Shown: one piece after another, positions 1 through 64,000 of the stretch
Position numbering within the stretch: the stretch's first letter is position 1
Layout of the letters: every line of letters starts with the position of its first letter
DNA from: a virus
DNA length: 64,000 nt
Reading direction: 5' to 3' (one strand)
IMG/VR virus record: IMGVR_UViG_3300037264_003623
Location: 1-64,000 of that record
The notes under the pieces: model-generated
Seen by the model: the letters and a program-made list of their open reading frames with translations, nothing else
Told to the model about the DNA's origin: nothing
Databases searched by the model: none
Made by a program: the position numbers and the translations under genes

Positions 1-1
1 G

Positions 2-196
2 CCCTACCACTTCAAGGTTCCCTGGGGGCTGCCGGACGATTTCATAGACGTCAGGAAGTATGCGAGGGATCGGATCTCCGTCGAGTGTCTGGACAACGGG
101 GGTGTCTCGATCGACGTTAGAGTCTCATTCGAGAGCATGACCTGCGAGCTGACCGAGGAGCAGTTGGTCGCGCAGAAGATGCTGTCCGGGGGGTAG
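2..196 (+). CDS. 3' end of a hypothetical protein truncated by the window edge
   Basis: Open frame PYHFKVPWG...QKMLSGG ending at TAG 194-196, GC3-rich like neighbouring genes. Confidence 0.6.
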   Translation, partial: PYHFKVPWGLPDDFIDVRKYARDRISVECLDNGGVSIDVRVSFESMTCELTEEQLVAQKMLSGG

Positions 197-292
197 GGGT
201 CAAGGAAAAAACGCAAGGAATTGTGGCGAAGGGTTCGCAAGGCTCTGCCTGCGGTAGTCGTTGGAAAATCTGGAGTTGCGGAAGTTTCCCGG

Positions 293-364
293 TTGACCTT
301 CGGAGGTGTTCGCATATAATTCTTCCATCAGGGTATTGCCTTTGCGGGGCCCGTGCCCCATAAT
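293..364 (+). promoter_or_regulatory. Two sigma70-like promoters
   Basis: TTGACC-N16-TATAAT (293-320) and TTGCCT-N17-CATAAT (336-364). Confidence 0.6.
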
Positions 365-735
365 ATAGACGGTCAAGGCCGCTGGCAACGGCCCAGAGAA
401 CGGGAAAGGAAGCGAGCAGGTGGGAATGAAGACGGACTCCATTGGAAAACCGGTGTCGGTTTGCCGACCGATTCCGGGGGGGCGAAGCGGGGAATCTTCC
501 CACTGCTCGCCCTGCGTAGCCCCCGAAAAAAACAACCAGGCCGCGAAGCCTCGAAAGAGGCCGCGGCCTGTTCTATCTCAAGGTCGTGAGGGGAAGGCCA
601 GGGCGAGGTGCGACAGGAGGAGCCGCCTGGACGACGAGCCAGACGGCTCTTTCCCTTTCGGGCCCGAGGACGACGGCGGGGGGCCGAGGTTCCCGGGCCA
701 GGGCGAGGGGCCGGAGTCGATGTTCTGAGGCAGCA

Positions 736-1071
736 ATGAGAATCTCTCTGAAGAAGCGACGGGGCGGTGGGTGGATCCTGTCCTACGAGACCGATCCCGG
801 CGAGGAAGGGGTGATCGAAACGCAGCTCGACTTCTTCATGAAAACGGTCGGGTTCTTTGGGGGAAACAGCGAGGAGACGATGGAGGGACGAAGGATCTGG
901 GCCAGGCTGTTCAAGCAATTTCACGGGAGGCCGTTCATAGCCGGGGGGGTAAGGTACAAGTGGTTCGAGAATCTGATTGAGGAGGGCCTTATCCTCGATT
1001 GCGATAGCGATTATGCGAAGGCCATCCTTGCCGAAGAGGAGCGTCGCCGAGTGACCGGCGTTGATGGATAG
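736..1071 (+). CDS. Hypothetical protein
   Basis: ATG 736 after GAGG; typical codon usage. Confidence 0.65.
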   Translation: MRISLKKRRGGGWILSYETDPGEEGVIETQLDFFMKTVGFFGGNSEETMEGRRIWARLFKQFHGRPFIAGGVRYKWFENLIEEGLILDCDSDYAKAILAEEERRRVTGVDG

Positions 1072-1109
1072 GATCCTTCCCTGAAGTGAGGCGGGGACGA
1101 AAGGCAACG

Positions 1110-2489
1110 ATGATGTTTTCGAGAGACGACATTCAATACATCCCGATCGGGTTCAGCTTTCTTGACTGCGGGTACATGAGGGAGATTGGGATGGGGCCCA
1201 TGTGGGTCTATGTGGCGCTCCGCCGCAACGCATGGAGGAGCGACAAGGGGGAGCTCGGGAAGCACTGGTTGGGAGGGAAGATCGTCAGCCGTATCGGCCA
1301 TGAGGGAGTGGCGGAGAGGCTCGACATCGGGAAAATGTCGGTAAAGAGGTATCTGGACGTCCTCTACAAGAAGGGATGGGTGAAGAGGCTGGATGAGAGA
1401 ACGGGTAGGGCTCTCGTGTACGTCCTCGGGAGCGTGATAGAGACGGCGGAGGGGCCGGTCGAGTCGTTCTTCGCGGACGTCCTGACGGCAAGGAAGGTGG
1501 CCGAGTGGAAGGCCAAGAACGAGAAGGAACAAGGCCGAGGGGCCAAATTGATCCATCAGGGGGATCAAATTGATCTATCAGAGGGATCAAATCGGTCTAC
1601 AGAATATAGAACGGGGAATAGAGAAGAACCAATAGAGAACTTTGTCCCGTCGCCTTCGGCTCCGGGACATACCGCTCAACCCGGAAATAGGCCCGCCGAC
1701 GAGGTGAAGGCACTCCCCGTTAGCGAGCATGGCGGCGGAACGCCGGAAATGCCCCAGGACGCGAGCGGGGTGGGGGGAGGGGGTGATCGTGCTTTGGAGG
1801 GTCCGAAGGCCAGCGCGGCGGGGCAGCCGTCGGCCTCCCCGTCTATCCTGGAGGTTCCCTCTACCCCGAAAGAGGGGGGTGGGGGTGGGGAGGGAGAGAA
1901 CAATGTTCTCAAAGCGCACACCGTGTGCGCCGGGGCCGGGCAGAAGGTGATGCCGTGGGAGGTGGAGGAGGAGGAGGGGGGTCGGAAGCCGAAGAAGCCC
2001 CGGAAGAGAGGCCTGTACGACCCTGCCAAGTCGGTGTCCGAGTGGAACGGGAACGATCTGGTCGGGTACTTCCGGGTTCGCTTCAAGGCGATGTGGCCCG
2101 GGGAGGGGGCCCCGGACGTTCGGATCGAGGACCTGGCGGCGGCGAAGCGGCGGATCGTCTGGATGAAGGACGAGAAGATGGACATGTGCCTGGCGAAGAG
2201 GGCGATCGACCACCTGTTCGCCAACTGGTCGGACGGCCTCCCTGGTCGTCTCCGGTGGAAGGGGTCGAGGCCGGGGATCGCCATCATCGAGAACGCGAGG
2301 CTGTTCGAGATGCTCGTCCGTGAGGTCCAGAACGGGACAGGGGGGGCGGCGAAGGTGGACGACTGGAAGGGGGAAACCCCCGAGGTCAAGAGGTATCAGG
2401 AGCGGGAGACCATCAGAGCGAGGTTGCTGAATGAGGGTGCCACACTGGAACAGGCGACCCGTGAGGCCAACCGACTGGCTGGCCTCTAA
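1110..2489 (+). CDS. Phage replication initiator (N-terminal winged HTH, lambda O-like organisation)
   Basis: N-terminal VYVALRR...GVAERLDIGKMSVKRYLDVLYKKGWV wHTH, low-complexity linker, internal iteron-like repeats, followed directly by a DnaC-like gene. Confidence 0.7.
   Translation: MMFSRDDIQYIPIGFSFLDCGYMREIGMGPMWVYVALRRNAWRSDKGELGKHWLGGKIVSRIGHEGVAERLDIGKMSVKRYLDVLYKKGWVKRLDERTGRALVYVLGSVIETAEGPVESFFADVLTARKVAEWKAKNEKEQGRGAKLIHQGDQIDLSEGSNRSTEYRTGNREEPIENFVPSPSAPGHTAQPGNRPADEVKALPVSEHGGGTPEMPQDASGVGGGGDRALEGPKASAAGQPSASPSILEVPSTPKEGGGGGEGENNVLKAHTVCAGAGQKVMPWEVEEEEGGRKPKKPRKRGLYDPAKSVSEWNGNDLVGYFRVRFKAMWPGEGAPDVRIEDLAAAKRRIVWMKDEKMDMCLAKRAIDHLFANWSDGLPGRLRWKGSRPGIAIIENARLFEMLVREVQNGTGGAAKVDDWKGETPEVKRYQERETIRARLLNEGATLEQATREANRLAGL
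1544..1640. repeat. Iteron-like 22-bp tandem repeats plus A-rich tract (candidate origin)
   Basis: CAAATTGATCCATCAGGGGGAT / CAAATTGATCTATCAGAGGGAT / partial CAAATCGGTCTACAG, then AATAGAGAA-rich DNA. Confidence 0.6.
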
Positions 2490-3012
2490 CGTGCCGGAGG
2501 GCAAGTGGGGCGCGAGGCTTGACCTGGTCCCACAGGGATTGCCATTCGTCGGGACGGTCCGGTCGTACGTCGAGAACCTCCAGGCGAACGTGGAGGCGGG
2601 TCGGGGTCTGATCCTCTGGGGCCCGTACCGTGGGGGCAAGTCCTGCCTCGCCGCGGTCATCGTGGGTGAGGCGCTCGCCTACCGGCTGTACTCCTACTGG
2701 GTCGAGTCGTTCGACGTCGCGGACGCCTGGATCGGCAAGGCGAAGGGGAGGCGGGAGGCGATCCGTGGCGCCGGGCTCCTCGTCGTGGACGACCTCGGGA
2801 TGGAGTCGAAGGGATCGTCGGACTGGCCGAAGGATATCATGCACGACCTCATGCGGTATCGCCTGGAGCGGCTCCGCCCCACCATCATCACCACGAACAT
2901 GAGCACCGCGGAGATCCAGAAGGTCTACGGGGAGAAGATGTGGGCGCTGCTCCAGGAGTACATGTCCGACGTCCTCGTGAAGGGGGCCGAGGACCACTGG
3001 AGGAAGCGGTGA
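2431..3012 (+). CDS. DnaC/IstB-like helicase-loader ATPase
   Basis: Walker A GPYRGGKS, Walker B LLVVDDLG, PTIITTN; start uncertain (GTG 2491 possible). Confidence 0.85.
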   Translation: MRVPHWNRRPVRPTDWLASNVPEGKWGARLDLVPQGLPFVGTVRSYVENLQANVEAGRGLILWGPYRGGKSCLAAVIVGEALAYRLYSYWVESFDVADAWIGKAKGRREAIRGAGLLVVDDLGMESKGSSDWPKDIMHDLMRYRLERLRPTIITTNMSTAEIQKVYGEKMWALLQEYMSDVLVKGAEDHWRKR

Positions 3013-3323
3013 TGGGGGGCAAGACCTTCTCGTTTCCAGGCGGCCTCTCGCCCCACTTGGCGGTGCATGGTGTGGGGATGGAGAAGGACGACCTTCATTT
3101 CGACATGAACACGAAGGTGGGGGACAAGACGATCGACGACTGGATGAATGAGATGGGGGCGAAGATGAGCGCGATCGAGGTGGAGGTTAGCACGATCCTG
3201 GAGGCGATCGCGTTGAACCATCAGAAGGGCCCAGACGGGAAGTGCATCCAGGACTGCTGGTCTTGTCGGGTCATCGAAACGATGGAGGGAATCCGGGTCT
3301 CGAATCGAATCAGTGGGGGTTAG
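3012..3323 (+). CDS. Hypothetical protein with His/Cys motif
   Basis: TGATG coupling; HQKGPDGKCIQDCWSC motif shared with 3737..4042. Confidence 0.7.
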   Translation: MGGKTFSFPGGLSPHLAVHGVGMEKDDLHFDMNTKVGDKTIDDWMNEMGAKMSAIEVEVSTILEAIALNHQKGPDGKCIQDCWSCRVIETMEGIRVSNRISGG

Positions 3324-3365
3324 AGGAAGAAGTTGTGACTCGCTGCTGGGAGAGAAAGACTGCCG

Positions 3366-3740
3366 ATGGCGAAGGACAGGAAGCCCGTCGCCTTCGGTCA
3401 GAGGTTGCTCCAGTTGCGCCACGAAGTGGAGGCCAGGATCACGGTCATGTGCCCCCATCCATTGGGGAGCCGGGCGGAGAAGGCGTGGATGGCGTGGGCC
3501 AGGGGCGTGGCCTTCGGGTGTGTGGTGGTCCAGGACTCTGACACAGGGCCTGGGGCGGACCTCGGGACCGACGTGTGCTCTGAGAAGATTTCCTCCTCAC
3601 GAGGTTCGAGGCGGAGGGGAATTGTCGTCTGCAAGGATCCTACCGACGCCCACGGGTCGAGGGGAGAGCAGGCGGTCAGGAGGCAGAGGTTCGCGGAGGA
3701 CAGGAAGGGATGGAAAGGGAAGGACGGATCGAAAGGATGA
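3366..3740 (+). CDS. Hypothetical protein
   Basis: ATG start; ATGA overlap with next gene. Confidence 0.6.
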   Translation: MAKDRKPVAFGQRLLQLRHEVEARITVMCPHPLGSRAEKAWMAWARGVAFGCVVVQDSDTGPGADLGTDVCSEKISSSRGSRRRGIVVCKDPTDAHGSRGEQAVRRQRFAEDRKGWKGKDGSKG

Positions 3741-4042
3741 GGACGCTGACTGGGCAGCCTCCCAACCCTTTGGATGGGGACATCTACTACAACCCCGTCG
3801 TGGACGCCTTCTTCGTCTACTCCGACGGAGATTGGATCGACATGCCGGGGGCGTCGCCCGACGAGCTCGGGGTAATCAAGAGGAGGTTCGCCGATTTGTC
3901 GTCGTCCCTCAACGTGGTGATGGAGGCCATCGAGATGAGCCACGAGAAGGGGGAGGACGGTAAGTGCAGGCCGAGGTGCTCCGGGTGCGCGGTCAAGGAA
4001 CGGGTGGAGACATTGGCGACGGCGCGAAGGCTGATGGAGTAG
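3737..4042 (+). CDS. Hypothetical protein with His/Cys motif
   Basis: ATGA coupling; HEKGEDGKCRPRCSGC. Confidence 0.7.
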   Translation: MRTLTGQPPNPLDGDIYYNPVVDAFFVYSDGDWIDMPGASPDELGVIKRRFADLSSSLNVVMEAIEMSHEKGEDGKCRPRCSGCAVKERVETLATARRLME

Positions 4043-4090
4043 TCAGGAGTCATGGGCAGATCGATGGGCGCTACAGGAAGGAGCGGCGTT

Positions 4091-7000
4091 ATGGCTCGCA
4101 AGGGAATCAGCATCCCCAGGCTCTTCTGCCCTGGGGACGATCCATACTCTCTGTTCAAGTGGGTCAGGAAGAACGTCGATGCGAAGGACAAGGATGGGAA
4201 GCCGGTGACGTCCCACGAGGGGGTGGAGGTCCCCGACTTCTGGAGTGACAGTGCAGCGTTCATCCTCTCGGACAAGTACTTCCGAGCAGCCCACGGGTCA
4301 TGCCCGAGGGAGATCTCCCTCAAGCAAACGCTCGACCGGGTGGTCAACGAGATCGTCAAGTGGGGGGTCGAGCACGGCTACTTCGACAAGGCTAACGGAG
4401 CCGTCTTCGGGAACGAGCTCCGGGTGATGATCGCGTCCCAGCGGTTCTCGTTCAACAGCCCCGTCTACTTCAACGTGGGGTGCATGGACAAGCCGCAGTG
4501 CGCCGCGTGTTTCATCCTCGTCGTCTACGACGACCTGGGCAGTATCTCCGCGATGGTCCCGGTCATCGTGCATGTGTTCTCGCATGGGTCGGGATGCGGG
4601 TTCAATCTGTCCCTGCTCCGTGAGATGGGTGCCCCCCTCTCCAGGGGTGGGGTCGCGTCCGGGCCGAAGTCCTTCCTGCTCGGCTACAACTCCTTCGCCG
4701 GGATCATCAAGTCGGGCGGCATCCAGCGCAGGGCGGCCATGCTCGCCAGGCTGGACGACACTCACCCCGATGTCCTCGACTTCATCGAGATGAAGAGCGT
4801 CGAGGAGCGGAAGGCCCGCGCCCTTGTTCGGAAGGGGTACACGGTCGAGGAGGCGTACAAGACTGTTGCCTTCCAGAACGTGAACCTCTCCATCGGGATC
4901 TCCGACGCATTGATGAAGGCGGCCCTGGAGGGGAAGGACTGGGTGCTGAAGTCCGTTCTCACGGGGAAGACGGTCAAGGTCATCAAGGCGATGGACCTTC
5001 TCGACATGATCGCTCACGGGGCTCACTTCTGCGGGGACCCCGGCATCCAGTTGGACGATACGATGAACCGGGGCAACCCCCTGATCCGGGTCTCGAAGAT
5101 CCTCTCTACGAACCCGTGCGTTGTCGGGTCCACTAATGTCTACGTCAAGGAGGGGAAGAAGACGGTCCTCAAGCGGGTAGACCGGATCAAGGAGGGGTCC
5201 GCCAAGATCCTCAGCTACGACTTCGAGAAGCGGAAGCCGGTGTTCGCTAAGGCGACCTTCTTGGGGAAGACGCGGCAGAACGCCAAAGTCGTGAAGTTGA
5301 AAACGGCGAAGGGGGAGATCCGCCTGACACCGGATCACGAAGTCATGACGAGCAGGGGGTGGATCAAGGCGGCGGACATCCAGAAAGGGGACAAGATCTA
5401 CCGGGTGAAGGTGATAGGAGGAGTTTCAGGAGAGTTTGGAGATTCGCAGACATACCCCGGCAGAACGAGCCAGGTCGTCGTCCCCGATGGCAATGTCGAA
5501 GAGATCGAGGTCCTGGGGATGGAGGAATGCGAGGAGGGGGAAGATGTCTACGATTTCAGCGTCCCGAAGCATCATGCCTTCTTCACGGAGGAGGCTCTTG
5601 TCTCGAATTGCGCCGAGTTCGTCTGCATCCCCAATACCGCATGCAACCTAGCCTCCATGAACCTCGCCATGTTCTACCGAGACGGGGCGTTCCAGCACGA
5701 GGAGTTCCGCCACGCGGTCAGGATTTCCATCGTGGCGCAGGACATCCTCGTGGGGCTGAGCGGGTACCCGACGCCGGAGATCGACAAGAACTCGAACGAG
5801 TACCGGCCGCTGGGCCTCGGGTTCACGAACCTCGGTGGGATGTTCATCAAGATGGGCATCCCCTACGACAGCGACCAGGCCAGGATGCTCGCCTCGGCCG
5901 TCTCCGCCGACATGACGGCGACGGCGTACCAGGCATCGGTGGACATCGCCAAGGTCCTTGGCCCCTTCTCCGGGTTCGAGTACAACCGGAAGGCGATGCT
6001 CGCCGTCTTGAAGGCGCACAAGAACAAGTTCAACGCCCTCGCGGACGCCCACAGCGGGGCAGCAGACCTCGACGGGATATCAGACGAGTGGGAGAAGGTG
6101 TGCCAGGAGGCGGTGAAGCACGGGATCAGGAACTGCCAGGTGACGCTGGTGCCCCCCGCGGGGACGATCTCGAACATCCTCGACTGCACGACGGCTGGGA
6201 TCGAGCCGATCCTGTTCAGCGCGACCAAGAGGAGGCTCGACGCGGGCGGGGAGCTGATCGTCCCCTCGTTCGAGATCGACCGGGGCCTGGAGGGTCTCGG
6301 GTACTCGAAGGAGGAGAGGGCGATAATCACGAAGTACATCGAGTCGAACGGGACCCTCTCCGGGGCACCGGTGGTCAAGCCGCAGCACCTTCCCGTCTTC
6401 GACCCGGTGTACCCCCTGAAGGTCGGGGACAGGCGGGTGTCGGCAATGGCCCAGATCCAGATGATGGGGGCGGTCCAGCCGTTCATCTCCGGCTCCATCT
6501 CCAAGACGATCGGCCTGCCGGAGTCGGCGAGCGTGGAGGAGGTGAAGGAGACCATCATCCAGGCGTGGAAGCTCGGCCTGAAGGCGATCTCCTTCTATCG
6601 CTCCAACTCGAAGATGAGCCAGCCCCTCGTGAACGCCATCCTGGAACAGGAGAAGATGGAAGAGGAGGAGGGGGGTCCCGCGAGAAGAGTCATGCCGCAG
6701 GAGGTCAGGGCGCACATCCACCGCGGGGTGGTCGGGCCGGGTTCGACGTCGGAGACGAAGCTCTACATCATCCCGGGGGAGCGCGAGGACGGCACGCTTG
6801 GGGAGGTATTCGTCACGCTCGCCAAGGAGGGGTCTGCCCTTCGCGGACTGGTGGACGCCCTCATGACGGCGGTCTCCATCGGGCTCCAGTACGGGGTGCC
6901 CCTGGAGGTCTTCTGCAAGAAGTTCATCGGGACCAAGTTCGAGCCGATGGGGTGGACTAGGAACGAGAAGATCAAGTTCGCCACGAGCCTGGTGGATTAC

Positions 7001-7261
7001 ATCTTCAAGTACCTCGGGTCGCGCTACCTGGGGATGTCGTTCGAGGCACCGAAGGCGATCGATGAGGACGCCCCGAAGGAGCCGAGCAAGAGCGACGAGG
7101 AGCTACGCAGGGCGGTGATCAGGGCGCTCCGGCATCCGACGCAGTACAACACCTTCGACCTCTGCGATTGCGGCGGGATGCTCTACATGGAGGGACCGTG
7201 CAAGAAGTGCTCGAACAAGCTCTGCAAGAGGAACACGGAGAGCGGCGGGTGCGGGGGATAG
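4091..7261 (+). CDS. nrdJ: Class II (B12-dependent) ribonucleotide reductase with intein and C-terminal TSCPD-like domain
   Basis: FNSPVYFN, QCAACFI, GGIQRRAA, GDPGI, NP|C-x-E split by intein, CNLASMNL, PAGTIS, GSISKT; C-terminal GEVFV...GTKFEP..SLVDYIF. Confidence 0.95.
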   Translation: MARKGISIPRLFCPGDDPYSLFKWVRKNVDAKDKDGKPVTSHEGVEVPDFWSDSAAFILSDKYFRAAHGSCPREISLKQTLDRVVNEIVKWGVEHGYFDKANGAVFGNELRVMIASQRFSFNSPVYFNVGCMDKPQCAACFILVVYDDLGSISAMVPVIVHVFSHGSGCGFNLSLLREMGAPLSRGGVASGPKSFLLGYNSFAGIIKSGGIQRRAAMLARLDDTHPDVLDFIEMKSVEERKARALVRKGYTVEEAYKTVAFQNVNLSIGISDALMKAALEGKDWVLKSVLTGKTVKVIKAMDLLDMIAHGAHFCGDPGIQLDDTMNRGNPLIRVSKILSTNPCVVGSTNVYVKEGKKTVLKRVDRIKEGSAKILSYDFEKRKPVFAKATFLGKTRQNAKVVKLKTAKGEIRLTPDHEVMTSRGWIKAADIQKGDKIYRVKVIGGVSGEFGDSQTYPGRTSQVVVPDGNVEEIEVLGMEECEEGEDVYDFSVPKHHAFFTEEALVSNCAEFVCIPNTACNLASMNLAMFYRDGAFQHEEFRHAVRISIVAQDILVGLSGYPTPEIDKNSNEYRPLGLGFTNLGGMFIKMGIPYDSDQARMLASAVSADMTATAYQASVDIAKVLGPFSGFEYNRKAMLAVLKAHKNKFNALADAHSGAADLDGISDEWEKVCQEAVKHGIRNCQVTLVPPAGTISNILDCTTAGIEPILFSATKRRLDAGGELIVPSFEIDRGLEGLGYSKEERAIITKYIESNGTLSGAPVVKPQHLPVFDPVYPLKVGDRRVSAMAQIQMMGAVQPFISGSISKTIGLPESASVEEVKETIIQAWKLGLKAISFYRSNSKMSQPLVNAILEQEKMEEEEGGPARRVMPQEVRAHIHRGVVGPGSTSETKLYIIPGEREDGTLGEVFVTLAKEGSALRGLVDALMTAVSIGLQYGVPLEVFCKKFIGTKFEPMGWTRNEKIKFATSLVDYIFKYLGSRYLGMSFEAPKAIDEDAPKEPSKSDEELRRAVIRALRHPTQYNTFDLCDCGGMLYMEGPCKKCSNKLCKRNTESGGCGG
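5117..5608 (+). mobile_element. Mini-intein (164 aa, no endonuclease) in NrdJ
   Basis: Starts CVVGST, block B LTPDH, ends VYDFSV...LVSN; the +1 Cys is the NPCxE catalytic Cys. Confidence 0.9.
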
Positions 7262-7263
7262 GT

Positions 7264-7291
7264 TTGACGATTTCCCGAAAGGGGATATAAC
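7264..7291 (+). promoter_or_regulatory. Promoter TTGACG-N16-TATAAC, leaderless-type
   Basis: ATG 7298 lies 7 nt after the -10 box. Confidence 0.7.
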
Positions 7292-7297
7292 AAGATC

Positions 7298-7534
7298 ATG
7301 GGAAAGAAGATGATGATGGTCGATTTCCAGATGGTCGTCGGTGGCAAGCCGCTGCCGGAGGCCATCGAGGGGGCGACGATCAGGACCACTAACGGAAGAG
7401 CTATGATCCTGCCTCCCCCGTCGGGCAAGTGTCAGGAATGCGCGGTGGACCACAAGCCGGAAGAACCCCACAACAGGGACAGCCTCTACTACCAGATGGC
7501 TTTCAGGCAGAAGCATGGCCGGTGGCCGACGTGA
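7298..7534 (+). CDS. Hypothetical Cys/His protein, possibly 3'-truncated
   Basis: CQECAVDH..PHN..SLYYQ..HGRWPT ends abruptly where lower-GC HNH DNA begins. Confidence 0.6.
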   Translation: MGKKMMMVDFQMVVGGKPLPEAIEGATIRTTNGRAMILPPPSGKCQECAVDHKPEEPHNRDSLYYQMAFRQKHGRWPT

Positions 7535-7586
7535 GGACTTGATTTTGTTGGCCCGCCCTGTTAGTATGCAATCAGGGAGGTGGGCC

Positions 7587-8093
7587 ATGAATCCAATGAT
7601 TCATCATCGAGGGAAGCCTCGGGGGTGGCGGAGACCCATAAAGGAACGGTTTGAGGAGAAGGTCGAAAAATCGGATGAGTGTTGGCCCTGGGTTGGATGT
7701 CTAACTCCGAAAGGGTACGGGCAGATCAACAGCGGTGGACGTGGATCGCCAGTGGCGGTACATCGTCTTGCGTATTTTCTCCTTTTTGGGCCCATCCCGA
7801 AAGGGATGTTGGTTTTGCATAGATGCGACAATCCGGCATGTGTTCGACCAGATCATCTTTTTTTGGGAACGGCTCAGGACAACTCAAGCGACATGGTTCG
7901 GAAAGGACGGGCACGGGGAATTCGTGGAAACCATCCCAAGGCCAAACTCAGGGAGGAACAGGTGATAGAGATTCGCCGACGTTACGCTCTGGGGAATGTC
8001 TCTATGAGGGGTTTGGCGAAGATATTCGGGGTTGGCTCTGACCAGATTTGTCGAATCGTGAATCGAAAGAAGTGGGCGTGGCTGGAACCTTGA
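7587..8093 (+). CDS. Free-standing HNH endonuclease with C-terminal HTH
   Basis: CWPW.G...GYG, VHR, VLHRCDNPACVRPDHLFLGT..DN; SD GGAGG; lower GC. Confidence 0.9.
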   Translation: MNPMIHHRGKPRGWRRPIKERFEEKVEKSDECWPWVGCLTPKGYGQINSGGRGSPVAVHRLAYFLLFGPIPKGMLVLHRCDNPACVRPDHLFLGTAQDNSSDMVRKGRARGIRGNHPKAKLREEQVIEIRRRYALGNVSMRGLAKIFGVGSDQICRIVNRKKWAWLEP

Positions 8094-8107
8094 TTGAAGG
8101 ATCGACC

Positions 8108-8455
8108 ATGGCCGGAAGAAAAGGGCCAACCATGAACCTCGTCCGAAGGCTCGGGGAGGTGAACCCCGAAAGGCTCGCGGGCGAGGTCGCAAGTCTCCGT
8201 AAGGAGAGCGAGAACCTTCGCCTCGCCCTTGGTGTGAAGGTCGCGACCTACGTTAGGACGATCAACCTGGGGAAGGGTGATGTCCTCGTCGTTCGGCCCC
8301 CGAAGGGGATTTCCATCAGGCCGGAGGCGTGGGTCGCTGTCCTGGAGCACGTCTCGAAGCTGATGAAGGATCGGCTCGGGTGGGAGGGTCCGATCCTGTT
8401 CGAGGGGAACATGGAGATCAGCAAGCAGGTCGGAGGCTCTGATGGTCAGCATTGA
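8108..8455 (+). CDS. Hypothetical protein
   Basis: Typical codon usage; overlaps dnaB start. Confidence 0.6.
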   Translation: MAGRKGPTMNLVRRLGEVNPERLAGEVASLRKESENLRLALGVKVATYVRTINLGKGDVLVVRPPKGISIRPEAWVAVLEHVSKLMKDRLGWEGPILFEGNMEISKQVGGSDGQH

Positions 8456-11045
8456 CATGGGACTCGTCGCCCACATCGTCCACGGCGGATGCTTCGGCGT
8501 CGTCGTGGAGCAGGGGGTGGGAGGCGAGCACCTGTTCGCGGAGGCGAGGGTCGCCTTCGACTACATCCTCGTCCACTACTCGAAGTACGGGAAGGTCCCG
8601 GACGCCGCGACGATCGAGAGGGACACGAAGGTGGTGGTTCCTCCCCTCTCCGACGTGAAGGAACCGGTCGGCTACTACATCGACAAGGTGAAGGAGCGGG
8701 CCAGGGACAACCTTGCGAAGGAGGGCGTCAAGAGCCAGGTCCGGGCGATGGAGTCGGGCCGGACGCAGGAGGCGATCGACGCCGCAGCCAAGCTCTCCGA
8801 GGACCTCGCCAGACTGAACCTCCAGTCAGACCCGGTCGACGACTGGACGAGGCGCACCGAGGATCGGGAGGCCGAGTACAACAAGGCGAAGCTGATCGGG
8901 ACCGGGCTCATGGGCGTCGAGACGCCGTGGCCCGGCCTGAACGAGCTGACGCAGGGGATCTGTGAGGGCGACTTCTGGGTGATGTGTGGCAGACCTGGAG
9001 AAGGAAAGTGTGTCGCCGCCGGGACGCGGTTGGTCGATCCGGAGACCGGGATTGTGCTACCGGTCGAGGATGTCGTGGCCCGAAGGCGCCGGGTTCTGAC
9101 GTTCGACCGGGGGGATGGTCGGGTGCGTCCCATTACTCCTGTGGCATGGGTGTCTACGGGGAGGAAGGAGTGTCTGGCCGTCACCGTGGGTATCGGGAGG
9201 AAGCTACTCGTCACGTCGGAGCACCCGCTTCTGACGAGCCGGGGCTGGGTGAGGGCGGACGAGATCGCGGTGTCCGACAAGGTGGTCTGCGCCGCGAGGA
9301 TCCCGGAACCCGAGATGCCCGTGGCGTTGCCGGATTGCGACGTGGATCTTCTGGCGATTCTGCTGTCGGAAGGTAGTTATAGCGGGAATCATGTCGGGTT
9401 CTCGACGTCCGATCCGGTCTTCCTGGATGTCGCGAGGAAGGCGGCCGAGGGGCTTGGGATGAGGGTCGTCTATAGGGGGATGTACGATTACGATTTCGTG
9501 GGGAGGATGGTAGACAACGGGAAGAGGTCGATCGCGAGGGCTTTCCTTGAAAAGTACGGCCTCGGGCGTCGCATCGCGAGGAAGAAACGTATCCCTGATG
9601 CCATATTTTCCATCCCGAATCAGCATCTATCGAGGTTCCTGACCGTTTTTCTGATGGCCGACGGGTACGTGTCCCAGAAGGAGACGGGGGTGACGCTCGC
9701 GTCCGAGGGGATGATCGACGACATCCAGACATTGCTGCTCAGATTCGGTGTCGTCGCCAGGAAGAGATACAAGCGGTCCCGTTGCGGGGGGAAGGAGTTC
9801 GACGCATGGAAGCTCCGGGTGGATTCGTGGTGCTATCCCAACGTCAAGGGAGCTCTTTGCGGGATGTGGGGGGAGAAGGGGAGGCGGCTGCGGTCTCTTG
9901 AGGCGAGGGGGACTAACGTGGATAGCGTAGATGTCTCCGACAGGATGCGGTCCCAGATGGCCGATGCCTCCGAAAAGTATCGGAGGTCGGACGGCCCGAT
10001 CGCTGAGAGGCGCGGCCTGTTCAGGGACGCAGGGAGAAGGCTCGGACATGAGAAGGCCGAGGGACGGGACTTTATGGACAGGCATGGGTCCGGGAGGGTG
10101 TCGAGAAGGCTCTTGGCGGCGATCGTGGAGCAGGCGGACGGCCTTCTTGATGATCTGACGTGGATGACGAGCACGGACATAATGTTCGACGACGTCGTGT
10201 CCATCGAACGAGTCGGGGAGATGGACGTGTATGACATGAGCGTCGTCGGGACGCACAACTTCGTGGCCGAGGGGATCGTTTGCCACAACACTTGGTTCTT
10301 GGTGAAGATGGCGATGACGGCGTGGGCCAAGGGCGAGATTGTCCTTTTCATCTCGATGGAGATGAACAAGAGGAAGATCAAGCGGCGCATGGACGCCGTC
10401 CACCTGAAGCTGAACTACCACGACTTGAAGAGGGGGAAGCTCGGGATCGGGATCGAGGAGGAGTACATCAAGGCACTCAAGGAGCTCCGTGAGAAGCAGG
10501 CGGTGAACCCGCTCTATGTGGCCTCGGCGAGGAACGTCCGGCGCATCCGGGACATCGCCGTCCTGGTCCGTCTGTTCAAGCCCAAGGTGGTGTTCCTGGA
10601 CGGGCTCTACAAGCTCCGGCCCCCGAACATCGGGGTGTCCTCCTACTGGGAGCGCATCCAGGCGATCGCCAACGACCTCCAGCTCCTCGTCGGGGACATC
10701 GACACCAGGATGGTGGCGACGACTCAGCTCCGGCGCGAGGGCGGGAAGAACATGAAGAGGAAGCGCGGGGCGTCGGTGGAGATCGGGCTGGAGGACATCG
10801 CCTTCGCGGATGCCATCGGGCAGAACGCGGACGTGGTTCTCGGATTGGGCTCGACGAGGAGCATGAAAGACGATCACGAGCAGGTCCTCCAGGTGGTCAA
10901 GAACCGCGAGGACGAGAGGGGGGCGTGGCGCGTGAAGTTCGACCCCGGCTTCGGTGCCTTCGACGAGATCGAGCCCTACGAGCCCCAGACGACCCCGGAC
11001 GAGGACAGTGGGGGGGACGACGGGACGGTGGAGTACAGCCGATGA
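8442..11045 (+). CDS. dnaB: DnaB-like replicative helicase with intein
   Basis: GRPGEGK|T Walker A, FISMEM, VFLDG, TQLRRE, DAIGQNAD, KNR. Confidence 0.92.
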   Translation: MVSIDMGLVAHIVHGGCFGVVVEQGVGGEHLFAEARVAFDYILVHYSKYGKVPDAATIERDTKVVVPPLSDVKEPVGYYIDKVKERARDNLAKEGVKSQVRAMESGRTQEAIDAAAKLSEDLARLNLQSDPVDDWTRRTEDREAEYNKAKLIGTGLMGVETPWPGLNELTQGICEGDFWVMCGRPGEGKCVAAGTRLVDPETGIVLPVEDVVARRRRVLTFDRGDGRVRPITPVAWVSTGRKECLAVTVGIGRKLLVTSEHPLLTSRGWVRADEIAVSDKVVCAARIPEPEMPVALPDCDVDLLAILLSEGSYSGNHVGFSTSDPVFLDVARKAAEGLGMRVVYRGMYDYDFVGRMVDNGKRSIARAFLEKYGLGRRIARKKRIPDAIFSIPNQHLSRFLTVFLMADGYVSQKETGVTLASEGMIDDIQTLLLRFGVVARKRYKRSRCGGKEFDAWKLRVDSWCYPNVKGALCGMWGEKGRRLRSLEARGTNVDSVDVSDRMRSQMADASEKYRRSDGPIAERRGLFRDAGRRLGHEKAEGRDFMDRHGSGRVSRRLLAAIVEQADGLLDDLTWMTSTDIMFDDVVSIERVGEMDVYDMSVVGTHNFVAEGIVCHNTWFLVKMAMTAWAKGEIVLFISMEMNKRKIKRRMDAVHLKLNYHDLKRGKLGIGIEEEYIKALKELREKQAVNPLYVASARNVRRIRDIAVLVRLFKPKVVFLDGLYKLRPPNIGVSSYWERIQAIANDLQLLVGDIDTRMVATTQLRREGGKNMKRKRGASVEIGLEDIAFADAIGQNADVVLGLGSTRSMKDDHEQVLQVVKNREDERGAWRVKFDPGFGAFDEIEPYEPQTTPDEDSGGDDGTVEYSR
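9009..10289 (+). mobile_element. LAGLIDADG intein (427 aa) in the DnaB Walker A motif
   Basis: CVAAGT...TSEHP...LLSEGS...LMADGY...VYDMSV.GTHNFVAEGIVCHN / T. Confidence 0.93.
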
Positions 11046-13207
11046 GGGCAGAGGCGATCGTCAAGCTGGCGGACCTTCTTGGGGTGAGGGCGAAAGCGCC
11101 GAAGGCGACCTACGTCCTGATGGAGTGCTTTCCCCAGGGAACCAAGGTTCTCACGGACAAAGGAGTGCTGCCGATAGAGAGTGTCTCCATCGGGACTCGT
11201 GTGCTTTCTCTTGAGGGCGGATTTCAGCCCGTTGTGGCCCTGCATCAGAGGGAGTATTCCGGGATCTTGGTGAAGGTTTGGATCAGGGGGTTGAACTACG
11301 ACTTCGAGATGACGGCGAAGCATCGGGTGCCGGTATTTGTCGCAGAGACCGTTCGCAAGATGCGGGGGAGATTGAGACAGCGAGAGAATCGTTCTTCGGG
11401 TACATCATATGGTTTCTCCTCTATGCGGATGGATATTGATAGTGAAATTTGTGAGGCGAGGAACTTGTCGGTCGGGGATTTCCTTTCCGTTCCGCTGTCG
11501 CCCGATTCTGGTGAAGAAACAGTCGTGCTGGATGTCGATAAATACATCTATCGGTGCCCTATGCCGAAGGGCGGGGTGAGGGTTCCGAAGATCAAGGTAC
11601 CGACAGAGTATTGCATAGATGGGCGACTTTCCTATCTGTTGGGATTGTGGGTTGCAGAGGGTAGTGTGCTCAATGGATCCGGTCGTCCTGTCGCTCTCGA
11701 TTTTGCATTCAGGATGGGGGAGCCTGCTGTGGCGAGGTGTGTGAGACTGGTAAGGGATCTTTTCGGAATAGACCCGGCAGTTTACGAGAAACCAGAGGAG
11801 CATTCTTGCGTAGTTCGAGTCCATGATTGGCTCTTGTCCAGGTGGTTCCCGGACATTATGGGATGCGGAGCCGAAAACAAGCGGGTACCGGAGTTCATTT
11901 TCGGCGCTTCGGCGGATGTCTTGAGAGATTTCGTTGAGGGGATTCATGCCGGAGACAACGACGATCATGCTAAAAGGAAAAAGAAATATGAAGGATCGTG
12001 GCACGGCATCTCGACGATTTCGGAGCATCTGAGCTACCAGATACCAATCTTGCTCGCGAAGCTTGGGGTAGCATGTCGGAGAGTCAGGAGGGCGGAACGC
12101 AAGGATTTTGCCGGGGTGAAGCACAGGACTTCTTGGGGGGTGTTCTGGTCGCTTTCTCAATGGCATTGTGCGGGGCGGAGATTGGGCCGCAATATGGGTT
12201 ACCCGATTCGTCAAGTGGAATCTCGTGTTGGGAAGGAGATTGTTTACAATCTTACGGTCGCCGTTGACGAGACATATACTATCGGAAGTCTTGCGGTCAA
12301 GAATTGCCCGCTCGCCCCAGTGACCCACAAGACGGGTACGGATAACACGCCCAGCCTCTCCGTGCTGGTGAAGGACGGGGACCGGTCGGGCTGGATATGC
12401 CACTCGTGCGGGGCGAAGGGGACGCTCCCCGGTCTCGTGGTCCAGTGGGCGGTCTACTTCAACAAGGATCCCGGGCCTGCCCTGGACCTCATCAACCAGG
12501 AGGAGAACTCCGTCGAGGCGGTGTGCGGGCGCATCGACCACAGGTGGGACGAGAAGTGGAAGGAGCGCGACACGGCGGCGGTGGCGGGGGTGGACTTCGA
12601 GGTGTTTGGGGAGGTGGAGATCGCCCCGTTCATGGGGAAGGTTCCCAAGTACATCATCGATCGCGGCTTCTCCCTGGAAACGTGCAAGGCGTGGCAGCTC
12701 GGGTTCGACAAGGAGTGGAAGGACACGGATGGGAATCGTAGGCCCAGGCTGACGATCCCGATCCGGCGTAAGGACGGGAAGCTGGTCGGGATGGTGGGCC
12801 GGGCGCTCGATGACGGGAAGGGCGAGAAGTACTGGAACTACTGGCACTTCCACAAGAGCCGCTTCCTCTTCGGCCAGGATCGGACGGAGCAGGAGAAGAC
12901 GATCATCTCCGTGGTCGAGGGCTACCTCGATGTCATTCGGTGGTGGGAGTACGGGATCAACGTCGTGGGCATCATGGGGTCTCACCCGAGCGACGAGCAG
13001 GTCAGACTCCTGTCGTGCTACGAGGACATCTTCCTCGCGCTCGACAAGGACGACGCCGGGTTCAAGGGAAGGGACGAGATCGCGGCCCAGTTGAAGAACC
13101 GGGTCGCCCTATGGGATACGGAGTTCCCGGCGGGGAAGACGGATCCGAAGCAGCTCACGAAGGAGGAGGCGGAGTACTGCCTTCTGCACGCGAAGAAAAT
13201 CATCTGA
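11042..13207 (+). CDS. DNA primase (Zn finger + TOPRIM) with intein
   Basis: After intein removal: CPL...H...D.TPS...CHSCG zinc finger; VEGYLD, LDKDDAG, KTDP. Confidence 0.9.
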   Translation: MRAEAIVKLADLLGVRAKAPKATYVLMECFPQGTKVLTDKGVLPIESVSIGTRVLSLEGGFQPVVALHQREYSGILVKVWIRGLNYDFEMTAKHRVPVFVAETVRKMRGRLRQRENRSSGTSYGFSSMRMDIDSEICEARNLSVGDFLSVPLSPDSGEETVVLDVDKYIYRCPMPKGGVRVPKIKVPTEYCIDGRLSYLLGLWVAEGSVLNGSGRPVALDFAFRMGEPAVARCVRLVRDLFGIDPAVYEKPEEHSCVVRVHDWLLSRWFPDIMGCGAENKRVPEFIFGASADVLRDFVEGIHAGDNDDHAKRKKKYEGSWHGISTISEHLSYQIPILLAKLGVACRRVRRAERKDFAGVKHRTSWGVFWSLSQWHCAGRRLGRNMGYPIRQVESRVGKEIVYNLTVAVDETYTIGSLAVKNCPLAPVTHKTGTDNTPSLSVLVKDGDRSGWICHSCGAKGTLPGLVVQWAVYFNKDPGPALDLINQEENSVEAVCGRIDHRWDEKWKERDTAAVAGVDFEVFGEVEIAPFMGKVPKYIIDRGFSLETCKAWQLGFDKEWKDTDGNRRPRLTIPIRRKDGKLVGMVGRALDDGKGEKYWNYWHFHKSRFLFGQDRTEQEKTIISVVEGYLDVIRWWEYGINVVGIMGSHPSDEQVRLLSCYEDIFLALDKDDAGFKGRDEIAAQLKNRVALWDTEFPAGKTDPKQLTKEEAEYCLLHAKKII
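11126..12304 (+). mobile_element. LAGLIDADG intein (393 aa) in the primase zinc finger
   Basis: CFPQGT...TAKH...LGLWVAEGS...VYNLTV...LAVKN / C. Confidence 0.9.
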
Positions 13208-13214
13208 CGATCGG

Positions 13215-13242
13215 TTGACGAAGTAGCAAAAGATGGTATAAT
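13215..13242 (+). promoter_or_regulatory. Promoter TTGACG-N16-TATAAT with extended -10
   Basis: Consensus match upstream of the SSB gene. Confidence 0.75.
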
Positions 13243-13243
13243 A

Positions 13244-13351
13244 ATGGTTGCTGGATGGGGCGAATGCTCCATGAAGGAGGTGCGTCGTCAGGGCGACATG
13301 GTTGCGGTATGGGGTGCATGCCCCTGGAAGGAGGTGTACCGGCAGCGCGAC
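13244..13351 (+). repeat. 54-bp imperfect tandem repeat in the SSB leader
   Basis: Two copies, about 42/54 identical, each a hairpin followed by GAAGGAGGTG. Confidence 0.75.
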
Positions 13352-13410
13352 GAGATGGTGAGAGTCATTTTGGTGATAGTCGAAGCAGAGAAGATGAAAG
13401 GAACACTACG

Positions 13411-14232
13411 ATGAGCGATTGGTTTGACACCGGGAAGAGCGCGGTGGACCGCGCCAATCAGAAGTCCACGGGCAGCAAGATTTCCCTGCGGTTCTACCTC
13501 AAGCCCAACTCCGAGGCGACCGCCCTGTTCGTCGACGGCGACAACACTCCAGAGGAGCCGATCGGGAACTTCAAGGAGCACGCCTTCGAGACGACCGACG
13601 GCAAGTGGCCCAACTTCTGCACCTGCGTCGGTCCGGCGAAGTGCCCGGTGTGCAAGGAGGGCCTGCGGCCCTACGACGCATGGCCGCTGACCATCGTCCA
13701 GCTCCGGCCTTCGTGGACGGGGCGGGACGGCAAGGAGCACAAGTTCGAGCGCAAGCTCCTGATCGCCAAGAAGGAGGCGATGCAGAAGATCCTGCGGTTC
13801 GCGGCCCAGCGGAAGGGCCTCGTGGGCACGGTCTGGAACATCTTCCGCACGGGCGACCGCGCCTACACCATCGGCGACGACTGGCAGTTCGTCTCGAAGG
13901 TCGGCGGCGAGGGCATCCTCACCCCGGCCCAACGGCGGGTGGAGATGGCGAAGCCGTTCGACATCTCGGTCATCGGGTCGGACGGGAAGCAGATCGACAT
14001 CCGCGCCGAGATCCCGACCGAGAACGTCCAGCCGCTCAACTACCGGGAGCTGCTCAAGCCCAGGACCTACGAGGAGCTGATGCAGGACGGCATCGACTTC
14101 GAGGGGACGAAGCGCCGGGCGGCCTCCTGGGGCGACAAGGACGGCAAGGGGGGCGGAGGACGGGGAGGCCAGCGCGGCGGCGGGGGGCCGGGGGGCGGCG
14201 GGAAGGGCAGCGAGGACGAGGTTCCGTACTAA
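13411..14232 (+). CDS. Single-stranded DNA-binding protein, T4 gp32-like
   Basis: H...CTC...CPVC zinc site, Gly-rich linker, acidic-aromatic tail EDEVPY, strong codon bias, replication context. Confidence 0.75.
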   Translation: MSDWFDTGKSAVDRANQKSTGSKISLRFYLKPNSEATALFVDGDNTPEEPIGNFKEHAFETTDGKWPNFCTCVGPAKCPVCKEGLRPYDAWPLTIVQLRPSWTGRDGKEHKFERKLLIAKKEAMQKILRFAAQRKGLVGTVWNIFRTGDRAYTIGDDWQFVSKVGGEGILTPAQRRVEMAKPFDISVIGSDGKQIDIRAEIPTENVQPLNYRELLKPRTYEELMQDGIDFEGTKRRAASWGDKDGKGGGGRGGQRGGGGPGGGGKGSEDEVPY

Positions 14233-14250
14233 CCCGGGAGGTGTCCATTA

Positions 14251-14275
14251 GGGGGCCCTTCGGGGCTCCCTTTAT
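14251..14275 (+). terminator. Intrinsic terminator-like hairpin
   Basis: GGGGGCCC-TTCG-GGGCTCCC followed by TTTAT. Confidence 0.6.
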
Positions 14276-14277
14276 GT

Positions 14278-14354
14278 AGCGGGATTGAGGAGCTGGTTAC
14301 CTCGCCGGGCTCATAATCCGGAGCAGGTCGGTTCGATTCCGACTCCCGCTACCA
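14278..14354 (+). tRNA. tRNA-Met(CAT), initiator-like
   Basis: AGCGGGA/TCCCGCT acceptor, CCGGG-CTCATAA-TCCGG, TTCGATT loop, encoded CCA. Confidence 0.9.
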
Positions 14355-14691
14355 TTGATTCGTGTAGTTTTCGGTGACAGTTGGCACATAGGATAAGGCA
14401 CTTTGCGACTTCTTGAAGGATTTTGGCTTTCCCCCATCCTTTTTTGTGGATGAGATGGCTGATCGTGGTTTCCTTTAGGGAAGGATCGATGTGATGAAAG
14501 TCAAGGCAGATGATATCTGATTCTCCGCAAGTTTTGCATTTTAGGGTGGACTTGAGCGAGGCGATCCATGAGGCAAGACGATCCTCTCTTGAGCGGACGT
14601 ATTGAAGATGTCTTGCTCGATTTTTCCGATACTAGATTTTCATGTAGGCTGCGTGCTTTCGTGCGCCTTCTTTGGGATCTTTGTAGGGCAT
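14311..14691 (-). pseudogene. HNH endonuclease with premature TAG (absent from the ORF track)
   Basis: MPYKD...AYMKI*YRKN...CKTCG...CLDFHHIDP...KC..LCANCHRKLH; in-frame TAG at 14632-14634; final stop is antisense to the tRNA-Met anticodon loop. Confidence 0.85.
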
Positions 14692-14718
14692 GATGATCCT
14701 CATAACTAAACGTTGTGG

Positions 14719-15375
14719 TTATGATACCATGTTCGGGAGGCGATGGCAAGAGGGTTCGACTCCGGCTCCCGCAACCAGTTGCTCCCCAGGGATGGGGTGA
14801 TCGAATTCCCAATGATGATTGGGGCATAGGGCCACAAGGTTGTTGGCCGCGTTGATCTTGGTGAGTTTGGTTTCAGGGGGGAAATCCTTGACCGGTTTCT
14901 TGTGGCAGACTTCCGCATGGCGGGAGTAACTACAGACCTCACAGACGAGTTTTGGATGGGTTTTGAGGTAGACAGCGCGGGCATGAGAACGGATCACACT
15001 ATGAGAGGAACTTGGGGTATTCCTCGAAAAGATGTCTGCCTTCGTGAGGCGGGATGCGCGGCAGTCGTCGCACACCTCCCGCTTGAGGGTTTGTCCGGAA
15101 GGCCGTCTTTTCCTGGGAATCTCTTTTCCACAAGAGCGGCAGATGTCGTGCAACACTTTTCTGACTCGCTTGGAGGCATGAAAGAGGGCGTTGCACTGCT
15201 GATTGCAGAACCGTTTCACTTTGACGTCGGAAACCTTCTGCCCGTCGCGAACGGGGATGGGCTTCCCGCACGACAGGCAGATAACAGGGTTTGCGAGATA
15301 TCGGGCGATGGTGGCGGCGCGAAGTTTCAGTGCGGTTGCTTTTCCACCGGCTTGCTGGCCAGAAAGGGAAGGCAT
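14719..15375 (-). CDS. HNH endonuclease with Zn ribbons
   Basis: CLSCG, FCNQQC, CEVC..SRHAEVCH...NLVALCPNHHWEFD. Confidence 0.88.
   Translation of the reverse strand: MPSLSGQQAGGKATALKLRAATIARYLANPVICLSCGKPIPVRDGQKVSDVKVKRFCNQQCNALFHASKRVRKVLHDICRSCGKEIPRKRRPSGQTLKREVCDDCRASRLTKADIFSRNTPSSSHSVIRSHARAVYLKTHPKLVCEVCSYSRHAEVCHKKPVKDFPPETKLTKINAANNLVALCPNHHWEFDHPIPGEQLVAGAGVEPSCHRLPNMVS
14752..14777 (+). pseudogene. Orphan 3' end of a tRNA-fMet-like gene
   Basis: GGGTTCGACTCCGGCTCCCGCAACCA with no matching 5' half adjacent. Confidence 0.7.
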
Positions 15376-15412
15376 AGTAACCTCCGAACAGGTACTAACA
15401 AGATACTAACAT

Positions 15413-15465
15413 AGCGGGGTGGGGAAAGCAGGAGGTCGGCGGTTCAAGTCCGCCCCCCGCTACCA
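15413..15465 (+). ncRNA. 53-nt tRNA-like element lacking anticodon and D arms
   Basis: Perfect AGCGGGG/CCCCGCT acceptor, GGCGG-TTCAAGT-CCGCC T arm, ACCA end, only an 18-nt connector. Confidence 0.7.
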
Positions 15466-15520
15466 GGGTGAAGAGAATGGCGGATTCATGCAGAAGGGGA
15501 GTCCGCGTTCCGTCCCCGAA

Positions 15521-15593
15521 GGGCGGATAGCTCAGCCGGTAGAGCGCCACGCTGATAACGTGGAGGCCGGGCGTTCGACTCGCCCTTCGCCCA
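15521..15593 (+). tRNA. tRNA-Ile(GAT)
   Basis: GGGCGGA/TTCGCCC, CCACG-CTGATAA-CGTGG, TTCGACT. Confidence 0.9.
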
Positions 15594-15637
15594 TGAGACG
15601 GCGGAAGGGCGCGGCCACGGTTCGGCATCGAGCTCAC

Positions 15638-18600
15638 ATGGCCGAGGAGAAGAGGATCCAAGACGCCAAGGGCAGGCTTCTCACCCTCCTGCGTAAGGGG
15701 GGCGGCGACGAGGGCCTGCGCTCGCTCCTGGAGTCGGACCCGGCGGCGGTTCAGGCCGCGGCCAGGCGAGACGAGGCGAGGAGGAAGGGGATGTCCAACA
15801 TCGAAGAGGCGGTGGCCTCCCTCACGAAGGCGGCGGCGTTCTCTCTGGACCTGGAGACGGACGGGCCGTCGAGGGCAGAGGCGACCGACCCGCTCCGGGG
15901 AAAGATCGTCGGGGTCTCGTTCGGGGTGGACTTCAAGCCGGGCTCGTCGTGGTGGTTCCCATTCGAGGGGGGAGCCGCGGCGGGGGAACAGGTCTTCTCT
16001 CAGGTCGAGGTATTCCGGGCCGTCCAGCCAATCCTTCTCGATCCTGCCAAGACACTCATCGGGTCCAACTGCAAGTTCGACCTCATGTTCTTGAAGATGA
16101 ACGGGGTGGAGGTCAGGAACAGGCTGTTCGACACGGTGGTCGCCGACTGGATGATGAACGAGAACAACCGGCGGCACGGCCTGAAGGAGATCGTCAAGAG
16201 GGAGTTCGACGTCGAGCTGGAGAAGTTCACGACGGCGTGGGCGTCGAGGGACCTCGTGGGGGGGAGCCGGTTCTCTGAGTACGCGGTGAACGACGCGAGG
16301 TATGCCTTCAAGCTGTGGCGCGACGTCCACATGAAGTTTCTGGAGGCGAAGGGGAGCGAGAGGCTCAGCAAGCTCTTCCACTCTGTCGAGATGGAGATCG
16401 TCCACATCTTCATGGAGGCCGAGATGGAGGGCGTGTGCATCGACCTCGCCTACATCGCGGCCCTCAAGGAGAGGATGGAGACGGCTAAGAAGGAGGCCGC
16501 CGACCGGGCGTTCTCGATCATGGGGCGGCCCTTCAAGATCAGCTCCCCGGAGGAAGTCAGCATCATCCTCTTCGGGGTTCCGCCGGAGGAGGCGCTTAGG
16601 TCCGCGATGGAGTCCAGGGAGCGAAGGAAGCCCAAAGCCGCCAAGAAGGACCTAGTCGAGAAGTTCAACACAAAGGGGCTGTTCGGTGCCCCGAAGGGCA
16701 TGTTCCCGGTCCCCCTGGACAGGAAGGGGAGATCGGTCCTCCCGGGCGACAACGGGTTCTACTCCACGGACGACTCGGTTCTCAATGGGTACGACCATCC
16801 CTTCGTCAAGGCCCTTCTCGATTACCGGAGCGCGAGCCAGACGCTCAAGTTCTTCGTGTACGCCTACATCGGCGGGGACCCGGACGATCCCAAGAAGGTC
16901 GGGTCCGTTCGTGACGGGCGGGTGTACCCCGATTTCCATCAGGCAGGCACGATCGCGGGCCGGTTCTGCGTTTCGGGAGATACGGTGCTGGAGACATCGG
17001 TTGGGATTTGTCGTATTTCTGATTTAGAATTGCCTAATAATCAGCAAGTATCTATAATCACTCATAGAGGACAGCCCCGGCGGATCCTCGGCAAGTACTA
17101 CCTCGGGAGGGAGGAGATGTTCCGGGTCGTGCTCGATAACGGGTCGAGCATCGCCGGGACGAGGGGGCATCGGGTTCTGACGTCGGGGGGATGGAGACAT
17201 CTCTATGAGTTGCGGTGCGGCTCCAGGGTGCTTAGTTCCTGTGATTCGGCTCGACGGGGCGGTGTACAAGGGCAGGCGGCATGTGTTGCCGGAGGACGTA
17301 TTCAGGAAGCTGCTGGAGGAGGAGGATATCTGGGAGGCGGAGCTCCTGCGGAAGTACCGGATAGGGAGGCATGTCTGGTATGCCTCGAAGTATCTGTACG
17401 GGGAGAAGTACGGGGAGCAGATTCGGCGACTGCACCGGAATCGGCTTTCGATGGCCTTGACCGGGAACCGGAATGGGGAGCGGAAACCGGCCAGGATGGT
17501 CCCCAAGGAGATCCTCCAGTCATTTCTGGATGTGGGGTACAATCTTCCGGAGATGGCGCGGAGGTTGGGGATGAGCGAGTTTCTGATTCGGAGGAATCTT
17601 TCGCTTCATGGATTGGCTCGGACGGGGCAGTTACCTCGGCACATGCAGGCGACGGACTTGGAAATGGTTCGTCGGCTGGACACTCTTTCCCCCGGGCTTA
17701 TGGAGGCGGCGAAGCAATATCACGAGAGGCCGAAGGAGTTCTACGACGCCCTGTATGTCGCCTTCGCGAGGCTTGTCCAGCATCTCTGGTTCATCCAGGG
17801 ACTCTCGGGGGGCTATCGGTATCTAAGGGACCGGAAGCGTCTCCCGAAGAATCATGTTTGTTGGAGCATGAACAGGGCGGAGCTGCAACTATCGATGGCT
17901 CTTCTCGACGCGGGGATACCCCATGTTCGCCAGTTCTTCATGGAGAGGTACATGGTGGACTTTGCCTTTCCGGAGGCGAATCTACTGGTGGAGGTGGACG
18001 GGGAATACCACAAGGCGGACGCGGTTACGAAATGTCGGGACGTCAGAAAGGCGGCGAAGATTCAGGAACGGGGATGGGGGGTTCTGCATTTCACGACGAA
18101 GCAAGTCGAGACGAATCCTGGGGAAGTGGTTTCGTCTATCCGACGGCGGCTGTCGTCAGCATTGAGTCCATAGGCGAGCAGGACGTATGGGACATAGAGG
18201 TGGAGGAGGACCACTCCTTCATCGCCAATGGTTTCGTGAACCACAACTCGTGCAGCGAACCCAACCTTCAGCAGGTAAGTGGCAAGAAGGGCCTGGTCAA
18301 GCCGATGTTCGTCCCGCCTTCCGGACATAAGTTAGTAGTTGGTGACTTCAACCAGCTCCAGTTCCGCCTGGCGGGGCACTACGCCAAGACATGGTTCGGG
18401 AAGTCGAACATCGCGGACGCCTACCTGGCCGGGATGGACCTTCACACGAGGACGATGAGGGAGCTCGGGTTCGACAAGAAGTACCCGGACCCGAAGGAGG
18501 CACGGAAAGAGGCCAAGAGGGTCAACTTCTCATTCATCTTCGGGAGGGGCGCCTCGTCGTTCGCCGAGGAGAACAAGCGTCCTTCCGCCGAGGCCACGAT

Positions 18601-19090
18601 GTTCTACAACGGGTTCCACAAGTCGTACCCCGAGATCCGTTGGTGCTCGAACAAGTGCCGCAAGGACCTCTGCGAGAAGGGATATGTGGAGTCGATCCTC
18701 GGCAGGCGGAGGAACTTCCCGCAGCACAAGGGCAAGGACCCCAACGCATACGAGAAGAAGGAGGAGGACGGCGGGCCCCGGAGCAACCTCTGGTGGGATG
18801 GGTGGGTGGCGTGGAACGCGGTGGTCCAGGGCGCGGAGTCGGATCTGGTTCGGATCGTCATGCGGAACATCTACCGCGAGATCCTGGAGCGGCGGAAGGC
18901 AGATCCGAGGTGGAACACGGTCAAGATGCTCATTCAGGTCCACGACGAGATCGTCTATCAGGCGCCCGACGAGATCGCCGAGGACATGGCGACGTTGATG
19001 CGCGAGAAGGGGTCGAACTTGCTCACCCTAAAAATCCCCATCATCTTGGACGTCGGTGTGGGAGTGACGTGGGAGGCTGCTAAGAAATGA
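15638..19090 (+). CDS. polA: Family A DNA polymerase (3'-5' exonuclease + polymerase) with intein
   Basis: DLET, N.KFD, YAVND exonuclease motifs; T.AGRF|SCSEPNLQQ; motif A DFNQLQFR, motif B RKEAKRVNF, motif C QVHDE. Confidence 0.95.
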   Translation: MAEEKRIQDAKGRLLTLLRKGGGDEGLRSLLESDPAAVQAAARRDEARRKGMSNIEEAVASLTKAAAFSLDLETDGPSRAEATDPLRGKIVGVSFGVDFKPGSSWWFPFEGGAAAGEQVFSQVEVFRAVQPILLDPAKTLIGSNCKFDLMFLKMNGVEVRNRLFDTVVADWMMNENNRRHGLKEIVKREFDVELEKFTTAWASRDLVGGSRFSEYAVNDARYAFKLWRDVHMKFLEAKGSERLSKLFHSVEMEIVHIFMEAEMEGVCIDLAYIAALKERMETAKKEAADRAFSIMGRPFKISSPEEVSIILFGVPPEEALRSAMESRERRKPKAAKKDLVEKFNTKGLFGAPKGMFPVPLDRKGRSVLPGDNGFYSTDDSVLNGYDHPFVKALLDYRSASQTLKFFVYAYIGGDPDDPKKVGSVRDGRVYPDFHQAGTIAGRFCVSGDTVLETSVGICRISDLELPNNQQVSIITHRGQPRRILGKYYLGREEMFRVVLDNGSSIAGTRGHRVLTSGGWRHLYELRCGSRVLSSCDSARRGGVQGQAACVAGGRIQEAAGGGGYLGGGAPAEVPDREACLVCLEVSVRGEVRGADSATAPESAFDGLDREPEWGAETGQDGPQGDPPVISGCGVQSSGDGAEVGDERVSDSEESFASWIGSDGAVTSAHAGDGLGNGSSAGHSFPRAYGGGEAISREAEGVLRRPVCRLREACPASLVHPGTLGGLSVSKGPEASPEESCLLEHEQGGAATIDGSSRRGDTPCSPVLHGEVHGGLCLSGGESTGGGGRGIPQGGRGYEMSGRQKGGEDSGTGMGGSAFHDEASRDESWGSGFVYPTAAVVSIESIGEQDVWDIEVEEDHSFIANGFVNHNSCSEPNLQQVSGKKGLVKPMFVPPSGHKLVVGDFNQLQFRLAGHYAKTWFGKSNIADAYLAGMDLHTRTMRELGFDKKYPDPKEARKEAKRVNFSFIFGRGASSFAEENKRPSAEATMFYNGFHKSYPEIRWCSNKCRKDLCEKGYVESILGRRRNFPQHKGKDPNAYEKKEEDGGPRSNLWWDGWVAWNAVVQGAESDLVRIVMRNIYREILERRKADPRWNTVKMLIQVHDEIVYQAPDEIAEDMATLMREKGSNLLTLKIPIILDVGVGVTWEAAKK
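16967..18247 (+). mobile_element. Intein (427 aa) in PolA with an out-of-frame nested gene
   Basis: CVSGDT...GTRGHR...VWDIEVEEDHSFIANGFVNHN / S; central 320 aa are low-complexity in the PolA frame. Confidence 0.92.
17205..18173 (+). CDS. DUF559/Vsr-like endonuclease nested in the +1 frame of the PolA intein
   Basis: HTH LPEMARRLGMSE; AELQL..AL, YMVDFAF...LLVEVDGEYH...RD......GWGVLHF; GGAG 8 nt upstream of ATG. Confidence 0.85.
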   Translation: MSCGAAPGCLVPVIRLDGAVYKGRRHVLPEDVFRKLLEEEDIWEAELLRKYRIGRHVWYASKYLYGEKYGEQIRRLHRNRLSMALTGNRNGERKPARMVPKEILQSFLDVGYNLPEMARRLGMSEFLIRRNLSLHGLARTGQLPRHMQATDLEMVRRLDTLSPGLMEAAKQYHERPKEFYDALYVAFARLVQHLWFIQGLSGGYRYLRDRKRLPKNHVCWSMNRAELQLSMALLDAGIPHVRQFFMERYMVDFAFPEANLLVEVDGEYHKADAVTKCRDVRKAAKIQERGWGVLHFTTKQVETNPGEVVSSIRRRLSSALSP

Positions 19091-19620
19091 GCGAAATCGA
19101 TCCGGTCATCGTGGCCTCGAAGATGGGCATGCTCCCGGAGCCCTCGAAGGAGTTCTTGGAGGCGTTCAGGGAGGGGTCGGCGGGGATGGTTGTCGAGTGC
19201 GACTTCTGCGGGAGGGTGTACTTCGCCACGGACGACGGCGGCGACTTCGAGGAGGGGGAGCTGGAGGATCTTCGGGCGCGGGCGGAGAAGGAGCCCGACA
19301 AGTGCATCGAGGTGAGCGGCTTCGCTACTCGGATCATAGTCAACGGGAAGTACTACGCCGAGGGCTGCAAGTGCAACCTGATTCGCCCATACGAGGACTT
19401 TATCTGGTTGCACCGCAGGGGGATCCTCGCGTACATCAAGGCCAGGTCGGAGAAGAGGCTCAAGGCCGCCAAGGAGGACGCGGAGGCGACGGAAGCGACC
19501 ATGACGGCGGCGGTGATGGCCGACGAGACGGCGACGGAGGAGCGTTTGCTTCTGCGGAAGCTCCTGAACAAGTACCCCGATGAGAACGGGGTTTACTCAA
19601 TCGGGGAAAGCGTTGGTTGA
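19087..19620 (+). CDS. Hypothetical Cys-containing protein
   Basis: ATGA coupling; CDFCG, CKC. Confidence 0.75.
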   Translation: MSEIDPVIVASKMGMLPEPSKEFLEAFREGSAGMVVECDFCGRVYFATDDGGDFEEGELEDLRARAEKEPDKCIEVSGFATRIIVNGKYYAEGCKCNLIRPYEDFIWLHRRGILAYIKARSEKRLKAAKEDAEATEATMTAAVMADETATEERLLLRKLLNKYPDENGVYSIGESVG

Positions 19621-19644
19621 CGAAAGGCGTAACTCTCCTATAAC
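19617..19644 (+). promoter_or_regulatory. Promoter TTGACG-N16-TATAAC
   Basis: Consensus match; palindrome at 19653-19668 directly downstream. Confidence 0.7.
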
Positions 19645-19677
19645 ATAGTCGGGCGCACACGGTGTGCGGAGGGCGAC

Positions 19678-21036
19678 GTGAGGAAGATAGGGTCTAGCTA
19701 CATCACGGACGAGGTTCCGGCCGCGATGAACCGGTTCGTCAAGAAGGACCTGGTCCTGAAGCAGCGCGGTGGCGAGGACTACGGGTTCGCCGCGGGCCAG
19801 AAGGTCGTCCTCTACCGCGAGGGCCTGTTCGGCATCGAGGTGCCGAGGGCGTATGGGCGGAAGGAGTTCGGCCTGCCGTCCGTGGACGAGACCGTCCAGG
19901 TCCCTATCCCGCCGTTCGCCTTCACCAAGGAGCTCCGGCCCTACCAGCCTCCCCTCATCGGGGAGTTCCTGGGCAGGGTCAAGGCCGGGCGGGGCTCGGA
20001 CGCCTACGGGGGCGTCTTCAACGCACCCTGCGGGACTGGCAAGACCGTCAGCGCGATCAAGATGCTGTCGGAGATGGGCCAGGCCGCTATCGTTCTCGTC
20101 CACACGGGGGCTCTCATGCAGCAGTGGCGGGACGAGCTCCTGAAGTTCACGGACCTGCGGCCGGACCAGGTCGGGAAGGTCCAGCAGGACGAGTGCGACT
20201 GGAGGGGCAAGTCGGTCGTGGTGGGGATGATCGAGTCCCTCGCCAGGCGGGAGTACGAGCCGGACATGTACCGGGCGTTCGGGGTTGTCGTGGGGGATGA
20301 GATCCACCGGCATGCGGCAGCGACCTGGCATAAGGTGATTCCCATGTTCCCCGCGAGAATGAGGATAGGTCTATCGGCAACGCCGAGGAGATCGGATGGG
20401 CTGTGGAAGATCATCAAGCACCACATCGGGGATGTGCTCGCCTCCGGGGAGGCCGGGGGCACGGCGAAGGTCTTCCGGGTCATGACCGGCGTGGGGATCC
20501 CACCCAACCGCTACATCTGGAACGGCCAGGTGTACCTCGGGGCGCTCCTGAAGGCGATCACTAACGTGGGCAGGAGGAACGAGCTGATCGCGGACGAGGT
20601 TGTGAGGGCCGTCAGGAAGGGACGCAGGGTCCTGGTGCTGTCGGACCGGCTCGCCCATCTCGACGGAATCGGGAAGCTGGTCGGTGAGAGGATGGGGGAG
20701 GGGGACGGGCTGAAGGCGGGGAGGTATGTCGGGGGCATCAGCGCGGAGGACCTCGCCGCGGCGCGTGGGTGCAACCTCCTCCTGGGGACCTTCCAGTATG
20801 CGAAGGAGGGGCTGGACGATCCGGGCCTCGACACCCTCATGCTGGCGGTCCCGAAGGGGGACGTGGAGCAGCCGATCGGTCGTATCCTCCGGACGGTGGA
20901 CGGGAAGAGGGAACCGATCGTGGTGGATTTCGTGGACGACAACACGGGGCTATGCAGGGACTTCGCGGACAAGAGGCTTCGGCAGTACCAGCGGCTGGGG
21001 TACGAGGTTGTGGAGATATCCGCGAAAGTCTCTTGA
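19678..21036 (+). CDS. SF2 DExH helicase (UvsW/XPB-like)
   Basis: LRPYQ, APCGTGKT, DEIH, SAT, EGLDDP, QPIGRILR. Confidence 0.93.
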   Translation: MRKIGSSYITDEVPAAMNRFVKKDLVLKQRGGEDYGFAAGQKVVLYREGLFGIEVPRAYGRKEFGLPSVDETVQVPIPPFAFTKELRPYQPPLIGEFLGRVKAGRGSDAYGGVFNAPCGTGKTVSAIKMLSEMGQAAIVLVHTGALMQQWRDELLKFTDLRPDQVGKVQQDECDWRGKSVVVGMIESLARREYEPDMYRAFGVVVGDEIHRHAAATWHKVIPMFPARMRIGLSATPRRSDGLWKIIKHHIGDVLASGEAGGTAKVFRVMTGVGIPPNRYIWNGQVYLGALLKAITNVGRRNELIADEVVRAVRKGRRVLVLSDRLAHLDGIGKLVGERMGEGDGLKAGRYVGGISAEDLAAARGCNLLLGTFQYAKEGLDDPGLDTLMLAVPKGDVEQPIGRILRTVDGKREPIVVDFVDDNTGLCRDFADKRLRQYQRLGYEVVEISAKVS

Positions 21037-21060
21037 CGAATGAGCGAAAACATCTATAAT
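21033..21060 (+). promoter_or_regulatory. Promoter TTGACG-N16-TATAAT
   Basis: Consensus match. Confidence 0.75.
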
Positions 21061-21106
21061 AAGGGTGTAGTTTTGCGGGCGTAGGTTCCGGATTGGAGGT
21101 AGGGTC

Positions 21107-21577
21107 ATGGCCGAGGTGGACAAGGAGAAGGAGTACCAGAAGAAGTACTACGAGACGAACCGGGATGCCCTCTCCCAGAAGCGGAAGGCGCGGTACGCCA
21201 GAGACCCGGACGTCCGAAAGCTGGCGAGGGAGAAGGCGCTGGCCCGGTACGAGCAGACGCGCTCCGTGGTGAAGGAGCGGAAGGTCCGGCGGTACAACCT
21301 CCCGAAGGTGGTCGAGGCCAGGGGTACGACTTGCCTCTACCACTGCGTCCGGAAGTTCGCCGACGCCGTGGGCCGGAACGTCCACACCATCACTCAGTGG
21401 GAGCGCGGGGCCGTGATCCCGAAGCCCACGATGGTCGACGAGCAGGGCCGCCGGTGGTACTCCGAGGGGCACATCGCCCTTGTCGCGGCGGCGGTCAAGC
21501 GGTACGACGAGATCGGAGAGAGAGACCTCGACATCCTGAAGCGTCTGGTGGTTGAGGAGAGGAAGAAGAGGGTGTGA
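21107..21577 (+). CDS. MerR-like HTH DNA-binding protein
   Basis: FADAVGRNVHTITQWERGAVIPKP...GRRWYS; SD GGAGG. Confidence 0.75.
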   Translation: MAEVDKEKEYQKKYYETNRDALSQKRKARYARDPDVRKLAREKALARYEQTRSVVKERKVRRYNLPKVVEARGTTCLYHCVRKFADAVGRNVHTITQWERGAVIPKPTMVDEQGRRWYSEGHIALVAAAVKRYDEIGERDLDILKRLVVEERKKRV

Positions 21578-21594
21578 GTCAAGAGGAGGAGAGC

Positions 21595-22008
21595 ATGTCG
21601 GCACCGAACGGGCACGACAAGAAAGTCGCGGAGGTGGAAGCCAAGGCCGCGGGGATGGCGGCGGAGGGATCGGACGACGGTTTCGAGTGGGTCGTCAGCA
21701 CCAAAGAACGCATTCTGGGGCGCGGCGAGAAAGAGACCTTGTCCGAGAAGTCGGAGGAACGTCTCATCAAGGTCGGCATCTTCAAGACCGCTCCGGCGCA
21801 GGTCATCCAGAAGAAGGGCCTGACGATCAACCTGGGCAACTTCGAGTCGGCCAGGGTGGACGTGGGGTACGTCATGCCCTGCTACGTCGAGGAGACTAAG
21901 GAGATCGAGGGCGTCGTCAACGACATGATCGAGGAGCGCCTCCAGCGCGAGGTCGTCGAGGTCCGGGGGAAGGACATCCGCCCCGGCTTCGAGGAGAAGC
22001 GCAAGTAG
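21595..22008 (+). CDS. Hypothetical phage protein
   Basis: Strong SD; GLTINLGNFESARVD motif. Confidence 0.75.
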   Translation: MSAPNGHDKKVAEVEAKAAGMAAEGSDDGFEWVVSTKERILGRGEKETLSEKSEERLIKVGIFKTAPAQVIQKKGLTINLGNFESARVDVGYVMPCYVEETKEIEGVVNDMIEERLQREVVEVRGKDIRPGFEEKRK

Positions 22009-22030
22009 ATGAGGCGGCAGGTGGTGAGGT

Positions 22031-22054
22031 GACCCCCGCTGAAAGGCGGGGGTC
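22031..22054 (+). other. Intergenic GNRA hairpin
   Basis: GACCCCCGCT-GAAA-GGCGGGGGTC upstream of the recA SD. Confidence 0.55.
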
Positions 22055-22071
22055 TACCTTTGGAGGCGATC

Positions 22072-24477
22072 ATGGGAGACAAGCTTCAGGACCTCTTCAA
22101 CGGCGTCAGGAAGCAGCACGGGAAGTTGAGCGTCAGGAAGGCATCGGAGCTGGAGGGGGGGATCCCGAGGATCCCCACCGGCATCTTCTGGCTCGACGCC
22201 GACATGGGCGGCGGGATTCCCATCGGTCGGATGACCGAGGTTGTCGGCCTCAAGTCGTCGGGGAAGTCTTCCCTCATGGCGAAGATCGTCGCCAGCGCCC
22301 AGCGGCTCTGCCGGAAGTGCTTCCGCCCGATCACGGAGTGGGAGGAGGAGGAGCGGGAGCGCAAGTCCGTCTCCGTGGATGTGGCGACCGGCGAGGTCAT
22401 CGAGAAGATGGTCCCCTACATGGTGAAGGTCGCGAAGGACTGCGCCAATAAGTGCAGGGAGGATTCCGACGGGAAGAAGAAGAAGCACCCGGGCCGGATG
22501 ACCGTCCTGTGGGTGGATCAGGAGGGCTGCGTCTCGGAAGACAACGAGATCCTCGACCCGATGACGGGTCGAATCGCAACGGTGGGAGAGTGGGTTCGAG
22601 GCCAGGGCTGCAACGTCGAATCATTGGCGGGAAATCGCCTTTCCGTGGTCCCGATTTCCTCGAAGTGCGATTCTGGTATCCGTCCGGTTTTGCGGATCTT
22701 CACGGCGACCGGCTGGGTGGAAGTCACTCCGAATCATCCTCTTCTCGTTTGGAGAAGAGGGCAAACGTGGATTCCTGCGGCTGAAATTCAGCCAGGGGAC
22801 TACATCGCTCGTCCGCGATGGAGCTCGTTCGAGGGGGGGCGGCATCCTGATGCGGAGGTCGCGGGCCTTCTGGGGTATATGCTCGGAGATGGCGGGATCG
22901 CGGAATCGGCCAGTAGTCCTACGATCACAAACAAGGGTGATCCAGAGATCATGCGCCGGTTTTCGGAACTGGTTTCTTATTTTGGGTGCAAGATCAAGAA
23001 GTACGATGACCGGCACTATCGGATCATCGGGGAGGATAGTAACGGGAGTAGCGGGGCCAATAAGGGGCGGAACGGGGTGAAGAACTGGTTTCGAGAGAGG
23101 GGGATGCTCGTTCCATGCTACGAGAAGTTTCTACCGGAGGAGGTATTCCAGTGGGACAACATCTCCGTCGGGAGGCTTCTTGTTGGCCTGTTCATGACGG
23201 ACGGGTCCGTCAACATTGCTAGGGCATCGGCGGTTATCGGGTTCACTTCTAGGCGGTTAATTTTGCAAGTTCGGCACCTTCTCTCCAGATTGGGAATCTT
23301 GGCGCACTTGAGCATCTACCGGTACAAGAATCCCCGCCACCGGGATCAGCATACGCTTGCTATCAATGGGGTGCCTAATCTTCAGCGATTCAGGGAGTTC
23401 GTTCCCCTGTATGGAGAGAAGGGCTCGAAGCTCGATTCCTGGTGTCTTTCGGAACGGAAGCAGATTCATTATCCCGACGATTTCTACCTTCCTGGATACA
23501 GGAACGCGATGTGGAGTCATCGGGGGGCGTTCGAGAACGAATCCGATGTATGGTGGGATAAGGTGGTGAAGATCGAGCCGAGAGGGGAGAAGCATTGCTG
23601 GGACTTTGGGGTTCCCCCGCATAAGAACTTCGTTGTCAACGATTTCGTGGGGCACAATACCTTCACCCCGGACTTCTACAGGAACTTCGGGGTGGACTGC
23701 GACGACGTCTACCTTTCGTCTCCCGAGACGGGGGAGCAGGCGGTGGACCTCATCGATGCGGCCATGCGGACCGAGGAGGTGGACCTGATCGTGGTGGACT
23801 CCGTGGCGGCCATGACCCCGAGCGTGGAGCGTGAGGCGTCTGCCGAGGACCTCCAGGTCAGCCTCCAGGCGAGGAACGTGAACAAGGGGCTCCGGGTGTG
23901 GACGGCGAGCCTCAACGCCCTCGGCAACCGGGAGGGGAACGACTGCACCCTGCTTCTGGTGAACCAGCTCCGCACGAAGATCGCTTCCTTCTACACCGGG
24001 TACGTCAAGCCGGGTGGGGTGGGACAGGAGTTCGCGACCAGTGCTGAGCTCTTCCTCAAGCAGAAGGACTACATCCTCGACACGAAGGGCGCTACCGTGG
24101 CGGAAGAGGTCGAATACCTGGTCGACAAGAACAAGGTCGGGACTCCGAAGGGGGTGGGGAGGTATAGGATGTGCCTCAAGGCGCACCCGGCCTTCCCGGG
24201 GATGCCCGACCCCTTGCGGCTGCCGGGCGACACATGGGACGACGCCACGGTGCTCAGCGTGCTAAGTGAGCGCGGGTTCCTGGCCGAGGACCAGAAGACC
24301 AAGGAGGTGATCCTCTTCGGCCAGCGGTTCCCAGACCAGCAGGCCCTCCAGATGGCCCTGTTCCAGAAGGGGGACCTCTACTGGAAGGCGCGGAATGCCC
24401 TGATCCAGTTGATCGTCAACACGCCGAGCGACGGGAAGCTCAAGGAGAAGAAGAAGAAGGGCGACAAGGAGGAGTGA
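22072..24477 (+). CDS. recA: RecA/UvsX recombinase with intein
   Basis: IPTG..LD..MGGGIP.GR.TE..G..SSGKS, VDQEG|T, PETGEQA, IVVDSVAA, NQLR, KNKV. Confidence 0.92.
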   Translation: MGDKLQDLFNGVRKQHGKLSVRKASELEGGIPRIPTGIFWLDADMGGGIPIGRMTEVVGLKSSGKSSLMAKIVASAQRLCRKCFRPITEWEEEERERKSVSVDVATGEVIEKMVPYMVKVAKDCANKCREDSDGKKKKHPGRMTVLWVDQEGCVSEDNEILDPMTGRIATVGEWVRGQGCNVESLAGNRLSVVPISSKCDSGIRPVLRIFTATGWVEVTPNHPLLVWRRGQTWIPAAEIQPGDYIARPRWSSFEGGRHPDAEVAGLLGYMLGDGGIAESASSPTITNKGDPEIMRRFSELVSYFGCKIKKYDDRHYRIIGEDSNGSSGANKGRNGVKNWFRERGMLVPCYEKFLPEEVFQWDNISVGRLLVGLFMTDGSVNIARASAVIGFTSRRLILQVRHLLSRLGILAHLSIYRYKNPRHRDQHTLAINGVPNLQRFREFVPLYGEKGSKLDSWCLSERKQIHYPDDFYLPGYRNAMWSHRGAFENESDVWWDKVVKIEPRGEKHCWDFGVPPHKNFVVNDFVGHNTFTPDFYRNFGVDCDDVYLSSPETGEQAVDLIDAAMRTEEVDLIVVDSVAAMTPSVEREASAEDLQVSLQARNVNKGLRVWTASLNALGNREGNDCTLLLVNQLRTKIASFYTGYVKPGGVGQEFATSAELFLKQKDYILDTKGATVAEEVEYLVDKNKVGTPKGVGRYRMCLKAHPAFPGMPDPLRLPGDTWDDATVLSVLSERGFLAEDQKTKEVILFGQRFPDQQALQMALFQKGDLYWKARNALIQLIVNTPSDGKLKEKKKKGDKEE
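22528..23658 (+). mobile_element. LAGLIDADG intein (377 aa) in RecA
   Basis: CVSEDN...TPNHP...LGYMLGDG...LFMTDGS...NFVVNDFVGHN / T. Confidence 0.92.
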
Positions 24478-24788
24478 TCGTGGCCCGGTCGAGGTCGAAC
24501 ATCAGCCGGATGAAGGATCGGGCCAAGGTTCTATCGTCCAGGATTAGGATGCTGGAGGAGGAGAACAAGGCGCTGAGGGTCATGGTCGACATCAGCAGCG
24601 TCAGCGTGGAGCACAAGACTGCGGGGACCAGGATGGCGGGGCCAGGGAACAAGAGCAAGGAAGTTACGCTTGGACTGGTGATGATGCCTCTTCCGAAGGG
24701 ATGGAGATGCGACGGTCAGCTCGGTTCGTTTCCCATCACGAGGCACGGCCAGAACTATGTTGCGGTGCATCTTGTCAAGGAGGACTGA
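24474..24788 (+). CDS. Hypothetical protein
   Basis: GTGA coupling. Confidence 0.6.
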   Translation: MIVARSRSNISRMKDRAKVLSSRIRMLEEENKALRVMVDISSVSVEHKTAGTRMAGPGNKSKEVTLGLVMMPLPKGWRCDGQLGSFPITRHGQNYVAVHLVKED

Positions 24789-24789
24789 T

Positions 24790-25026
24790 ATGCCCGAGAA
24801 GCGCGTTTCAACTGAGGATGTCGAGAGGTACAAGAGATGGGCGATGATCCGGTTCCGTGCCCTTCTCCGCGGCAACAGGGTCACGGAGCAGATCCAGCGT
24901 TGGCTGGCCGGGGAGCTCGGGCCGGAGTACCGGTTCTCGATCGAGTTCACCTTCAACGACGATGCCGTCTCGTTCGTCGGGAACCCGTCGAACGCGGATG
25001 CCCTCTCGCAGGAGAAGCTGACGTAG
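24790..25026 (+). CDS. Hypothetical protein
   Basis: SD GGAGG. Confidence 0.65.
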   Translation: MPEKRVSTEDVERYKRWAMIRFRALLRGNRVTEQIQRWLAGELGPEYRFSIEFTFNDDAVSFVGNPSNADALSQEKLT

Positions 25027-25036
25027 GAGGATTCCC

Positions 25037-25549
25037 ATGCCCTCTGTGCCTCCCGACGCGGGCCGGGCGGATGCCAGAATCGTCGTCTGGTTCGACCATC
25101 CCAGGGACTGCCTATGCTTCGCCACGAGGGTGGGCCTGGAGCCAGGGCAGGACATCCCTGACGGCAGGATCGTCAGGATCCCTCTGAAGCTGGGCGAGGA
25201 CTTCCTTGACGCGGTGATGAATGCCGCCACGAGCGCGGCCATCATGGGGGCGGGGACGAAGGACTACGACAACGTGATGTATGGTGTCCAGATGTTGCTC
25301 GACCAGAGGATGGTCCGGGCGATCGAGATTGCCGAGGAGTTCAGGGCGCAAAGGCGGAAGAACGCCGGGGGCGGGGTGGTCGACAAGGCGAACGAGATGG
25401 TCGGCGTGTGCGCCTCCGAGTTCGCGAGGCTCGAACGCCTGAGGGAGTGGGTGGTGGGGGAGTTCAAGGGGCCGGAGGTTCGGGACAATACACAGATCGT
25501 GGTTGACCTGGACGAATGGCTCGCGGAGAACGGCTTCTATGAATCCTGA
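25037..25549 (+). CDS. Hypothetical protein
   Basis: SD AGGAGG. Confidence 0.75.
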   Translation: MPSVPPDAGRADARIVVWFDHPRDCLCFATRVGLEPGQDIPDGRIVRIPLKLGEDFLDAVMNAATSAAIMGAGTKDYDNVMYGVQMLLDQRMVRAIEIAEEFRAQRRKNAGGGVVDKANEMVGVCASEFARLERLREWVVGEFKGPEVRDNTQIVVDLDEWLAENGFYES

Positions 25550-26876
25550 ACGTAGAAAACCCTGCTCTTTAGAGCGGGGATGAATGCGCGCCTTCTCTAA
25601 AAAAAGGACTTGACATGCCGGGGAACGTATCGTACAAACAAAGCAGGACCGGAAGTCGTTTGCGCGACCTTCGGTCCCTGACCAACACCGTCCTCGGACG
25701 AGAAGGATCGGCGATGGCTGAAACCAACGTAGCAGGTTTCCGAAGGTCCTTCAAGTACCGTCTCTGTCCTTCCAAGCGTCAGGAAGCCGTCCTGGGATCT
25801 CTTATCGACGCCGCACGCCACCTCTACAACGACGCGCTTGAACAGCGTCGAGATGCCTGGAAGGCACGGAAGGTCTCCGTCAATCTCTACACTCAATCTG
25901 CCCAACTTACTGATGCAAGAGCCGAGTTCGAGGAACTCCGCGCTCTTCCCGCCCAGGTCGGACAAGATGTCCTCCACCGACTCCAGAGCGCGTTCGATGG
26001 TTTCTTCAGGCGCTTGAGGCGAGGAGAGACCCCGGGCTACCCGCGCTTCCAAGGACGGGACCGCTTCGACTCCATCACATTCCCGCAGTACCCTTGCGGA
26101 GTTCGGCTCCTCGACCGGAAGATTCGCGTCCAGAATGTCGGAGATCTCCGTATCCGACTTCATCGCCCCGTCGAGGGCTCGATCAAAACGGTCACTCTCA
26201 AGCGCGAGACGGGCAAGTGGTTTGCCGTGTTCTCGTGCGATCAAGTTTCCGCCCGAGCCTACCCCTCGGCAACCGCTGAGATCGGTATCGACATGGGTTT
26301 GGAATCCTTCGCAACCCTCTCCACGGGGGAAAAGATCGAGAACCCTCGCTGGTTCCGGGCTTCCGAGACTCGACTCGCAGAGGCCCAGCGTAGCCTGGAA
26401 CGCAAGAAGAAGGGTGGCAATCGTCGCCGCAAGGCCAAGCAATGTGTCGCCCGCCTTCATGCGAAGATCGCCAACCAGCGCCGGGACTTCCAGCACAAGC
26501 TGTCTCACCAAATCGTCTCCGAGAATGCGCTCATCGCCGTGGAGGATCTCGAACCGGGTCGGATGGCTGAGAGAGCCCCCTCGGGGCTCTCAAAGTCGAT
26601 ACATGACGCCTCGTGGTCGATGTTCTTTCTCATGCTCGCGAGCAAAGCGGCGGAAGCTGGCCGAGAGTTTGTGAAAGTTCCCCCACGAGGAACGAGTTCA
26701 ACGTGTTCGCGTTGTGGCGCGATCAAAGCCAAGGCGCTCTCCGAGCGCACGCATGAGTGTCCTTGCGGCCTTGTCCTTGATCGTGACATCAACGCCTCTC
26801 TGAACATTCTAAGGCTCGGAAGGAGCCTTCAGGCGTCAGCCTGAGAAGCCCCGGACTTTAGTCAGAGGTGCTTCAC
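25548..26876 (+). mobile_element. IS200/IS605-family tnpB-only element
   Basis: Left hairpin CCCTGCTCT-TT-AGAGCGGGG; right end GAAGCCCCGGACTTTAGTCAGAGG...TTCAC; no tnpA; left boundary could be 25541. Confidence 0.85.
25714..26844 (+). CDS. tnpB: TnpB RNA-guided nuclease
   Basis: FKYRL.P HTH, GIDMG, VEDL, CSRCG/CPCG zinc finger, DRDINA; RuvC triad intact. Confidence 0.95.
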   Translation: MAETNVAGFRRSFKYRLCPSKRQEAVLGSLIDAARHLYNDALEQRRDAWKARKVSVNLYTQSAQLTDARAEFEELRALPAQVGQDVLHRLQSAFDGFFRRLRRGETPGYPRFQGRDRFDSITFPQYPCGVRLLDRKIRVQNVGDLRIRLHRPVEGSIKTVTLKRETGKWFAVFSCDQVSARAYPSATAEIGIDMGLESFATLSTGEKIENPRWFRASETRLAEAQRSLERKKKGGNRRRKAKQCVARLHAKIANQRRDFQHKLSHQIVSENALIAVEDLEPGRMAERAPSGLSKSIHDASWSMFFLMLASKAAEAGREFVKVPPRGTSSTCSRCGAIKAKALSERTHECPCGLVLDRDINASLNILRLGRSLQASA

Positions 26877-26898
26877 GAATCCTAACCGCTATGGCGAG

Positions 26899-27393
26899 GT
26901 GAAGGGGGAGCCGGGGTTCGGCAGGAGAGGGCAGAGAATCGCCCATAGGGGCAAGTTCGCGGACCCTACACCGCAGGACGTGAGTCGGGAGCAGGAGGAT
27001 CGGGTCGCCAGGCGGATGGGTGGGGAGAAGATCGCGGGGAGCGGGGCCGGTCGGGATCGTGTCGGGCGGGGTCCCAAACACCAGACGTGGCGCGGGGCGG
27101 GTCTGATGGCGAAGGCGGCGGAGAAGGGGGACGTGTCGACCGACGTCGCCCTGGTCGAGTGCAAGACGACGATGAGGGCCTCGATTTCCATCAAGAAGGA
27201 TTACCTGGTCAAGATCGCGGGGGAGGCCAAGAGTGTTCACAAGACCCCGGCGCTGGTGGTCTCCTTCCATGAGATGCCCTACGGGGTGGACCAGGACTGG
27301 CTTCTCATCCCGATGCGCCTGTGGGAGAAAATGCGGAAAGAAGCCGGATTGGCCCATGACGAAAAGCGAGAAAGAGGTATAACAGAGGTATGA
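26899..27393 (+). CDS. Hjc-like PD-(D/E)xK Holliday junction resolvase
   Basis: QEDRVA...GSGA...GDV....VECK; original start probably displaced by the IS. Confidence 0.75.
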   Translation: MKGEPGFGRRGQRIAHRGKFADPTPQDVSREQEDRVARRMGGEKIAGSGAGRDRVGRGPKHQTWRGAGLMAKAAEKGDVSTDVALVECKTTMRASISIKKDYLVKIAGEAKSVHKTPALVVSFHEMPYGVDQDWLLIPMRLWEKMRKEAGLAHDEKRERGITEV

Positions 27394-28319
27394 GCCTGAA
27401 GGACATTCTGGCCGCGTCCAAGCAAACGCCGAAGGAGCCCGAGTGGAACCTGGGGGAGGTGCTCTGGGCGTACCAGGCCTCGCTGAGCGACGCGGAGGAC
27501 GAGTCCAGGGAGGAGGGGTTCCACCCATCCCAGCTCTTCGACTTCTGCCCGCGGCGGAGCGTCCTCGCCCACTTCTTCCCGAAGCCCGGCGAGGGGTATT
27601 TCTCGCCGGAGACGCGGACTCGCTTCGACTGGGGCACGGCGTGGCACTGGTTCGTCCAGAACCACTACTTCGGCACGATGGGCCTACTCTACGGGTCATG
27701 GCGGTGCAACCGGTGCGGGAAGGTGATGAGGGACTCCCTCATGCCTCCGCCGGACCTAGACTGCACCCCCAGCACGGGCCCCCGCCACGAGGCCGAGATC
27801 GTCCGCCTCGTGCAGGCGGAGAAGGAGATCGCGGCGGGTAAGCGGGTCCGCAGGGGCGGGTACTGGACGTACCAGGAGATGCGCGTCCACACCGAGGAGG
27901 GGATCGTCGGACACATCGACGGCATCCTCGTCATGCCCTGGGGGGAGAAGGTCCTCCTCGAAGTCAAGACGATGGACGGGAAGTGGTTCAAGAGCCTGTC
28001 CACCCCCGATCCGAAGTACATCTTCCAGATCAGCGTCTACCTGTGGGCGCTGGGCATAGACCGCTGCCTCCTGACCTACTTCTCCAAGGACGCCGATGCC
28101 CCGAAGCCCAAGACATTCTGGGTGAAGAGGGACGACGGGGTGGTGGAGGCGGTCAAGAGCAGGATCGCCCTCTACAAGATGTCGTGGCCGGAGAAGCGGC
28201 TGTGCGTCGGGAACTGCAAGAGGGACACGGAGCGGGCCGCCGAGCGTTGCTCGCACCGGCTGGAGTGCTTCCGGGAGGACATCGAGGAGGTCGTCGAGAA
28301 GATGAGGGCGACGGCGTGA
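27390..28319 (+). CDS. Cas4-like PD-(D/E)xK exonuclease
   Basis: HPSQ..CPR, GTAWH, GHIDG, LEVKT, Q...Y, C-terminal Cys cluster; ATGACG-N16-TATAAC at 27356-27383. Confidence 0.85.
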   Translation: MSLKDILAASKQTPKEPEWNLGEVLWAYQASLSDAEDESREEGFHPSQLFDFCPRRSVLAHFFPKPGEGYFSPETRTRFDWGTAWHWFVQNHYFGTMGLLYGSWRCNRCGKVMRDSLMPPPDLDCTPSTGPRHEAEIVRLVQAEKEIAAGKRVRRGGYWTYQEMRVHTEEGIVGHIDGILVMPWGEKVLLEVKTMDGKWFKSLSTPDPKYIFQISVYLWALGIDRCLLTYFSKDADAPKPKTFWVKRDDGVVEAVKSRIALYKMSWPEKRLCVGNCKRDTERAAERCSHRLECFREDIEEVVEKMRATA

Positions 28320-28555
28320 TCACGGACGAGGAGAGGGCGGCGCTGATGGTGGGAGGAGTTGATGCCATTCGGCAGGCTATCAGCGAGCGCAAGATGAAGC
28401 TCCATGATGTCCTGATGAAGCTGGTCGACGTCAAACTACTGGGGGATGGTTTCTCCTTGGAGCGAAGGAAGGCCCAGGCGGACATTAGGGTGGAGATACA
28501 GGATCTCATAGAGATGGAAGGGCGCATACTGGATGCGTCTGGGGGGCGGAGGTGA
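28316..28555 (+). CDS. Hypothetical protein
   Basis: GTGA coupling. Confidence 0.6.
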   Translation: MITDEERAALMVGGVDAIRQAISERKMKLHDVLMKLVDVKLLGDGFSLERRKAQADIRVEIQDLIEMEGRILDASGGRR

Positions 28556-28618
28556 GTAGCCCGAGATAGTGAGGTCGTCGAGAAGGAGCGCACACGGTGT
28601 GCGCCGGGAGTGTGAATT

Positions 28619-29278
28619 GTGGGCGATACGCCCTGGAAAAAGCTAGAACGCCGGGTGGCGGTATTTTTCAGCCGTTGGCTGGCGCAGGGGGAGACGGGTG
28701 TGGAGTCCGAGAGGATCCTCTCCAGACAGGCACTAATGGGGAGGATGATCGAGCGGACCTACGGCGACATCACCGTCCACCCGAAGTGCTCCGCTCGCTT
28801 CCTGCCGATGGCGAAGTGGTTCATGGCGCACATCCAGGTGGACGCGAAAAACAGGAAGGCGTTCCGCCTGCCCGGCCTCCTGACTGCTCCCGCCCACCCC
28901 TTCTGGAGCTGGTGGGACAAGCTGTCGGAGGAGACGCCGAGGTACAGCCGGACGCTCATTCCGGGGGCGCTTACCGAGCCGGTTCGGAGGATCGAAGAGC
29001 GGGGAAAGGTCAGGATGATGGTCATCCTGAACTGCCCCTCGAAGGAGCATCTCCTCGCGCTCGGGTTCGGGGACTTGGAGTTCATCGAGAGCGCGTTGGG
29101 AAAGATGAGCAGGGCGATTCCCACGTTCGAGATCCGTCGGGTGAGGACGGAGGACGCGGTGAAGATCGTGGTCCTGGAGGATTTCCTTGCGTGGGCGGAC
29201 CCAGTATCCCTGGGTTGCCCGAAGGTGGAGGAGGAGAGCTATGTTCCTGAAAAGCCTGGAGAAGCTGGCGGCAAGTAA
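28619..29278 (+). CDS. Putative PD-(D/E)xK nuclease or resolvase
   Basis: WKKLERRVA...GDI...QVDAKNRK. Confidence 0.6.
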   Translation: MGDTPWKKLERRVAVFFSRWLAQGETGVESERILSRQALMGRMIERTYGDITVHPKCSARFLPMAKWFMAHIQVDAKNRKAFRLPGLLTAPAHPFWSWWDKLSEETPRYSRTLIPGALTEPVRRIEERGKVRMMVILNCPSKEHLLALGFGDLEFIESALGKMSRAIPTFEIRRVRTEDAVKIVVLEDFLAWADPVSLGCPKVEEESYVPEKPGEAGGK

Positions 29279-29603
29279 CGGTCTGACGCCGGAGCGCGTT
29301 CTTCGAGACGTCTGTGAGAAGCGACGGCTCTCCTGCGGTCAGCTCGCGAAGGACCTTCGGTGCGCCAGGAAGGAGGTTCTGTTCTGGGCTGATGCCTTCA
29401 ACGTCGCCACGGTGGACTATCTCCCGAAGATCGTTCGGGCGGCCCGGGGGAAGAAGATGTCCCTTCGGAGCTATTTCCTCAAGTACTTCGGCAAGGGGGT
29501 GGGGTGGATGGCCGAGGACCTGGGCGTTGCATACACGACCGTCGAGGAGTACTACGCCATCTTCAGGGATGGCGAGACGTGGAGGATAGAGCATCTTCCC
29601 TAA
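29241..29603 (+). CDS. HTH protein
   Basis: SCGQLAKDL and WMAEDLGVAYTTV; strong SD. Confidence 0.7.
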   Translation: MFLKSLEKLAASNGLTPERVLRDVCEKRRLSCGQLAKDLRCARKEVLFWADAFNVATVDYLPKIVRAARGKKMSLRSYFLKYFGKGVGWMAEDLGVAYTTVEEYYAIFRDGETWRIEHLP

Positions 29604-29677
29604 AATCTGGACAATCCTGTAAAAACTTTTCGCTAGAAACCACTTGACAGATACCAAAGTGGGGTTTATAATACAGC

Positions 29678-29866
29678 ATGAGCAGACGGAAGCAGAATAC
29701 CGAGAAGGTGTTCGTATGGCTCGCGCCGGACGTAAAAGCGTGGCTTGATCTCCGGTGCGCCGAACTCGGGTTGGGAAAATCTGGCTATTTCCGGATGCTG
29801 CTCTTGCAGGAGATATCACGGTGCGAATCGTCGCACATGGCGAAGTCTGGTTCCCGAAAGAAGTAG
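29678..29866 (+). CDS. Ribbon-helix-helix protein (leaderless)
   Basis: KVFVWLAPDVKAWLD...GLGKSGYFRMLL. Confidence 0.65.
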   Translation: MSRRKQNTEKVFVWLAPDVKAWLDLRCAELGLGKSGYFRMLLLQEISRCESSHMAKSGSRKK

Positions 29867-31146
29867 TCCCGCGCATACTGGAGCTGATGAAACTTCAGTG
29901 CTCGGCGACTCGCTCGGCTTATCAAGCTATTCATAAGCACGGTCTATCGGGCAACACGATCAAGCAGTACGTCAAGCGACACTACTTTCCCGAATTGAAC
30001 CAGCGGTACGTAGCTGATGCGTGCGTTGTCGCGTTCGGGATCAAGCAGGAAGGTGTGCTCTTCGGCGGGAGGCGGGCATGGGAACGGTTGCGGACGGGCA
30101 CGTTGTCCAAGGCCGATTGGCAGGCGCGGCGCAACACCCGTCTGTACTCGCGCGGGGACAGGACACACAAGGGCAACCCAAACCTGCGGGTCGAGGGCGA
30201 TCGGCTGTTGGTGAATGATCCCGCAAAGCGAGGAAAGTGGCTCGAAGGCCGATTGTTCATCCCGGCCAAATGGAAGCCTGACCCTGCCTGCTACGATGCT
30301 CGGCTGCTCTACCAGGACGGGAATTTCACGGTCAAGGTCTCATGGACGGAGTCCGATCCGCCGATCCTTACAGACCGCGCTAACGGCGTCCTCGGGATCG
30401 ACACGAACCCGTCCGGCGTCGGAGTCGCCGACGTGTCGGCGGACGGAAACTTGCTGGCACACGGATTCGCCCCATGTCCGCGTGTCCAGTTCTCGGGCGA
30501 GGCCAAGCGGGATAACGACGTGCGCCTCATGGCGAAGACTGTCGTCGATGAGGCGGTCGCCAAGGCGAAGCCCATCGCTCTGGAAGATCTGAAGTTCGCG
30601 GCGTCTTCACAGTCAAAAGGTTCCCGCAAGTTCCGCCGGGCAAAGGCCAACTTCCTCTTCAAGAAGATCGTGGGGTCCATCGAATCAAGAGCGAGGAAAT
30701 GCGGAGTAGCGGTCGTGAAGGTCAACCCCGCGTTCACGTCGATCCTTGGGAACTTGAAATACGCGGAGCCGTTTTCGCTCAATCGGCACGCCGCCGCCGC
30801 TCTGGTGATCGGGCGTCGCGCCATCGGATTCCTTGAACGTGAGACTTTCACGGTTGCGCCGGACGGGTCGGCTCGTACTCGCCTGAACCTGGAAGGAAGA
30901 GGGCGATCCCACCATCTGACTCCGAAGGCGTACTCGTGGCTTCAAGATCGGTTCTTGAAGCCGAAACCATCCGGGCTCACAGCCCCGCTTCTGGAACCGG
31001 GTTCAAGACCCGGCATAGGGAGTAGCGCAGGCGAGATCCCTGCGGGAGAGTCGCTTCCTACAACTGGTCGGGAGCGCGAACGGGAAACCGTTTTAGGTGG
31101 AAGAAAGGCCACCTTGGAAGCCTGCAATCTTTTGCAAGTTTCCTAA
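29821..31146 (+). CDS. TnpB-related (Cas12f-like) protein lacking the zinc finger
   Basis: GIDTNP, ALEDLKF, VNPAFTS, NRHAAAALVIGRR; GTG start with GGAG. Confidence 0.85.
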   Translation: MRIVAHGEVWFPKEVVPRILELMKLQCSATRSAYQAIHKHGLSGNTIKQYVKRHYFPELNQRYVADACVVAFGIKQEGVLFGGRRAWERLRTGTLSKADWQARRNTRLYSRGDRTHKGNPNLRVEGDRLLVNDPAKRGKWLEGRLFIPAKWKPDPACYDARLLYQDGNFTVKVSWTESDPPILTDRANGVLGIDTNPSGVGVADVSADGNLLAHGFAPCPRVQFSGEAKRDNDVRLMAKTVVDEAVAKAKPIALEDLKFAASSQSKGSRKFRRAKANFLFKKIVGSIESRARKCGVAVVKVNPAFTSILGNLKYAEPFSLNRHAAAALVIGRRAIGFLERETFTVAPDGSARTRLNLEGRGRSHHLTPKAYSWLQDRFLKPKPSGLTAPLLEPGSRPGIGSSAGEIPAGESLPTTGRERERETVLGGRKATLEACNLLQVS

Positions 31147-31159
31147 ACCAGGATAGAGC

Positions 31160-31990
31160 ATGTCAGAGGCCGTGGCCACAAGGCCTGACAAGGGGAACGT
31201 CACCGAGGCAAAGTGGACGCTGAAGCGCGTCGACGAGCTGGTCAGGATCGTCAACCAGTCCTACCTGGAGCTCAGCGAGCTGCTCTACAAGGTGCGCGAG
31301 CACGAGTGGTTCCGCATGCTGGAGGGGAAGGACGGCGAGCTCTACGCAACCTTCGAGGAGTACGTCGCCGACCGCCTCGGGTGGAAAGACCGCAAGGCCC
31401 AGCTCTTCGTCAGGATACAGAAAGAGCTCATGCTCCCGGCGGGGCTCAAACGCGAGGACATGGCCGGGCTCGACTACTCCAAGGCCTACCACCTCTCCAC
31501 ACTCCCGCCCGAGGAGCGGACGCCCGAGAAGATGAGGGGATGGCTGGAAAAGGCGAAGACGGAGAACGTGAAGAGCCTCACCGTCGAGGTCAACAAGGTC
31601 CGCAACAGGGCAGAGTCCAAGAAGGCGGAGGACAAGCGCAGAGTCTTCAGGACCGAGATGACGAGCGAGGCCAACTTCCTCCTCGACCCCGACCAGAGGA
31701 AGAACGTGGAGCTGGCGCTGGAGGTCGCCCGAAAGGTCGCGGGCCCGAACTGCACCAGGGGATTCCTCCTCGACATGGTCTGCCTGGAGTTCCTCTCCGA
31801 CCGGATCGTCGAGGGGAAGGTCATGGCGAGCCGCCTCCTCAAGAGGGCCGAGGAGATCTTCGGGATCATGATCGTCGCCTGGAGGGAGACGGAGGGAGGG
31901 GGGGCGGAGATCGAGTATGGGGAGAAGGCGGCGAAGAAGTACGGGATCGAGATCGAGCACAAGCCGAAGGGGGTCAATCTCGATGGATGA
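31160..31990 (+). CDS. Hypothetical phage protein
   Basis: 276 aa, strong codon bias. Confidence 0.8.
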   Translation: MSEAVATRPDKGNVTEAKWTLKRVDELVRIVNQSYLELSELLYKVREHEWFRMLEGKDGELYATFEEYVADRLGWKDRKAQLFVRIQKELMLPAGLKREDMAGLDYSKAYHLSTLPPEERTPEKMRGWLEKAKTENVKSLTVEVNKVRNRAESKKAEDKRRVFRTEMTSEANFLLDPDQRKNVELALEVARKVAGPNCTRGFLLDMVCLEFLSDRIVEGKVMASRLLKRAEEIFGIMIVAWRETEGGGAEIEYGEKAAKKYGIEIEHKPKGVNLDG

Positions 31991-32693
31991 GACGTTCGAC
32001 AGGCTGTTCCGGTTCCCTGACGTGGTCAAGGCGTCCCTGTTCGTCAGGTGGCTCGACGTGGAGGGGGTCAGCGTCAGGGCATGGGTCGGCCCCTTCGTGC
32101 GCGTGCGGATCGGGGAGGGCCGGAGAATCAGGATCGAGGTTTGGGCGAAGGGGTACGGCGGGACGCCCATCGGGGAGTGGGGGGAGCCTGTGCCGTCGGT
32201 ATGGAGGGGTATCGCGATGTCTACGGCGGAATCGAAGACGAAGACCGAGTGGGCCTACCTTGTGGACAAGGGTGGGGAGGGTGAGTGGACGGTCCGCAAG
32301 GTGGACCTCTCCGCCCCGGACCAGGTCGTGGCCGAGCACAGGGTGCTGGCGGGCCGCTGCGATTGTGAAGGATTCGGCCGGTCGCAGGACCTCCGGTGCA
32401 GGCACACCGACATGGTGCTCACCAACCCGACGATCACGGACCACAAGACCGCCCGGAAGGCCGCCGCTGAGGTGATTTCCATGTGGGGGGACCGGTTCGA
32501 CCGGCTCATCTTCGACGACTACGTGGAGTTCGATCCCGCTGATGGCGACGTGTTTGCGGCCCCGGGCGAGGAGGCGGGGGTCAGGGCGGTGAGGCTGATG
32601 GCGAAGGGGGAGCCCATCAGGTCCAAAGGGAAGGAGTACCGGCGGGTGTTCTGCGTCCGCCGGAAGGTGCAGGTCATCGTGGATGTCTCATGA
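31983..32693 (+). CDS. SWIM zinc-finger protein
   Basis: CDCEGF.....CRH. Confidence 0.65.
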   Translation: MDETFDRLFRFPDVVKASLFVRWLDVEGVSVRAWVGPFVRVRIGEGRRIRIEVWAKGYGGTPIGEWGEPVPSVWRGIAMSTAESKTKTEWAYLVDKGGEGEWTVRKVDLSAPDQVVAEHRVLAGRCDCEGFGRSQDLRCRHTDMVLTNPTITDHKTARKAAAEVISMWGDRFDRLIFDDYVEFDPADGDVFAAPGEEAGVRAVRLMAKGEPIRSKGKEYRRVFCVRRKVQVIVDVS

Positions 32694-32701
32694 GGTGAAA
32701 C

Positions 32702-33085
32702 ATGAAGAAGGGTCAGAAGCGCGGCGGTGCCGCAAAGCCTCCGGTGGTTCGCATGACAGCGGCCAGGTACGTGAACGAGAAGTACGGCGAGAAGGGTCTT
32801 CGCGCCCTTCGGGCGATGGGCCCCGACTTCGCCAGGGATCTTCAGGACGAGATCCTGATCGTCAGGAAGCGGGGGGTACTTTCGGCCAGGAGGGACAGGG
32901 CGATGGCTGCCCTGCGGAACATCGAGGTGTTGATCGAGGACATTCCCGACGGGGATGGGACCCTTTTCCGCAAGATCCAGACCGTCATTGACGCTCTGCC
33001 TGACATCATCAAGGAGAAGCCGAAGGCGGAGGAGGAGGCGAAGGCCGCCGAGCCCGTCGAGGTCAGCGCCCAGAGTGGGGGATAG
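32702..33085 (+). CDS. Hypothetical protein
   Basis: SD GAGGTG. Confidence 0.7.
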   Translation: MKKGQKRGGAAKPPVVRMTAARYVNEKYGEKGLRALRAMGPDFARDLQDEILIVRKRGVLSARRDRAMAALRNIEVLIEDIPDGDGTLFRKIQTVIDALPDIIKEKPKAEEEAKAAEPVEVSAQSGG

Positions 33086-33209
33086 CGGGTAGTGGCGTGG
33101 GCGCGGTGGCAAGTGGTGCCCCGACAACCCTATGGGGCCCGTAGACGCCGTTACCAAATGGCTGCCGAGGACCGGGCTTGGGGGCACCGCCATTTTTTCG
33201 AGGTGAGTC

Positions 33210-33608
33210 ATGGGCGAGGAACTCCCGCCCCAGCATCCGCAGAACGTCCCGTTGAAGCCGCCTTCCCCGAGGCCAGAGGAGAATCTGGCCTTATACTCGG
33301 CTGTCTGCTCGATCTTCCACCTGCTTGACAGCCAACAGGTCTGCATCTCCCTCGACTACCCGAGGCTGGTGCAGTGGTACAGGGAGCGGATCGGGATTCC
33401 CATTACACTGGCGGCCTGGGAAGAGGTGGAGAGGACGATTCTGTTCCGGCTGGATGAGGTGAAACCATTCCTTCAGAAGAAGGGGAAGCCGATCCACGTC
33501 AGGATCATCGGTCCCCTGTCAGCATGGGAGGGGATGCGCCTCTATCGGATGTTCTATCCCCATGCGGAGAAGGTGTATCTCGTGGGGGAGGCGGTCATCG
33601 AGGTCTGA
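33210..33608 (+). CDS. Hypothetical protein
   Basis: SD GAGGTG. Confidence 0.65.
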   Translation: MGEELPPQHPQNVPLKPPSPRPEENLALYSAVCSIFHLLDSQQVCISLDYPRLVQWYRERIGIPITLAAWEEVERTILFRLDEVKPFLQKKGKPIHVRIIGPLSAWEGMRLYRMFYPHAEKVYLVGEAVIEV

Positions 33609-33732
33609 CATGATCGAGGGGGTCAACGAGGGAAGAAGCGATTCAATGTAGGGAATTGTGGGATATCGAAAACGGGGCGACTCTTTGCATTGATTGTCAC
33701 GAAAACAGATACCTTTGCTTTGGAGAAGAAGC

Positions 33733-34098
33733 ATGAAAGTTGCAAAGGAGATGGTACAGCAAAACCAAGACAAGGAGAGTCTTGCCAAGGAACTCGAAAT
33801 GCTTGCTGGAGAAGCAAAGGGTATCAGCAAGGAGATCGACCGGATCAAACGGAAACTCCTCCCGCTCATGAGCCTGGGCGAGCGCATCGGCCTCGTCGAG
33901 AAGTCCCAGCGCGAGTCGCTCGACGTCTCCGAGGAGATGCTCGCGGCCCTGGAGGTGGAGCTGGGTTCGGAGGTGGTCCGCAAGGAGCTGAACACCTCGT
34001 GGCTCAGGGAGAGGATGGCGGAGGACACGACCCTCGACAAGCGCATCCCGCGCAAGGCTGGGGACCCGTTTCTCACGGTCGGGGAGAAGAAGTCGTGA
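33733..34098 (+). CDS. Hypothetical protein
   Basis: SD GGAG; codon usage. Confidence 0.7.
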   Translation: MKVAKEMVQQNQDKESLAKELEMLAGEAKGISKEIDRIKRKLLPLMSLGERIGLVEKSQRESLDVSEEMLAALEVELGSEVVRKELNTSWLRERMAEDTTLDKRIPRKAGDPFLTVGEKKS

Positions 34099-34538
34099 TC
34101 GTCGAGGTTTACCTCCTAGTCAACATCCATGGCACGAAGACCAAGCAGTGGGTCGTCGTGGGCGCGGGCAGAGCGTTCCCCGAGGTCATCGCCAATCTGG
34201 AGGTGGCGAAGAGGATGGCGTGGCTCCTCGGGCGGGCGACCTCGCTGAAATCCGACATCGGCGTGAAGGACCGGGAGAAGGCGTGGAAGGACGCCGAGAA
34301 GGCGCTCGTCGGGGAGATCAAGAGGTCCATCTCCGTCGAGAAGAGCAAGTGCCCGCAGGGCAGGATGTGGACCGGGATGGACGACATCGGATTCACGGCG
34401 TGCGTCAGGTGCCTGCACCTGAGGGAGGACAGGGATCGGTTCAGGGTTGCCCCGGAAATGGGCACGGGCGTACCCGCGTGGGAGTGCGGGGCGATCCTCC
34501 AGGAGGTCCGGGTGGCTCGCAAGCTCGCGGACAGGTAG
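34095..34538 (+). CDS. Hypothetical protein
   Basis: GTGA coupling; Cys motifs. Confidence 0.65.
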   Translation: MIVEVYLLVNIHGTKTKQWVVVGAGRAFPEVIANLEVAKRMAWLLGRATSLKSDIGVKDREKAWKDAEKALVGEIKRSISVEKSKCPQGRMWTGMDDIGFTACVRCLHLREDRDRFRVAPEMGTGVPAWECGAILQEVRVARKLADR

Positions 34539-34541
34539 GGC

Positions 34542-34880
34542 ATGGCGAACAATGGCTGGTACAAGACGGGCTGCATGCCCAAGGAAGATCCGGCCACCGA
34601 CAAGCAGCTCTGGTTCATCAGGAAGTACCACGAGGCGGTCCTCGACGTGCTGGAGCCGGAGGAGCGGGTCTCCGTCGAGCTGATGGGGTTCCAGGAGTGG
34701 ATGGGGACCCTCACCAAGGCGGAGGCGTCGGGGGTCATCGGGATTCTGAAAGGCGAAACTGTGGCCCACGCGGTGTCCAGGAGCACCGAGGTTGGATCGC
34801 GGATGGTCGCCATGTCGATCGAAAAGAAGCCCAGTAGGAAGTGGTTCGACACCGGAATGACAAGGAGGAAAAGGTCATGA
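34542..34880 (+). CDS. Hypothetical protein
   Basis: PATDKQL...LTKAEAS.VI motif. Confidence 0.7.
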   Translation: MANNGWYKTGCMPKEDPATDKQLWFIRKYHEAVLDVLEPEERVSVELMGFQEWMGTLTKAEASGVIGILKGETVAHAVSRSTEVGSRMVAMSIEKKPSRKWFDTGMTRRKRS

Positions 34881-35317
34881 CGAAGAGGATCATCAGGGAC
34901 GCTGAGGTGGCCGAGTTCCTGGCGTCGTTCAGGGAGAGGATACAGGGGGAGCAGGAGCGGAGCCCCGTCTGGCAGGAGCTGGTCTCGTTCCCCGGATGGG
35001 GTATGGCGAAGTTCACGCCCGAGTTGGCGAAGATTCCCATCATCCCCACGGCGGAGCTCCCAGACCCGAGGATGACCGCGCAGGGCAGGGCCGACTTCGT
35101 GAAGGGGCAAGAGGGCGCGGTCACCGACGAGGGGAAGGGTAAGCCGACTCCGGGTGCGATGACCTCCGTGGCGATGCCGGGCGGGGTCAACCCGTGGGCG
35201 GACGTCCGCAGGCCGACTGACAAGGGCCCGGTCTTCCTCGCGTCGAAGACCGACGTCCCGCCGCCGTTCCCGGGGGCGTGGGAGAAGCGCGAGGGGGGAT
35301 GGTTCAGGAAGGAGTAG
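34877..35317 (+). CDS. Hypothetical protein
   Basis: ATGA coupling, SD AGGAGG. Confidence 0.7.
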   Translation: MTKRIIRDAEVAEFLASFRERIQGEQERSPVWQELVSFPGWGMAKFTPELAKIPIIPTAELPDPRMTAQGRADFVKGQEGAVTDEGKGKPTPGAMTSVAMPGGVNPWADVRRPTDKGPVFLASKTDVPPPFPGAWEKREGGWFRKE

Positions 35318-35320
35318 ACC

Positions 35321-35491
35321 GTGCTGGAAGAACTGGGAAGCGGGATCAGCCACGGCTGGATTCCCAAGATCATCTTCGGGATGGGGATCGCCTTCCTCGC
35401 TGCGGGGCTGGTGAGAGAAGAGGATTGGCTGATGGTCGCCGGGACGTTGATGATTACGGGCGGAGCGATCTTGAAGTGGGAGAAGGAGTGA
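35321..35491 (+). CDS. Small two-TM membrane protein (56 aa, not in the ORF track)
   Basis: GTG after AAGGAG; IIFGMGIAFLAAGLV and WLMVAGTLMITGGAIL. Confidence 0.6.
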   Translation: MLEELGSGISHGWIPKIIFGMGIAFLAAGLVREEDWLMVAGTLMITGGAILKWEKE

Positions 35492-35494
35492 CCC

Positions 35495-35683
35495 ATGCCC
35501 GGCAGGGAAGACCTTATCGACGCCAAGCGCAGGCTATACGTCGAGCTTCTCAAGATGCAGCCCGACCAGGCAACCGACTCTGACCTGGAGCTGATGACTG
35601 CCCTCATGAAGGACGCGGGCATCCAGAGGATTCTCGACAAGCGGCTGAAGGAAAGGTCAGGGCCATGCCCTACGAATCAGTAA
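35495..35683 (+). CDS. Hypothetical protein
   Basis: SD AAGGAG. Confidence 0.6.
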   Translation: MPGREDLIDAKRRLYVELLKMQPDQATDSDLELMTALMKDAGIQRILDKRLKERSGPCPTNQ

Positions 35684-36111
35684 GCTCGAATTGCTACAGG
35701 ACGGGGCAGCAGAACTGCCACATCTGCGAGAACGCGGACTGCGGCGACAACACAACCCCAGACATCGTCAGGCTAAGGGAAGATCTGGCGGCTGCTCAGA
35801 AGGAGCGCGAGGAGATCATCCGGGCCGCGAAGCACTCTACTACCGACCCGAAACTTGCGGCAGCCAACGTAGTGATCAAGAACATGAAGCAGGATCTCAA
35901 GATCGCCAAGGAGATGCTGAAGCGGGCGGAGAAGCAGCGGGACGAGATCGCGGACGAGTGCCAGAAGATGGGGGCGCGGCTCGACGAGATGGAGAAGGTG
36001 GTGGTCGAGGCACTCGTCACGTTCGGTGGGAAGACAATCCCCCTGAAGGAGATGGTTGACGCGGTGAAGACGGCCAAAATTATCGGGAAAAGCCTTGACG
36101 AAAGCAAGTAA
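35665..36111 (+). CDS. Cys-rich N-terminus plus coiled-coil protein
   Basis: C...CHIC...C followed by a heptad-like region. Confidence 0.65.
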   Translation: MPYESVSSNCYRTGQQNCHICENADCGDNTTPDIVRLREDLAAAQKEREEIIRAAKHSTTDPKLAAANVVIKNMKQDLKIAKEMLKRAEKQRDEIADECQKMGARLDEMEKVVVEALVTFGGKTIPLKEMVDAVKTAKIIGKSLDESK

Positions 36112-36122
36112 TCAGATATAAT
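36095..36122 (+). promoter_or_regulatory. Promoter TTGACG-N16-TATAAT
   Basis: Consensus match. Confidence 0.75.
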
Positions 36123-36148
36123 AAAGGCGTCGAGTAAGTGAGGCGGTC

Positions 36149-36880
36149 GTGAAGATCGTGGACGGAAGGATCGTGGTCCTTGATCTGATAGCGGGGAGCC
36201 ACCTCTACGGGACCAACACGCCGGAGTCGGACGTGGACCTGCGCGGGGTGGTCCTCCCGAAGCCCGAGGAGATCATCGGCCTCGCCCGGTTCGAGCAGCA
36301 GGAGAAGCACGGGGGCGAGGATACCCTGTACTACTCCCTCCCGCGGTACATCCAGCTCCTTCTGAAGGGGAATCCCAACGTCATGGAGTGGATGCACGCA
36401 GACAAGAACGACTATCTCGTATGGGGGAAGATCCCCGCTGAGTTGTGGGCGAACCGGGACCGGTTCCTCTCCAAAAAGCTCGGCCTCGCGGCCCTGGGCT
36501 ACCTCAATGGGATGACCAAGAACATGCACTTCGGTGGGCCTACGCGGGACCTCGGGGCGAAGCGGAAGGCTCTTGTAGAGAAGTATCATTACGACACGAA
36601 GAACGCCGGGCATGCGGTCAGGATGGCCCGGGAGATCGCGGAGCTCTTCGAGACGGGCATCTTCAACGTCAAGAGGACGAAGGACCGGGAGGAGCTGATC
36701 GCCATTCGCAACGGCTCTCTCACCCTGGAGCAGGCGGAGGAGCTGATCGCCAGGGAGACCGAGCACGCTGAGCATGCGTTCGAGTTCAACTGGGCTGGCA
36801 TCGCCGAGAAGCCTGACACGGCCTGGGCGAACGACTTCCTCATGAGGGTCCAGAAGGCCATCGTCGTCGGGGAGGCGTAG
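36149..36880 (+). CDS. Pol-beta superfamily nucleotidyltransferase (RlaP/YcgL-like)
   Basis: GSHLYGTNTPESDVDLRGV, KGNPN, YDTK...HAVR, L..IRNG. Confidence 0.88.
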   Translation: MKIVDGRIVVLDLIAGSHLYGTNTPESDVDLRGVVLPKPEEIIGLARFEQQEKHGGEDTLYYSLPRYIQLLLKGNPNVMEWMHADKNDYLVWGKIPAELWANRDRFLSKKLGLAALGYLNGMTKNMHFGGPTRDLGAKRKALVEKYHYDTKNAGHAVRMAREIAELFETGIFNVKRTKDREELIAIRNGSLTLEQAEELIARETEHAEHAFEFNWAGIAEKPDTAWANDFLMRVQKAIVVGEA

Positions 36881-36884
36881 CTAA

Positions 36885-37352
36885 ATGCCGAGGTACGCAA
36901 GTCAGACGGAAGTGACCGTTGACCGTTCGAGGTCTGAGATCGAGCGGACCTTGGCCCGGTATGGAGCTGACCAGTTCATCTACGGATGGAACGCCAAAGG
37001 CGCGACGGTGGGCTTCCGCATGTGCGGTCGGATGATCCGATTCAACCTTGTGCTTCCGCCCAAGGACAACGAGGCGTTCACGAGGACGCCGGGGGGCAGG
37101 CGGGAGCGAAGCTCCGAGGCGGCCCTCGTAGTTTGGGAGCAGGCATGCAGGCAACGGTGGAGGGCACTCGCCCTGGTCATCAAGGCGAAGTTGGAGGCGG
37201 TTGAATCCGGGATCACCACGTTCGAGGATGAGTTCCTCGGGGCAACCCTTCTTCCCGATGGGAAGACGGTTGCGGAGTCAATCGGGGGCCAAATCACAGA
37301 TGCGTACAGGTCGGGCAATGTCCCGAAATTGCTCCCGATGCTGGAGGGATAG
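36885..37352 (+). CDS. Hypothetical phage protein
   Basis: YA..T.V...SR.EIE..L.RYGA; WRAL.L.IKAKLEAVE. Confidence 0.8.
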   Translation: MPRYASQTEVTVDRSRSEIERTLARYGADQFIYGWNAKGATVGFRMCGRMIRFNLVLPPKDNEAFTRTPGGRRERSSEAALVVWEQACRQRWRALALVIKAKLEAVESGITTFEDEFLGATLLPDGKTVAESIGGQITDAYRSGNVPKLLPMLEG

Positions 37353-37625
37353 ATGCAGTTCCGCGTCATCGATACGAAGACGGGCAAGGAGCCCGACCTG
37401 GAACAGATCGCCATCAACGAGGACTGGGCGAAGCGCCTCATGTACTGCGACATGGAGGGCTTCGCCGTTGAGGACGATGGCACCCTGCTTTTGCTCGACG
37501 AATGCGGGAACTTCGCCTACTGCCCGCCGGGCCGGTTCAAGGTGGTTCCCGACTTCTCCGCCCTGGTGGAGGCCAAGGAGGTCGGAGAGATCATGGGGGC
37601 GGACGATGAGAAAGTCGGGCGATAG
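37353..37625 (+). CDS. Hypothetical protein
   Basis: SD GGAGG; YCD.EGF...LLDECG. Confidence 0.7.
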   Translation: MQFRVIDTKTGKEPDLEQIAINEDWAKRLMYCDMEGFAVEDDGTLLLLDECGNFAYCPPGRFKVVPDFSALVEAKEVGEIMGADDEKVGR

Positions 37626-37783
37626 GGTCGGGGCTATGTCGCACCAGGAGGAAGGGACATCTTCGTCACCCCCGAGGTGAGGGAGATGATCGAGGTCGCC
37701 GCGGTGGGGAGGGAGGGTGCGGCCGGATGAGGACGTAGGACCGACGGATGGTAGAATGGGTCTGACTTGGGGCGGAGGTTTCC

Positions 37784-38335
37784 ATGAAGAAGTGCCCGGT
37801 GTGTGGCAAGGACAAGAGCGAGTTCGAGATGCGGCCCCTGGTGAATGTCGAGGAGCTGGCGGTCGGGGACGCAATGAGCGACCAGGACTCGAAGCAGGAC
37901 GTGGGCGGGGCGAAGGTCCACGTCGTCTGCCGGTCGTGCTGGCTCGCCCTCCTGGATGGCAAGTCCAAGGCCGAGATCATGGAGCTCCTGGAGACGATCT
38001 GCGGCATCCTCTTCGAGGTCGCGAGGGAGAGGCGGGAGAAGGGTCTCTGGGCCGAGCCCGCCGTCCTGATCGAGAAGATGAGTACGTTTCCCCATCCCAT
38101 CATGCCCATGCTCGCCGTAAGCCCGTGCTGCCCCACGCTCATTCCTTTTCCTGGATCGACCGGGGATATCCAGATTTCCGACGGGACCCACCGAGGCAAC
38201 TTCCTCATCAATAACATCTCGGAATCGGGGGTGGGAAACAACATGTCCATCAGGAATCTCGCCGCCCAGTGGGGCGATATGATGTTCGAGTCAGACGACG
38301 GGGAGGCGTGGTCCTCCAACAAGAAGTCGAGGTAG
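37784..38335 (+). CDS. Zn-finger hypothetical protein
   Basis: CPVCG...CRSC; SD GGAGG. Confidence 0.7.
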   Translation: MKKCPVCGKDKSEFEMRPLVNVEELAVGDAMSDQDSKQDVGGAKVHVVCRSCWLALLDGKSKAEIMELLETICGILFEVARERREKGLWAEPAVLIEKMSTFPHPIMPMLAVSPCCPTLIPFPGSTGDIQISDGTHRGNFLINNISESGVGNNMSIRNLAAQWGDMMFESDDGEAWSSNKKSR

Positions 38336-38337
38336 GC

Positions 38338-39693
38338 ATGGCCGAGCCGAAGGAATGGAAACCTGTTCTCAGGGAGGCGTTCCACCCGCCGCACGCGCAG
38401 GACGAGCTGGCCCTGGTGGAGCTGGGCGTCCCCTTCCACGAGCAGCGGTCGTTCGAGAAGCAGGTCCCGAGCTGGCGCTGGCCCCTGTGGGGGGTCGCCA
38501 TCGAGGAGATCGTCGGGAAGGAAGGCTCTGGGTGGAAGAGGGGGAAGACGATCGGGCTGTACGGGGAGAGGCCCCCCGTGTTCGCCCCGGTCGATGTGGC
38601 CCTGGGCAAGACCAGGATGGTCTCCGGGGAGCTGGCTGGGGTCGTCTCCTACAAGGACGCTAAGGGGAACCCGCAGAAGTTCGTCATGGTCGTGGAGCCT
38701 CAGTTCAAGACTGTCAAGGTCGCCCTCATGGGGAAGGCGGACCAGACGCAAGACGCGGAGCGCCTGTTCTCCGAGATTGCGAAGTGGACCGCGGAGCACA
38801 ACTTCTACAAGGGACAGAAGATCGACGCGACGGGGAAGTTCCTCGACCTTTCCGACATCGAGGAGGCCGACCTGATCTTGGCCGAGAAGACCAAGCACGA
38901 CATCTTCTTCAACGTCAAGACCATGGTGGAGAGGTGGAGCGACTACGCGCAGTACGGCATTGCCGCGAAGCGCGGGGTCATCTTGAGCGGGCCACCTGGG
39001 TGCGGTAAGTCCATGTCCCTCAAGGTGTTGGCGAAATCCCTTCCCTGCACATTCGTGTGGGCGACGCCTATGCACGTCATGAAGGCGGATGGGTTCGTCG
39101 ACATCTACGACTTGGCGAGGGAGCTCGCGCCCACGGTCGTGCTCCTGGAGGACGTGGACGTGTACGGGCTGGATCGGCGGCTCGCCGGGACCAACCCGCT
39201 CCTGGGGGACCTCCTCAACTCGATGGATGGGCTGGTCGAGAATAAGGGTGTGGTGACCATCGCGTCGAGCAACTATGCCGAGGTTCTCGACACCGCCCTC
39301 ACCAACAGACCGGGTCGGTTCGATGTGCGGGTCGCCGTCGGATATCCCGGGCCTAAGGAGGCCGAGGCCATCATTCGCAGGTCGCTGGAGAAGCGGAAGG
39401 TCGCCTTCAAGGGCGATCCAGGGGAGATCGTCAAGCTCTCGGGTGCCCTCTCCAACGTCTCGGCCAGCGGAGCGCACGTCGCCGAGGCGGTGAACTTCGC
39501 TATGATGCTGGCTGTCGAACGTGGGCGCGGGCGCGGCGGTCGCTTGTCCGTGGATGCGACGGACCTCCAGGATGCGGTCCAGCGGATCGTGGCGGATCTC
39601 GGCCAGAACGACGCGACCGAGAAGTCCATCGTCCAGGAGAACGTCCTGAAGTGGGGCAACTGGGCTAAGGACTTGTGGAAGTCGAGGAGGTGA
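38338..39693 (+). CDS. Classic AAA+ ATPase
   Basis: GPPGCGKS, LLEDVD, LLNSMDG, LDTAL.NRPGRFD. Confidence 0.92.
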   Translation: MAEPKEWKPVLREAFHPPHAQDELALVELGVPFHEQRSFEKQVPSWRWPLWGVAIEEIVGKEGSGWKRGKTIGLYGERPPVFAPVDVALGKTRMVSGELAGVVSYKDAKGNPQKFVMVVEPQFKTVKVALMGKADQTQDAERLFSEIAKWTAEHNFYKGQKIDATGKFLDLSDIEEADLILAEKTKHDIFFNVKTMVERWSDYAQYGIAAKRGVILSGPPGCGKSMSLKVLAKSLPCTFVWATPMHVMKADGFVDIYDLARELAPTVVLLEDVDVYGLDRRLAGTNPLLGDLLNSMDGLVENKGVVTIASSNYAEVLDTALTNRPGRFDVRVAVGYPGPKEAEAIIRRSLEKRKVAFKGDPGEIVKLSGALSNVSASGAHVAEAVNFAMMLAVERGRGRGGRLSVDATDLQDAVQRIVADLGQNDATEKSIVQENVLKWGNWAKDLWKSRR

Positions 39694-39696
39694 TCC

Positions 39697-40089
39697 GTGA
39701 AGGGCCGAGTGAATGGCCGGGACAGGAAGGTTCTGCAATTCAGGCAGAATGCGGGCGAGGGGCAACCGAAGGTGGTCGTGATGCCCTCTCCCGAAGCGGT
39801 CAGGCGGGTGGCGCAGGAAGCGGCGCGCCATGACGTCGGCGAGGTCGCCAGGGTCCTCAGCGAGAAGATTTCCATGATCTTCGCCGAGGAGGTCAAGTCG
39901 GCGGTGCTCCTCAACGCCCTGATCGAGATCCTCATCCAGAAGGGTGTCTTCACCAAGGATGAGTACAAGGAGCTGGTCAAGAAGCGCGAGGAAGAGACGC
40001 AGGACCGGTACGTCAGGGCGAAGGAGGCGATCAGAAGGGGCGAGGACCCCGGCCCCATCGTCCTGGGCAAGGAAGGCGAGGGGGGGTAG
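39697..40089 (+). CDS. Hypothetical protein
   Basis: SD AGGAGGTG. Confidence 0.7.
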   Translation: MKGRVNGRDRKVLQFRQNAGEGQPKVVVMPSPEAVRRVAQEAARHDVGEVARVLSEKISMIFAEEVKSAVLLNALIEILIQKGVFTKDEYKELVKKREEETQDRYVRAKEAIRRGEDPGPIVLGKEGEGG

Positions 40090-40818
40090 ATGCACGAGCT
40101 CTCTTCGATCTGGACGAAGGCCTTCGACAGGGCGTCTGGGGATTCGAGGAGGCTCGTCGTCAGGAGCGAGTGCGACATCCCTGTCCCGCCCGAGATCGTG
40201 GGGTGGTGGCAGGATGTGGCCGAGGATCGGGACGTCTCGGGCACCCTTCGCGTGCTGGAGTTCAATCCCAGCCTCCCGTTCGGCGAGGCCATCCAGGACG
40301 ACTCGGCGGTCGTCTACATCTCCAGGGATGAGAGGGTCATCCCCCACGTCTTCCTGAGGTCCAACGGGGCCCACGAGATACGGCACCTGGAGCAGAGGAT
40401 GAGGCCGTGGCTCGTGGACTGGTTCGTCCGCGAGAAGCTGATCCAGAACTTGCTCAAGGCGGACGGCCTGAAGAACCCCGACGCGGACTTCTTCAACCGG
40501 CACCACGAGGAGCTCCCCGACGAGGCCGACGCCTTCATGTTCGAGAAGGAGGTCGCAGGGTTCGACGCGAGACCCTTCGCGGCGGCGGTCAGGAAGGCGC
40601 TCAACGGTGGGGACGTGTGGCCCAACCCGTCGAAGTACGTCGTTCAGGTGACACGCCCCCTCGGCAGGTCGAAGACGCTGTTCGATCGGGCGCGGTCCCC
40701 GAATCAGATGGAGAAGCAGGCCAGCGACTCCTGCCCCAACGCGCCGGACGGGAAGCACGCATTCCTCTTCAACAGCCCGCAGTGCCTCAGATGCAGGAAG
40801 GTCTTCGACAGGAGGTAG
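40090..40818 (+). CDS. Putative HExxH zinc metallopeptidase-like protein
   Basis: AHEIRHLEQ with downstream E.DA. Confidence 0.6.
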   Translation: MHELSSIWTKAFDRASGDSRRLVVRSECDIPVPPEIVGWWQDVAEDRDVSGTLRVLEFNPSLPFGEAIQDDSAVVYISRDERVIPHVFLRSNGAHEIRHLEQRMRPWLVDWFVREKLIQNLLKADGLKNPDADFFNRHHEELPDEADAFMFEKEVAGFDARPFAAAVRKALNGGDVWPNPSKYVVQVTRPLGRSKTLFDRARSPNQMEKQASDSCPNAPDGKHAFLFNSPQCLRCRKVFDRR

Positions 40819-40820
40819 CA

Positions 40821-41228
40821 GTGCAGACGAACCGCAGCCAGAGGTGGGGCAAGAACATTTCCATCTCCCTCTCGAAGGCGGACAAGCCGGACCTCAAGAA
40901 GGCGGTCATGGACTTCCTGGAGAAGAACCCGGAGCCGAGCGACGACGCATGGCACGCATGGGCGGAGAGGGAGGGGTTCGACGTCCACCAGGCGGAGGCG
41001 GTCGCCTACGCCCTGGCTGGGCGGCTCGTCAAATTCCTTCGGGGAGGGCGGTCCAAGGGAGTACGACCGACAGGGGCGTCCGATGAGGAGGTCGTACTGG
41101 GCGTCGAGATCGAGTCCGAGCATGTCGACGACGAGGAGATCCAGAGGAAGATCGCCTACGACCACCTGGAGGAGTTCGAGAACTACAACACCGAGCTTCG
41201 CGACATGGAGGAGAGGCTGAACGGGTAG
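40821..41228 (+). CDS. DUF5661-like protein with shared leader
   Basis: GVEIESEH...KIAYDHLEE...Y..L..ME; GTG after AGGAGG. Confidence 0.7.
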   Translation: MQTNRSQRWGKNISISLSKADKPDLKKAVMDFLEKNPEPSDDAWHAWAEREGFDVHQAEAVAYALAGRLVKFLRGGRSKGVRPTGASDEEVVLGVEIESEHVDDEEIQRKIAYDHLEEFENYNTELRDMEERLNG

Positions 41229-41303
41229 GGGATTATCTTCCTGATCGGTTCGGATATGATGAGGGAAACCGGCGCGGGCCGGTCCTTTTGCTTTGGAGGC
41301 AAA

Positions 41304-42305
41304 ATGAACACCAAGGAAAGCAAGGTATGGGGGGCCAAGCTCGCGTCGGTCCTGGGCACCACGATCGAGAAAGGAACGCGAGAGGGTAAGAGGGAGGAGA
41401 CTCTATGCCTTGAGGAAGGCGAGGAATTGCTGACTCGCGGAGGCCCAGGTTCAGGCCATTTCGGGCATGCCGGGCGTCCCGGCGCGGTGGGTGGCAGCGT
41501 CGAGGGAGGGGTGCAGGCCGGTCGGGCCGAGGCTCCCGAGTCCCCCGAGCACTTCAAGTGGTCGGGCAAGTTCGAGATGAAGCGCAAGGCGGGGCCGGGC
41601 GTGAACCTCTCGATCATCAAGGACCCCCGCCAGCGCCACTTCGAGGTCCACGGGGCGGCTGACGCCAAGGGCAAGCCGAAGCGAGGGAAGGCCGTCATCC
41701 GGACCAACGGAGACACCATCGAGCTCGATCACGATGAGCTCCACGACCTTCGGTCGAAGATGCGCTACGTCCAGATGACGAATACCCGCGACATCCAGGA
41801 GATCGCGGGGAGGGAGATCGTCAGGGGAAACACGATCGAGGTCGAGCACAAGGGGAAGACGGTGAGGATCCCCGTGAACGAGGACACCGTCCGCGAGATT
41901 GATCGCGCCTCCCATGCCTCGAAGAAGGAGGGGTTCTCCTTCACAGGCGAGAGCAAGCGGGAGATCCACAGGGCATACGACAAGATGTCGCGGGGGAACC
42001 CGATCCACATCGTGAAGGACATGGGGTTCTCCAAGGCCGGGAAGTTCGCGGCGTTCCGGGCCTATGTGGACGGGCCGAAGCGGTCGAAGAAGGACGTGGA
42101 CCGCTTGGTCGAGAGCAAGCGCGGCGTGGTGTCGAAGTCGACGGTCCAGGCCCTTCGACGGACGGCGAAGCAGTTCTTCGAGACTAGGAAGTCGGGATGG
42201 GATGCGAGGGACGGGCGATCCGCCACGGACGCCATGAAGCACTACCAGAAGGCGGCGGCCCTGTTCTCCCGGATCGAGAAGTCGGGCGAGCGGAAGAGGA
42301 GGTGA
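41304..42305 (+). CDS. Basic protein with leader and GGPGSG tag (putative virion cargo)
   Basis: GGPGSGHFGHAGRPGAVGGS motif; SD GGAGG. Confidence 0.7.
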   Translation: MNTKESKVWGAKLASVLGTTIEKGTREGKREETLCLEEGEELLTRGGPGSGHFGHAGRPGAVGGSVEGGVQAGRAEAPESPEHFKWSGKFEMKRKAGPGVNLSIIKDPRQRHFEVHGAADAKGKPKRGKAVIRTNGDTIELDHDELHDLRSKMRYVQMTNTRDIQEIAGREIVRGNTIEVEHKGKTVRIPVNEDTVREIDRASHASKKEGFSFTGESKREIHRAYDKMSRGNPIHIVKDMGFSKAGKFAAFRAYVDGPKRSKKDVDRLVESKRGVVSKSTVQALRRTAKQFFETRKSGWDARDGRSATDAMKHYQKAAALFSRIEKSGERKRR

Positions 42306-42308
42306 AAA

Positions 42309-42599
42309 ATGGAGATCCCGAGCAATCTCAAGCCCTTCATCACACAGGAACAGTGGAGCCGCCTGCGGGTCGGAAATCTCTCCCCCGAGGACCAGGCGAC
42401 CGTGCTCGACATCCTCAACGGCGGGTTCGAGGGGATGGACCCCGAGAAGATCGACCCTGAGGACGTCGAGGAGACGGTGGATTTCGTCGAGGGGATCGTG
42501 GACGACCTCCTGGAGGAGGTCCCCGACCTTGACGAGGATGAGCTGGTTGCCGCGGAACAGACATCCGACGCCATCCTCGAAGAGATGGCCGAGGAGTGA
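42309..42599 (+). CDS. Small, very acidic protein
   Basis: D/E-rich; SD GGAGGTG. Confidence 0.7.
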   Translation: MEIPSNLKPFITQEQWSRLRVGNLSPEDQATVLDILNGGFEGMDPEKIDPEDVEETVDFVEGIVDDLLEEVPDLDEDELVAAEQTSDAILEEMAEE

Positions 42600-42655
42600 A
42601 GCACCGCCGCCTGAAGGCGGCTCTCGCCACATTTTTGTAGACGGAGGGACTCTCG

Positions 42656-43060
42656 ATGGGGGAGCAGGCGGACGGGCGATTCTACGGCCCTCACCTGACG
42701 ATCGACGCCTACGGGTGCTCCAAGGAGAGGCTCGCGAGCCTGGAGGCCGCGTTCGACTTCCTGGACCGGATGCCGGGGGTCATCGGGATGGAGAAGATCA
42801 CCAAGCCTTACGTGTTCCGGCATCTCGCGCCGCCGGACCCGGAGTGGGGAATCACGGGGGTGGTCATCATCGCCACGAGTCATGTGAGTTTTCATTCTTA
42901 TCCCCAGATGGGGGTGTGCTTCGTGGACGTCTTCTCATGCAGGCCGTTCGATACGCGGAGGGCCGTGGATTTCTTCCAGGAGACGTTCGGAGGGGACGAG
43001 GTCGAGATCCGCGAGGTGAAGCGCGGTCTCCATTTCCACGAGACAGGAGGCGCTCGGTGA
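42656..43060 (+). CDS. speD: Pyruvoyl-dependent S-adenosylmethionine decarboxylase-family proenzyme
   Basis: G.HL.ID.YGC, GITGVVII.TSH.S.H.YP, VDVFSC..FD. Confidence 0.85.
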   Translation: MGEQADGRFYGPHLTIDAYGCSKERLASLEAAFDFLDRMPGVIGMEKITKPYVFRHLAPPDPEWGITGVVIIATSHVSFHSYPQMGVCFVDVFSCRPFDTRRAVDFFQETFGGDEVEIREVKRGLHFHETGGAR

Positions 43061-43323
43061 GCGTAAAAAAGGTTCCGTGCCCGGTGTGCAACAAGGACAT
43101 GGAGTACGCGGGGCAGGAGGGAGGGCACAAGGAGCGGGCCAAGAGCGGCGAGGTCATCGAAACCGTCCATGTGTTCTTCATGTGCGAGAAGTGCGACACG
43201 TCGGTTCGCCTTCGCTTCCGGAAGGACGGCCAGACGGGGGACCTCTGGCGGGAGATCCAGAGGCGGAAAGCGGTAGGCAAGGTGGTCACCGACTTCGGTG
43301 GGAAGTTCGGAGAGATGGGATGA
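43057..43323 (+). CDS. Zn-ribbon protein
   Basis: CPVC...CEKC; coupled at both ends. Confidence 0.65.
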   Translation: MSVKKVPCPVCNKDMEYAGQEGGHKERAKSGEVIETVHVFFMCEKCDTSVRLRFRKDGQTGDLWREIQRRKAVGKVVTDFGGKFGEMG

Positions 43324-45161
43324 GAACGCAGGATAGCAAGCGGTTCGCAGGCCTTCTCCTGGGCTCCCTGAACAAGGCGGAGTTCGAGGAGGAGGCGCAC
43401 CCGAGGGACGCCACGGGGAAGTTTGCCCCGAAGGAGGAATCCGCCCCTGCCGAGTCCGAGCACAGGAACCTTCGGTCCCTCGCCAGGGAGGCGTCCGCCC
43501 TGAGGGCCATCGGGGACGAAGGGGCAGCCAGGAAGATCGAGCAGAAGCTCCAGGCCGCCAGGGGGAAGGCAGAGGAGGGCCGTAGGGAGAGGATGCCGAA
43601 GCCGCTCGCTCCCCCTCGCCCCCAGCCAGCGCCCGCACCGAGGCCGCCGAGGGCGGCACCCGTTCCCCCTCCCCCGCCTCCATCTCCACCGAAACCGGCG
43701 AGATCTCCTCTTCCAAGGGCCGGGCCCGTCGATGTGGCCCATGAGCAGATAAGGATCGACAACGCGAGGGCGAAGGGGGATCTCTTCCGCGCCATGCGGA
43801 GGAGGATGGACGCGATCAAGGATCCGGCGAAGATGATGAACTTCGCTGATGCCCTGGACAGGAACAAGTACGATCAACTGGCCCAGGAGGCCAGGAACAA
43901 GCTCTTCGGCATGGGGTATGACAGGGATGGGAAGCCGGTCGATTTCGGGGCGAAGCCTCCTGCACCGTCTCCCGAGCCTCCTCCCTCGCCCGCGCCGCAG
44001 AGGCCCGCTCTGGCCGTCGCGGAACCTAAGCAACTGAGGCACGAGAAGGAGGCCGTCGGCGAGCTGAAGCGCAGGGCGTCCGGCTTCGACGATCTGGAGT
44101 CCAGGGTCAGGGAGAGGGTTCTGAGGCTCAAGAACCAGCAGAATAATCCACAGAAGGTTCGGAGCTTCGCCGATGAGCTGGAGGCACAGGGGGAGAAGTA
44201 TCTTGCGGAGGAGGCCAGGAACGCCCTCTGGGAGATGGGGTACAAGCCCGACGGCAGTCCGGTGCCGGAGGGCGAGAGGTTCGCGAGGCCCGCGCACGGT
44301 GTCCCGAGGCCAGCCGCGCCGCCTCCTCCTTCTCCTCTTCCTGAGGCCAGGGGTGCGACCGGCGTGAAGCACCCGATGTCGTCCGTCCACGACAGCGGGG
44401 CCGCCATGAAGGATGTCCAGTTCAATTTCCACGACAAGATTCACAAGGCGAAGGAGATGGGTGGCGGGATCGGGGAGACGCACAGGATCGAATTCAAGGA
44501 TGGGAACAAGGCCATCTACAAGCCGACGGCGGGGTCGGGGCTCCAGCATTACCACGATATGGGCCGTGATGTTAGGCGGACGATCGACTGGCAGATTCCG
44601 GAGGGGCAGCGGGAGGCCGTCGCCTACGCGATCAGCCGGGAGGCGGGTTTCGACATCGTGCCTCATGTCGAGCTGGTGAACTACCCGGTCGGGCGTCCGG
44701 GCGGGGGACACGCGATGGCTTGGGTGGAAGGTCAGGAGGCGGCCCACGCGGGGCAAAAGCTGAGGGATGATGCGAACGCCAATCATCCAGACCTGCACCG
44801 GATTGTCGCTCTCGACTTCATCATGGGCAACACCGACAGGCACTCCAGGAACTTCATGGGTGGCAAGGATGGACGATGGTACGCGATCGACAACGGGCTC
44901 GCCGGGTGCAAGGACATGGACATGTCGGAGTACAGGTCCGGACCCCATAGTATGTTGGAGGGGAGTCGGATACCTGACGAGGTCAAGGCCGAGATTCGAG
45001 CGATCAAGCCCGATGTGGTCAAAGGTGCCATGCAGAAGGCGGGATTCAAGCCGGTGGACATCAAGGGTGCCCTCGCCAGAATCGACTATTTGTCGAAGGC
45101 TCGAACATGGAAGAGCACCTGGGATGACAGTAGTGCAGCCAAGAGGCTCTACGAGGAGTAG
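43320..45161 (+). CDS. Leader/HPR-tagged protein with C-terminal HipA/PI3-4-kinase-like domain
   Basis: AIYKP, REAVAY, IVP, DFIMGNTDRH..N, AIDNG; internal repeat FAD.L......LA.EARN.L..MGY..DG.PV. Confidence 0.85.
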   Translation: MRTQDSKRFAGLLLGSLNKAEFEEEAHPRDATGKFAPKEESAPAESEHRNLRSLAREASALRAIGDEGAARKIEQKLQAARGKAEEGRRERMPKPLAPPRPQPAPAPRPPRAAPVPPPPPPSPPKPARSPLPRAGPVDVAHEQIRIDNARAKGDLFRAMRRRMDAIKDPAKMMNFADALDRNKYDQLAQEARNKLFGMGYDRDGKPVDFGAKPPAPSPEPPPSPAPQRPALAVAEPKQLRHEKEAVGELKRRASGFDDLESRVRERVLRLKNQQNNPQKVRSFADELEAQGEKYLAEEARNALWEMGYKPDGSPVPEGERFARPAHGVPRPAAPPPPSPLPEARGATGVKHPMSSVHDSGAAMKDVQFNFHDKIHKAKEMGGGIGETHRIEFKDGNKAIYKPTAGSGLQHYHDMGRDVRRTIDWQIPEGQREAVAYAISREAGFDIVPHVELVNYPVGRPGGGHAMAWVEGQEAAHAGQKLRDDANANHPDLHRIVALDFIMGNTDRHSRNFMGGKDGRWYAIDNGLAGCKDMDMSEYRSGPHSMLEGSRIPDEVKAEIRAIKPDVVKGAMQKAGFKPVDIKGALARIDYLSKARTWKSTWDDSSAAKRLYEE

Positions 45162-45181
45162 AGCGGGTCAGGAGGAGAAAC

Positions 45182-45499
45182 ATGCTCATCGGGATGAGGG
45201 TTCGGAAGGACACGGATAAGGGCGAGGCTACCGTGTTCGAGTACCGGATGGGCCAGAATGGCAGGGTGGCCCTTACGGTCGGGGATCCGAACGAGATCGT
45301 CTCGGAGATCACGCTGGGGTCGGGGGACAACACGATGATCGAGGACATGGGCGGGTCATACGGGGTGAGGATGCCCCCGTTCGCGAAGGGGGCCGAGAAG
45401 ACATACACCCCCGCCGACGGGGTGAGCTTCATCCTTGCGCTCCTCGTCCAGTTCAGCAGGAACAACGGCTACTCGTGGGCGGAGCCGATCCTCTCATGA
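45182..45499 (+). CDS. Small kinase-partner protein (putative immunity)
   Basis: Paralog of 46686..47006; SD AGGAG. Confidence 0.75.
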   Translation: MLIGMRVRKDTDKGEATVFEYRMGQNGRVALTVGDPNEIVSEITLGSGDNTMIEDMGGSYGVRMPPFAKGAEKTYTPADGVSFILALLVQFSRNNGYSWAEPILS

Positions 45500-46689
45500 A
45501 GACGTTCTACTCCAGGAAGTTCGCGAGGTTCATGGGTTCCATCCTGGCGAAGGCCACATGGGACCCGGATCTCCACCCGAGGAGCGAGGGCGGGAAGTTC
45601 TCCAGGACCGAGGGAGTCTCTGAGGAGAGGCGGGTCGCGGAGAGGCTCATGGGGACCTCGGCGGATCAGCTTGAGGCGGAGGCACGGGAGACCGAGCGGG
45701 AGGCTTCCGCGCTGAGGGCGATGGGGAAGGGCGAGAAGGCCGCGATGGCCGACGCCGTGGCGAGGGACCTGATGGAGAGGGCGAAACTGGCGAGGGAGCC
45801 GGTCAGGGTGTTCAGGCCGGGATCGGAGCCGAGGAGGCCCGCCCCGCCGATAGATCCCACGAGGCATCCGCAGGAGTCCGTGAGGGGGAGGGCAGAGACG
45901 ATGAGAAAAGCCTCGGGGAAGCCTGAGGCTTTCATCATGAACACGCGCAGGGTCATGGGGGGCAAGGGAGAGTGCCACCGAGTCCTCTTCGACGACGGGA
46001 CCAGGGCCGCCTACAAGCCGACGGCGGGGTCCGTCCTTGTGCAGATGGAGAAGCAGGGCCGGGGTGAGGAGATCACGATCGACCCGAAGATCCCGGAATC
46101 GAAGCGCGAACGGGCCGTCTTCGATCTCAGCGCGATGGCCGGGTTCGACGTGGTGCCCCCGGTCGAGCTCGTGGACTACGATGGGGTGGGGTCCCCCGGG
46201 GGCGGGCACGCTATGGCATGGGTGGACGGGCAGGAGGCCATTGACATCGAGGACCAGTACTACAAGGACATCTCCGCGAACCATCCCGACCTTCACCGGA
46301 TTGCGGCGCTCGACTTCATCACGGGCAATGTAGACCGGCACCAGGGGAACTTCATGAGGGGGAAGGACGGGCGCTGGTACGCGATCGACAATGGCCTCTG
46401 CTTCACCAGGGACATGGAGCTCGGGATGTCGTGGTCCGATGTCATGCGGAAGCTCATGATGCACGTCACGCCGCCGGAGGTGCGGGCGGAGATCGCCTCG
46501 ATCGACAAGGACGCTATGGGCGGAATCATGAAGGAGGCGGGCTTCGACGCCGTGGACATCAAGGCCGCGCAGACGAGGCTGGATGTGCTCAAGGCCTTGG
46601 GCGGGTGGGGGACGGAGGGGCAAATGTACGGGGCGGCCGAGGACGCCTACTTCCAGGCGGGTGGGCGCAGGCGGCCAGGGAGGGAATGA
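45496..46689 (+). CDS. Second leader/HPR-tagged HipA/PI3-4-kinase-like protein
   Basis: AAYKP, RERAVF, DFITGNVDRH..N, AIDNG. Confidence 0.85.
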   Translation: MKTFYSRKFARFMGSILAKATWDPDLHPRSEGGKFSRTEGVSEERRVAERLMGTSADQLEAEARETEREASALRAMGKGEKAAMADAVARDLMERAKLAREPVRVFRPGSEPRRPAPPIDPTRHPQESVRGRAETMRKASGKPEAFIMNTRRVMGGKGECHRVLFDDGTRAAYKPTAGSVLVQMEKQGRGEEITIDPKIPESKRERAVFDLSAMAGFDVVPPVELVDYDGVGSPGGGHAMAWVDGQEAIDIEDQYYKDISANHPDLHRIAALDFITGNVDRHQGNFMRGKDGRWYAIDNGLCFTRDMELGMSWSDVMRKLMMHVTPPEVRAEIASIDKDAMGGIMKEAGFDAVDIKAAQTRLDVLKALGGWGTEGQMYGAAEDAYFQAGGRRRPGRE

Positions 46690-47006
46690 TCGTGCTCATT
46701 GGGGTAAGATGGGTGAGGGACGTGGACACCGGGCGGGATGTGTCGTTCGAGTACAGGCTGGACCCGAGGACCGGCAAGGCTGTCCAGGTCGCGGGGCCCG
46801 CGAGGGCGAACGACGAGGTGATCCTCTCCCCGTGGGATGGGGTGATGGGCCCCGAGATCGCCAAGTATCACGGGATGGATTTCAAGCCGGTTCCGAAGGG
46901 CGGGAGGAGGCTGACCCCGGACGACGGGGTTGACTTCCTTCTCGCCGTTCTCGTCAAGTACGCGAGGAACACCGGCTACGGCAGGGTCGAGCCGATCAGC
47001 CGATAG
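46686..47006 (+). CDS. Small kinase-partner protein (putative immunity)
   Basis: LIG.R..D.D.G...FEYR...TP.DGV.F.LA.LV...RN.GY...EPI shared with 45182..45499. Confidence 0.75.
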   Translation: MIVLIGVRWVRDVDTGRDVSFEYRLDPRTGKAVQVAGPARANDEVILSPWDGVMGPEIAKYHGMDFKPVPKGGRRLTPDDGVDFLLAVLVKYARNTGYGRVEPISR

Positions 47007-47015
47007 GAGGATCAG

Positions 47016-48341
47016 ATGGAGACGCCGTCGAGCAGGGCCACGAGCAATCTGATTTCCAAGTCCCTGGAGACCGTCCAGGAGACGCCGGGCCAGGTGTCCT
47101 CGAAGGAGATGCAGGACCTCTCCGCGATGATCCTGAAGGCGATGGACGACCCCGCCTTCGTCGAGACGGTCTGCCCGAGCGGCGGCTGCCCCGAGCTCCG
47201 CGGCCTCCTCCTGGAGGTGGTCGAGCGGGCCAAGGAGGAGGACGACTCCCCCGAGGTCAAGGCGTGCGTCTCGAAGAAGATCCCGATCCTCATCGAAGAG
47301 GGATATCCGAGAGCCCAAAGTGTCGCGATCGCGTTCTCGGTTTGCCGCAAGGACCCGTCCGTCGCCGACAAGGCGGTGAAGGTCGAGGGGACGCCCCGCT
47401 ACATGACCGAGGCGGAGCTCCGCGCCATGAAGCCGAAGAAGCCGGAGACCGACACGGACACGGAGATCGAGTCCGCGATCGGGTGCGATCTCGACGCGCT
47501 CAACAGGACGACTTCCGTCCTGATTTCCAAGGCCGGGACCTCTGATGGCGCGAAGCTGGGGTGGGAGACCCGTAGGGGCGGAGCGCCCACTGATGAACCC
47601 AAGGCTGGGATGCCCTCCAGGCAGGAGTGGGATGGGTTCCAATCGAACGCTGATGCGGTATTCGATGTCAGCAGGGGCGCGGTCAAAGAGGTTGAACGGA
47701 TCGAGGAGAGGGCCATAGAAGCGGAAGAGGAGGGTAGATCCCGCCTACATCCGTTCGGCGTGAAAGAGCCGACGACGCCGAAGGGCGTGGAGCAGGCTCT
47801 GAACAAGCTGGCGGATGTCGCGCCGAAGGCCGCTGACCTCGCGGCGAGACTGAAAGGCGTCCCTGGGGTGGACGAGGGGAAGAGGAAGGCCGCTGAGGAC
47901 AAGATGCGGGGATGGAAAGGTGGGGTGCCCCGTGAGGAGATGCAGGATTTCAACGACATCGTGTCCGACATCTACACGATGGTAGACAGCGCCAGGGCGG
48001 ACCATGACCCGAAGTACATGGAGGGGTCCGAGCCCGTGACGCGGCCTTCCGTGGGCAAGGAGCTCGTTCTGAACCTGGGCGTGCAGAAGCGGTTCTTGTC
48101 CCTGCAAGACCTTGAGGGATTCAAGCCGACGAAACCGGAGGACGTCCGCCCGCCACGGGAGAGCACCAGGCACGAGGGCGAGCCGGAAGACTCGGGGCTT
48201 CGTCGCCTCATCATGCCGGGATGGGCCCGAAAGGGCGGCCAGGTTGCGCCTCCCGGTGACGTCCCGAAGGATAGGATCAGGGGCGATGGCTTGACCGAGA
48301 TGCTCATGCCGAGCAGGAAAGAGGACGAGCCCAAGGAATAG
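47016..48341 (+). CDS. Multi-module tagged protein (putative virion cargo)
   Basis: EGYP.AQ.VAIA.S module; ISK-AGTSDGAKLGWETRR. Confidence 0.75.
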   Translation: METPSSRATSNLISKSLETVQETPGQVSSKEMQDLSAMILKAMDDPAFVETVCPSGGCPELRGLLLEVVERAKEEDDSPEVKACVSKKIPILIEEGYPRAQSVAIAFSVCRKDPSVADKAVKVEGTPRYMTEAELRAMKPKKPETDTDTEIESAIGCDLDALNRTTSVLISKAGTSDGAKLGWETRRGGAPTDEPKAGMPSRQEWDGFQSNADAVFDVSRGAVKEVERIEERAIEAEEEGRSRLHPFGVKEPTTPKGVEQALNKLADVAPKAADLAARLKGVPGVDEGKRKAAEDKMRGWKGGVPREEMQDFNDIVSDIYTMVDSARADHDPKYMEGSEPVTRPSVGKELVLNLGVQKRFLSLQDLEGFKPTKPEDVRPPRESTRHEGEPEDSGLRRLIMPGWARKGGQVAPPGDVPKDRIRGDGLTEMLMPSRKEDEPKE

Positions 48342-48351
48342 CGCACACGAT

Positions 48352-49059
48352 GTGCGGAAACCGGAGGAATACCCCGTGAAAGAGCGCAAGGACAAGGACC
48401 TGGGCTCGATTTTCAACGCCAAGTCCCTCCTCGACGGGCAGGGGACCCCACAGCGGGACACCGCCCAGAGCAGGAAGGTCGCCCTGGACTTCGCCGGGAT
48501 GCTCGCGAAGGATGGCACGAGCGAGGGTGCGAAGAAGGGCTGGGAAACTCGACGCGGCGCGGCAGCCCTGTCCGAGGGCCCCAAGGAGTTCAGAGACTTC
48601 ATGGTAGGAGCCATCGCCCAGCGCGACACCCCTGATGCCAAGGCGACGAAGGAGATGGCGGAGAATCTCAAGGACAGTGATGTTCCCCTGAAGGATGCTT
48701 TTACCGCCGCTCAGAAACGGGTTGACCAGGCCGACGCCCTCGCCGGGGAGACCCTCAAGCGGTTCGGCTCCGCCCTTTCCCAGTATCACGTCGACAACAT
48801 CAATCGCGAGCGGGAGACGATCAAGCGGGCCATGGATGTCGCCGACAGGCATGTCCGGGAGAACAGCCGGGGGTATGCCGCCGACGCCATCAGCAACGCC
48901 GTCGAGGGCGCGGACCTCATGTCGATCTGGGCATCTTCCGCGGTCGGAGAAGTCTGGAAAAAGCAGACCCGGGAGAGGGGGGTGGGGAAGTCCGGCACTT
49001 CCGAGGGGGTCCCGAAGACCCTCAAGGGGTCGTTCCTGACCGAAGGCGACACACAATAG
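48352..49059 (+). CDS. Tagged protein (putative virion cargo)
   Basis: LAK-DGTSEGAKKGWETRR; start codon uncertain. Confidence 0.7.
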   Translation: MRKPEEYPVKERKDKDLGSIFNAKSLLDGQGTPQRDTAQSRKVALDFAGMLAKDGTSEGAKKGWETRRGAAALSEGPKEFRDFMVGAIAQRDTPDAKATKEMAENLKDSDVPLKDAFTAAQKRVDQADALAGETLKRFGSALSQYHVDNINRERETIKRAMDVADRHVRENSRGYAADAISNAVEGADLMSIWASSAVGEVWKKQTRERGVGKSGTSEGVPKTLKGSFLTEGDTQ

Positions 49060-49084
49060 GTTGCGTTTCCCATCCGGTTCCTTC

Positions 49085-49112
49085 TTGGCGAATACGCTAA
49101 AGGGTGTATAAT
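49085..49112 (+). promoter_or_regulatory. Promoter TTGGCG-N16-TATAAT, leaderless-type
   Basis: ATG 49119 lies 7 nt after the -10 box. Confidence 0.65.
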
Positions 49113-49118
49113 AGGATC

Positions 49119-50681
49119 ATGGAAGTGGGCGCGATCTATGACGTCCAGAAGGAAGGCACCTCCGAGGGTGCCTACCGCGGGTGGGAGACTAGGAGAGACG
49201 GCCCGAGGGCCGCCCCTTTCGTCGAAGCGCGGAGGAAGATTGGGAGCATGGTGGAGGAGGCCAACGAGGAGTTCAAGAGGGAGGTTGCTCTTCACCTGAA
49301 GGGTATCCCGAGCGACTACGCGGGGATGACACGCAGGGACAGGGAGAACAGAGCCGAAGGCCTGAGGCTCGTTCGGGATGCAGTCGAGAGACTGAGGGGG
49401 GCCGAGGTCGCGGAGGCGGACAGGGGTACGCTCGCCAGGATGATCGACTACGCGGAGCGGGAAGCCCCCATCATCAGCGAGCGCGACAAGGGGGACCGGA
49501 GGTGGCACGAGGAGTTCGACGCCTTCCTCGCCGAAGCCGAGGAGGTCGCGTCCAGGGCGAAGGAGCCCGAGGGAATGGAAAAGGGCGAGGTCGTCGTCTG
49601 GGAGCCGAGCAGGCATCCCCGGGGGGAGGGGGGCCGGTTCGCCCAGGCCGAGGCCAGGGATCCCGAGGAGAGGCGGAGGCTGGTCGAGTCCGCGGCGTCC
49701 GAGGCCGCCAGGCGGGTTATCGACAGCATGGGCCGAGACGCGAACAGGGTGATCTACGATACGGTGAGCGAGTTCGGCCTGTCCGGCAACGACGCGGCCG
49801 AGGCGTTCCAGATGGCCGACCGGAGGCTGCGGAAGGAGCGGGAGCTGGATGTGCTCCGCAAGGCCACTGGGGACCTGCTCTCGAAGGTCGAGTTCGAGGA
49901 GGACGAGCACCCGAGGGACCCCGCAGGCAGGTTCGCCTCCAGGGGAGAAGGGGTCGCGCCGAGGGCCGATGCCGTCTCGAAGGAGGAGATCGACAGGGTG
50001 TTCGACGGCAGGGCGAAGAACCCGAGCACGCCCGATGAGCAGAGCCGCCTGCACCAGGAGATCGAGGCCTCGGCGGACAGGGCGAGTCGGATGTCGCAGG
50101 AGGACCACATCTCCGGGGTGCCCGAGAGGATGACCAAGGTATCCGAGAGGGCGGAGGCCGTCGTGATGTCCCTCGGCAGGAGGATCATGGAGGAGGGCGC
50201 AGCTAACTGGAAGGAGTTCGTCTTCGCGGTGGAGAACGGGAGCGGGGACGTGGTGGGGATGAGGGAGGGCGACAAGGAATCAGCGTCGTGCGTCGGGATC
50301 TACGGGGGGATGGACAGGGATAGGGGATACACGTTCGTCCACAACCATCCCACAAGCAACTCCTTCTCGGACGTGGACGTGATCATATTCACTAGGATCC
50401 CCCAGTTTACGAGGGCGGTGGTGGTCAGCGGGATGTGGACGTACATTCTGGAGAAGCCGCCGGGGTGGAACTTCAGGAAGGTTTGGGGCGTGGACGATGC
50501 CAGGGCGGAGTACCTCCGCCAGAGCGACGTGCTGACGCCCAAGTACAAGCCCCCCGCCAACCCGGACGGGACGAGGGACGACGCCAGGGACAGGGTCGCG
50601 TGGCGGGAGCAGGGCCATGAGGTGATATCCAACCTGGCGAAGCTCTACGGGCTGTCCTACAGGAGGGAGAAGAGGGCATGA
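49119..50681 (+). CDS. Three-tag polyprotein with C-terminal JAB/MPN-like domain
   Basis: One GTSEGA tag, two HPR tags; E...FVHNHP.S.SFS..D. Confidence 0.75.
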   Translation: MEVGAIYDVQKEGTSEGAYRGWETRRDGPRAAPFVEARRKIGSMVEEANEEFKREVALHLKGIPSDYAGMTRRDRENRAEGLRLVRDAVERLRGAEVAEADRGTLARMIDYAEREAPIISERDKGDRRWHEEFDAFLAEAEEVASRAKEPEGMEKGEVVVWEPSRHPRGEGGRFAQAEARDPEERRRLVESAASEAARRVIDSMGRDANRVIYDTVSEFGLSGNDAAEAFQMADRRLRKERELDVLRKATGDLLSKVEFEEDEHPRDPAGRFASRGEGVAPRADAVSKEEIDRVFDGRAKNPSTPDEQSRLHQEIEASADRASRMSQEDHISGVPERMTKVSERAEAVVMSLGRRIMEEGAANWKEFVFAVENGSGDVVGMREGDKESASCVGIYGGMDRDRGYTFVHNHPTSNSFSDVDVIIFTRIPQFTRAVVVSGMWTYILEKPPGWNFRKVWGVDDARAEYLRQSDVLTPKYKPPANPDGTRDDARDRVAWREQGHEVISNLAKLYGLSYRREKRA

Positions 50682-51787
50682 AGGATCCGAAGGTGCCGAT
50701 CACCGAGTGGGACATCGACGACCGCGGCAACGTGCCTCCCTACGGGAACGCCGTCGCGAAGGAGGGCACTTCTGAAGGGGCGAAGCTGGGATGGGAAACG
50801 AGGCGGGAGGGCGGACAGGCGGAGGAGAAGAAGCCGGACGCCTCATCCTTCGAGACGCCCCCCGAGAATTGGCAGCAAAGTCTGCCGTACCAGCATCGGC
50901 TGAACTTGGGTGCATGGACGGAGTGGCTCACCAACCTGAGGATGTCCCATGTCTACCGCCAGGGGGGCGAGGCCAAGCCCTACCGGCCAGAGTTCGCCGA
51001 CGTCGCGGCTCGGCGCGAGGTCGGGCGGTGGCTCGATCGCAACGACGATAAGATGATCTACCACATCTCGCGGAAGGTGGACATCTCGCATGGGCCGAGG
51101 GACGAGAAGATCGGCGAGGCGGTCGGGCTGGTTCAGGAGATCGTTCGCATGGCCCAGGCCGAGGCGCGGAGGGAGGCCGAGACGCAGGCCAAGAAGAACC
51201 CTCTGTCCGGCGTCCTGTTCGGGAAGGCCAGGGTCGTGGGCGGATTCCCACTCACGCAGGAGGACGCGCTCGCGAAGGAAGGCACGTCCGAAGGCGCCAA
51301 GAAAGGGTGGGAGACCAGGCGCGAGGGCGGCGGGGCGCTATCCGAAGAGGAGCGCAAGAGGGCCATTCGATCCCTTGAGGTGCGGGGCGCGGCGGACAGG
51401 GGCGACGTGTCCGTGAAGATCGTCCCCCTTCTTACCGGGGAGGGGTTCGGGGTGGAGACCACGGTGGCTGGCGACAGGAGGAACCCGAGGGAGCCCGCCA
51501 TGACGATGGAGGAGGCACGCAGGTTCGCCCTGGAGCAGCTCCAGAGCCCCCGCCCGACCCAGACCCCCGAGATGAAGCCGAAGCCCGAGGCGGAGGAGAA
51601 GAAGCCCTCTCCGACGCCCGTGAGGCCCTACAGGAACCCCGGAGACTTGGCCGCCGACTACAAGCGGCAAGGTATCCCGAAGCAACGTGCCTGGGATCAG
51701 TTCATCATCGACACTGTCCTCTCCCCGAAGTTCCGGTCGGAGCAGGTGGACGCGAGGGAGTTCTTCCAGGCCTACGATAGGGCGTAG
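50678..51787 (+). CDS. Two-tag polyprotein (putative virion cargo)
   Basis: Two AK-EGTSEGAK.GWETRREGG copies. Confidence 0.75.
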   Translation: MKDPKVPITEWDIDDRGNVPPYGNAVAKEGTSEGAKLGWETRREGGQAEEKKPDASSFETPPENWQQSLPYQHRLNLGAWTEWLTNLRMSHVYRQGGEAKPYRPEFADVAARREVGRWLDRNDDKMIYHISRKVDISHGPRDEKIGEAVGLVQEIVRMAQAEARREAETQAKKNPLSGVLFGKARVVGGFPLTQEDALAKEGTSEGAKKGWETRREGGGALSEEERKRAIRSLEVRGAADRGDVSVKIVPLLTGEGFGVETTVAGDRRNPREPAMTMEEARRFALEQLQSPRPTQTPEMKPKPEAEEKKPSPTPVRPYRNPGDLAADYKRQGIPKQRAWDQFIIDTVLSPKFRSEQVDAREFFQAYDRA

Positions 51788-51859
51788 GTCGCGGGGAGAT
51801 GGAACGGTGGAGGCAGACTGCATCCTATCTCTGCTTCTTGCCCTACCAGATCCTGCGGC

Positions 51860-52480
51860 TTGAGCACAGAGGCGCACACGGTGTGCGGGAATGGGTGTCA
51901 CATGGCGGAGGCGGGAGGAAGGGTTTGCTCGTGCGGCCATCCCGAGTCGTCGCACGACCGGTTCGGCTGCCACTATGGCGGCTGCCCTTGTCCCCGCTTC
52001 GACCCCTTGCCTTCCTTGGCAGAGAACTTCAAGGAGGTCATCGACCTTGTGCGCCTCGCAATCGAGCTGCACCCACAGCTCAAGATGTACTGGTATTACT
52101 CTCCTCGGGGTCACCGGCGCTACCTGATGCCCACCCGGGTTGGGAAGTCGAGGCGCTACTCGACGGGCACCCTGAAAGGTGACACGGAAGCGGCCCCCGT
52201 AGGGCTCGGATCCGGGTCGGCCGCGCCCTCAAACCCCTCCGGAATCGGTCGCGGGGCCGTCCAGGCTGCCCCCAGGAACCAGCGCGAAGCCTCTTGGGCC
52301 ACTTCCCCGCATGGGCGCGGCGGCCTCCTCGCTCCGGGCCGCGGGCGCCGTCTCCCCTTCTCCATCAACGACTTGCATCCCACCAGGAACCAGGACGCAC
52401 ACGCATACCCCCTCGATGGGTATGCGCCGGCTCTCAAAAACGTCGCAAGTCCTCGCGCACGAGGGATTTACGTCAGATAG
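51860..52480 (+). CDS. Hypothetical Cys-rich protein; C-terminal half doubtful
   Basis: CSCGH...H...C....CPC..F; start uncertain. Confidence 0.4.
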   Translation: MSTEAHTVCGNGCHMAEAGGRVCSCGHPESSHDRFGCHYGGCPCPRFDPLPSLAENFKEVIDLVRLAIELHPQLKMYWYYSPRGHRRYLMPTRVGKSRRYSTGTLKGDTEAAPVGLGSGSAAPSNPSGIGRGAVQAAPRNQREASWATSPHGRGGLLAPGRGRRLPFSINDLHPTRNQDAHAYPLDGYAPALKNVASPRARGIYVR

Positions 52481-52500
52481 AGAAGTCATAGGAGGAGGCT

Positions 52501-52710
52501 ATGAGAGCGGAAACGAGTGAGGAAACGAGGTCCCCGACGAGGGTGATGTCGTCTGCCCTGGAGAAGGCGGGGTTCCGGGACCTGGGGGCGTACTTCCGGG
52601 CGAGGACGAGGGCGACGTTCGTCGTAATGTCAAGGGAGATGGGGGTTTCGGGCGAGACAGTGAGGCGGTGGTACAGGGATTGGTCGGGGGTGAACTCGGA
52701 CTGCTCGTAG
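52501..52710 (+). CDS. Small HTH protein
   Basis: MSREMGVSGETVRRWY; SD AGGAGG. Confidence 0.65.
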   Translation: MRAETSEETRSPTRVMSSALEKAGFRDLGAYFRARTRATFVVMSREMGVSGETVRRWYRDWSGVNSDCS

Positions 52711-52735
52711 GAAGACGATTCCCAACTCTCCGTCT

Positions 52736-52839
52736 TTGCATGCCTCTTGGAGAGGCGTGTTATTCCCTTGATCCGCCTCTGGGAGAGGCGTATTATCCCC
52801 AGGAAAGCACTTGACCAGCCTCTCGGAGAGGCGTATAAT
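52736..52839 (+). promoter_or_regulatory. Three tandem promoter/operator units
   Basis: GCCTCTnGGAGAGGC at 52742, 52775 and 52818, each between TTG... and TGTTAT/TATTAT/TATAAT. Confidence 0.8.
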
Positions 52840-52845
52840 AGAGAC

Positions 52846-53112
52846 ATGACCAGAACGAGGAAGCACACGAAGGAGATCCGGGTCTGGGTCACGCCGGAGC
52901 TCGACGCTCTGTTGGGGGAGAAGGCAGGGACGGAGGGCCGGAGCAAGTCCGATTTCGTGAGGAGGCTGTTGGAGGGGGTGCTGTCTCCAGGCCAGGCGGA
53001 TTCCCATCGAGCGGCCCCCGCTGATGCTTCCTCCCGCGCCGCGCCTTGGGGGACATCGGTGAAGTTGACGCGGACCAGCATGAGCTCGGACGAGTTCCTG
53101 AAGGACACGTAG
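52846..53112 (+). CDS. Ribbon-helix-helix (CopG-like) protein, leaderless
   Basis: EIRVWVTPELDALL...GRSKSDFVRRLL. Confidence 0.75.
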   Translation: MTRTRKHTKEIRVWVTPELDALLGEKAGTEGRSKSDFVRRLLEGVLSPGQADSHRAAPADASSRAAPWGTSVKLTRTSMSSDEFLKDT

Positions 53113-53215
53113 GATTCGACCTAGTGCGCCTCGCACTGGATCTGCACCCGCAACTCAAGATGTATTGGGATCACTCTCCACGTCGATGGAGGCGTCACCT
53201 GATCTGGAGGACGCG

Positions 53216-53632
53216 ATGAGGAAGGCTCGGTTCAAGGTGAAGAAGGCGGAGCCCTGGCTGTGCCTGCTGTGCGGGAAGCCCGTGTCCCAGCCCGTGCTCC
53301 TGAGGGGGAGGGGCGGGGCGAACGTGGTCTCCCACGAGTTCGGCCAGGCCCTGCACTTCTACATGCCGGGGAACTGGGGCTCGGGCATCTGGGACCCCTG
53401 CTCTACGAGCTCCACGCAGACGAGGCTGGAGGGCGCGATCTGCGACGTCTGCCTGATGCCTCTGCTCAAGAGGGTGCGCGTGGTGCGCTTCAGGGAGGAG
53501 TACCACGAGGTCTACAGCGAGCCGCACCCTGTGTGGGAGAAGGAGCAGAAGAGGCTGCACAGGGAGAGGCTCAAACACGAGAGGCGCGAGAAGGCCAGGA
53601 GGGGGAGATGCCGGGTGAAGAAGAGTTCGTGA
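53216..53632 (+). CDS. Zn-finger hypothetical protein
   Basis: CLLCG...GNWGS..WD...ICDVC; SD GGAGG. Confidence 0.7.
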   Translation: MRKARFKVKKAEPWLCLLCGKPVSQPVLLRGRGGANVVSHEFGQALHFYMPGNWGSGIWDPCSTSSTQTRLEGAICDVCLMPLLKRVRVVRFREEYHEVYSEPHPVWEKEQKRLHRERLKHERREKARRGRCRVKKSS

Positions 53633-53856
53633 AGTGCGCGTGCTGCAAGGAAGAGGTCGCGGGCGAGGACATCATCAAGTGCTCGCGCTGCAAGCGCGGT
53701 GTGTGTGACGAGTGCTACCTCGTGACGTGCGCGGGCAGCATGTGTGAGGACTGCGCCGCGGGCGAGGAAGAGGACGACGAGGATCCCGGCGATAGTGATG
53801 AGCGTGATGAGTGGGATGAAGAGGAAGAAGAGGAAGAGGACACTGACGAGGACTGA
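53608..53856 (+). CDS. Cys-rich protein with acidic tail
   Basis: Four CxxC motifs then a D/E tract. Confidence 0.65.
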   Translation: MPGEEEFVKCACCKEEVAGEDIIKCSRCKRGVCDECYLVTCAGSMCEDCAAGEEEDDEDPGDSDERDEWDEEEEEEEDTDED

Positions 53857-54121
53857 CAGTGCTGACTCCGAGTGACAGGAGGAGGCATCTTCTACACGGG
53901 CATGAGACCAGGGGGGTGGTCAAACTTTCCTCCGCATGCCGATCGATCGCCCCCTGCACCGCCTCCCATCGCCCCTCCCGCCTTGCACATACTGGGCGGA
54001 ATTATGCGGGGTCGGGGCGTGTCGGCCTGCCCACAATGTTCCCTCCTGTGGATCGGATCGGCTCCCCGGATGGCCTCCGGAAATTTCGGTGGATTTCCCC
54101 CCGGTTTTTCGGGGATTCTAC

Positions 54122-54149
54122 TTGACGAAAGGCCAGAAACACATATAAT
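54122..54149 (+). promoter_or_regulatory. Promoter TTGACG-N16-TATAAT
   Basis: Consensus match; near-identical to 60182. Confidence 0.8.
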
Positions 54150-54176
54150 ATGTGTGTCAAGATAAAGGAGTCAGAG

Positions 54177-54452
54177 ATGAGCGAGACGAACGTGGACTTG
54201 GGGACGGCGTACATCGCGGTGCGTAGGGAGGGGGCGACGGGGATCGAGTTCGGCGACTCCTCGACGTTGAGCCGCTACTTGGTGGACGCGGTTCGGTCCG
54301 CGAGAAGGCATGACAAGCTTCGTGATTCTGCGTCCAGCGACTACCCTGTGGTGCGGTTCGCCACGGTGCAGTTGGTCGAGGTGGCGGACGCGACGAAGGA
54401 TGCCTGCATGGAGGAGATCGAGGCGGCTATGGGCCTGCGGGGGGAGGGGTAG
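54177..54452 (+). CDS. Hypothetical protein
   Basis: SD AAGGAG. Confidence 0.7.
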   Translation: MSETNVDLGTAYIAVRREGATGIEFGDSSTLSRYLVDAVRSARRHDKLRDSASSDYPVVRFATVQLVEVADATKDACMEEIEAAMGLRGEG

Positions 54453-54521
54453 GGGGAGATCAATCCGAGGTGCCACTGGTTCAAGAACACGAGGGAGAGG
54501 GCGGCATAGCCGGTCTTTCTT

Positions 54522-54549
54522 TTGACGAAGGCGGGAAAACGCCTATAAC
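54522..54549 (+). promoter_or_regulatory. Promoter TTGACG-N16-TATAAC
   Basis: Consensus match. Confidence 0.75.
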
Positions 54550-54581
54550 ATGGGTGTTGTTTCAAGGCAAGGGAGGAAGCG

Positions 54582-54839
54582 ATGGTGATCAAGCTGAGGT
54601 CCGAGCGCAAGGGCGGGCACGTCCACGAGCGGGTGTTCGTCGGCCCCGACGAGGGGCACCTCGCCCTGGCGGGGACTCTGGTGCTCGACGTCGGGCAGTG
54701 GCAGGAGCTCGGGGCCGCGCTGCTCCTCGGGGCGGGCAGGATGCACGGGAGAGTGAAGGTGCTGCTGGAGGGGGATCGGCAGGTCGTCGGCGGGTTCGAC
54801 GAGATCCCGGAGGTCACCGAGGGGAGGGTCGAGGGGTGA
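54582..54839 (+). CDS. Hypothetical protein
   Basis: SD GGAGG. Confidence 0.7.
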   Translation: MVIKLRSERKGGHVHERVFVGPDEGHLALAGTLVLDVGQWQELGAALLLGAGRMHGRVKVLLEGDRQVVGGFDEIPEVTEGRVEG

Positions 54840-55318
54840 GCAAGGGCCGGAGGATCTTCAGGCGGGTCAACCCGTTCGTCGGTCGCTCGAAGTGCGCGCC
54901 GAAGTCGAAGGTCGACCACTACCTAGATCTCCCCGGCGGGCTCTTCGTCGTCTACAAGGACGGGACGAAGATCAGGTCCGGCTACTCGCTCTACGACCTC
55001 CTTGGGCCGGACAAGCCGGAGGGCGACATCATCGAGGTCGACGGGCAGGGCCGGGAGATCAAGGCGTGGCGGGGGCTGGGCGAGGATCGGGAGGGGGAGA
55101 GGATGACCGAGGAACGGAAGACCCTGATCAGGCGGGCGAGGCGCGAGTGCTCTAAGTGCTACCGCGGGCCGAAGATCGTGGGGCATGCGTTCACGGCCTT
55201 CATCTGCTCCCTGTGCGGGGAGGAGAAGTCTTACCCAAACACGGGCGTCCCGAAGGTCTGCGACGAGTGTTGCGAGAAGAAGGGGGTCTGCTGTAGATGC
55301 GGCGGGCCTATGGATTGA
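54836..55318 (+). CDS. Hypothetical protein with Cys-rich C-terminus
   Basis: GTGA coupling; several CxxC. Confidence 0.6.
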   Translation: MSKGRRIFRRVNPFVGRSKCAPKSKVDHYLDLPGGLFVVYKDGTKIRSGYSLYDLLGPDKPEGDIIEVDGQGREIKAWRGLGEDREGERMTEERKTLIRRARRECSKCYRGPKIVGHAFTAFICSLCGEEKSYPNTGVPKVCDECCEKKGVCCRCGGPMD

Positions 55319-55319
55319 C

Positions 55320-55577
55320 ATGAGCGCCAAGAAGAAGCGGATGTCGCTGCAAGAGGTCGTCAATGAACTTGAGAGGAGAACCGGCAGGACCCCGGTGTTC
55401 GTTGACGGTCAGTTCAGGGACCCCAAGACGTGCTCGAAGTCCAAGGACAGGAGGTGCCCGAAGTGCAAGTCGGTCCTGAGGCTAGGCTACGGCTTCGCCG
55501 GGGGCTACGGACTCGGGGGGTACAACTACTGTGAGAAGTGCCACAAGGTCTACGATTTCGTCGAGGACAAGGAGTAG
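55320..55577 (+). CDS. Zn-ribbon protein
   Basis: CPKC...GYG.AGG..G.Y.YCEKC. Confidence 0.65.
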   Translation: MSAKKKRMSLQEVVNELERRTGRTPVFVDGQFRDPKTCSKSKDRRCPKCKSVLRLGYGFAGGYGLGGYNYCEKCHKVYDFVEDKE

Positions 55578-55580
55578 GGG

Positions 55581-56093
55581 ATGGTCGAGTACACCCACAA
55601 GTCGGCGGTCCTGTCCGAGGACGGGAAGTACCGGTACGTGTTGCGTCGCCAGTGGTCGATGTGCGATGCGACCCAGTTCTTCACCCCCGTCTTCATATGC
55701 TTAAATCCTTCGACCGCCGACGAATCGGTGGACGACCCGACCGTCCGCAGGTGCGTGGGGTTCGCGAAGGCGTGGGGCTGGTGTGAGGTGACCATCCTGA
55801 ACCTCTTCGCCCTGCGCTGCACCGACCCGAGGGGCCTGGTCGGCCATCCCGATCCTCGTGGCCCCGAGAACGAGAAACACCTCCTGGAGTTCGGAAAGTT
55901 CAACCAGGCGATCGCGTGCTGGGGCGTCGGTGGGGCGCTGATGGGAGAGGGGAAGAGGGTAAGCCAGATGCTCGCGTTCCACGGGTGCGAGCTTCTGCAC
56001 CTCGGGCTGACGAAGGATGGGTATCCCAGGCACCCGCTGTATCTCCCATCCTCGGCGAGGCCGGTCTCGTGGGTGTGGCGAAGGAGGATTTGA
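55581..56093 (+). CDS. DUF1643-family protein
   Basis: YRY.L.R.W, LNPSTAD...DDPT.RRC, NLFA.R.TDP, PRHPLY. Confidence 0.85.
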   Translation: MVEYTHKSAVLSEDGKYRYVLRRQWSMCDATQFFTPVFICLNPSTADESVDDPTVRRCVGFAKAWGWCEVTILNLFALRCTDPRGLVGHPDPRGPENEKHLLEFGKFNQAIACWGVGGALMGEGKRVSQMLAFHGCELLHLGLTKDGYPRHPLYLPSSARPVSWVWRRRI

Positions 56094-56578
56094 TGGACAG
56101 CTACGGTGACACGATGAAGCACATCGGCAGGGTGAGGGAGATCCTGTCGATCGTGGCGGAGAGGCTGAAGAATAGGGGAGTGGGCCACGACCGGTCCAAG
56201 CTGGAGTCTCCGGAGAAGGATGTCCTCGACGAGTTCACCCCGAAGCTGGCTGGGTCCGAGTACGGGGGCGAGGAGTACAAGGGCTTCCTCAAGGCGATGA
56301 AGCCTGCCCTGGACCACCACTACGCGGAGAGCCCTCACCACCCGGAACATTACCCGAACGGAATCAACGACATGACCCTGATCGATCTGGTGGAGATGAT
56401 GGCGGACTGGGCCGCCGCGTCAGAAAGACACCAGAGCGGAAGTGTGGCACGGTCGGTCGAGGTGAACCGGAAACGGTTCGGGCTAACGGACCAGCTTGCC
56501 ACCATCTTCCTCAACACCTACAGGGAACTGGGACTGCTTCCGAAACCGAACGATGCTGGCGCACAAGTCAAGGAATAG
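56093..56578 (+). CDS. HD-like protein (DUF5662-like)
   Basis: HD.SKL, ALDHHY...PHHPEH, M.L.DL.EM.ADW. Confidence 0.8.
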   Translation: MDSYGDTMKHIGRVREILSIVAERLKNRGVGHDRSKLESPEKDVLDEFTPKLAGSEYGGEEYKGFLKAMKPALDHHYAESPHHPEHYPNGINDMTLIDLVEMMADWAAASERHQSGSVARSVEVNRKRFGLTDQLATIFLNTYRELGLLPKPNDAGAQVKE

Positions 56579-57268
56579 CGGCTCATGAATCTTATTCTTC
56601 ATGACATTCACGATCGAGCAGACGAACTGGAAGTTGCCGATCTCGTACCCGAGCCCGGAATCTATCCTATCAATGGACGGGCGGTACGGGGATGCCTTGT
56701 CCACGATCATCGTGATGCCGGACAGGGCGCAGATTCCTCCCTGGAGGAGGAACTGATGGTCGAGATCCTCCTTTGTCAGATTCCACTCGTGGCCCCGGCG
56801 TGCGGCGCTGAACTTCCAGGCGAAGATCAATCGTCCCGCAAAGTTCTCGGAGCCGGTCCAGTTCGCGGTTCGACCGCCGTGCATCTTCATGACGGCGTGG
56901 CGAACGCACCGGGGGCACAGATTCCGGTCGAACACCTTCTTTCCGTGCTGGGGCGTATTCCTGATCAGATGCTTGCCGCAATCTTCGCAGGTGTACTCGA
57001 TCAGAACGGTTCGGTCCCTGGAGGCGAAGCAGGAGCGGCACCACGACGAAAGACCGTCGCTGGAGCGAGAGTTCTTCGTAAACGACGCGGCGGGTCTCAT
57101 GACCCCGCAATGACTGCATGTCTTGGACTTTACCAAGCGCGGCGGTTGTCTCTGCGCCTCGACTTGGCACCGGTGCGAGCAGTAGACGCGGGTGTGGCAC
57201 CTCGGATGGAAGACTTCTTTGCATGTGGGACAGATGATCGACGTGAGGTGATGATAGATTCGGGCCAT
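56483..57268 (-). CDS. Free-standing HNH-like endonuclease with Zn ribbons
   Basis: YCSHRC, CSHCG...WCRSC, CALSG, SIDRIDS..GY..GN...VC..VN.MK; AAGGAGG SD on the minus strand. Confidence 0.85.
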   Translation of the reverse strand: MARIYHHLTSIICPTCKEVFHPRCHTRVYCSHRCQVEAQRQPPRLVKSKTCSHCGVMRPAASFTKNSRSSDGLSSWCRSCFASRDRTVLIEYTCEDCGKHLIRNTPQHGKKVFDRNLCPRCVRHAVMKMHGGRTANWTGSENFAGRLIFAWKFSAARRGHEWNLTKEDLDHQFLLQGGICALSGITMIVDKASPYRPSIDRIDSGLGYEIGNFQFVCSIVNVMKNKIHEPLFLDLCASIVRFRKQSQFPVGVEEDGGKLVR

Positions 57269-57328
57269 GCTTCCTCCTTGTTAAAAGTTCCTATCTCTAT
57301 TATACCTGATAGCAGCTACAAGGCAATA

Positions 57329-57463
57329 GCGTCAGAAAGGCACATCACGGGGGATGTGCTCAAGAGCATCGAGATCAACACGAAGCGGTTCTCGATCTCT
57401 CCCCAGCTCGCGGCGATTCTGGTGAACACGGTGAGGGAGATATGGCCGAAGAAGGAGGGGTAG
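57329..57463 (+). pseudogene. Displaced duplicate 3' end of the HD-like gene
   Basis: ASERHITGDVLKSIEINTKRF...QLAAILVNT.RE aligns with ASERHQSGSVARSVEVNRKRF...QLATIFLNT.RE. Confidence 0.8.
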
Positions 57464-57700
57464 ATGCCGATTCTCAGCATCGAGATCACCTGCTTGAAGA
57501 CGCGGTGCGAGGGGTGCTACCACTGCCACTATGGGAAGGAGCGCAGGCTTGTCCCGGACATCACCTGTTCTCTCTTCGGTAGGGCGCTCCAGGCCCCGGG
57601 CGGGAGCCCGCTGCGCCTGAAGCAGTGCGTAGCGGCGGAGGCAAGGGCGCACCTTACCGAGACGGCGCGTAAGGCCCTGGCGATGTGCGGGGTGGTGTGA
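57464..57700 (+). CDS. Cys-rich hypothetical protein
   Basis: SD GGAGG. Confidence 0.6.
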   Translation: MPILSIEITCLKTRCEGCYHCHYGKERRLVPDITCSLFGRALQAPGGSPLRLKQCVAAEARAHLTETARKALAMCGVV

Positions 57701-57882
57701 TGTGGACCGTGATCCGCGACGAGAAGGGGATGGCCGTTGCCCTCGGGTGGGACCCGAGGCCGGATCCCCCGAAACTGAGGATTCCCAAGCAGCGGCCCTA
57801 CCCTCAGGCGGAGCGGTGGTGCCGTGAACGCGGGATGCTCGACGGGGACGGGTGCCTCAAGGAGGAGGAGAAGTCGAAGTGA
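57700..57882 (+). CDS. Hypothetical protein
   Basis: TGATG coupling. Confidence 0.55.
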   Translation: MWTVIRDEKGMAVALGWDPRPDPPKLRIPKQRPYPQAERWCRERGMLDGDGCLKEEEKSK

Positions 57883-57923
57883 ACATCATCGACGGGAAGT
57901 GGCGGAAGTACAAGCGGGACTAG

Positions 57924-58607
57924 ATGGTCGCGCTGAAGGAGCCGGTCCAGGTCGTGAAGGTCGGCTACGAGGTTGGCCGGGACGAGATCATGGAGCAGCT
58001 CGCGAGGGAGGCGAGCCCGGTGCCCGCGGATGCTCCGACCGGTTTCGAGGGGGACTACTTCCCGTTCAAGGACTTCGTCTTCCATGTCGTGTCGGGGCAC
58101 AACCTTCTCTGGAAGTACTGGAACGATAGGGAGAACTTCAGGAAGCATCTCGACTCGCTCCTGGGGGACGCCCTTGGATCCGCCGACATCGGCGAGGTCC
58201 TCCAGTCCATCGACATGGCGGTGGTGAGGCGGATGGTCCGGGCGCGGGTCCGGCAGGAGCTTGTCGGGAATCGAAAGCGGATCCTCTGGACCGAGCCGAT
58301 CGAAGGTGATGCGGATGAATCGTGGAGGGGGCCCTGGGCGGTGCGCGGGTGGAGGATGGCGACCACCGGGACGTACACCCCCGGGTATGGGGGTGGGTAT
58401 GGGGGTGGGGAGGATGAGGAGGGACCCTCGATCAGGAACGTGAAGCACCATGTCCTTCTGCTGGTCGAATGGGTCGGGGAAGGCGGGCTTAGGGGGGGCA
58501 GTTACGTCGTCGAAAAGGGGAACACTTACCCCTGGACGAATGTGGCGACGGCGAACACCCTGATGGAGGAGGATCGGTCATTGATGTTGGTCGATCCGTT
58601 TGCATGA
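57924..58607 (+). CDS. Hypothetical protein
   Basis: 227 aa; a 14-codon in-frame GTG ORF (57879) precedes it across a single TAG. Confidence 0.7.
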   Translation: MVALKEPVQVVKVGYEVGRDEIMEQLAREASPVPADAPTGFEGDYFPFKDFVFHVVSGHNLLWKYWNDRENFRKHLDSLLGDALGSADIGEVLQSIDMAVVRRMVRARVRQELVGNRKRILWTEPIEGDADESWRGPWAVRGWRMATTGTYTPGYGGGYGGGEDEEGPSIRNVKHHVLLLVEWVGEGGLRGGSYVVEKGNTYPWTNVATANTLMEEDRSLMLVDPFA

Positions 58608-58984
58608 TGAGCGAGTGCGTGAGGTGCGGGTACTGCTGCACGGTAGCCTCGTGTGGTTTCGGGGAGTGGAACCCGACGCTGGGGCAGTGCAGGTTCCTGA
58701 CCGGCGACAACCTCTGTGGCAAGCACGAGGAGATCTTCGTCATGGAAGGATCCGACGTCAGCCCCGCGTTCGGGAAGGGGTGTCCCTCCTCGCTGTTCAA
58801 CGAGCGGCGGGACGCGAAGATTAGGGGGGACTGGCCCAAGACATCGCAGGGGAAGGACATCGACATGAGCTTGGAGTTCGTTGGCCGGTTTCTCCGGTTC
58901 CCGGACGTGAACGAGGATTTCGAGTTCGGAGGGTACGCCTACGTCTACAAGGGCAACCGGGTGTGGGAAAGGAAGAAGGGATGA
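58604..58984 (+). CDS. Cys-cluster protein (CxxCGxCC)
   Basis: CVRCGYCC...C...CRFL...C. Confidence 0.65.
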   Translation: MMSECVRCGYCCTVASCGFGEWNPTLGQCRFLTGDNLCGKHEEIFVMEGSDVSPAFGKGCPSSLFNERRDAKIRGDWPKTSQGKDIDMSLEFVGRFLRFPDVNEDFEFGGYAYVYKGNRVWERKKG

Positions 58985-59553
58985 GCCTACTTGTGGGGAT
59001 CGACGAGGTGGGGCTCGGGCCTCTCGCGGGTCCCGTTGTGGCGGCGGCGGTCCTGATCGAGGACGGCGCGGTGCCCGGGGTGCGCGACTCGAAGAAGGTG
59101 CCGGAAGGGCGGCGGTACGCCCTGGCGGAGGAGATCCGGCAGAAGGCCAAGTGGTTCCACATCGCCCGGCGGGGGCCGGAGGACGTGAACGCCCACAACA
59201 CGATCTGGTGCTGGCGGGCGGTCCTATACGAGGCGGCGAAGGCGGCGCACCTCGCCTGGCCGGAGGTGGAAATCCTGATCGACGGGCCGGGGAAGAAGGA
59301 GTGGCGGGGGACGCTGACCTACGCCCGGTTCGTCCCCGGCGGCGACGACAACGTGTACCAGGTTGCGGCGGCCTCCCTGTTGGCGAAGGCGGCGAGGGAC
59401 CTGGAGATGATCGAGATGGGGGAGAAGTTCCCGAAGTACACCTTCGGCCACCACAAGGGATATGGAGTTCCGGCCCATCTGGCCGAGATCCGGCGGTGGG
59501 GACTGTGCGAGATCCACCGGCGCGTGCCCGCGATGCACGCGATCGAACGGTGA
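58981..59553 (+). CDS. rnhB: Ribonuclease HII
   Basis: GIDEVG.GPLAGPV, DSKK, IDG, GD, AAS.LAK..RD, HKGYG, IHR. Confidence 0.93.
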   Translation: MSLLVGIDEVGLGPLAGPVVAAAVLIEDGAVPGVRDSKKVPEGRRYALAEEIRQKAKWFHIARRGPEDVNAHNTIWCWRAVLYEAAKAAHLAWPEVEILIDGPGKKEWRGTLTYARFVPGGDDNVYQVAAASLLAKAARDLEMIEMGEKFPKYTFGHHKGYGVPAHLAEIRRWGLCEIHRRVPAMHAIER

Positions 59554-59557
59554 GGAC

Positions 59558-59629
59558 GCCAGCGTGGCGCAACGGTAGCGCGGCGGTTTTGTAAATCGCA
59601 GGTTGGGAGTTCGAGTCTCCCCGCTGGCT
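59558..59629 (+). tRNA. tRNA-Thr(TGT)
   Basis: GCCAGCG/CGCTGGC, GCGGT-TTTGTAA-ATCGC, TTCGAGT. Confidence 0.9.
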
Positions 59630-59745
59630 CTCGGTTTTTTCAGGATTCCTTGCCCAATCCCCGGGTTCTCCGTCATTCCTTGTCACGGATTCTCGTACAT
59701 AGGGATGTGAGGGGCGAAGTGAAACGCCCCGAAAGGAGGACGGAG

Positions 59746-59955
59746 ATGGGCAGGTTCTACGACTTTTTCGATGAGGTGGACGGGATCGGCAACCTAGTCA
59801 ACGCCGAGGCGATCCTGGGGGAGAGGTACTTCCAGGAGGGGTACAGGGGCAAGGCGCTCCGCCGGAAGGTCCGGTGGGCGATGATCATGATCCGGCACAT
59901 GGATCGGCTCGACATGGCCGACGTTGTCCCCCTCTGGGAGATGGAGGTGGGGTAG
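59746..59955 (+). CDS. Hypothetical protein
   Basis: SD AGGAGG. Confidence 0.65.
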   Translation: MGRFYDFFDEVDGIGNLVNAEAILGERYFQEGYRGKALRRKVRWAMIMIRHMDRLDMADVVPLWEMEVG

Positions 59956-59985
59956 AATGGGAGGTGGACCTTCGGGGGCCGACCG

Positions 59986-60156
59986 ATGGAAGACAGAGAC
60001 AAGCCCTGGTACCACTGGCAGATCCGGTGCCAGGAGGATGGGGACGACGGGTGGACGTGCATCGCTAACATCAACGGGGGCAAGGCGGGCCCCTGCATGT
60101 TCAGGAGCAGGGGTGAGGCGGAGAGGAAGTGCCCCGTCTACAAGCCGGAGGGATGA
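59986..60156 (+). CDS. Small hypothetical protein (56 aa)
   Basis: MEDRDKPWYHW...CPVYKPEG, GC3-rich. Confidence 0.5.
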   Translation: MEDRDKPWYHWQIRCQEDGDDGWTCIANINGGKAGPCMFRSRGEAERKCPVYKPEG

Positions 60157-60181
60157 CCTCCGATTTTTTTTGTTTTCCCCC

Positions 60182-60209
60182 TTGACGAAAGGGACGAAAC
60201 GCATATAAT
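60182..60209 (+). promoter_or_regulatory. Promoter TTGACG-N16-TATAAT
   Basis: Consensus match with upstream T tract. Confidence 0.8.
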
Positions 60210-60231
60210 ATGAGTGTCAAGAGCGAAGGAG

Positions 60232-60468
60232 ATGATGATGGCCGAGACGACGACCCTGACGGCGGAACAGCAGAAGGAGTTCGTGAGGCTGGTGGGGGCG
60301 CTCTCCCCGGAGAACCTGTACTGCGACGGCGAGATCTCGCACGCCCAGGGCGTCAAGAAGTACAAGGCCCTGCGGAAGCAGTGGTGGGCCCTGGAGATCA
60401 GGGTCGGCCGCAAGGTGACCGAGGACGAGGTGTGGGCGGCCCACATGGCCGAGAATCGAAAGGAGTAG
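60232..60468 (+). CDS. Hypothetical phage protein
   Basis: LSPENL.CDGE motif; SD AAGGAG. Confidence 0.75.
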   Translation: MMMAETTTLTAEQQKEFVRLVGALSPENLYCDGEISHAQGVKKYKALRKQWWALEIRVGRKVTEDEVWAAHMAENRKE

Positions 60469-60958
60469 AGGCCCCCTGGAAGAGGGGAGGGAGGGGCGCT
60501 GGCCGATCCGCAGGTAGCCGGTGCCCTATGCTCCGGGGGATGCGGGCCCCTGGCTTGTCCTTCCACGCAGGCCTCCGTCGCCCCTACGGTGGCGGAGGAC
60601 CTGCGGGTGGGCTCGGTTCTCCTCTCTTTCAGCGGGCTTCTGGGGAAGCGGACAGAAAATGATCTCAGGGGGCCAGCCAGCGCCGGTTCCCGCCACGGTA
60701 CTTGGAGTCGTGGGATCGGGGCCGATAAGCGTGGGCCGTGGAGGCCAGCGGCAGGAGGGGGGCCAAGCCTCTGAATGTCGTCGCGGGTTCGAGGCCCGTC
60801 CCTGGGGCCAGATGCGTGGGGGTCATGATGAAGCGGTTCGAGAACAAGGTCGATACCGACGCGGACTGCGTCCGGGCCGGGCCTCCGATTCCCCCTCCGG
60901 GGTGCGAACTCTCGTTCGTGAGGAGGATGGTGGCCTTGTGGCGGGAGAGGAGCAAGCG

Positions 60959-61222
60959 ATGACCGAATCCAAGGGAGAGCCGACGGGATTCCTGGCGGGG
61001 AAGCGGTACCGCAGGATGGCGCTGGCGCAGCACGTCATGGTGGTCGCCGTGTTCGACCTGGAAGTGGGGGACTGGTCGGCCTACATCGACGCCGTGCCGG
61101 GGAACGACCACGCGGCGGAGTGGGGGTCCGTGGTGGACCATGGCGACAAGATCCCGAAGGACGTAGCGGCGGTGCTGTTCCCCGGCCTCGCGGCGGACAA
61201 GGGGCTGAAGTGGAGAGAGTGA
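60959..61222 (+). CDS. Hypothetical protein
   Basis: DWSAYI...G.K; SD AGGAG. Confidence 0.7.
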   Translation: MTESKGEPTGFLAGKRYRRMALAQHVMVVAVFDLEVGDWSAYIDAVPGNDHAAEWGSVVDHGDKIPKDVAAVLFPGLAADKGLKWRE

Positions 61223-61488
61223 CGGAGGAAGAGATGGCCTTGCCGATGGAAGGGGCGAAGCTCGACCTCTGCCGGGAGGCGGTGAAGACGCTCCCCGAGA
61301 GGGCCTGTGCCTACTACGCCGAGAGGTTTCGGCGGGGTTTCATGGAACAACATCGCCCAAGCCCCGACGACGCGGCCCTGGAGATCTACCGCTACGCCTT
61401 CTTAGGGGAGAAGCCCCCGAGGCGGTTCCGTGAACTGGTCAGGCCGATCCTGGTGGCGTTGAGGTTCGCGGCAGATGGAGATGATTGA
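61219..61488 (+). CDS. Hypothetical protein
   Basis: GTGA coupling. Confidence 0.6.
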   Translation: MTEEEMALPMEGAKLDLCREAVKTLPERACAYYAERFRRGFMEQHRPSPDDAALEIYRYAFLGEKPPRRFRELVRPILVALRFAADGDD

Positions 61489-61741
61489 GATCCTGCGGCG
61501 GCTGGGTACCGTCGAGAAGAGGAAGGGGGGAGTCCTGCGAGACGGGATGCAGATAGGGATGATCCGTCTTGTTCTTTTCTCGGACGGGAGCGGGGAGGTG
61601 CAGGCGGACTGGGCCAAGTATGACGAGGAAATGTGCCGGGAGGAGAAACTTCTTCATGCGATATTCTCGGTCGACGGTCCTATCTTCGAGTTTGAGAAGA
61701 TCGAGCAGTTAGAGGCGTGGCTGGTGGAGCAGAGCGGATGA
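61475..61741 (+). CDS. Hypothetical protein
   Basis: Part of a coupled gene run. Confidence 0.6.
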   Translation: MEMIEILRRLGTVEKRKGGVLRDGMQIGMIRLVLFSDGSGEVQADWAKYDEEMCREEKLLHAIFSVDGPIFEFEKIEQLEAWLVEQSG

Positions 61742-62025
61742 ATGAGCATGGAGGGCCGGACTCGAAGGTGATGTCCAGGTGGGAGGAGTGCTACTTCGCC
61801 GCCAAGGATCTCCCGTCGTTTGTCTGCGTCCGTCTTGCCAGGAGGACTCGGGCGAGGATGAACTGGACGGCGGGGGGGTCGACGGAGAGCGTTGCGGCCT
61901 CGGAGATCTACGCGATCGCCTTCGAGGGGGTTCCGATCCTTCGTAGCGTCGAGGAGCATCTTCAGCCGGTCCTCGACCGGCTCAGGGCGTTGCAAGTGGC
62001 CGAGAGGATGATGGGCGATGAGTAG
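61738..62025 (+). CDS. Hypothetical protein
   Basis: ATGA coupling. Confidence 0.6.
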   Translation: MNEHGGPDSKVMSRWEECYFAAKDLPSFVCVRLARRTRARMNWTAGGSTESVAASEIYAIAFEGVPILRSVEEHLQPVLDRLRALQVAERMMGDE

Positions 62026-62254
62026 AGACCTCAAGTGCAGGACATGCGGGGAGTGGATGAAGGAGATTGCCTGTCACGAGGACTCCAACGCTCGCGACTG
62101 GATCACGATGTGGTGCCCGGAGTGCGGGACCATCTGCGGATCCTTCGAGTCGGTGTCAGGTCCGCAGGATTACCACTGGGAGTTCCCGAAGATGGCATCC
62201 CTCCCCGAGGTCGGGGCCGCACTTTCTCTCATGCGTGACAGGAACAAGGGTTGA
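62018..62254 (+). CDS. Zn-ribbon protein
   Basis: CRTCG...WCPECG. Confidence 0.65.
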   Translation: MSRDLKCRTCGEWMKEIACHEDSNARDWITMWCPECGTICGSFESVSGPQDYHWEFPKMASLPEVGAALSLMRDRNKG

Positions 62255-62278
62255 CGGAGAGGCGAAACCGCCTATAAT
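62251..62278 (+). promoter_or_regulatory. Promoter TTGACG-N16-TATAAT upstream of the tRNA array
   Basis: Consensus match. Confidence 0.75.
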
Positions 62279-62460
62279 AGGGTCATGAAGATCGGTGCTG
62301 ACATCCGCGAGGGAAACCGGGGGGCGGCCACGCTCCTCTGGTCCAGCACCACGCCAACATCATGCCTTAGCTTCCACTACCCGCTGTCCTTGTAGGGCCG
62401 CCAGGCCTCTTCGACTCGGTTCCTTGGTCTGGCGGCGGAAACCCCTTCGGGAACCACTGC

Positions 62461-62545
62461 GGGCAGGTCGGATAGCGGCAAGTCCACCTGGCTGTAAACC
62501 AGGCGCCTCAGGCTTACGTGAGTTCGAGTCTCACCCTGCCCACCA
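62461..62545 (+). tRNA. tRNA-Tyr(GTA)
   Basis: GGGCAGG/CCTGCCC, CCTGG-CTGTAAA-CCAGG, long variable arm, CCA. Confidence 0.92.
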
Positions 62546-62620
62546 CGCGCTGTGGCCCAGTCTGGCTAGGGCGCCTGCTTCGGGAGCAGGAAAACGCCGG
62601 TTCGATTCCGGCCAGCGCGA
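62546..62620 (+). tRNA. tRNA-Pro(CGG)
   Basis: CGCGCTG/CAGCGCG, CCTGC-TTCGGGA-GCAGG. Confidence 0.92.
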
Positions 62621-62621
62621 T

Positions 62622-62698
62622 GCTGGGATAGCTCAGACGGTAGTAGCACTGGACTGAAAATCCAGGTGTCGCCGGTTCGATTCCGGCTCCCAGCGCCA
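62622..62698 (+). tRNA. tRNA-Phe(GAA)
   Basis: GCTGGGA/TCCCAGC, CTGGA-CTGAAAA-TCCAG, CCA. Confidence 0.9.
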
Positions 62699-62786
62699 GC
62701 GGAAGTGGCGGAACGGCTAACGCACCCGGTTCAAGGCCGGGCGGCTCGAAAGGGCCTTGCGGGTTCGAGTCCCGCCTTCCGCACCA
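62699..62786 (+). tRNA. tRNA-Leu(CAA)
   Basis: GCGGAAG/CTTCCGC, CCCGG-TTCAAGG-CCGGG, long variable arm. Confidence 0.92.
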
Positions 62787-62870
62787 GGGCGAGTGGTGGA
62801 GTTGGCAGACACCTGTGTTTGAGGGGCACAGGCCCGAAAGGGCATGCGGGTTCGACCCCCGCCTCGCCCA
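62787..62870 (+). tRNA. tRNA-Leu(GAG)
   Basis: GGGCGAG/CTCGCCC, TGTGT-TTGAGGG-GCACA. Confidence 0.88.
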
Positions 62871-62872
62871 TT

Positions 62873-62906
62873 GCCGGGGTGGTGAAGTTGGCAGACGCGC
62901 TGGCAT
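62873..62906 (+). tRNA. 5' half of a split tRNA-Leu
   Basis: GCCGGGG acceptor strand, D arm, CTGGC anticodon strand; partner at 63584-63638. Confidence 0.8.
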
Positions 62907-62990
62907 GTTGGAGTGGCGTAATGGCTAACGCACCGGACTCAGGATCCGGGTCCGAAAGGACACCTGTGGGTTCGACTCCCACCTCCGACA
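62907..62990 (+). tRNA. tRNA-Leu(CAG), nested inside the split tRNA
   Basis: GTTGGAG/CTCCGAC, CCGGA-CTCAGGA-TCCGG. Confidence 0.9.
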
Positions 62991-63053
62991 TTAAAGACTT
63001 GGCAGACTCATAGGAACGGGTTATAATATGTCGTCCAAGTAGGAGGACGACAG

Positions 63054-63587
63054 ATGAGAAGGGAAGAGGATCTGCGAAGGGTGGTTTCCGAGTGCGTGTC
63101 TTTTGCCCAGGTTCTTCGACGTTTGGGATTGAAGCAGGCTGGCGGAAGTCAGAGCGAGTTGAAGAAGAGGGTGGAGGCGCTCGGGATAAGCACAAGTCAT
63201 TTCCTTGGCAGGAGGACGAACTCGGGGGCGCACCATCGCGGCGGGTGCCCCAAGAAGGCTTGCTCGGAGGTATTGGTTCGTAGCGTGAGGCGGCATCCCT
63301 ACCTTCTTCGCCGGGCCTTGCTCGAATCGGGGAGGGAGTACCGCTGCCAAGGAGACGGTTGCCCGGTAAGGGATGAATGGCTTGGGAAGAAGATCGTCTT
63401 GCAGGTGGATCACGTTGATGGAGACAGGAGCAACAATAGGGCTTCCAACCTTCGATTCCTTTGCCCCAACTGTCATTCGCAGACAGGCAACTGGGGAAAG
63501 AACGAAGGGGGAACGGATCTGACCACTAACGCGAGGCAGTGCCAGAACTGGAGACGGAAACGCCGGGAAGCATCGGGCACGGTTTGA
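63054..63587 (+). CDS. HNH endonuclease
   Basis: LQVDHVDGDRSNNRASNLRFLCPNCHSQT; own promoter TTGGCA-N17-TATAAT (62999-63027) and SD AGGAGG. Confidence 0.92.
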   Translation: MRREEDLRRVVSECVSFAQVLRRLGLKQAGGSQSELKKRVEALGISTSHFLGRRTNSGAHHRGGCPKKACSEVLVRSVRRHPYLLRRALLESGREYRCQGDGCPVRDEWLGKKIVLQVDHVDGDRSNNRASNLRFLCPNCHSQTGNWGKNEGGTDLTTNARQCQNWRRKRREASGTV

Positions 63588-63638
63588 GGAGCCAGTGCCC
63601 GAAAGGGCGTGCGAGTTCGACCCTCGCCCCCGGCACCA
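63584..63638 (+). tRNA. 3' half of the split tRNA-Leu(GAG)
   Basis: TTGAGGA loop, GCCAG, variable arm GCCC-GAAA-GGGC, T arm, CCCCGGC-ACCA. Confidence 0.8.
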
Positions 63639-63639
63639 T

Positions 63640-63713
63640 GTGGTCGTGGTCCAGCGGTAGGGCGCTTGGTTGTGCCCCAAGAGATGGCGGTTCGACTCCG
63701 CCCGATCACCCCA
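63640..63713 (+). tRNA. tRNA-His(GTG)
   Basis: GTGGTCG/CGATCAC, C73, CTTGG-TTGTGCC-CCAAG, CCA. Confidence 0.85.
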
Positions 63714-63789
63714 GCCCTCGTAGCTCAGTTGGTAGAGCGGCGCTTTCGTAAAGCGCAGGCCGCAGGTCCGATGCCTGCCGGGGGCTCCA
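63714..63789 (+). tRNA. tRNA-Thr(CGT)
   Basis: GCCCTCG/CGGGGGC, GCGCT-TTCGTAA-AGCGC, atypical T loop TCCGATG, CCA. Confidence 0.82.
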
Positions 63790-64000
63790 GGGGCATGGAA
63801 ATCGCGGATAGCCTATCCGCGCCGCTATACCGCATCTATATCCGGAACGGTGAGTTCACCCCTCGGGACCTACCCCCGGCGATCTTTTTCCCCCTTCTCC
63901 AGATGTGGATTCCTGTCGAACTTCGCACTTCTCGCGGAATAGGAGGGAATCAGAGGACGATTCCTGTAAGAAACGCGATCGACAGGTGTTCAGGAGGGAT

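Follow-up and report, generated by a model that had tools for sequence, protein, structure and literature searches.

Two unrelated HNH endonuclease genes lie antisense against intact and broken tRNA-Met copies in a phage tRNA hot-spot

Between its SSB and PolA genes, this phage contig has a tRNA hot-spot in which two minus-strand HNH genes, one intact (HNH-2) and one dead (HNH-1), lie against copies of tRNA-Met (A, B, and C), two of which are broken. This layout may have arisen as nucleases drove repeated invasions of the tRNA-Met locus and each nuclease gene travelled together with the tRNA that it abuts, an account that has about an even chance of being correct. The window, which is the whole stretch of DNA that was analyzed, comprises the opening 64 kb of a contig of 109 kb with a GC content of 62.6% and 11 tRNA genes; no resemblance of the window to known phages was found at the DNA level. 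An original prediction, made from the letters of the window alone, had given the order of the genes from A to HNH-2 and had both HNH frames reading through the antisense of tRNA-Met 3' ends, and all of these features are present (Table 1).

Table 1. Features of the SSB-PolA gap and its borders, by position in the window.
Feature	Position	Strand	Evidence or remark
gp32-like SSB gene	13411-14232	+	ORF with acidic tail; left border of the tRNA hot-spot and synteny anchor
A, intact tRNA-Met(CAT)	14278-14354	+	ARAGORN; Rfam tRNA, 53.2 bits
HNH-1, 126-codon HNH frame with one nonsense codon	14311-14691	-	Translation, PHROG matches, family alignment
In-frame TAG of HNH-1	14632-14634	-	Tyr or another aromatic residue at this position in homologues
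HNH-2, intact 218-aa HNH endonuclease of the CPNHHWEFDH family	14719-15375	-	ORF, Pfam, family alignment
Promoter-like site TTGCCA-17-TATCAT with TG	14721-14749	-	Inside B, upstream of the GAGGA and ATG of HNH-1; weak consensus match
B, internally deleted tRNA-Met-type remnant	14732-14777	+	Wholly within the 3' end of HNH-2
C, deleted tRNA-Met	15413-15465	+	Acceptor 7/7, T stem 5/5, ACCA; Rfam tmRNA tRNA-like domain, E 7.9e-5
tRNA-Ile(GAT)	15521-15593	+	ARAGORN, Rfam; right-hand neighbor of the locus
PolA gene with intein	about 15.6-19.1 kb		Right of the HNH/tRNA block

Copy A is the sole complete tRNA(CAT) gene in the 109-kb contig. It has the acceptor AGCGGGA/TCCCGCT and carries A11:U24 and G29-G31. 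It starts 7 nt past the SSB terminator hairpin, at the site that holds tRNA-Met in relatives L002 and L060, and stands in the place expected of the native tRNA-Met gene. The 3' end of A was considered as a travelling sequence linked to HNH genes, and this was ruled out: 35 other phage contigs in IMG/VR carry it, one of them with an HNH-2 homologue. To judge from these matches, it is a common phage tRNA-Met type and not HNH-specific.

HNH-1 runs from an ATG at 14691, preceded by GAGGA, to a TGA at 14313-14311. This stop is complementary to U33-C34-A35 of A (T33-C34-A35 in the DNA), confirming the expected stop on the complement of the anticodon-loop TCA, and the last 13 codons together with the stop are the antisense of A positions 33-76. 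The tail reads HESMVAGVGIEPTCSGL up to the stop, and the acceptor, T arm, and variable region of A, read in antisense, encode its last residues, VAGVGIEPTCSGL. HNH-1 belongs with the HNH families of PHROGs (phrog_2255, E 2.7e-23; phrog_3106, E 1.4e-21), and against Pfam HNH it scores 13.4 bits, under the threshold of 21.4. It does not have the C-terminal tail of 5-25 residues that is usual in its family, and the end of tRNA A falls 7 nt past its last His codon.

Translation confirmed the single TAG that had been read in HNH-1, which also accounts for the absence of this gene from the ORF list. No usable start was found downstream of the TAG. Recoding was ruled out: 49 of the 142 long ORFs of the contig end in TAG, and no suppressor tRNA was found. 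Because the TAG hits a conserved aromatic position, no start follows it, and TAG is an ordinary stop here, HNH-1 is a pseudogene one mutation away from intact.

HNH-2 has Cys-rich zinc-ribbon-like modules at its N-terminus and matches Pfam HNH_2 (PF13391) over residues 145-193 with 24.9 bits (cut-off 21). It aligns with its family over its full length, and residues C145, C148, H158, N179, C184, H187, H188, and D192 are invariant across 27 relatives. Its AlphaFold model (mean pLDDT 88.7) has strands over residues 155-158 and 180-183 and a helix over 185-192, a candidate beta-beta-alpha metal finger, and the tail encoded by tRNA is the sole part of low confidence. Foldseek matched it weakly to each of McrA, TagI, Gme HNH, and T5 SciA (E at or above 0.03), and neither sequence nor fold searches found close solved structures. 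HNH-2 is probably still active. Its tail reads EQLVAGAGVEPSCHRLPNMVS up to the stop and ends in LVAGAGVEPSCHRLPNMVS, which is read through the second tRNA-like 3' end; residues ~198-218 are the antisense of B.

What HNH-1 and HNH-2 have in common is limited to the HNH motif and their tRNA-coded tails (13/33), and their PHROG and Pfam families differ. Since nothing beyond the motif and this tail is shared, the two genes are independent arrivals and not duplicates. With just two genes, the agreement of their tails in reading frame carries no significance, and a frame bias is meaningful only across the HNH-2 family.

A segmental amplification like that of SegB, in which a nuclease break amplified a unit of tRNA-Met and HNH in tandem and the copies later diverged, is exceedingly improbable. 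The SegB of phage T6 does give tandem repeats of tRNA and C-terminally truncated segB, joined by microhomology (PMC13096335), and the missing family tail of HNH-1, with the tRNA end so close to its last His codon, resembles such a product. However, the lack of relationship between the two HNH proteins brings this explanation close to refutation, and the 3' ends of A and B are identical at 23 of 28 positions only.

B consists of a 5' acceptor strand, a short linker, a T arm, the acceptor strand TCCCGCA, and ACCA. The D and anticodon arms are absent, with ~30 nt missing. Its 5' acceptor strand (14732-14738) pairs at 6 of 7 positions with its 3' strand, and its T arm has a canonical loop and two stem mismatches. 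ARAGORN and Rfam made no tRNA call for B. A and B represent one tRNA-Met type (A7:U66), distinct from the type of C, and share the 5' flank ATGT.

The third copy, C, was not part of the original prediction and belongs to the same story. It has 18 nt between acceptor and T arm, with ~24 nt deleted from the D arm to the anticodon. Its acceptor AGCGGGG/CCCCGCT and the TGG that follows are those of the post-SSB tRNA-Met in L002 and L060, and a bacterial-type tRNA-Met of two IMG/VR contigs (L103 and L104) matches the 3' 28 nt of C exactly. On these two matches, C is the lineage's own tRNA-Met minus ~24 nt. The pattern formed by T loop, acceptor, and ACCA occurs three times at the locus with zero mismatches (14330-14354, 14753-14777, and 15441-15465), and with up to three mismatches it occurs 6 times in the window, where 0.15 are expected.

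The structure of B and C modifies what had been predicted. The piece between the HNH genes had been called an orphan 3' end; a 3' end of tRNA-Met type is indeed present there, but the 5' acceptor strand is kept as well, so B is an internally deleted tRNA. The further suggestion of a tRNA restoration in the style of integrases is not supported. Each of B and C has retained its 5' acceptor strand (paired 6/7 and 7/7) and lacks only the middle, A and B differ at their 3' ends, C is another type of tRNA, the 3' end of A is common among phages, and most loci of the HNH-2 family have no duplicated end. With tRNA-targeting integrases, the incoming DNA (attP) brings a tRNA 3' end and a complete tRNA gene remains, which is the likeness; the phage locus differs in having no integrase and in leaving behind whole tRNAs of different sequence types without their middles.

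A split-tRNA model was also considered. No 5' fragment was found left of A beyond a weak resemblance, CGGGAGG, directly after the SSB stop, and CTCATAA at 14699-14705 has no stem; neither was counted.

On the minus strand, extended -10-like boxes (TGGTATCAT and TGTTAGTAT) adjoin the 5' ends of B and C. The search that gave the promoter-like site in B found one site against 0.6 expected.

B and C might have been kept as functional tRNA-like minihelices, serving as RNase P/Z signals, as decoys, or as promoter or 3'-end elements of the HNH transcripts. The perfect acceptor and T stems of C, its ACCA and tmRNA tRNA-like-domain match, and the promoter-like site and -10-like boxes all speak for such a role. 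It is nevertheless very unlikely, as both stems of B contain mismatches and the folding of B and of C is no better than that of shuffled controls (z 0.21 and -0.26). The stem differences of C are inherited from working tRNAs and give no sign of selection after the deletion, and a scan for mini-tRNAs beside HNH genes, swamped by matches inside complete tRNAs, showed no systematic association.

HNH-1 and HNH-2 are foreign by composition, as supported by a GC content of 0.48-0.56 across 14300-15400 against 0.62-0.74 in the flanks. Comparison with related phages at the same locus, proposed as a check of the original prediction, found the HNH genes absent from the closest relatives. In L237, which at 84% SSB identity came closest among the relatives found, SSB is followed by an unusual, long tRNA-like element, tRNA-Arg(CCT), and an intein-less PolA, and L059 (70% SSB identity) has a single tRNA between SSB and PolA. 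L060 and L002 (57% SSB identity) carry tRNA-Met, Val, Ile, Asn, and Gly in the gap, with tRNA-Met directly 3' of SSB. No HNH gene lies between SSB and PolA in L237, L059, L060, L002, or L001, and no near-identical sister genome was found. Because the relatives vary in their tRNAs and none has an HNH gene there, the gap is a fluid tRNA hot-spot in which the HNH genes are lineage-specific. HNH genes are thus sporadic among relatives at one locus, as free-standing homing endonuclease genes are.

The block could also have entered in one step, after A, HNH-1, B, and HNH-2 had been assembled in the tRNA array of another phage, by a single recombination at the tRNA-Met locus. The stacking would then be uninformative about serial homing in this lineage, because it was assembled elsewhere. 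The low GC of the whole 1.1-kb block agrees with such a transfer, as do the shared type and ATGT flank of A and B, the standing of C as the sole copy of native type, and the operon-like arrangement of the HNH genes, with 27 nt from the HNH-2 stop to the HNH-1 start. However, the GC of the HNH-1 portion (0.475-0.50) is unlike that of the HNH-2 portion (0.53-0.565), and a collection of 5.8 billion proteins contained no contig with this block or with an HNH-2 of at least 90% identity. Successive events would still be needed somewhere for the stacking, and a one-step transfer is fairly unlikely.

HNH-2 belongs to a widespread, tRNA-docking, and little-described variant of known homing endonucleases. 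The family was sampled at 105 distinct loci, 48 bacterial and 57 phage. A bacterial locus was scored as docked where the 3' end of a convergent tRNA fell between -100 and +70 nt relative to the stop, which is the case at 21 of the 48; 20 of these 21 tRNAs are tRNA-Arg(CCT), in loci that span Bacteroidota, Chloroflexota, Dependentiae, and Patescibacteria. A tRNA on the 5' side occurs at only 2 of the 48. Phage loci have a tRNA at the 3' end in 27 of 57 cases, including 14 tRNA-Met(CAT) (10 co-directional and 4 convergent) and 6 tRNA-Arg(TCT), and 25 of the 57 have a tRNA(CAT) within 500 nt. Of an initial set of 20 loci, 7 showed a convergent tRNA end, where 1.4 would be expected, and tRNA-Met made up 7 of 24 neighbors against 6 of 121 other tRNAs (p 0.0013, which is optimistic, as are all p-values for this family).

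The docking is tight. The distance from the last codon of the HNH motif to the tRNA 3' end is 8-27 nt in at least 13 lineages, and the tail has the form G-x-E/A-P. The antisense of the tRNA is read into C-terminal peptides such as GLEPS, GFAPS, and GVEPT, and the tail LPEGFAPS was confirmed on tRNA-Arg(UCU). Cultured phages show adjacency as well: gp109 of Streptomyces phage TomSawyer lies ahead of tRNA-Ile, and GAP32_373 of a Cronobacter phage lies after tRNA-Thr. The linkage of homologues to tRNA-Met, on which the original prediction had staked its refutation, thus stands for HNH-2, with strong tRNA linkage and tRNA-Met enrichment. It is not supported for the HNH-1 family, which resides in tRNA arrays, mostly co-directional and 30-50 nt ahead of various tRNAs, with no member beside tRNA-Met in the sample.

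In Hymenobacter the HNH-2 family is patchy, being present in 21 of 121 genomes and with internal stops in two, as fits a selfish nuclease gene. The nearest Hymenobacter genome without the HNH gene (L233) has a rhodanese gene at the same place, and no clean insertion boundary could be read from it. A duplicated tRNA end is absent from most family members, including all of the Hymenobacter loci. One further locus, L005, has the same layout as the window, with a full tRNA-Met, an antisense HNH gene, and a mini tRNA-Met paralogue.

Docked tRNAs also differ in the T loop. Among convergently docked tRNAs, 11 of 28 have no canonical TTCRA T loop, against 16 of 218 other tRNAs (p 2e-5, again optimistic in that some of the lineages are related). 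The rare GTGCRA loop (U55G) is found in 14 of 243 tRNAs at HNH-2 loci and in 0 of 167 at control loci. These sequence counts hint that the T loop may be part of the target and may mutate to escape, which resembles target-site immunity. Together with the docking across the family, they would fit a homing endonuclease gene that lies beside its target and whose carrier has a resistant allele.

The family survey bears on a further explanation, in which tRNA-Met paralogues decayed on their own, HNH genes filled the spacers, and the overlaps arose from lost stop codons. The tRNA content of the SSB-PolA gap is different in every relative, and HNH genes are common in tRNA arrays generally (PMC5966550, PMC8421152), both of which agree with decay. 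Moreover, a deletion of at least 24 nt that spares acceptor and T arm necessarily takes the anticodon arm. Yet tight docking and enrichment for tRNA-Met and tRNA-Arg over the 105 loci are far above chance, the layout of full tRNA, HNH gene, and mini tRNA recurs in L005, and docked tRNAs are enriched for non-canonical T loops. Decay with unrelated insertions is decidedly unlikely.

We infer repeated invasion as the most likely mechanism, including cleavage of tRNA-Met DNA, an order of events, and a cause for the deletions. The SSB-PolA tRNA hot-spot would have been colonized on the antisense strand by two unrelated free-standing HNH homing-endonuclease genes. The nucleases would cut sensitive tRNA-Met alleles, repair would copy the nuclease gene together with the tRNA that it overlaps, and the resident tRNA copy would stay alongside and lose the cut region. 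A second invasion would repeat this cut-and-copy process. The native tRNA-Met survives only as C, B is now read through by HNH-2, and A is left as the sole working tRNA(CAT).

Nuclease gene and tRNA abut tail-to-tail with no spacer, and for this reason the HNH frames run into the antisense acceptor and T arm until they meet a stop. The peptide tails encoded by the tRNAs are by-products of this tight junction and not functional parts. Since the ORF overlaps the tRNA 3' end, the nuclease gene necessarily travels with that end, which bears out the earlier idea that each cassette brings its own. The idea of serial homing into the same tRNA agrees with the HNH identity of the genes, their foreign GC, and their absence from relatives, but the displaced pieces are not the bare 3' ends that it had foreseen.

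Several observations run against parts of the repeated-invasion mechanism. The 5' acceptor strands that B and C have kept would not be expected from the simple insertion of a gene into a tRNA. The lack of a duplicated tRNA end in most family members, the spread of the 3' end of A among contigs of which all but one have no HNH-2 homologue, and the absence of HNH-1 family members beside tRNA-Met in the sample also count against it. A serial order has HNH-1 as the supposed last arrival, although HNH-1 is dead and the earlier HNH-2 is intact, and it has C as the oldest remnant, although C has perfect stems and B is decayed. In the window, A and C have canonical T loops even though HNH-2 looks intact.

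A bolder proposal, possible but on balance doubtful, is that the CPNHHWEFDH family and the unrelated HNH gene that has taken up the same layout here act as "cut-and-replace" gene drives on RNA genes. The nuclease would recognize a tRNA gene (tRNA-Met here and tRNA-Arg elsewhere, with the T loop probably in the site) and would be fused by overlap to a resistant copy of that tRNA. Homing would destroy the resident and install the spare in one step and with no intron, and the window would capture one drive invading another. As the mature tRNA and the 3' end of the nuclease mRNA are perfect complements, it is also possible that the tRNA throttles the nuclease.

The closest precedent is SegB of phages T4 and T6, a free-standing nuclease gene among phage tRNA genes that carries neighboring tRNAs along. 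SegB cuts tRNA genes at a T-loop-like motif, RAWTSGAAC, and makes junctions of tRNA and truncated segB by microhomology (PMC13096335, PMC2330249). Unlike the enzymes described here, SegB is a GIY-YIG and not an HNH nuclease, its gene lies on the same strand as the tRNAs, and no isotype preference is reported for it. Neither tail-to-tail overlap with antisense tRNA nor internally deleted tRNA remnants are described for SegB. For the F-Tfl enzymes of phage T5, we know of no convergent overlap with tRNA 3' ends. They are HNH enzymes from free-standing ORFs in the tRNA gene region of the phage, according to 2004 work as it is cited in PMC2330249 and PMC5714182.

The tRNA-fMet intron endonuclease I-Ssp6803I of Synechocystis likewise has a tRNA-Met-type gene as home and target (PMC1995217). 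It differs in having a PD-(D/E)XK fold and in residing in a self-splicing group I intron, with tRNA function kept by splicing; the phage locus has no intron, and function would rest on a separate, intact tRNA copy. The target of I-Ssp6803I is reportedly in the anticodon region, as Bonocora and Shub are said to have found in 2001. In the tRNA arrays of mycobacteria, mycobacteriophages, and cyanobacteria, no other protein genes are as widespread as HNH genes, which are suspected of moving or reshaping these arrays (PMC5966550, PMC8421152). Those reports describe co-location only and not docking at the nucleotide level, overlap, or isotype specificity. A literature search found co-location of HNH genes and tRNA arrays described and did not find this docking or cassettes with a spare tRNA.

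The residence of homing endonucleases in phage tRNA clusters is known, and the intron-less invasion of an RNA gene by such enzymes is poorly described. The locus and the survey together give a testable picture of a widespread HNH family that docks on tRNA ends at a distance of 8-27 nt. The family spans phages and at least four bacterial phyla, and individual lineages keep to the isotypes tRNA-Met, tRNA-Arg(CCT), or tRNA-Arg(TCT). Mutations at the near-universal U55 are unusually frequent in the neighboring tRNAs. For annotation, the family accounts for spurious-looking G-x-E-P tails and for overlaps between tRNAs and CDSs. If it is true that these enzymes cut tRNA genes, this would help to explain the fast turnover of phage tRNA repertoires and would explain the origin of dead mini-tRNAs, and natural nucleases with specificity for tRNA genes would be on offer.

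The DNA polymerase PolA of this phage carries an insert of ~415 aa. The PolA proteins of its two closest relatives, L059 and L237, are ~68% identical and 737–741 aa long, and both continue uninterrupted across the insert point. On this sequence comparison, the insert is confirmed as an intein-type insertion that is specific to this phage.

The gap between the single-stranded DNA-binding protein (SSB) and PolA genes also contains a long tRNA-like element in relatives L060 and L237. Its 7-nt acceptor strands match, and both a D-arm-like start and a T arm are present, but the middle holds an additional 50–70 nt. The element is called by neither ARAGORN nor Rfam at its gathering threshold; it may be a tRNA that is interrupted or contains an intron.

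Short motifs lie upstream of both HNH nuclease genes in the window. On the minus strand, the direct repeat upstream of HNH-2 yields TGTTAGTAT, which resembles an extended -10 box and lies directly against C, a tRNA-Met remnant; the similar TGGTATCAT abuts remnant B upstream of HNH-1. CTCATAA is the tRNA-Met anticodon-loop heptamer, and its CAT provides an in-frame upstream ATG for HNH-1 on the minus strand. Because it lacks a flanking stem, this heptamer may be a chance occurrence or the last trace of a split tRNA. Separately, a weak third HNH-like ORF outside the window (contig 77562–78194) matches the HNH-1 family profile (E 3e-5).

Features and their locations in the window and in related loci
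Feature	Location	Context
PolA	window 15635-19090; L059 8128-10353; L237 7177-9390	
Direct repeat TACTAACA-aga-TACTAACA	window 15391-15411	between HNH-2 start and C
CTCATAA	window 14699-14705	just upstream of HNH-1 start
tRNA-like element, ~125-135 nt	L060 7365-7500; L237 6906-7032	SSB-PolA gap in both
tRNAs abutting HNH-2 homologues	L005 4611-4681; L022 ~4290-4345; L031 3819-3894	
Bacterial HNH-2 family lineage	L105-L152, e.g. L121 1516-2139	bacterial genomes
Remnant C 3' end and tRNA-Met genes sharing it	window 15441-15465; L103 1334-1410; L104 10884-10960	

In many Hymenobacter species, tRNA-Arg(CCT) is convergent with an HNH-2-family gene 40–67 nt away, and in Chloroflexota, Dependentiae, and Patescibacteria a gene of the same lineage overlaps this tRNA. 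A rhodanese gene occupies the slot in the nearest Hymenobacter genome without the HNH gene. The tRNAs abutting HNH-2 homologues in L005, L022, and L031 have odd T loops (ATCGTTA, AGCGTTA, and TGAGAAT). A CGTTACCC core is common to L005 and L022, even though their tRNAs are not the same.

Two IMG/VR contigs, L103 and L104, encode a bacterial-type elongator tRNA-Met identical to C over its 3' 28 nt. This sequence identity may be a clue to the phage's host group or to where its tRNA-Met came from.

Follow-up and report, generated by a model that had tools for sequence, protein, structure and literature searches.

The leaders described here belong to an uncultured 109-kb phage with 160 predicted proteins, the first 64,000 nucleotides of which are referred to below as the window. 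Their main cluster (40.8-51.8 kb) sits among replication-type genes, ~35 kb away from the head genes, beside genes for an AAA+ ATPase (38338-39693, PF00004) and a HExxH protein (40090-40818). The cluster proteins also carry three junction tags, GTSEGAKxGWETRR (tag A), W/F-x4-HPRDxxGRF (tag B), and GGPGSGHFGHAGRPGxVGGS (tag C). Leaders and tags were located as follows:

40821-40877, + strand: leader 1, 19 aa with a GTG start, ending SLSK, of the DUF5661 protein (40821-41228)
41304-41372, + strand: leader 2, a helix core plus spacer, ending TIEK, of a protein without assigned family (41304-42305)
41439-41498, + strand: tag C (GGPGSGHFGHAGRPGAVGGS) in the 41304 protein, with LTR just before it
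43320-43376, + strand: leader 3, 19 aa, ending SLNK, of a PI4K-like kinase (43320-45161)
43383-43424, + strand: tag B (F-x4-HPRDxxGKF) in the 43320 kinase
45496-45552, + strand: leader 4, 19 aa, ending ILAK, of a PI4K-like kinase (45496-46689)
45559-45600, + strand: tag B in the 45496 kinase
47016-47060, + strand: leader 5, the short 15-aa variant, ending LISK, of the 47016-48341 protein
47523-47576, + strand: internal ISK and tag A (GTSDGAKLGWETRR) in the 47016 protein
48454-48510, + strand: internal leader-like 19-mer, ending MLAK, inside the 48352-49059 protein
48514-48555, + strand: tag A of the 48352 protein, directly after the internal 19-mer
49104-50681, + strand: a tag-punctuated, multi-segment protein
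49143-49196, + strand: VQK and tag A in the 49104 protein
49599-49640, + strand: MEK...tag B in the 49104 protein
49893-49934, + strand: LSK...tag B in the 49104 protein
50340-50378, + strand: JAB/MPN-like H-x-H...S-x-x-D motif at the C-terminus of the 49104 protein, recognized by inspection only
50678-51787, + strand: a protein with two tag A junctions (VAK/LAK and tag A, at 50753-50806 and 51269-51322)

Most carriers have a single recognizable payload; the 49104 and 50678 products are multi-segment, and their sole recognizable domain, identified by motif, is the JAB-like one. The 40821 product matches PF18905 over residues 93-132.

All six leader peptides of the original prediction were found where it had placed them. 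The four 19-mers (40821, 43320, 45496, and the internal one at 48454-48510) align without gaps and share T3, S6, a basic residue at 7-8, W/F/V9, G/A10, L17, and K19, as claimed, and the variants of the 41304 (23 aa, ending IEK) and 47016 (15 aa, ending ISK) products were confirmed as well. When residues 2-19 of the 160 predicted proteins were compared by ungapped BLOSUM62 scoring with a greedy best-clique search, the best N-terminal clique consisted of 40821, 41304, 43320, 45496, and 47016, followed by 95079, a seventh leader gene beyond the window. The clique scores for k = 4, 5, and 6 were 110, 162, and 179, against 51 ± 8, 56 ± 13, and 52 ± 19 in 300 shuffles (maxima 83, 104, and 150), placing the clique 6-8 sd over the shuffles (z about 7); the similarity among the leaders exceeds chance. 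Their nucleotide identity is 44-54%, and codons often differ where the residue is the same; the leader is conserved as protein, not as DNA.

The carriers had been described as unrelated, which is only partly right because three of them are paralogs. The mature parts of the 43320, 45496, and 95079 products have a PI4K-like domain in common (pairwise BLAST, E 1e-22 to 1e-74), so that two of the four carriers of the 19-mer are paralogs of each other. The products of 40821, 41304, and 47016 showed no relation to one another or to the kinases by pairwise BLAST, the short tags excepted.

The leader recurs in metagenomic members of three unrelated families, the PI4K-like kinases, the DUF5661 proteins, and one of unassigned type. 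Among 47 such leaders, T3 is kept in 45, S6 in 44, an aromatic residue at position 9 in 43, and L17 in 45, and the hydrophobic residue at position 13 is near-invariant. In the kinase family (alignment A2, 17 sequences), L17 and K19 are invariant, T3 and S6 are conserved in at least 90%, and the leader residues are conserved to the same degree as the catalytic residues; the residue following K19 varies (A, D, Q, V, G). Seven metagenomic homologs of the 40821 product keep the pattern Q-T-x-x-S-K-[RK]-W-G...L-x-K. The leader was not found in any cultured relative, and in one close relative the 95079 ortholog reads LLAN, the Lys being replaced. The paralogy of three carriers, and the fact that single leader pairs do not outscore the best random ones, would fit a functionless relic of duplication or cassette recombination, or a chance likeness. 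Set against the clique scores, the purifying selection seen in three unrelated families down to ~35-40% identity, and leader changes that run through synonymous codons, this explanation is scarcely credible.

The conserved positions span 60-200 degrees of the helical wheel, i.e., one face of a predicted helix. An AF2 model of the 45496 kinase shows an isolated helix at residues 4-19, disorder across residues 19-52, and a kinase fold from ~125 onward, with type II PI4-kinases as the best structural matches; a lone helix followed by a disordered linker would therefore leave the predicted cut site accessible. Cellular homologs of the kinase lack the leader and possess a membrane anchor. The leader residues might also be read as a short export signal of the Sec or Tat type, as S-[KR]-[KR]-F with a hydrophobic stretch after it superficially resembles a Tat n-region. 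By inspection, however, that stretch is at most ~9 residues long and contains G and S, against a core of 12 or more in export signals, and no A-x-A is present. The leader is moreover only 19 aa long and runs into very acidic or charged sequence, one copy is internal, and the payloads have soluble-enzyme folds, all of which makes an export function very improbable.

The original prediction treated the leader as a single unit terminated by Lys. The family of the 41304 product (~26 homologs) instead separates two parts: its members start with M-[NKR]-T-K-x-S-x-x-[WF], continue through a variable spacer, and present [VIL]-[ED]-[KR] immediately ahead of tag C. Position 19 is often G, E, or D in this family, with the helix retained, and wherever K19 is absent, [VIL]-[ED]-[KR] always precedes the tag downstream. 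The leader is thus a helix (residues 1-17) plus a separable site, which lies up to ~30 residues further on in the 41304 family. A junction tag always follows the predicted cut site of the leader, a link missing from the original prediction, and each of the genome's 12 junction tags has [LIVM]-x-K before it, or R in the case of tag C. The x-K ahead of tag A could simply be part of that tag.

The tags also occur outside this cluster. In other phage proteins, tag C serves as a joint between MuF, ParB, ADP-ribosyltransferase, zeta-toxin, and GNAT domains, and in a Burkholderia phage the portal domain is followed by a stretch resembling tag B, the BLAST match itself not being significant (E=7). P0021, from another phage, combines a homologous kinase-like domain with the head protein MuF (SPP1 gp7); such fusions were seen only in the distant homologs P0021 and P0062, and a Pfam profile search of ten cluster proteins did not find MuF (PF04233).

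The same tripeptide was found at two junctions of the head proteins. The capsid protein is of the HK97 family (PF05065; 37% identical to that of the Streptomyces phage Yaboi), and its leader, 9-24 aa long and variable in sequence, always ends in [IVL]-E-K|[TS]-I at 28 related loci, and likewise in Yaboi. The preceding gene encodes a protease-scaffold fusion of 571 aa. An AF2 model of the protease N-domain (pLDDT 77.6) best matched T4 gp21 (5jbl_A; Z 12.2, rmsd 2.8 over 134 aa), with the protease of VZV second (Z 7.9) and those of HCMV and KSHV also among the matches; as modeled, the domain has the T4 gp21/herpesvirus assemblin fold. Neither the full 571 aa nor the first 180 aa matched any Pfam (S78/S77) or PHROG family. 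H74, S131, and K186 are invariant in 20 relatives: H74 and S131, a putative catalytic pair, lie in HK97-like motifs (..ETH.. and ..LSIGG..), and K186 is the Lys closing the domain. The protease/scaffold junction reads ISK|A and the capsid junction IEK|T, so that, at the sequence level, cargo leaders, capsid leader, and protease domain all terminate in [LIVM]-x-K. In distant relatives, only these last three residues are common to capsid and cargo leaders, and the P1 residue is invariant among the relatives compared. The motif is common (1.45 per 100 aa) and, in the scaffold, not enriched beyond composition (9 observed vs 6.5 expected, p=0.17); therefore, only its position is informative.

The leader might also be a docking helix that is kept and targets the procapsid or another assembly, L-x-K being a binding surface or helix cap. 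Such a reading would fit the place of L17 on the conserved helix face, the members of the 41304 family that keep the helix and often have G, E, or D instead of Lys 19, and the lack of statistical enrichment of the tripeptide. It is harder to reconcile with a K19 that is invariant in the kinase family next to a variable residue, with the [VIL]-[ED]-[KR] found ahead of the tag whenever K19 is missing, and with the closure of the capsid leader and protease domain by the same tripeptide, and we consider it unlikely.

A cytoplasmic process unrelated to the capsid could also be marked by the leader and tags, involving the AAA+ ATPase (38338-39693) or a host protease in timed activation or degradation, or an intracellular complex. 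The cluster is distant from the head genes and adjoins the AAA+ ATPase and the HExxH protein, and the relative G005 retains at least the ATPase, zinc-ribbon, and kinase genes of this neighborhood. However, the terminase and portal genes flank the leader kinase gene 95079 and the tag-bearing genes 90518 and 92378, and a cytoplasmic role would leave unexplained these leader and tag genes within the head-gene block, the tags in MuF- and portal-fused proteins, and the same site closing the capsid leader and protease domain. We rate such a role as quite unlikely.

We favor, as reasonably probable, a leader that combines a docking helix with a prohead-protease site on cargo packaged into the capsid. 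It would form a two-part address on proteins loaded into the procapsid. Residues 1-17 would fold into an amphipathic helix whose T3, S6, W/F9, L13, A16, and L17 face docks to a component within the procapsid; the probable partners are the scaffold arm of the protease-scaffold fusion and the internal surface of the capsid protein. The [LIVM]-x-K/R site, 2 to ~30 residues on, would be cut by the phage's own prohead serine protease, which would also process the capsid leader at IEK|T and itself at ISK|A, where protease and scaffold meet. Cleavage would strip the helix and make one of the three junction tags the new N-terminus, and the payloads (PI4K-like kinases, the DUF5661 protein, the JAB-like protein, and several uncharacterized ones) would be injected with the DNA. 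The capsid-targeting propeptide cut after L-x-K, as first proposed, gains in silico support from the module in three families, the common junction tripeptide, the gp21-type fold, the HK97 parallel, and the MuF fusion, but loses its single-part layout and the full unrelatedness of its carriers.

Phage proteins that are carried in the head and coinjected with the DNA are first-strike weapons against host defenses, and they are rarely recognizable from sequence outside T4 and phiKZ-like phages. If packaging and cleavage occur as proposed, leader, cut site, and tag would provide a sequence rule for cargo in uncultured phages, the cargo here would include three PI4K-like kinases, and the T4 capsid-targeting principle would extend to an HK97-type capsid with a protease-scaffold fusion and the opposite charge at the cut site. 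This also suggests that the leader could serve as a portable tag for loading foreign proteins into HK97-like capsids. More tentatively, and with rather less than even confidence, we propose that helix, hydrophobic-x-basic site, and tag form a general code, in which, across numerous unrelated lineages of phages, proteins loaded into the capsid and injected would begin, once cut, with one of the tags HPRDxxGRF, GGPGSGHFGHAGRPG, and GTSEGAKxGWETRR, and the residue preceding it would be tuned to the prohead protease of each phage. Under such a code, repertoires of injected effectors would be predictable from sequence.

We found no paper describing this leader system, and several known systems share parts of it. 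The T4 prohead protease has the consensus L/I-x-E, and the leader consensus M-x-T-x-x-S-x-x-[WF] differs from the T4 capsid-targeting sequence (CTS), to which the leader has no known sequence relation. The CTS is present on the T4 internal proteins IPI-III and Alt until gp21, the prohead protease, cleaves it off (Mullaney and Black 1996, as cited in PMC9024508 and PMC10052503). Like the CTS, the leader is a short N-terminal peptide on otherwise different proteins of one phage and, judging from its residues, would end in the type of site that the prohead protease uses on head proteins (hydrophobic P3, charged P1); the modeled protease fold is also the same (Z 12.2 to gp21). Unlike in T4, P1 is Lys/Arg in every case rather than Glu, the protease is fused to the scaffold, and a conserved junction tag follows the predicted cut.

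Head and ejection proteins of the giant phages SPN3US and phiKZ have N-terminal propeptides that are cut by gp245 or gp175 (PMC10052503, PMC7411985). Many internal head proteins of these phages lose their propeptides at one short protease motif, as would be the case here, whereas that motif ends in Glu and these phages are myoviruses of another lineage. To our knowledge, their propeptides are long and do not form one shared leader.

During capsid maturation in HK97 and D3, gp5 loses its delta domain to the gp4 protease. The known HK97 gp5 maturation site reads ...TFNK|SLGS, i.e., hydrophobic-x-Lys, with Ser104 as the mature N-terminus. The gene order (portal, protease, capsid protein) and the HK97-family capsid protein are shared with our phage. 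In HK97, however, the scaffold is fused to the capsid protein and not to the protease, and the protease domain described here does not match the Pfam protease models. We know of no leader-bearing cargo proteins in HK97.

Finally, phages encode polyvalent proteins and MuF-fused effectors (Iyer et al. 2017, PMC5512222), and DarB of phage P1 carries an N-terminal capsid signal (PMC9024508). The polyvalent-protein paper (PMC5512222) describes no such leader and contains no occurrence of "HPR" or "linker". Kinase, JAB-like, and peptidase-like payloads are common to these effectors and our carriers, the idea of transport in the head is the same, and tags B and C occur at junctions in MuF-, ParB-, ART-, zeta-toxin-, or portal-fused proteins. 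Polyvalent proteins combine two or more effector domains in one giant polypeptide of a phage or conjugative element, whereas most payloads here are encoded separately and carry individual leaders.

Each leader peptide quoted in the original prediction was found at its coordinate in the window. In a chance test without a pre-chosen set, residues 2–19 of all 160 predicted proteins were compared all against all (ungapped, BLOSUM62), and the best-scoring cliques were extracted. The best cliques of four, five and six members were made up exactly of the products of 40821, 41304, 43320, 45496 and 47016 (genes are named by start coordinate), and then of 95079, which lies outside the window and begins MQTPESARMRLF. 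Their scores were 110, 162 and 179, against 51 ± 8, 56 ± 13 and 52 ± 19 for shuffled N-termini; no leader pair taken singly was an outlier among the pairwise scores, and the signal resides in the set. The leader DNA is only 44–54% identical between genes, and the same residue is often written with different codons; therefore, the constraint acts on the peptide, and these synonymous differences rule out a shared RNA or DNA element. The claim that the carriers are unrelated holds for four families and fails for some pairs, since the kinases encoded by 43320, 45496 and 95079 are related beyond the leader. The other carriers have nothing in common past it except short tags.

Homologues of three carriers were gathered from metagenomes: the kinase family, the DUF5661 protein (40821) and the 41304 product. 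Across 17 kinase sequences, down to ~35% identity, L17 and K19 are invariant and T3 and S6 are present in at least 90%, a conservation equal to that of the catalytic D-R-H-x-x-N residues. Seven DUF5661 homologues retain Q-T-x-x-S-K-[RK]-W-G...L-x-K, and ~26 homologues of 41304 retain M-[NKR]-T-K-x-S-x-x-[WF]...L. When 47 leaders were pooled, T3 was found in 45, S6 in 44, an aromatic residue at position 9 in 43 and L17 in 45, with position 13 hydrophobic in 94%; positions 3, 6, 9, 13, 16 and 17 span 60–200 degrees on a helical wheel. An HMM built from foreign kinase leaders only ranked the DUF5661 leader fourth among 674 proteins (E = 0.66), a profile too short for any claim of significance. 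The data show the N-terminal leader to be a conserved, modular, predicted helix, and we give its being a functionless relic a smaller weight than its being a cargo leader with a protease site.

In the AlphaFold model of the 45496 protein, residues 4–19 form a lone helix of low confidence, disorder extends to residue 52 with the tag inside it, and a confident kinase fold begins at about residue 125, type II PI4-kinases being the closest solved structures. A helix that docks and stays uncleaved is one reading of the leader, to which we assign less weight than to a cleaved one. Cellular homologues of the kinase, at ~25% identity, lack the leader and possess a membrane anchor, and one phage homologue has its kinase domain fused to MuF. 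An export signal seems to us a less probable role for the leader than that of a cargo leader. Downstream of each kinase gene in the window lies one of two small paralogous genes (45182–45499 and 46686–47006), whose products of 105 and 106 aa are 38% identical (E = 9e-23) and have no family match. The related virus G005 repeats this pairing of a kinase gene and a small gene (103639–103971), and the small proteins could act on the kinases as partners, regulators or immunity-like proteins.

Three tags follow the putative cut. Tag A, GTSEGAKxGWETRR, occurs six times in the genome and is preceded by [LIV]-x-K every time. Tag B, of the type [WF]-x4-HPRDxxG[RK]F, has five copies, all with [LIVM]-x-K 3–10 residues upstream. 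Tag C, the GGPGSG tag, is preceded by L-T-R in this genome and by [VIL]-[ED]-[KR] in homologues; in the 41304 family, the helix is followed by a variable-length spacer and then by [VIL]-[ED]-[KR] immediately before GGPGSGHFGHAGRPGxVGGS. Most members of the kinase family have tag B after the leader, and two metagenomic homologues (P0008 and P0018) have tag A after that same leader; hence, the parts are modular. On other contigs, tag C sits in multi-domain proteins as the link between MuF, ParB, ADP-ribosyltransferase, zeta-toxin and GNAT domains, and the residues ahead of it vary by lineage (VER, RTL, RTA, IEK). These tag B and tag C proteins have the architectures of the polyvalent proteins, for which carriage inside the virion has been proposed (PMC5512222); the leader and tag motif strings are absent from that paper and from the literature searched.

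Pattern scans of IMG/VR that used the 47016 product or the kinase alignment as query returned zero relatives, and relatives were obtained through the capsid protein and record handles. In the relative G005 (111 kb), a separate set of leaders sits on at least five genes, for example MRIPASVQFGGVLEK, MRNFASETTSGLFAK and MSTMRELAATLVGDVLTK, the last directly followed by a tag A variant. A more distant relative, G002, carries a different leader, M-x-G-L..L..F..V-W-K/Q (a slash marks a known or putative cut), on four or five kinase paralogues. As each has its own set, the leader system is a property of the lineage. The helix is free to drift, with the terminal hydrophobic-x-Lys retained. Among cultured phages, none is close to this phage: 50,697 phage records contained no tblastn match to the kinase, to the protease-scaffold protein described below or to tag A, and when the leader was joined to tag B as query, the sole match was non-significant (E = 7) and lay in the portal extension of a Burkholderia phage. 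Reading that extension revealed a tag-B-like stretch (QFKEDDHPRDADGKF) after the portal domain.

A single contig of 109,083 bp (62.6% G+C) represents the virus, and the window covers its first 64 kb. With few exceptions, the genes are on the plus strand, and the contig is a phage, encoding a class II ribonucleotide reductase, DnaB helicase, primase, PolA and RecA, with inteins in each. The intein load is unusually heavy (window 4091–7261, 8442–11045, 11042–13207, 15638–19090 and 22072–24477; further stretches L002:2790–8162 and L003:3268–6333): Intein/Hint domains, often with LAGLIDADG or HNH endonucleases, split these five proteins as well as the large terminase and the portal. The window holds 11 tRNA genes, with a dense array at 62461–63789 (Tyr, Pro, Phe, three Leu, His, Thr) and three others elsewhere.

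Head genes and neighbours of the putative cargo cluster
38338–39693, AAA+ ATPase (PF00004)
40372 (motif position), 242-aa protein with a HEIRH (HExxH) motif
84790–90162 (L002:2790–8162), large terminase with several inteins, 1,790 aa, apparently several inserts
103268–106333 (L003:3268–6333), portal with intein and HNH domain
106311–108026, 571-aa protein downstream of the portal
108088 to contig end, HK97-family capsid protein, start only (PF05065, E = 1.7e-5, and 37% identity to Yaboi)

The capsid protein, 37% identical to that of Streptomyces phage Yaboi and its relatives, starts with a 20-aa leader ending in MIEK, followed by TITTGDLL. At 28 related IMG/VR loci, the stretch before the Lys is variable in sequence and 9 to 24 residues long, and [IVL]-E-K/[TS]-I is constant in all 28; the Yaboi capsid starts MSNDEMIEK/VIRT. 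The known maturation site of HK97 reads TFNK/SLGS, so a cut after hydrophobic-x-Lys is ordinary for this kind of capsid.

All relatives carry the 571-aa protein upstream of the capsid gene. Its first 186 residues close with a conserved ...LDHIA-x-TR..AANPRT.F..A-[IVM]-x-K and are followed by a low-complexity, Lys/Ala/Glu-rich, scaffold-like arm and a conserved C-terminal tail. The N-domain matches neither a Pfam nor a PHROG family, and PDB sequence searches with this protein and the capsid fragment found nothing. The model of the N-domain (pLDDT 77.6) matched T4 prohead protease gp21 (Z 12.2, rmsd 2.8, 134 residues) by a wide margin over the second-best match, the varicella-zoster virus protease (Z 7.9), with other herpesvirus proteases behind it; Foldseek by itself gave a weak match (E = 0.07). 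On this predicted structure, the identity of the protease domain is settled by fold. Each of 20 relatives keeps H74, S131 and the terminal K186. The tail, R-L-x-x-V-E-K...S-G...W-G-G-x-F (L003:7800–8026; L068:11700–11963 in the Yaboi comparison), also occurs in the annotated "capsid maturation protease" of Yaboi (E = 0.006) and possibly serves as the scaffold's capsid-binding end; BLAST of the two protease domains found no similarity. Two ideas were rejected. The leader-like STRESQAANPRTSFTEAISK is no cargo leader: it forms the final, conserved strand of the protease domain, and only the x-K at its end is relevant. Nor is the site dense in the scaffold, since [LIVM]-x-K is no more frequent in scaffold and cargo proteins than composition predicts. 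Separately, a 195-aa protein in the head-gene block (L002:12084–12671, genome 94084–94671) matches phrog_15223 "protease" over its C-terminal 60 residues (E = 3e-8) and is by this match a second candidate protease.

Upstream of the cluster (37784–40818) lie conserved neighbour genes for a zinc-ribbon protein, the AAA+ ATPase and the 242-aa HEIRH protein, and in G005 the ATPase and zinc-ribbon genes likewise adjoin the cluster. The leader could mark its carriers for a cytoplasmic process linked to this ATPase, a reading that we also weigh below packaging. Mid-cluster, an S-adenosylmethionine decarboxylase-like gene (42656–43060; PF02675, E = 5e-26) lacks the leader. The C-terminal part of the 49104 protein holds an H-N-H-P...S-x-x-D motif of JAB/MPN (RadC-like) type (50340–50378), with no Pfam match.

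The hydrophobic-x-basic site is positionally fixed and common to the N-terminal leaders, the capsid junction and the protease junction. On balance, we lean towards the leader being a putative cargo leader with a prohead-protease site, whose carriers would be packaged and cleaved. Against this stand the distance of the main leader cluster from the head genes, the frequency of the [LIVM]-x-K tripeptide, for which the scaffold shows no enrichment, and the replacement of the Lys in the 95079 orthologue of one close relative. The Lys ahead of tag A may also be part of the tag itself. All capsid relatives compared have Lys as the residue before the putative cut (P1), which leaves no variation from which covariation could be read.

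In its mode of action, such a cargo leader would resemble the T4 capsid targeting sequence (cited in PMC9024508) and the head-protein propeptides of SPN3US (PMC10052503). However, P1 is Glu in those systems and Lys or Arg here, the leader has no sequence relationship to theirs, protease and scaffold form one fusion protein, and the putative cut is followed by a conserved tag. Because of these differences, the leader system of this phage falls outside those of T4 and SPN3US.

Follow-up and report, generated by a model that had tools for sequence, protein, structure and literature searches.

Recurrent peptide tags at module starts in a phage gene cassette: putative head-protease junctions of candidate capsid cargo

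Why do different protein modules, encoded side by side in one phage genome, begin with the same few short peptides? The phage in question is uncultured and has a 109-kb genome (IMG/VR IMGVR_UViG_3300037264_003623), of which positions 1-64,000 form the window, that is, the whole stretch of 64,000 nucleotides analysed here. Its cassette, spanning 41.3-51.8 kb, is a block of modular proteins in which the modules start with one of three short headers and are distributed over eight separate genes, with neither portal nor MuF fusion. The arrangement raises the question whether the headers mark places where the phage's own head protease cuts, and whether the modules travel in the capsid as cargo.

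The headers, referred to here as T1 (GRPG tag), T2 (HPR tag) and T3 (GTS tag), were located by a six-frame motif search, which refound every tag claimed by the initial annotation: five GTSEGAxxGWETRR, four HPRxxxG[KR]F and one GGPGSGHFGHAGRPG, with no further copies in the window, and all on the + strand in the coding frame of high-GC3 ORFs. The G codons of the GTS tags are at 47535, 48514, 49155, 50765 and 51281, with the preceding Lys codons at 47529, 48508, 49149, 50759 and 51275; a partial copy, SGTSEG, follows K48988, and a sixth GTS tag is found beyond the window, at 92624 of the genome. The His codons of the HPR tags are at 43398, 45574, 49614 and 49908 and the preceding Lys codons at 43374, 45550, 49581 and 49884, while the T1 tag GGPGSGHFGHAGRPGAVGGS (41439-41498) comes after R41436. 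The tripeptides before 11 tags are ISK, LAK, VQK, VAK, LAK, VEK, LNK, LAK, MEK, LSK and LTR, so the hydrophobic-x-K/R context described earlier holds as [ILVM]-x-K in 10 of the 11 and as L-T-R in the remaining one. Because the proteome background of [ILVM]xK is only 1.36 per 100 residues, eleven such sites are far above chance; taken by itself the motif is of low information, which counts against a cleavage reading. Among the six GTS copies the amino-acid identity is 11-14 of 15, and 64% of the codons of identical residues differ synonymously. The copies are thus synonymously saturated and selection acts on the peptide, as had been proposed, and the same figure excludes both a recent duplication as their source and a DNA-level signal as their basis. 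Since the tags are near neutral in net charge, DNA binding is not obvious.

The cassette genes described below all lie on the + strand. Cargo gene 1 (41304-42305, 333 aa) consists of a leader MNTKESKVWGAKLASVLGTTIEK (41304-41372), a 22-aa spacer ending in LTR, the T1 tag and a payload of 268 aa without Pfam, PHROG or Atlas match; in a related phage the orthologous protein (46% identity) has K before its T1 tag. Next come a small, very acidic, untagged accessory gene within the cassette (42309-42599, 96 aa), whose counterpart in the relative has the same place in the cassette and 33% identity, and which gave no match in the family search, and an S-adenosylmethionine decarboxylase homologue (42656-43060, 134 aa; Pfam AdoMet_dc with E 5e-26, plus phrog_3125), which has neither tag nor leader, nor a counterpart in the relative's cassette (L164). 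Cargo gene 2 (43320-45161, 613 aa) is built of a leader MRTQDSKRFAGLLLGSLNK (43320-43376), a T2 tag AEFEEEAHPRDATGKF (43377-43424), a Pro-rich/helical region and a C-terminal PI3K/PI4K-like kinase that reaches 26.3 bits against Pfam PI3_PI4_kinase, slightly below the cut-off of 27.1. In cargo gene 3 (45496-46689, 397 aa), a leader MKTFYSRKFARFMGSILAK (45496-45552) and a T2 tag ATWDPDLHPRSEGGKF (45553-45600) precede a PI3K/PI4K-like kinase which exceeds the same cut-off with 32.5 bits and is included, like that of cargo gene 2, in kinase alignment A1, where DRHxxN and DNG are invariant. Each of these kinase genes is followed by a small gene, the two being paralogues (45182-45499, 105 aa; 46692-47006, 104 aa); the product of the first has an ortholog in the relative (rel_10499, E 1e-13) and no match in family searches, and may be a kinase partner or inhibitor.

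Cargo gene 4 (47016-48341, 441 aa) has a leader METPSSRATSNLISK (47016-47060), module A up to aa 172, a T3 tag AGTSDGAKLGWETRR (47532-47576) after ISK, and module D of 269 aa. Cargo gene 5 (48376-49059, 227 aa) has a 45-aa N-terminal part ending in LAK, a T3 tag DGTSEGAKKGWETRR (48511-48555) and a payload with no counterpart in the related phage; its partial T3 (48991-49008) is 22 aa upstream of the stop, and the C-terminal end GSFLTEG runs straight into the next tag in P0002. Cargo gene 6 (49119-50681, 520 aa) most likely starts at the ATG at 49119 (MEVGAIYDVQK/EGTS), not at the listed 49104. It carries three tagged units, namely T3 (49152-49196, after MEVGAIYDVQK) with module X, T2 (49584-49640, after MEK) with module Y, and a second T2 (49887-49934, after LSK) with a JAB/JAMM-fold payload at about 50091-50678. 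Cargo gene 7 (50678-51787, 369 aa) has a 28-aa N-terminal part ending in VAK and two T3 units, one tag (50762-50806, after VAK) heading a 157-aa module and the other (51278-51322, after LAK) a 154-aa module; both payloads gave no match in the family search, and the protein has no counterpart in the relative when the tags are masked.

The kinase and JAB payloads expected from the first reading of this locus were thus found. In the JAB payload E..HxHP..SxxD is invariant, the AF2 model has a pLDDT of 94, and the top hits of a PDB structure search are JAMM proteins (Z 7.3-6.4), so that by its model the C-terminal payload of cargo gene 6 is a JAB/JAMM-fold domain. Its JAB-like family comprises 55 relatives, headed by T1, T2 or T3 depending on the phage and mostly after K, and in 4 of 48 the payload is fused to MuF; the three tags are interchangeable before this one payload family. 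As for the leader, five proteins have in common the pattern MxTxxS[KR]xF...[ILV]xK. The cargo reading has evidence against it here as well: kinase relatives in related phages are mostly without canonical tags, and a third kinase in this genome has the leader and lacks the tag.

A related 116-kb phage, whose capsid protein is 91% identical, has the same cassette with every tag after K, and its modules are inserted, reordered and re-tagged with respect to those of our phage. For example, the relative has modules A and D of cargo gene 4 as the first and fourth units of a 911-aa five-module polyprotein (50% and 69% identity), and modules X and Y of cargo gene 6 occur there in reversed order behind T3 tags. 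Modules are therefore reshuffled at tag boundaries, and payloads swap while tags persist, a question that the initial annotation had raised, both in the related phage and in the JAB-like family.

Other phages carry these tags too. Searches of IMG/VR gave 205 copies of the GRPG tag, spread over at least 115 stretches, and the HPR tag in at least 118; the stretches bearing them range from 30 to 70% GC and often have several tags per protein, and the cultured Faecalibacterium phage FP_Brigit has an HPR tag in its portal protein. Among the 48 longest GRPG-bearing ORFs, a portal domain occurs in 20 and MuF in 3, and many carry other domains, among them NUDIX, ARTs, 2H, TopoIB, Zeta toxin, deamidase and PI3_PI4 kinase. 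In other phages, then, the tags sit in portal-, MuF- and prohead-protease-fused multi-enzyme proteins, in agreement with the head-associated occurrence proposed before, and their 15-20 residues hardly vary even between phages whose proteases are unrelated.

The residue before the tag behaves differently from the tag itself. Within a contig the identity at position -1 is 0.93, against 0.18 in shuffles (0/5000), while positions -2 and -4 to -12 lie close to background, with a mild rise at -3; at the level of sequence this conservation profile has the shape of a P1/P3 site. In other phages the -1 residue is D, R, N, L/A, E, H or F, and HPR and GRPG tags on the same contig have a common -1 class residue. 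The link of the tags with lysine accordingly stands for our phage, where K/R precedes all of them, and fails as a property of the tag. In raw counts that ignore kinship, and with many contigs being fragments, 10 of 11 D-class GRPG contigs have a strong DUF2213 match versus 0 of 38 others, and 4 of 13 K-class GRPG contigs have an S78 match versus 0 of 36 others; of the HPR contigs, 15 of 23 in the D class have a strong DUF2213 match versus 0 of 27 in the K/R class, and 8 of 27 in the K/R class have an S78 match versus 0 of 23 in the D class. The -1 residue hence tracks the protease family, K/R occurring alongside Peptidase_S78 and D alongside DUF2213, and this is replicated in two disjoint contig sets. 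In HK97, the gp4 protease of which is the S78 prototype, the capsid protein is cut after Lys103. Such a residue, fixed in each phage and following its protease, is the strongest indirect evidence for head-protease cleavage, and the lysine before the tags is most likely a cut mark of that enzyme.

The prohead protease to which the cutting had been ascribed could be identified by AF2 modelling and structure search, at 106317-108026 of the genome between the portal and capsid genes and fused to a scaffold-like tail. Its predicted fold is assemblin-like: residues 1-150 have pLDDT >90, T4 gp21 (5jbl) matches with Z 10.7 and rmsd 2.7 over 120 aa, hits to BFVD prohead proteases have E 1e-8 to 1e-11, and His, Ser, His are invariant. 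The protein has no match to Pfam S78 or DUF2213, and [ILVM]xK is not enriched in the scaffold part of the gene (14 observed versus 10.5 expected). In the capsid protein of six relatives a variable N-terminus is followed by the conserved NE[ED][ML]IEK/TI[TA]T, and the leader end [ILV]xK is the same as this capsid site.

From these sequence patterns we infer cleavage, capsid loading, ejection and a tag reader, with the following grammar: a phage-group-specific N-terminal leader, hydrophobic-x-K/R, the cut, one of three universal tags and a payload, with further units of cut, tag and payload possible within one polypeptide. The leader, the tags or both would carry the proteins into the procapsid, the leader acting like the T4 capsid-targeting sequence. 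The assemblin-fold protease would then cut after K/R before every tag, thereby removing leaders and separating modules. The freed modules, including two PI3K/PI4K-like kinases, a JAB/JAMM metalloprotease and at least six domains without family, would bear the tag at the new N-terminus, remain in the head and reach the host with the DNA.

Several known systems come close to such a scheme. Phage polyvalent proteins (Iyer, Burroughs, Anand, de Souza, Aravind 2017, PMC5512222) and MuF polymorphic toxins (Jamet et al. 2017, PMC5576092) have already led to a polyprotein analogy and to the proposal of processing by an assemblin-like peptidase, and a text search of both papers gave no mention of glycine-rich motifs, linkers or junction motifs. 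Like our proteins, polyvalent proteins string together enzyme modules that are unrelated to each other (kinase, JAB/RadC-like, ART, NUDIX, 2H and others) and are thought to travel with the DNA, and the tags are found inside exactly such portal/MuF fusions; the present cassette differs in its eight genes, its N-terminal leaders, its lack of portal/MuF fusion and its distance from the head genes. The internal proteins of T4, with their capsid-targeting sequence, and the ejection proteins of phiKZ/SPN3US, whose propeptides are prohead-protease substrates (PMC9026906, PMC5694885, PMC10052503), offer another comparison. There, as is predicted for our phage, a short common N-terminal leader ends in a consensus site of an assemblin-fold protease, with hydrophobic or small P3 and fixed P1, and the DNA takes the cargo along on delivery. 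T4 cuts at L/I-x-E and phiKZ-like phages at S/A/G-x-E, whereas in our phage the putative P1 is K/R, a conserved header tag that thousands of unrelated phages have in common follows the putative cut and the proteins are multi-module; we know of no universal post-cleavage tag in T4 or phiKZ cargo. Encapsulin cargo-loading peptides are short, Gly-rich portable addresses on unrelated enzymes for HK97-fold shells, a role that the phage tags may share, and they are usually C-terminal, bind a defined shell pocket and have no link to proteolysis; the phage tags precede the payload and are not known to bind a partner. Eukaryotic RNA-virus polyproteins, much as proposed here, join unrelated domains by junctions whose P1/P1' fit the virus's own protease, with other proteases, other domains and no universal post-junction tag.

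A cleavage site leaves unexplained why 15-20 residues downstream are conserved across differing proteases, portals and capsids, more than a protease needs, and it is from here that docking or linker peptides, instead of cleavage markers, come into consideration. The tags would then be short linear motifs for one conserved partner (portal, DNA or host factor), the class residue before them an interface with a phage-specific partner, and the cargo would be delivered uncut or be cut elsewhere, e.g. by host proteases or the embedded JAB once the cargo has entered. The five Gly-X-Y triplets of T1 and the presence of tags in front of single-module proteins fit this, as does the proposal of Iyer et al. 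2017 (PMC5512222) of release by embedded peptidases after delivery. We nevertheless hold it unlikely: conservation that is sharply focused on one position (-1, with -3), peculiar to each phage and tied to the protease family is expected of a P1/P3 site and hard to obtain from docking, and portal-fused cargo, if uncut, could not exit the capsid.

The genomic position speaks for yet another possibility. The cassette directly adjoins the 3' side of the replication/nucleotide module, about 55 kb upstream of portal-protease-capsid and therefore outside any head operon, which counts against the cargo reading, and it includes untagged metabolic and acidic genes. The proteins might thus be early or middle takeover proteins acting within the infected cell, their leader and tags serving complex assembly, localisation, regulated turnover or processing. 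We find this quite improbable in view of the many other phages in which the same tags and the JAB-like family are fused to domains of portal, MuF and prohead-protease type, of one tagged protein and one leader-bearing kinase encoded between terminase and portal in this genome, and of the match between leader end and capsid site. An export signal, with secreted or membrane-targeted products, is suggested superficially by the leader's S-[KR]-[RK]-F and the mildly hydrophobic stretch after it, which resemble Tat S-R-R-x-F-L-K. Such a Tat- or Sec-like role is already disfavoured and very hard to credit, as the twin arginine is not conserved (KR, RK, ER, KK, AR), the hydrophobic stretch is short, about 10 residues, with K and then acidic residues at its end, the payloads are cytoplasmic-type enzymes (kinases, JAB), and half of the tagged proteins have no leader.

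With moderate confidence we therefore favour capsid cargo that is addressed by leader and tag and released by the head protease, a variant of the phage polyvalent proteins and of T4-type internal proteins, in which the modules are probably enzymes that would be packaged in the capsid and enter the host along with the DNA.

All of the header motifs claimed in the initial annotation were recovered, in the coding frame and nowhere else in the window. T3, the GTS type (xGTSEGAxxGWETRR), has five copies there (47529, 48508, 49149, 50759 and 51275) and a sixth at genome 92624; T2, the HPR type ([WF]x4-6HPRxxxG[KR]F), has four (43374, 45550, 49581 and 49884), and T1, the GRPG type (GGPGSGHFGHAGRPGAVGGS), has one (41436). 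The residues before the tags are ISK, LAK, VQK, VAK, LAK, VEK, LNK, LAK, MEK, LSK and LTR; the K-site [ILVM]xK as such, with a background of 1.36 per 100 residues, carries little information. The six copies of T3 have 73-93% peptide identity and 64% of the codons for their identical residues differ, so that it is the peptide on which selection acts. The saturated synonymous sites exclude a DNA recombination signal, a DNA-level repeat, gene conversion and recent duplication as the source of these copies. Nor do the tags belong to the kinase domain that some of them precede, as the twenty kinase relatives found in IMG/VR are mostly devoid of them.

Besides the tags, five proteins of the genome, namely those starting at 41304, 43320, 45496, 47016 and 95079, bear an N-terminal leader of the form M-x-T-x-x-S-[KR]...F or W...L...[ILV]xK, with ends such as LNK, LAK, IEK and ISK, and the same leader is seen on kinase and JAB-like relatives in other contigs. 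It might be taken for a Tat signal peptide, which is rejected on two grounds: the pairs at the basic position are KR, RK, ER, KK and AR, that is, without a conserved twin arginine, and the region behind is mildly hydrophobic, spans about 10 residues and closes with K, where a Tat signal has at least 12 and then an AxA site. In two kinase relatives, on contigs L013 (around 6753) and L016 (around 9788), the leader is followed by degenerate T3-like peptides (AAGFKAWEKRQR and GAEWSNRRK), so that tags can evidently decay while the leader persists. A decayed T3 also forms the C-terminus of gene 48376 (SGTSEG...GSFLTEGDTQ and stop; window 48991-49059), and the start of gene 49119, ahead of its first T3, lies at 49119-49151. 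As the GSFLTEG segment of the related protein P0002 continues directly into a K/EGTSEG tag (the slash marks the tag start), the boundary between genes 48376 and 49119 looks as if one polyprotein had been divided at a tag to give two separate genes.

Two relatives of about 110-116 kb, with a capsid protein 91% identical, have the same cassette with every tag after K. The closest relatives are the contigs L153, L161, L163 and L164 (CAZKEV010000002.1, CAYNQC010000001.1), of 109-116 kb; in GTDB they belong to MAGs with the labels Methanomicrobiales and Bathyarchaeia, probably because co-assembly has put phage contigs into the wrong bins. Whether payloads swap while tags persist had been suggested as a check, and the comparison bears this out, with modules reordered, re-tagged or missing and the tags kept after K. 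In fact, gene 47016 corresponds, with tags masked, to modules 1 and 4 of a five-module protein of 911 aa in the relatives; the two middle modules of gene 49119 appear in reversed order in their 869-aa protein, behind T3 rather than T2; and nothing there corresponds to four payloads of this phage, among them the JAB-like one. Neither the AdoMet decarboxylase nor the second kinase is part of the relatives' cassette. Three polypeptides contain two or more modules, namely 47016 (two), 49119 (three, including JAB) and 50678 (two), whose tags delimit the modules; such tag-delimited modules behave as independent units in the related 116-kb phage, and the kinase genes of the cassette have a single payload each.

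The parent IMG/VR contig, whose first 64 kb make up the window, is linear, 109,083 bp long, about 75% complete and 62% GC, with nearly all genes on the + strand. The stretch of 1-40 kb is given to replication and nucleotide functions (class II RNR, DnaB, PolA, RecA, helicase, AAA ATPase and RlaP), and behind it comes the cassette, which lies about 55 kb from the genes of portal, protease and capsid. These are found downstream, beyond the window, together with the terminase large subunit (genome 85264-90162, with inteins): the portal, with an intein, at genome 103349-106333, and the major capsid protein from genome 108088, where it is cut by the contig end. Between terminase and portal there are a sixth T3-tagged gene (genome 92378-93598, tag at 92624; L005) and a third PI3K/PI4K-like kinase with a leader and without a tag (genome 95079-95981; L005), so that the cargo genes are divided over two loci. 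The phage is also unusually rich in inteins, with intein or Hint domains within the class II RNR, DnaB, RecA, terminase large subunit and portal (window 4091-7261, 8442-11045, 15791-19090 and 22072-24477; genome 85264-90162 and 103349-106333), several of them with LAGLIDADG or HNH endonucleases. Among 50,697 phage records, megablast found nothing that matched the cassette.

The residue before the tag merits closer attention. Identity within contigs was scanned from -12 to +40 in 44 contigs with at least two T1 copies (131 copies), among the matches listed. Position -1 reached an identity of 0.93 against 0.18 in shuffles (0/5000), position -3 had 0.29, the other upstream positions stayed at background (0.07-0.19), and the tag starts after -1. 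Between phages, the residue at -1 is K, D, R, L or A, N, E, H or F, and the one at -3 varies with this class, being V, I or L before K or R and R or K before L or A. Contigs having both T1 and T2 share one class residue, which is D in L044, L048, L055 and L080 and K in L094; the T2 copies fall in the same D, K or R classes, with the residue 0-4 positions ahead of the Trp, and T3 in other lineages has N in place of K (LAN/D there, LAK/D here).

With contigs counted as independent and kinship ignored, strong DUF2213 matches (E<1e-33) occur in 10/11 D-class contigs against 0/38 others (p 1e-9) and Peptidase_S78 in 4/13 K-class contigs against 0/36 others (p 0.003) for 49 T1 contigs among the matches listed, while for a disjoint set of 50 T2 contigs, again among the matches listed, DUF2213 is found in 15/23 of the D-class against 0/27 of K or R (p 2e-7) and S78 in 8/27 of K or R against 0/23 of D (p 0.005). 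HK97 gp4, the prototype of S78, reportedly cuts after Lys. In the T1 set the S78 matches are often embedded within the tagged ORF itself, and divergent DUF2213-like matches appear in contigs of the L/A and H/N/Q classes; a ClpP-type protease, present in 2/49 contigs, was uninformative as a class marker. At the level of sequence, the class residue thus appears to follow the family of the head protease, as cleavage by a prohead protease predicts, and such a tendency is hard to explain otherwise.

As for this phage, the initial annotation had supposed a prohead protease, and a candidate is now provided by the protease-scaffold gene of 569 aa at genome 106317-108026, beyond the window and between the portal and capsid genes, for which an assemblin fold is predicted. 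The gene has no match in Pfam (E<=1, S78 and DUF2213 included) or PHROGs, and none of its 68 relatives has a Pfam domain. Its N-terminal 150 residues are modelled by AF2 with a pLDDT above 90; the model matches T4 gp21 (5jbl) with Z 10.7 and an rmsd of 2.7 over 120 aa, herpesvirus proteases with Z 7-9.8, and BFVD entries named prohead protease, XkdF or COG3740 with E 1e-8 to 1e-11, and His41, Ser98 and His131 are invariant. The protease, as modelled, shares the assemblin fold but stands outside the S78 and DUF2213 sequence families. In six relatives, the N-terminus of the capsid protein varies over 10-20 residues and is followed by a conserved NE[ED][ML]IEK/TI[TA]T, a pattern which fits, without proving, a propeptide cut after K. 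In the scaffold part of the protease gene, [ILVM]xK is not enriched (14 observed, 10.5 expected from composition).

The tags are by no means restricted to this phage. By a degenerate DNA scan, T1 was found in at least 115 IMG/VR stretches with at least 205 in-frame copies, at 30-70% GC and with as many as 9 copies within 11 kb among the matches listed; T2 was found by an IMG/VR scan in at least 118 stretches with at least 150 copies, at 31-70% GC; T3 is rarer and occurs in 13 stretches of GTDB genomes and, besides this phage, in six IMG/VR contigs. A single tag type is used by most phages; all three are present in this one. Other matches of T3 are in MAG contigs of Kiritimatiellia, Verrucomicrobiales and Luteolibacter, and these labels may be a clue to the tag's host range. 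The consensus of T1, GGPGSGN[FHWY]GHxGRPGx[VRI]GGS, makes five Gly-X-Y triplets (GNF-GHx-GRP-GxV-GGS; L033-L147), collagen-like or polyproline-II-like with an AT-hook-like GRP core, and this character may hint at what reads it.

The 48 longest T1 carrier ORFs among the matches listed include a portal domain in 20/48 and MuF in 3/48, besides NUDIX (9), several ADP-ribosyltransferases, 2H/LigT, topoisomerase IB, Zeta toxin, glutamine deamidase, PI3_PI4 kinase and DUF2213. For T2, the cultured Faecalibacterium phage FP_Brigit has a copy near portal residue 678 (...DRMD/FNEADHPRDENGQF). Hence GGPGSG-like and HPR-like motifs do occur in head-associated proteins, as had been stated from the start. 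The tag carriers are the portal- or MuF-fused polyvalent proteins of Iyer et al. 2017 (PMC5512222), a study in which they were likened to polyproteins and were proposed to be processed by peptidases, either embedded or assemblin-like; junction motifs are mentioned neither there nor in the MuF-toxin paper, and literature searches with the tag motifs as strings gave no relevant paper. A word-index search with the GTS tag returned only two close relatives, and tblastn of 25-28-aa tag peptides against INPHARED (short queries, low-complexity filter on) nothing useful. The MuF-GNAT fusion of Microbacterium phage Caron has neither tag nor protease.

Among the payloads, gene 45496 matches Pfam PI3_PI4_kinase with 32.5 bits, above the cut-off of 27.1, and gene 43320 with 26.3 bits, just under it; three paralogues share the motifs DRHxxN (D280-R-H..N285) and DNG (D298-N-G) unchanged. 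Gene 49119 ends in a JAB-like domain, with an E..HxHP..SxxD motif in which E42, H84, H86, S93 and D96 vary little or not at all across 48 sequences. Its model (pLDDT 94) has only JAMM/MPN proteins as best PDB matches, namely an Rpn11 homologue (6fnn; Z 7.3, rmsd 3.3 over 113 aa), Cap3 (9ild; Z 7.0), AMSH/Sst2 (6.7-7.0) and RadC (6.4); the predicted JAB fold, together with the motif, is supported, with Z scores only middling. Neither the query nor its 47 relatives match JAB, Prok-JAB or RadC in Pfam, and a word-index search with the JAB part gave no relative; judged by sequence, it is a distinct family, of which an exhaustive HMMER search found 55 relatives among 1.84 billion representatives. 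These relatives are headed by T2 (for example P0073-75, P0084 and P0088), T1 (P0080, P0081, P0101, P0124 and P0127) or T3 (P0096, P0077 and P0083), mostly after K, several with an MRTxxSxRF leader and four fused to MuF. As one JAB-like domain stands behind T1, T2 or T3, the three tags are interchangeable headers. That this payload acts against ubiquitin-like defence conjugation is speculation.

The payloads besides the kinases and JAB belong to no recognisable family, and Pfam, PHROGs and the ESM Atlas yielded nothing for most payloads. Several genes of the cassette also deserve a remark. A homologue of S-adenosylmethionine decarboxylase (window 42656-43060; Pfam E 5e-26), without leader or tag, could be a SAM-depleting counter-defence or a polyamine enzyme. 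An extremely acidic protein of 96 aa (window 42309-42599), without a family match, is kept at the same place in the 116-kb relative, and by its composition recalls DNA-mimic anti-restriction proteins. Two paralogues of about 105 aa (window 45182-45499 and 46692-47006), one of which is kept in that relative, stand one behind each kinase gene, overlapping or abutting its stop codon, and could be a kinase inhibitor, a chaperone or an immunity partner.

The most economical reading of the cassette is a cargo grammar, in which a leader would be followed by a protease-matched P3-x-P1 (the residues at -3 and -1), a header tag and a payload, repeated within polypeptides. It would unite the capsid-targeting and gp21 logic of T4 with the architecture of polyvalent proteins. 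As in the latter (Iyer et al. 2017), unrelated domains are joined in one polypeptide, and of their repertoire (kinase, JAB/RadC, ART, NUDIX) the kinase and the JAB fold are present here. Polyvalent proteins also go with or are fused to portal-terminase or other virion parts; here the cassette is about 55 kb away from such genes, and a tagged gene and a leader-bearing kinase stand between terminase and portal. In other phages, portal, MuF or protease domains form fusions with the tags seen here and with the JAB-like payload. As in T4-type internal proteins, a short N-terminal leader, here MxTxxS[KR], stands on otherwise unrelated proteins; the T4-type leader ends at the site at which the capsid is cut, and judging from the genes, leaders here end in [ILV]xK and the relatives' capsids hold IEK/T.

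The length and universality of the tags exceed the needs of a cleavage site, and their near-neutral charge gives no argument for DNA binding. A wider proposal, which we advance tentatively and hold to be possible rather than probable, is that GGxGSGN[FWH]GHxGRPGxxGGS, [WF]xExxHPRxxxGKF and xGTSEGAxKGWETRR are interchangeable words of one general cargo code that thousands of tailed phages share. Under this code, a phage-specific residue at -1, matched to the head protease, would mark the cut, and the universal tag exposed at the new N-terminus would be read by a conserved reader, which might be the portal channel, the packaged DNA or a host factor and would keep the module in the head or pass it into the host.

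To our knowledge, it is only for a few model phages (T4, P1 and phiKZ-like) that one knows which proteins are carried into the cell and by what means they are selected and set free. If the cargo code is true, the sequence of any phage could reveal which effectors it injects, and foreign proteins could be directed into phage heads. A grammar of leader, residue -1 and tag would make cargo a prediction for virion proteomics, supply a portable address for loading proteins into capsids, and single out many uncharacterised domains as candidates for anti-defence enzymes of the first strike; in this phage these would be two kinases, at least six orphan modules and a JAB protease similar to the enzymes that undo conjugation in defence systems of CBASS and Bil type. 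Moreover, the co-variation of the residue at -1 with the protease would offer a route to reading the specificity of uncharacterised prohead proteases from genomes.
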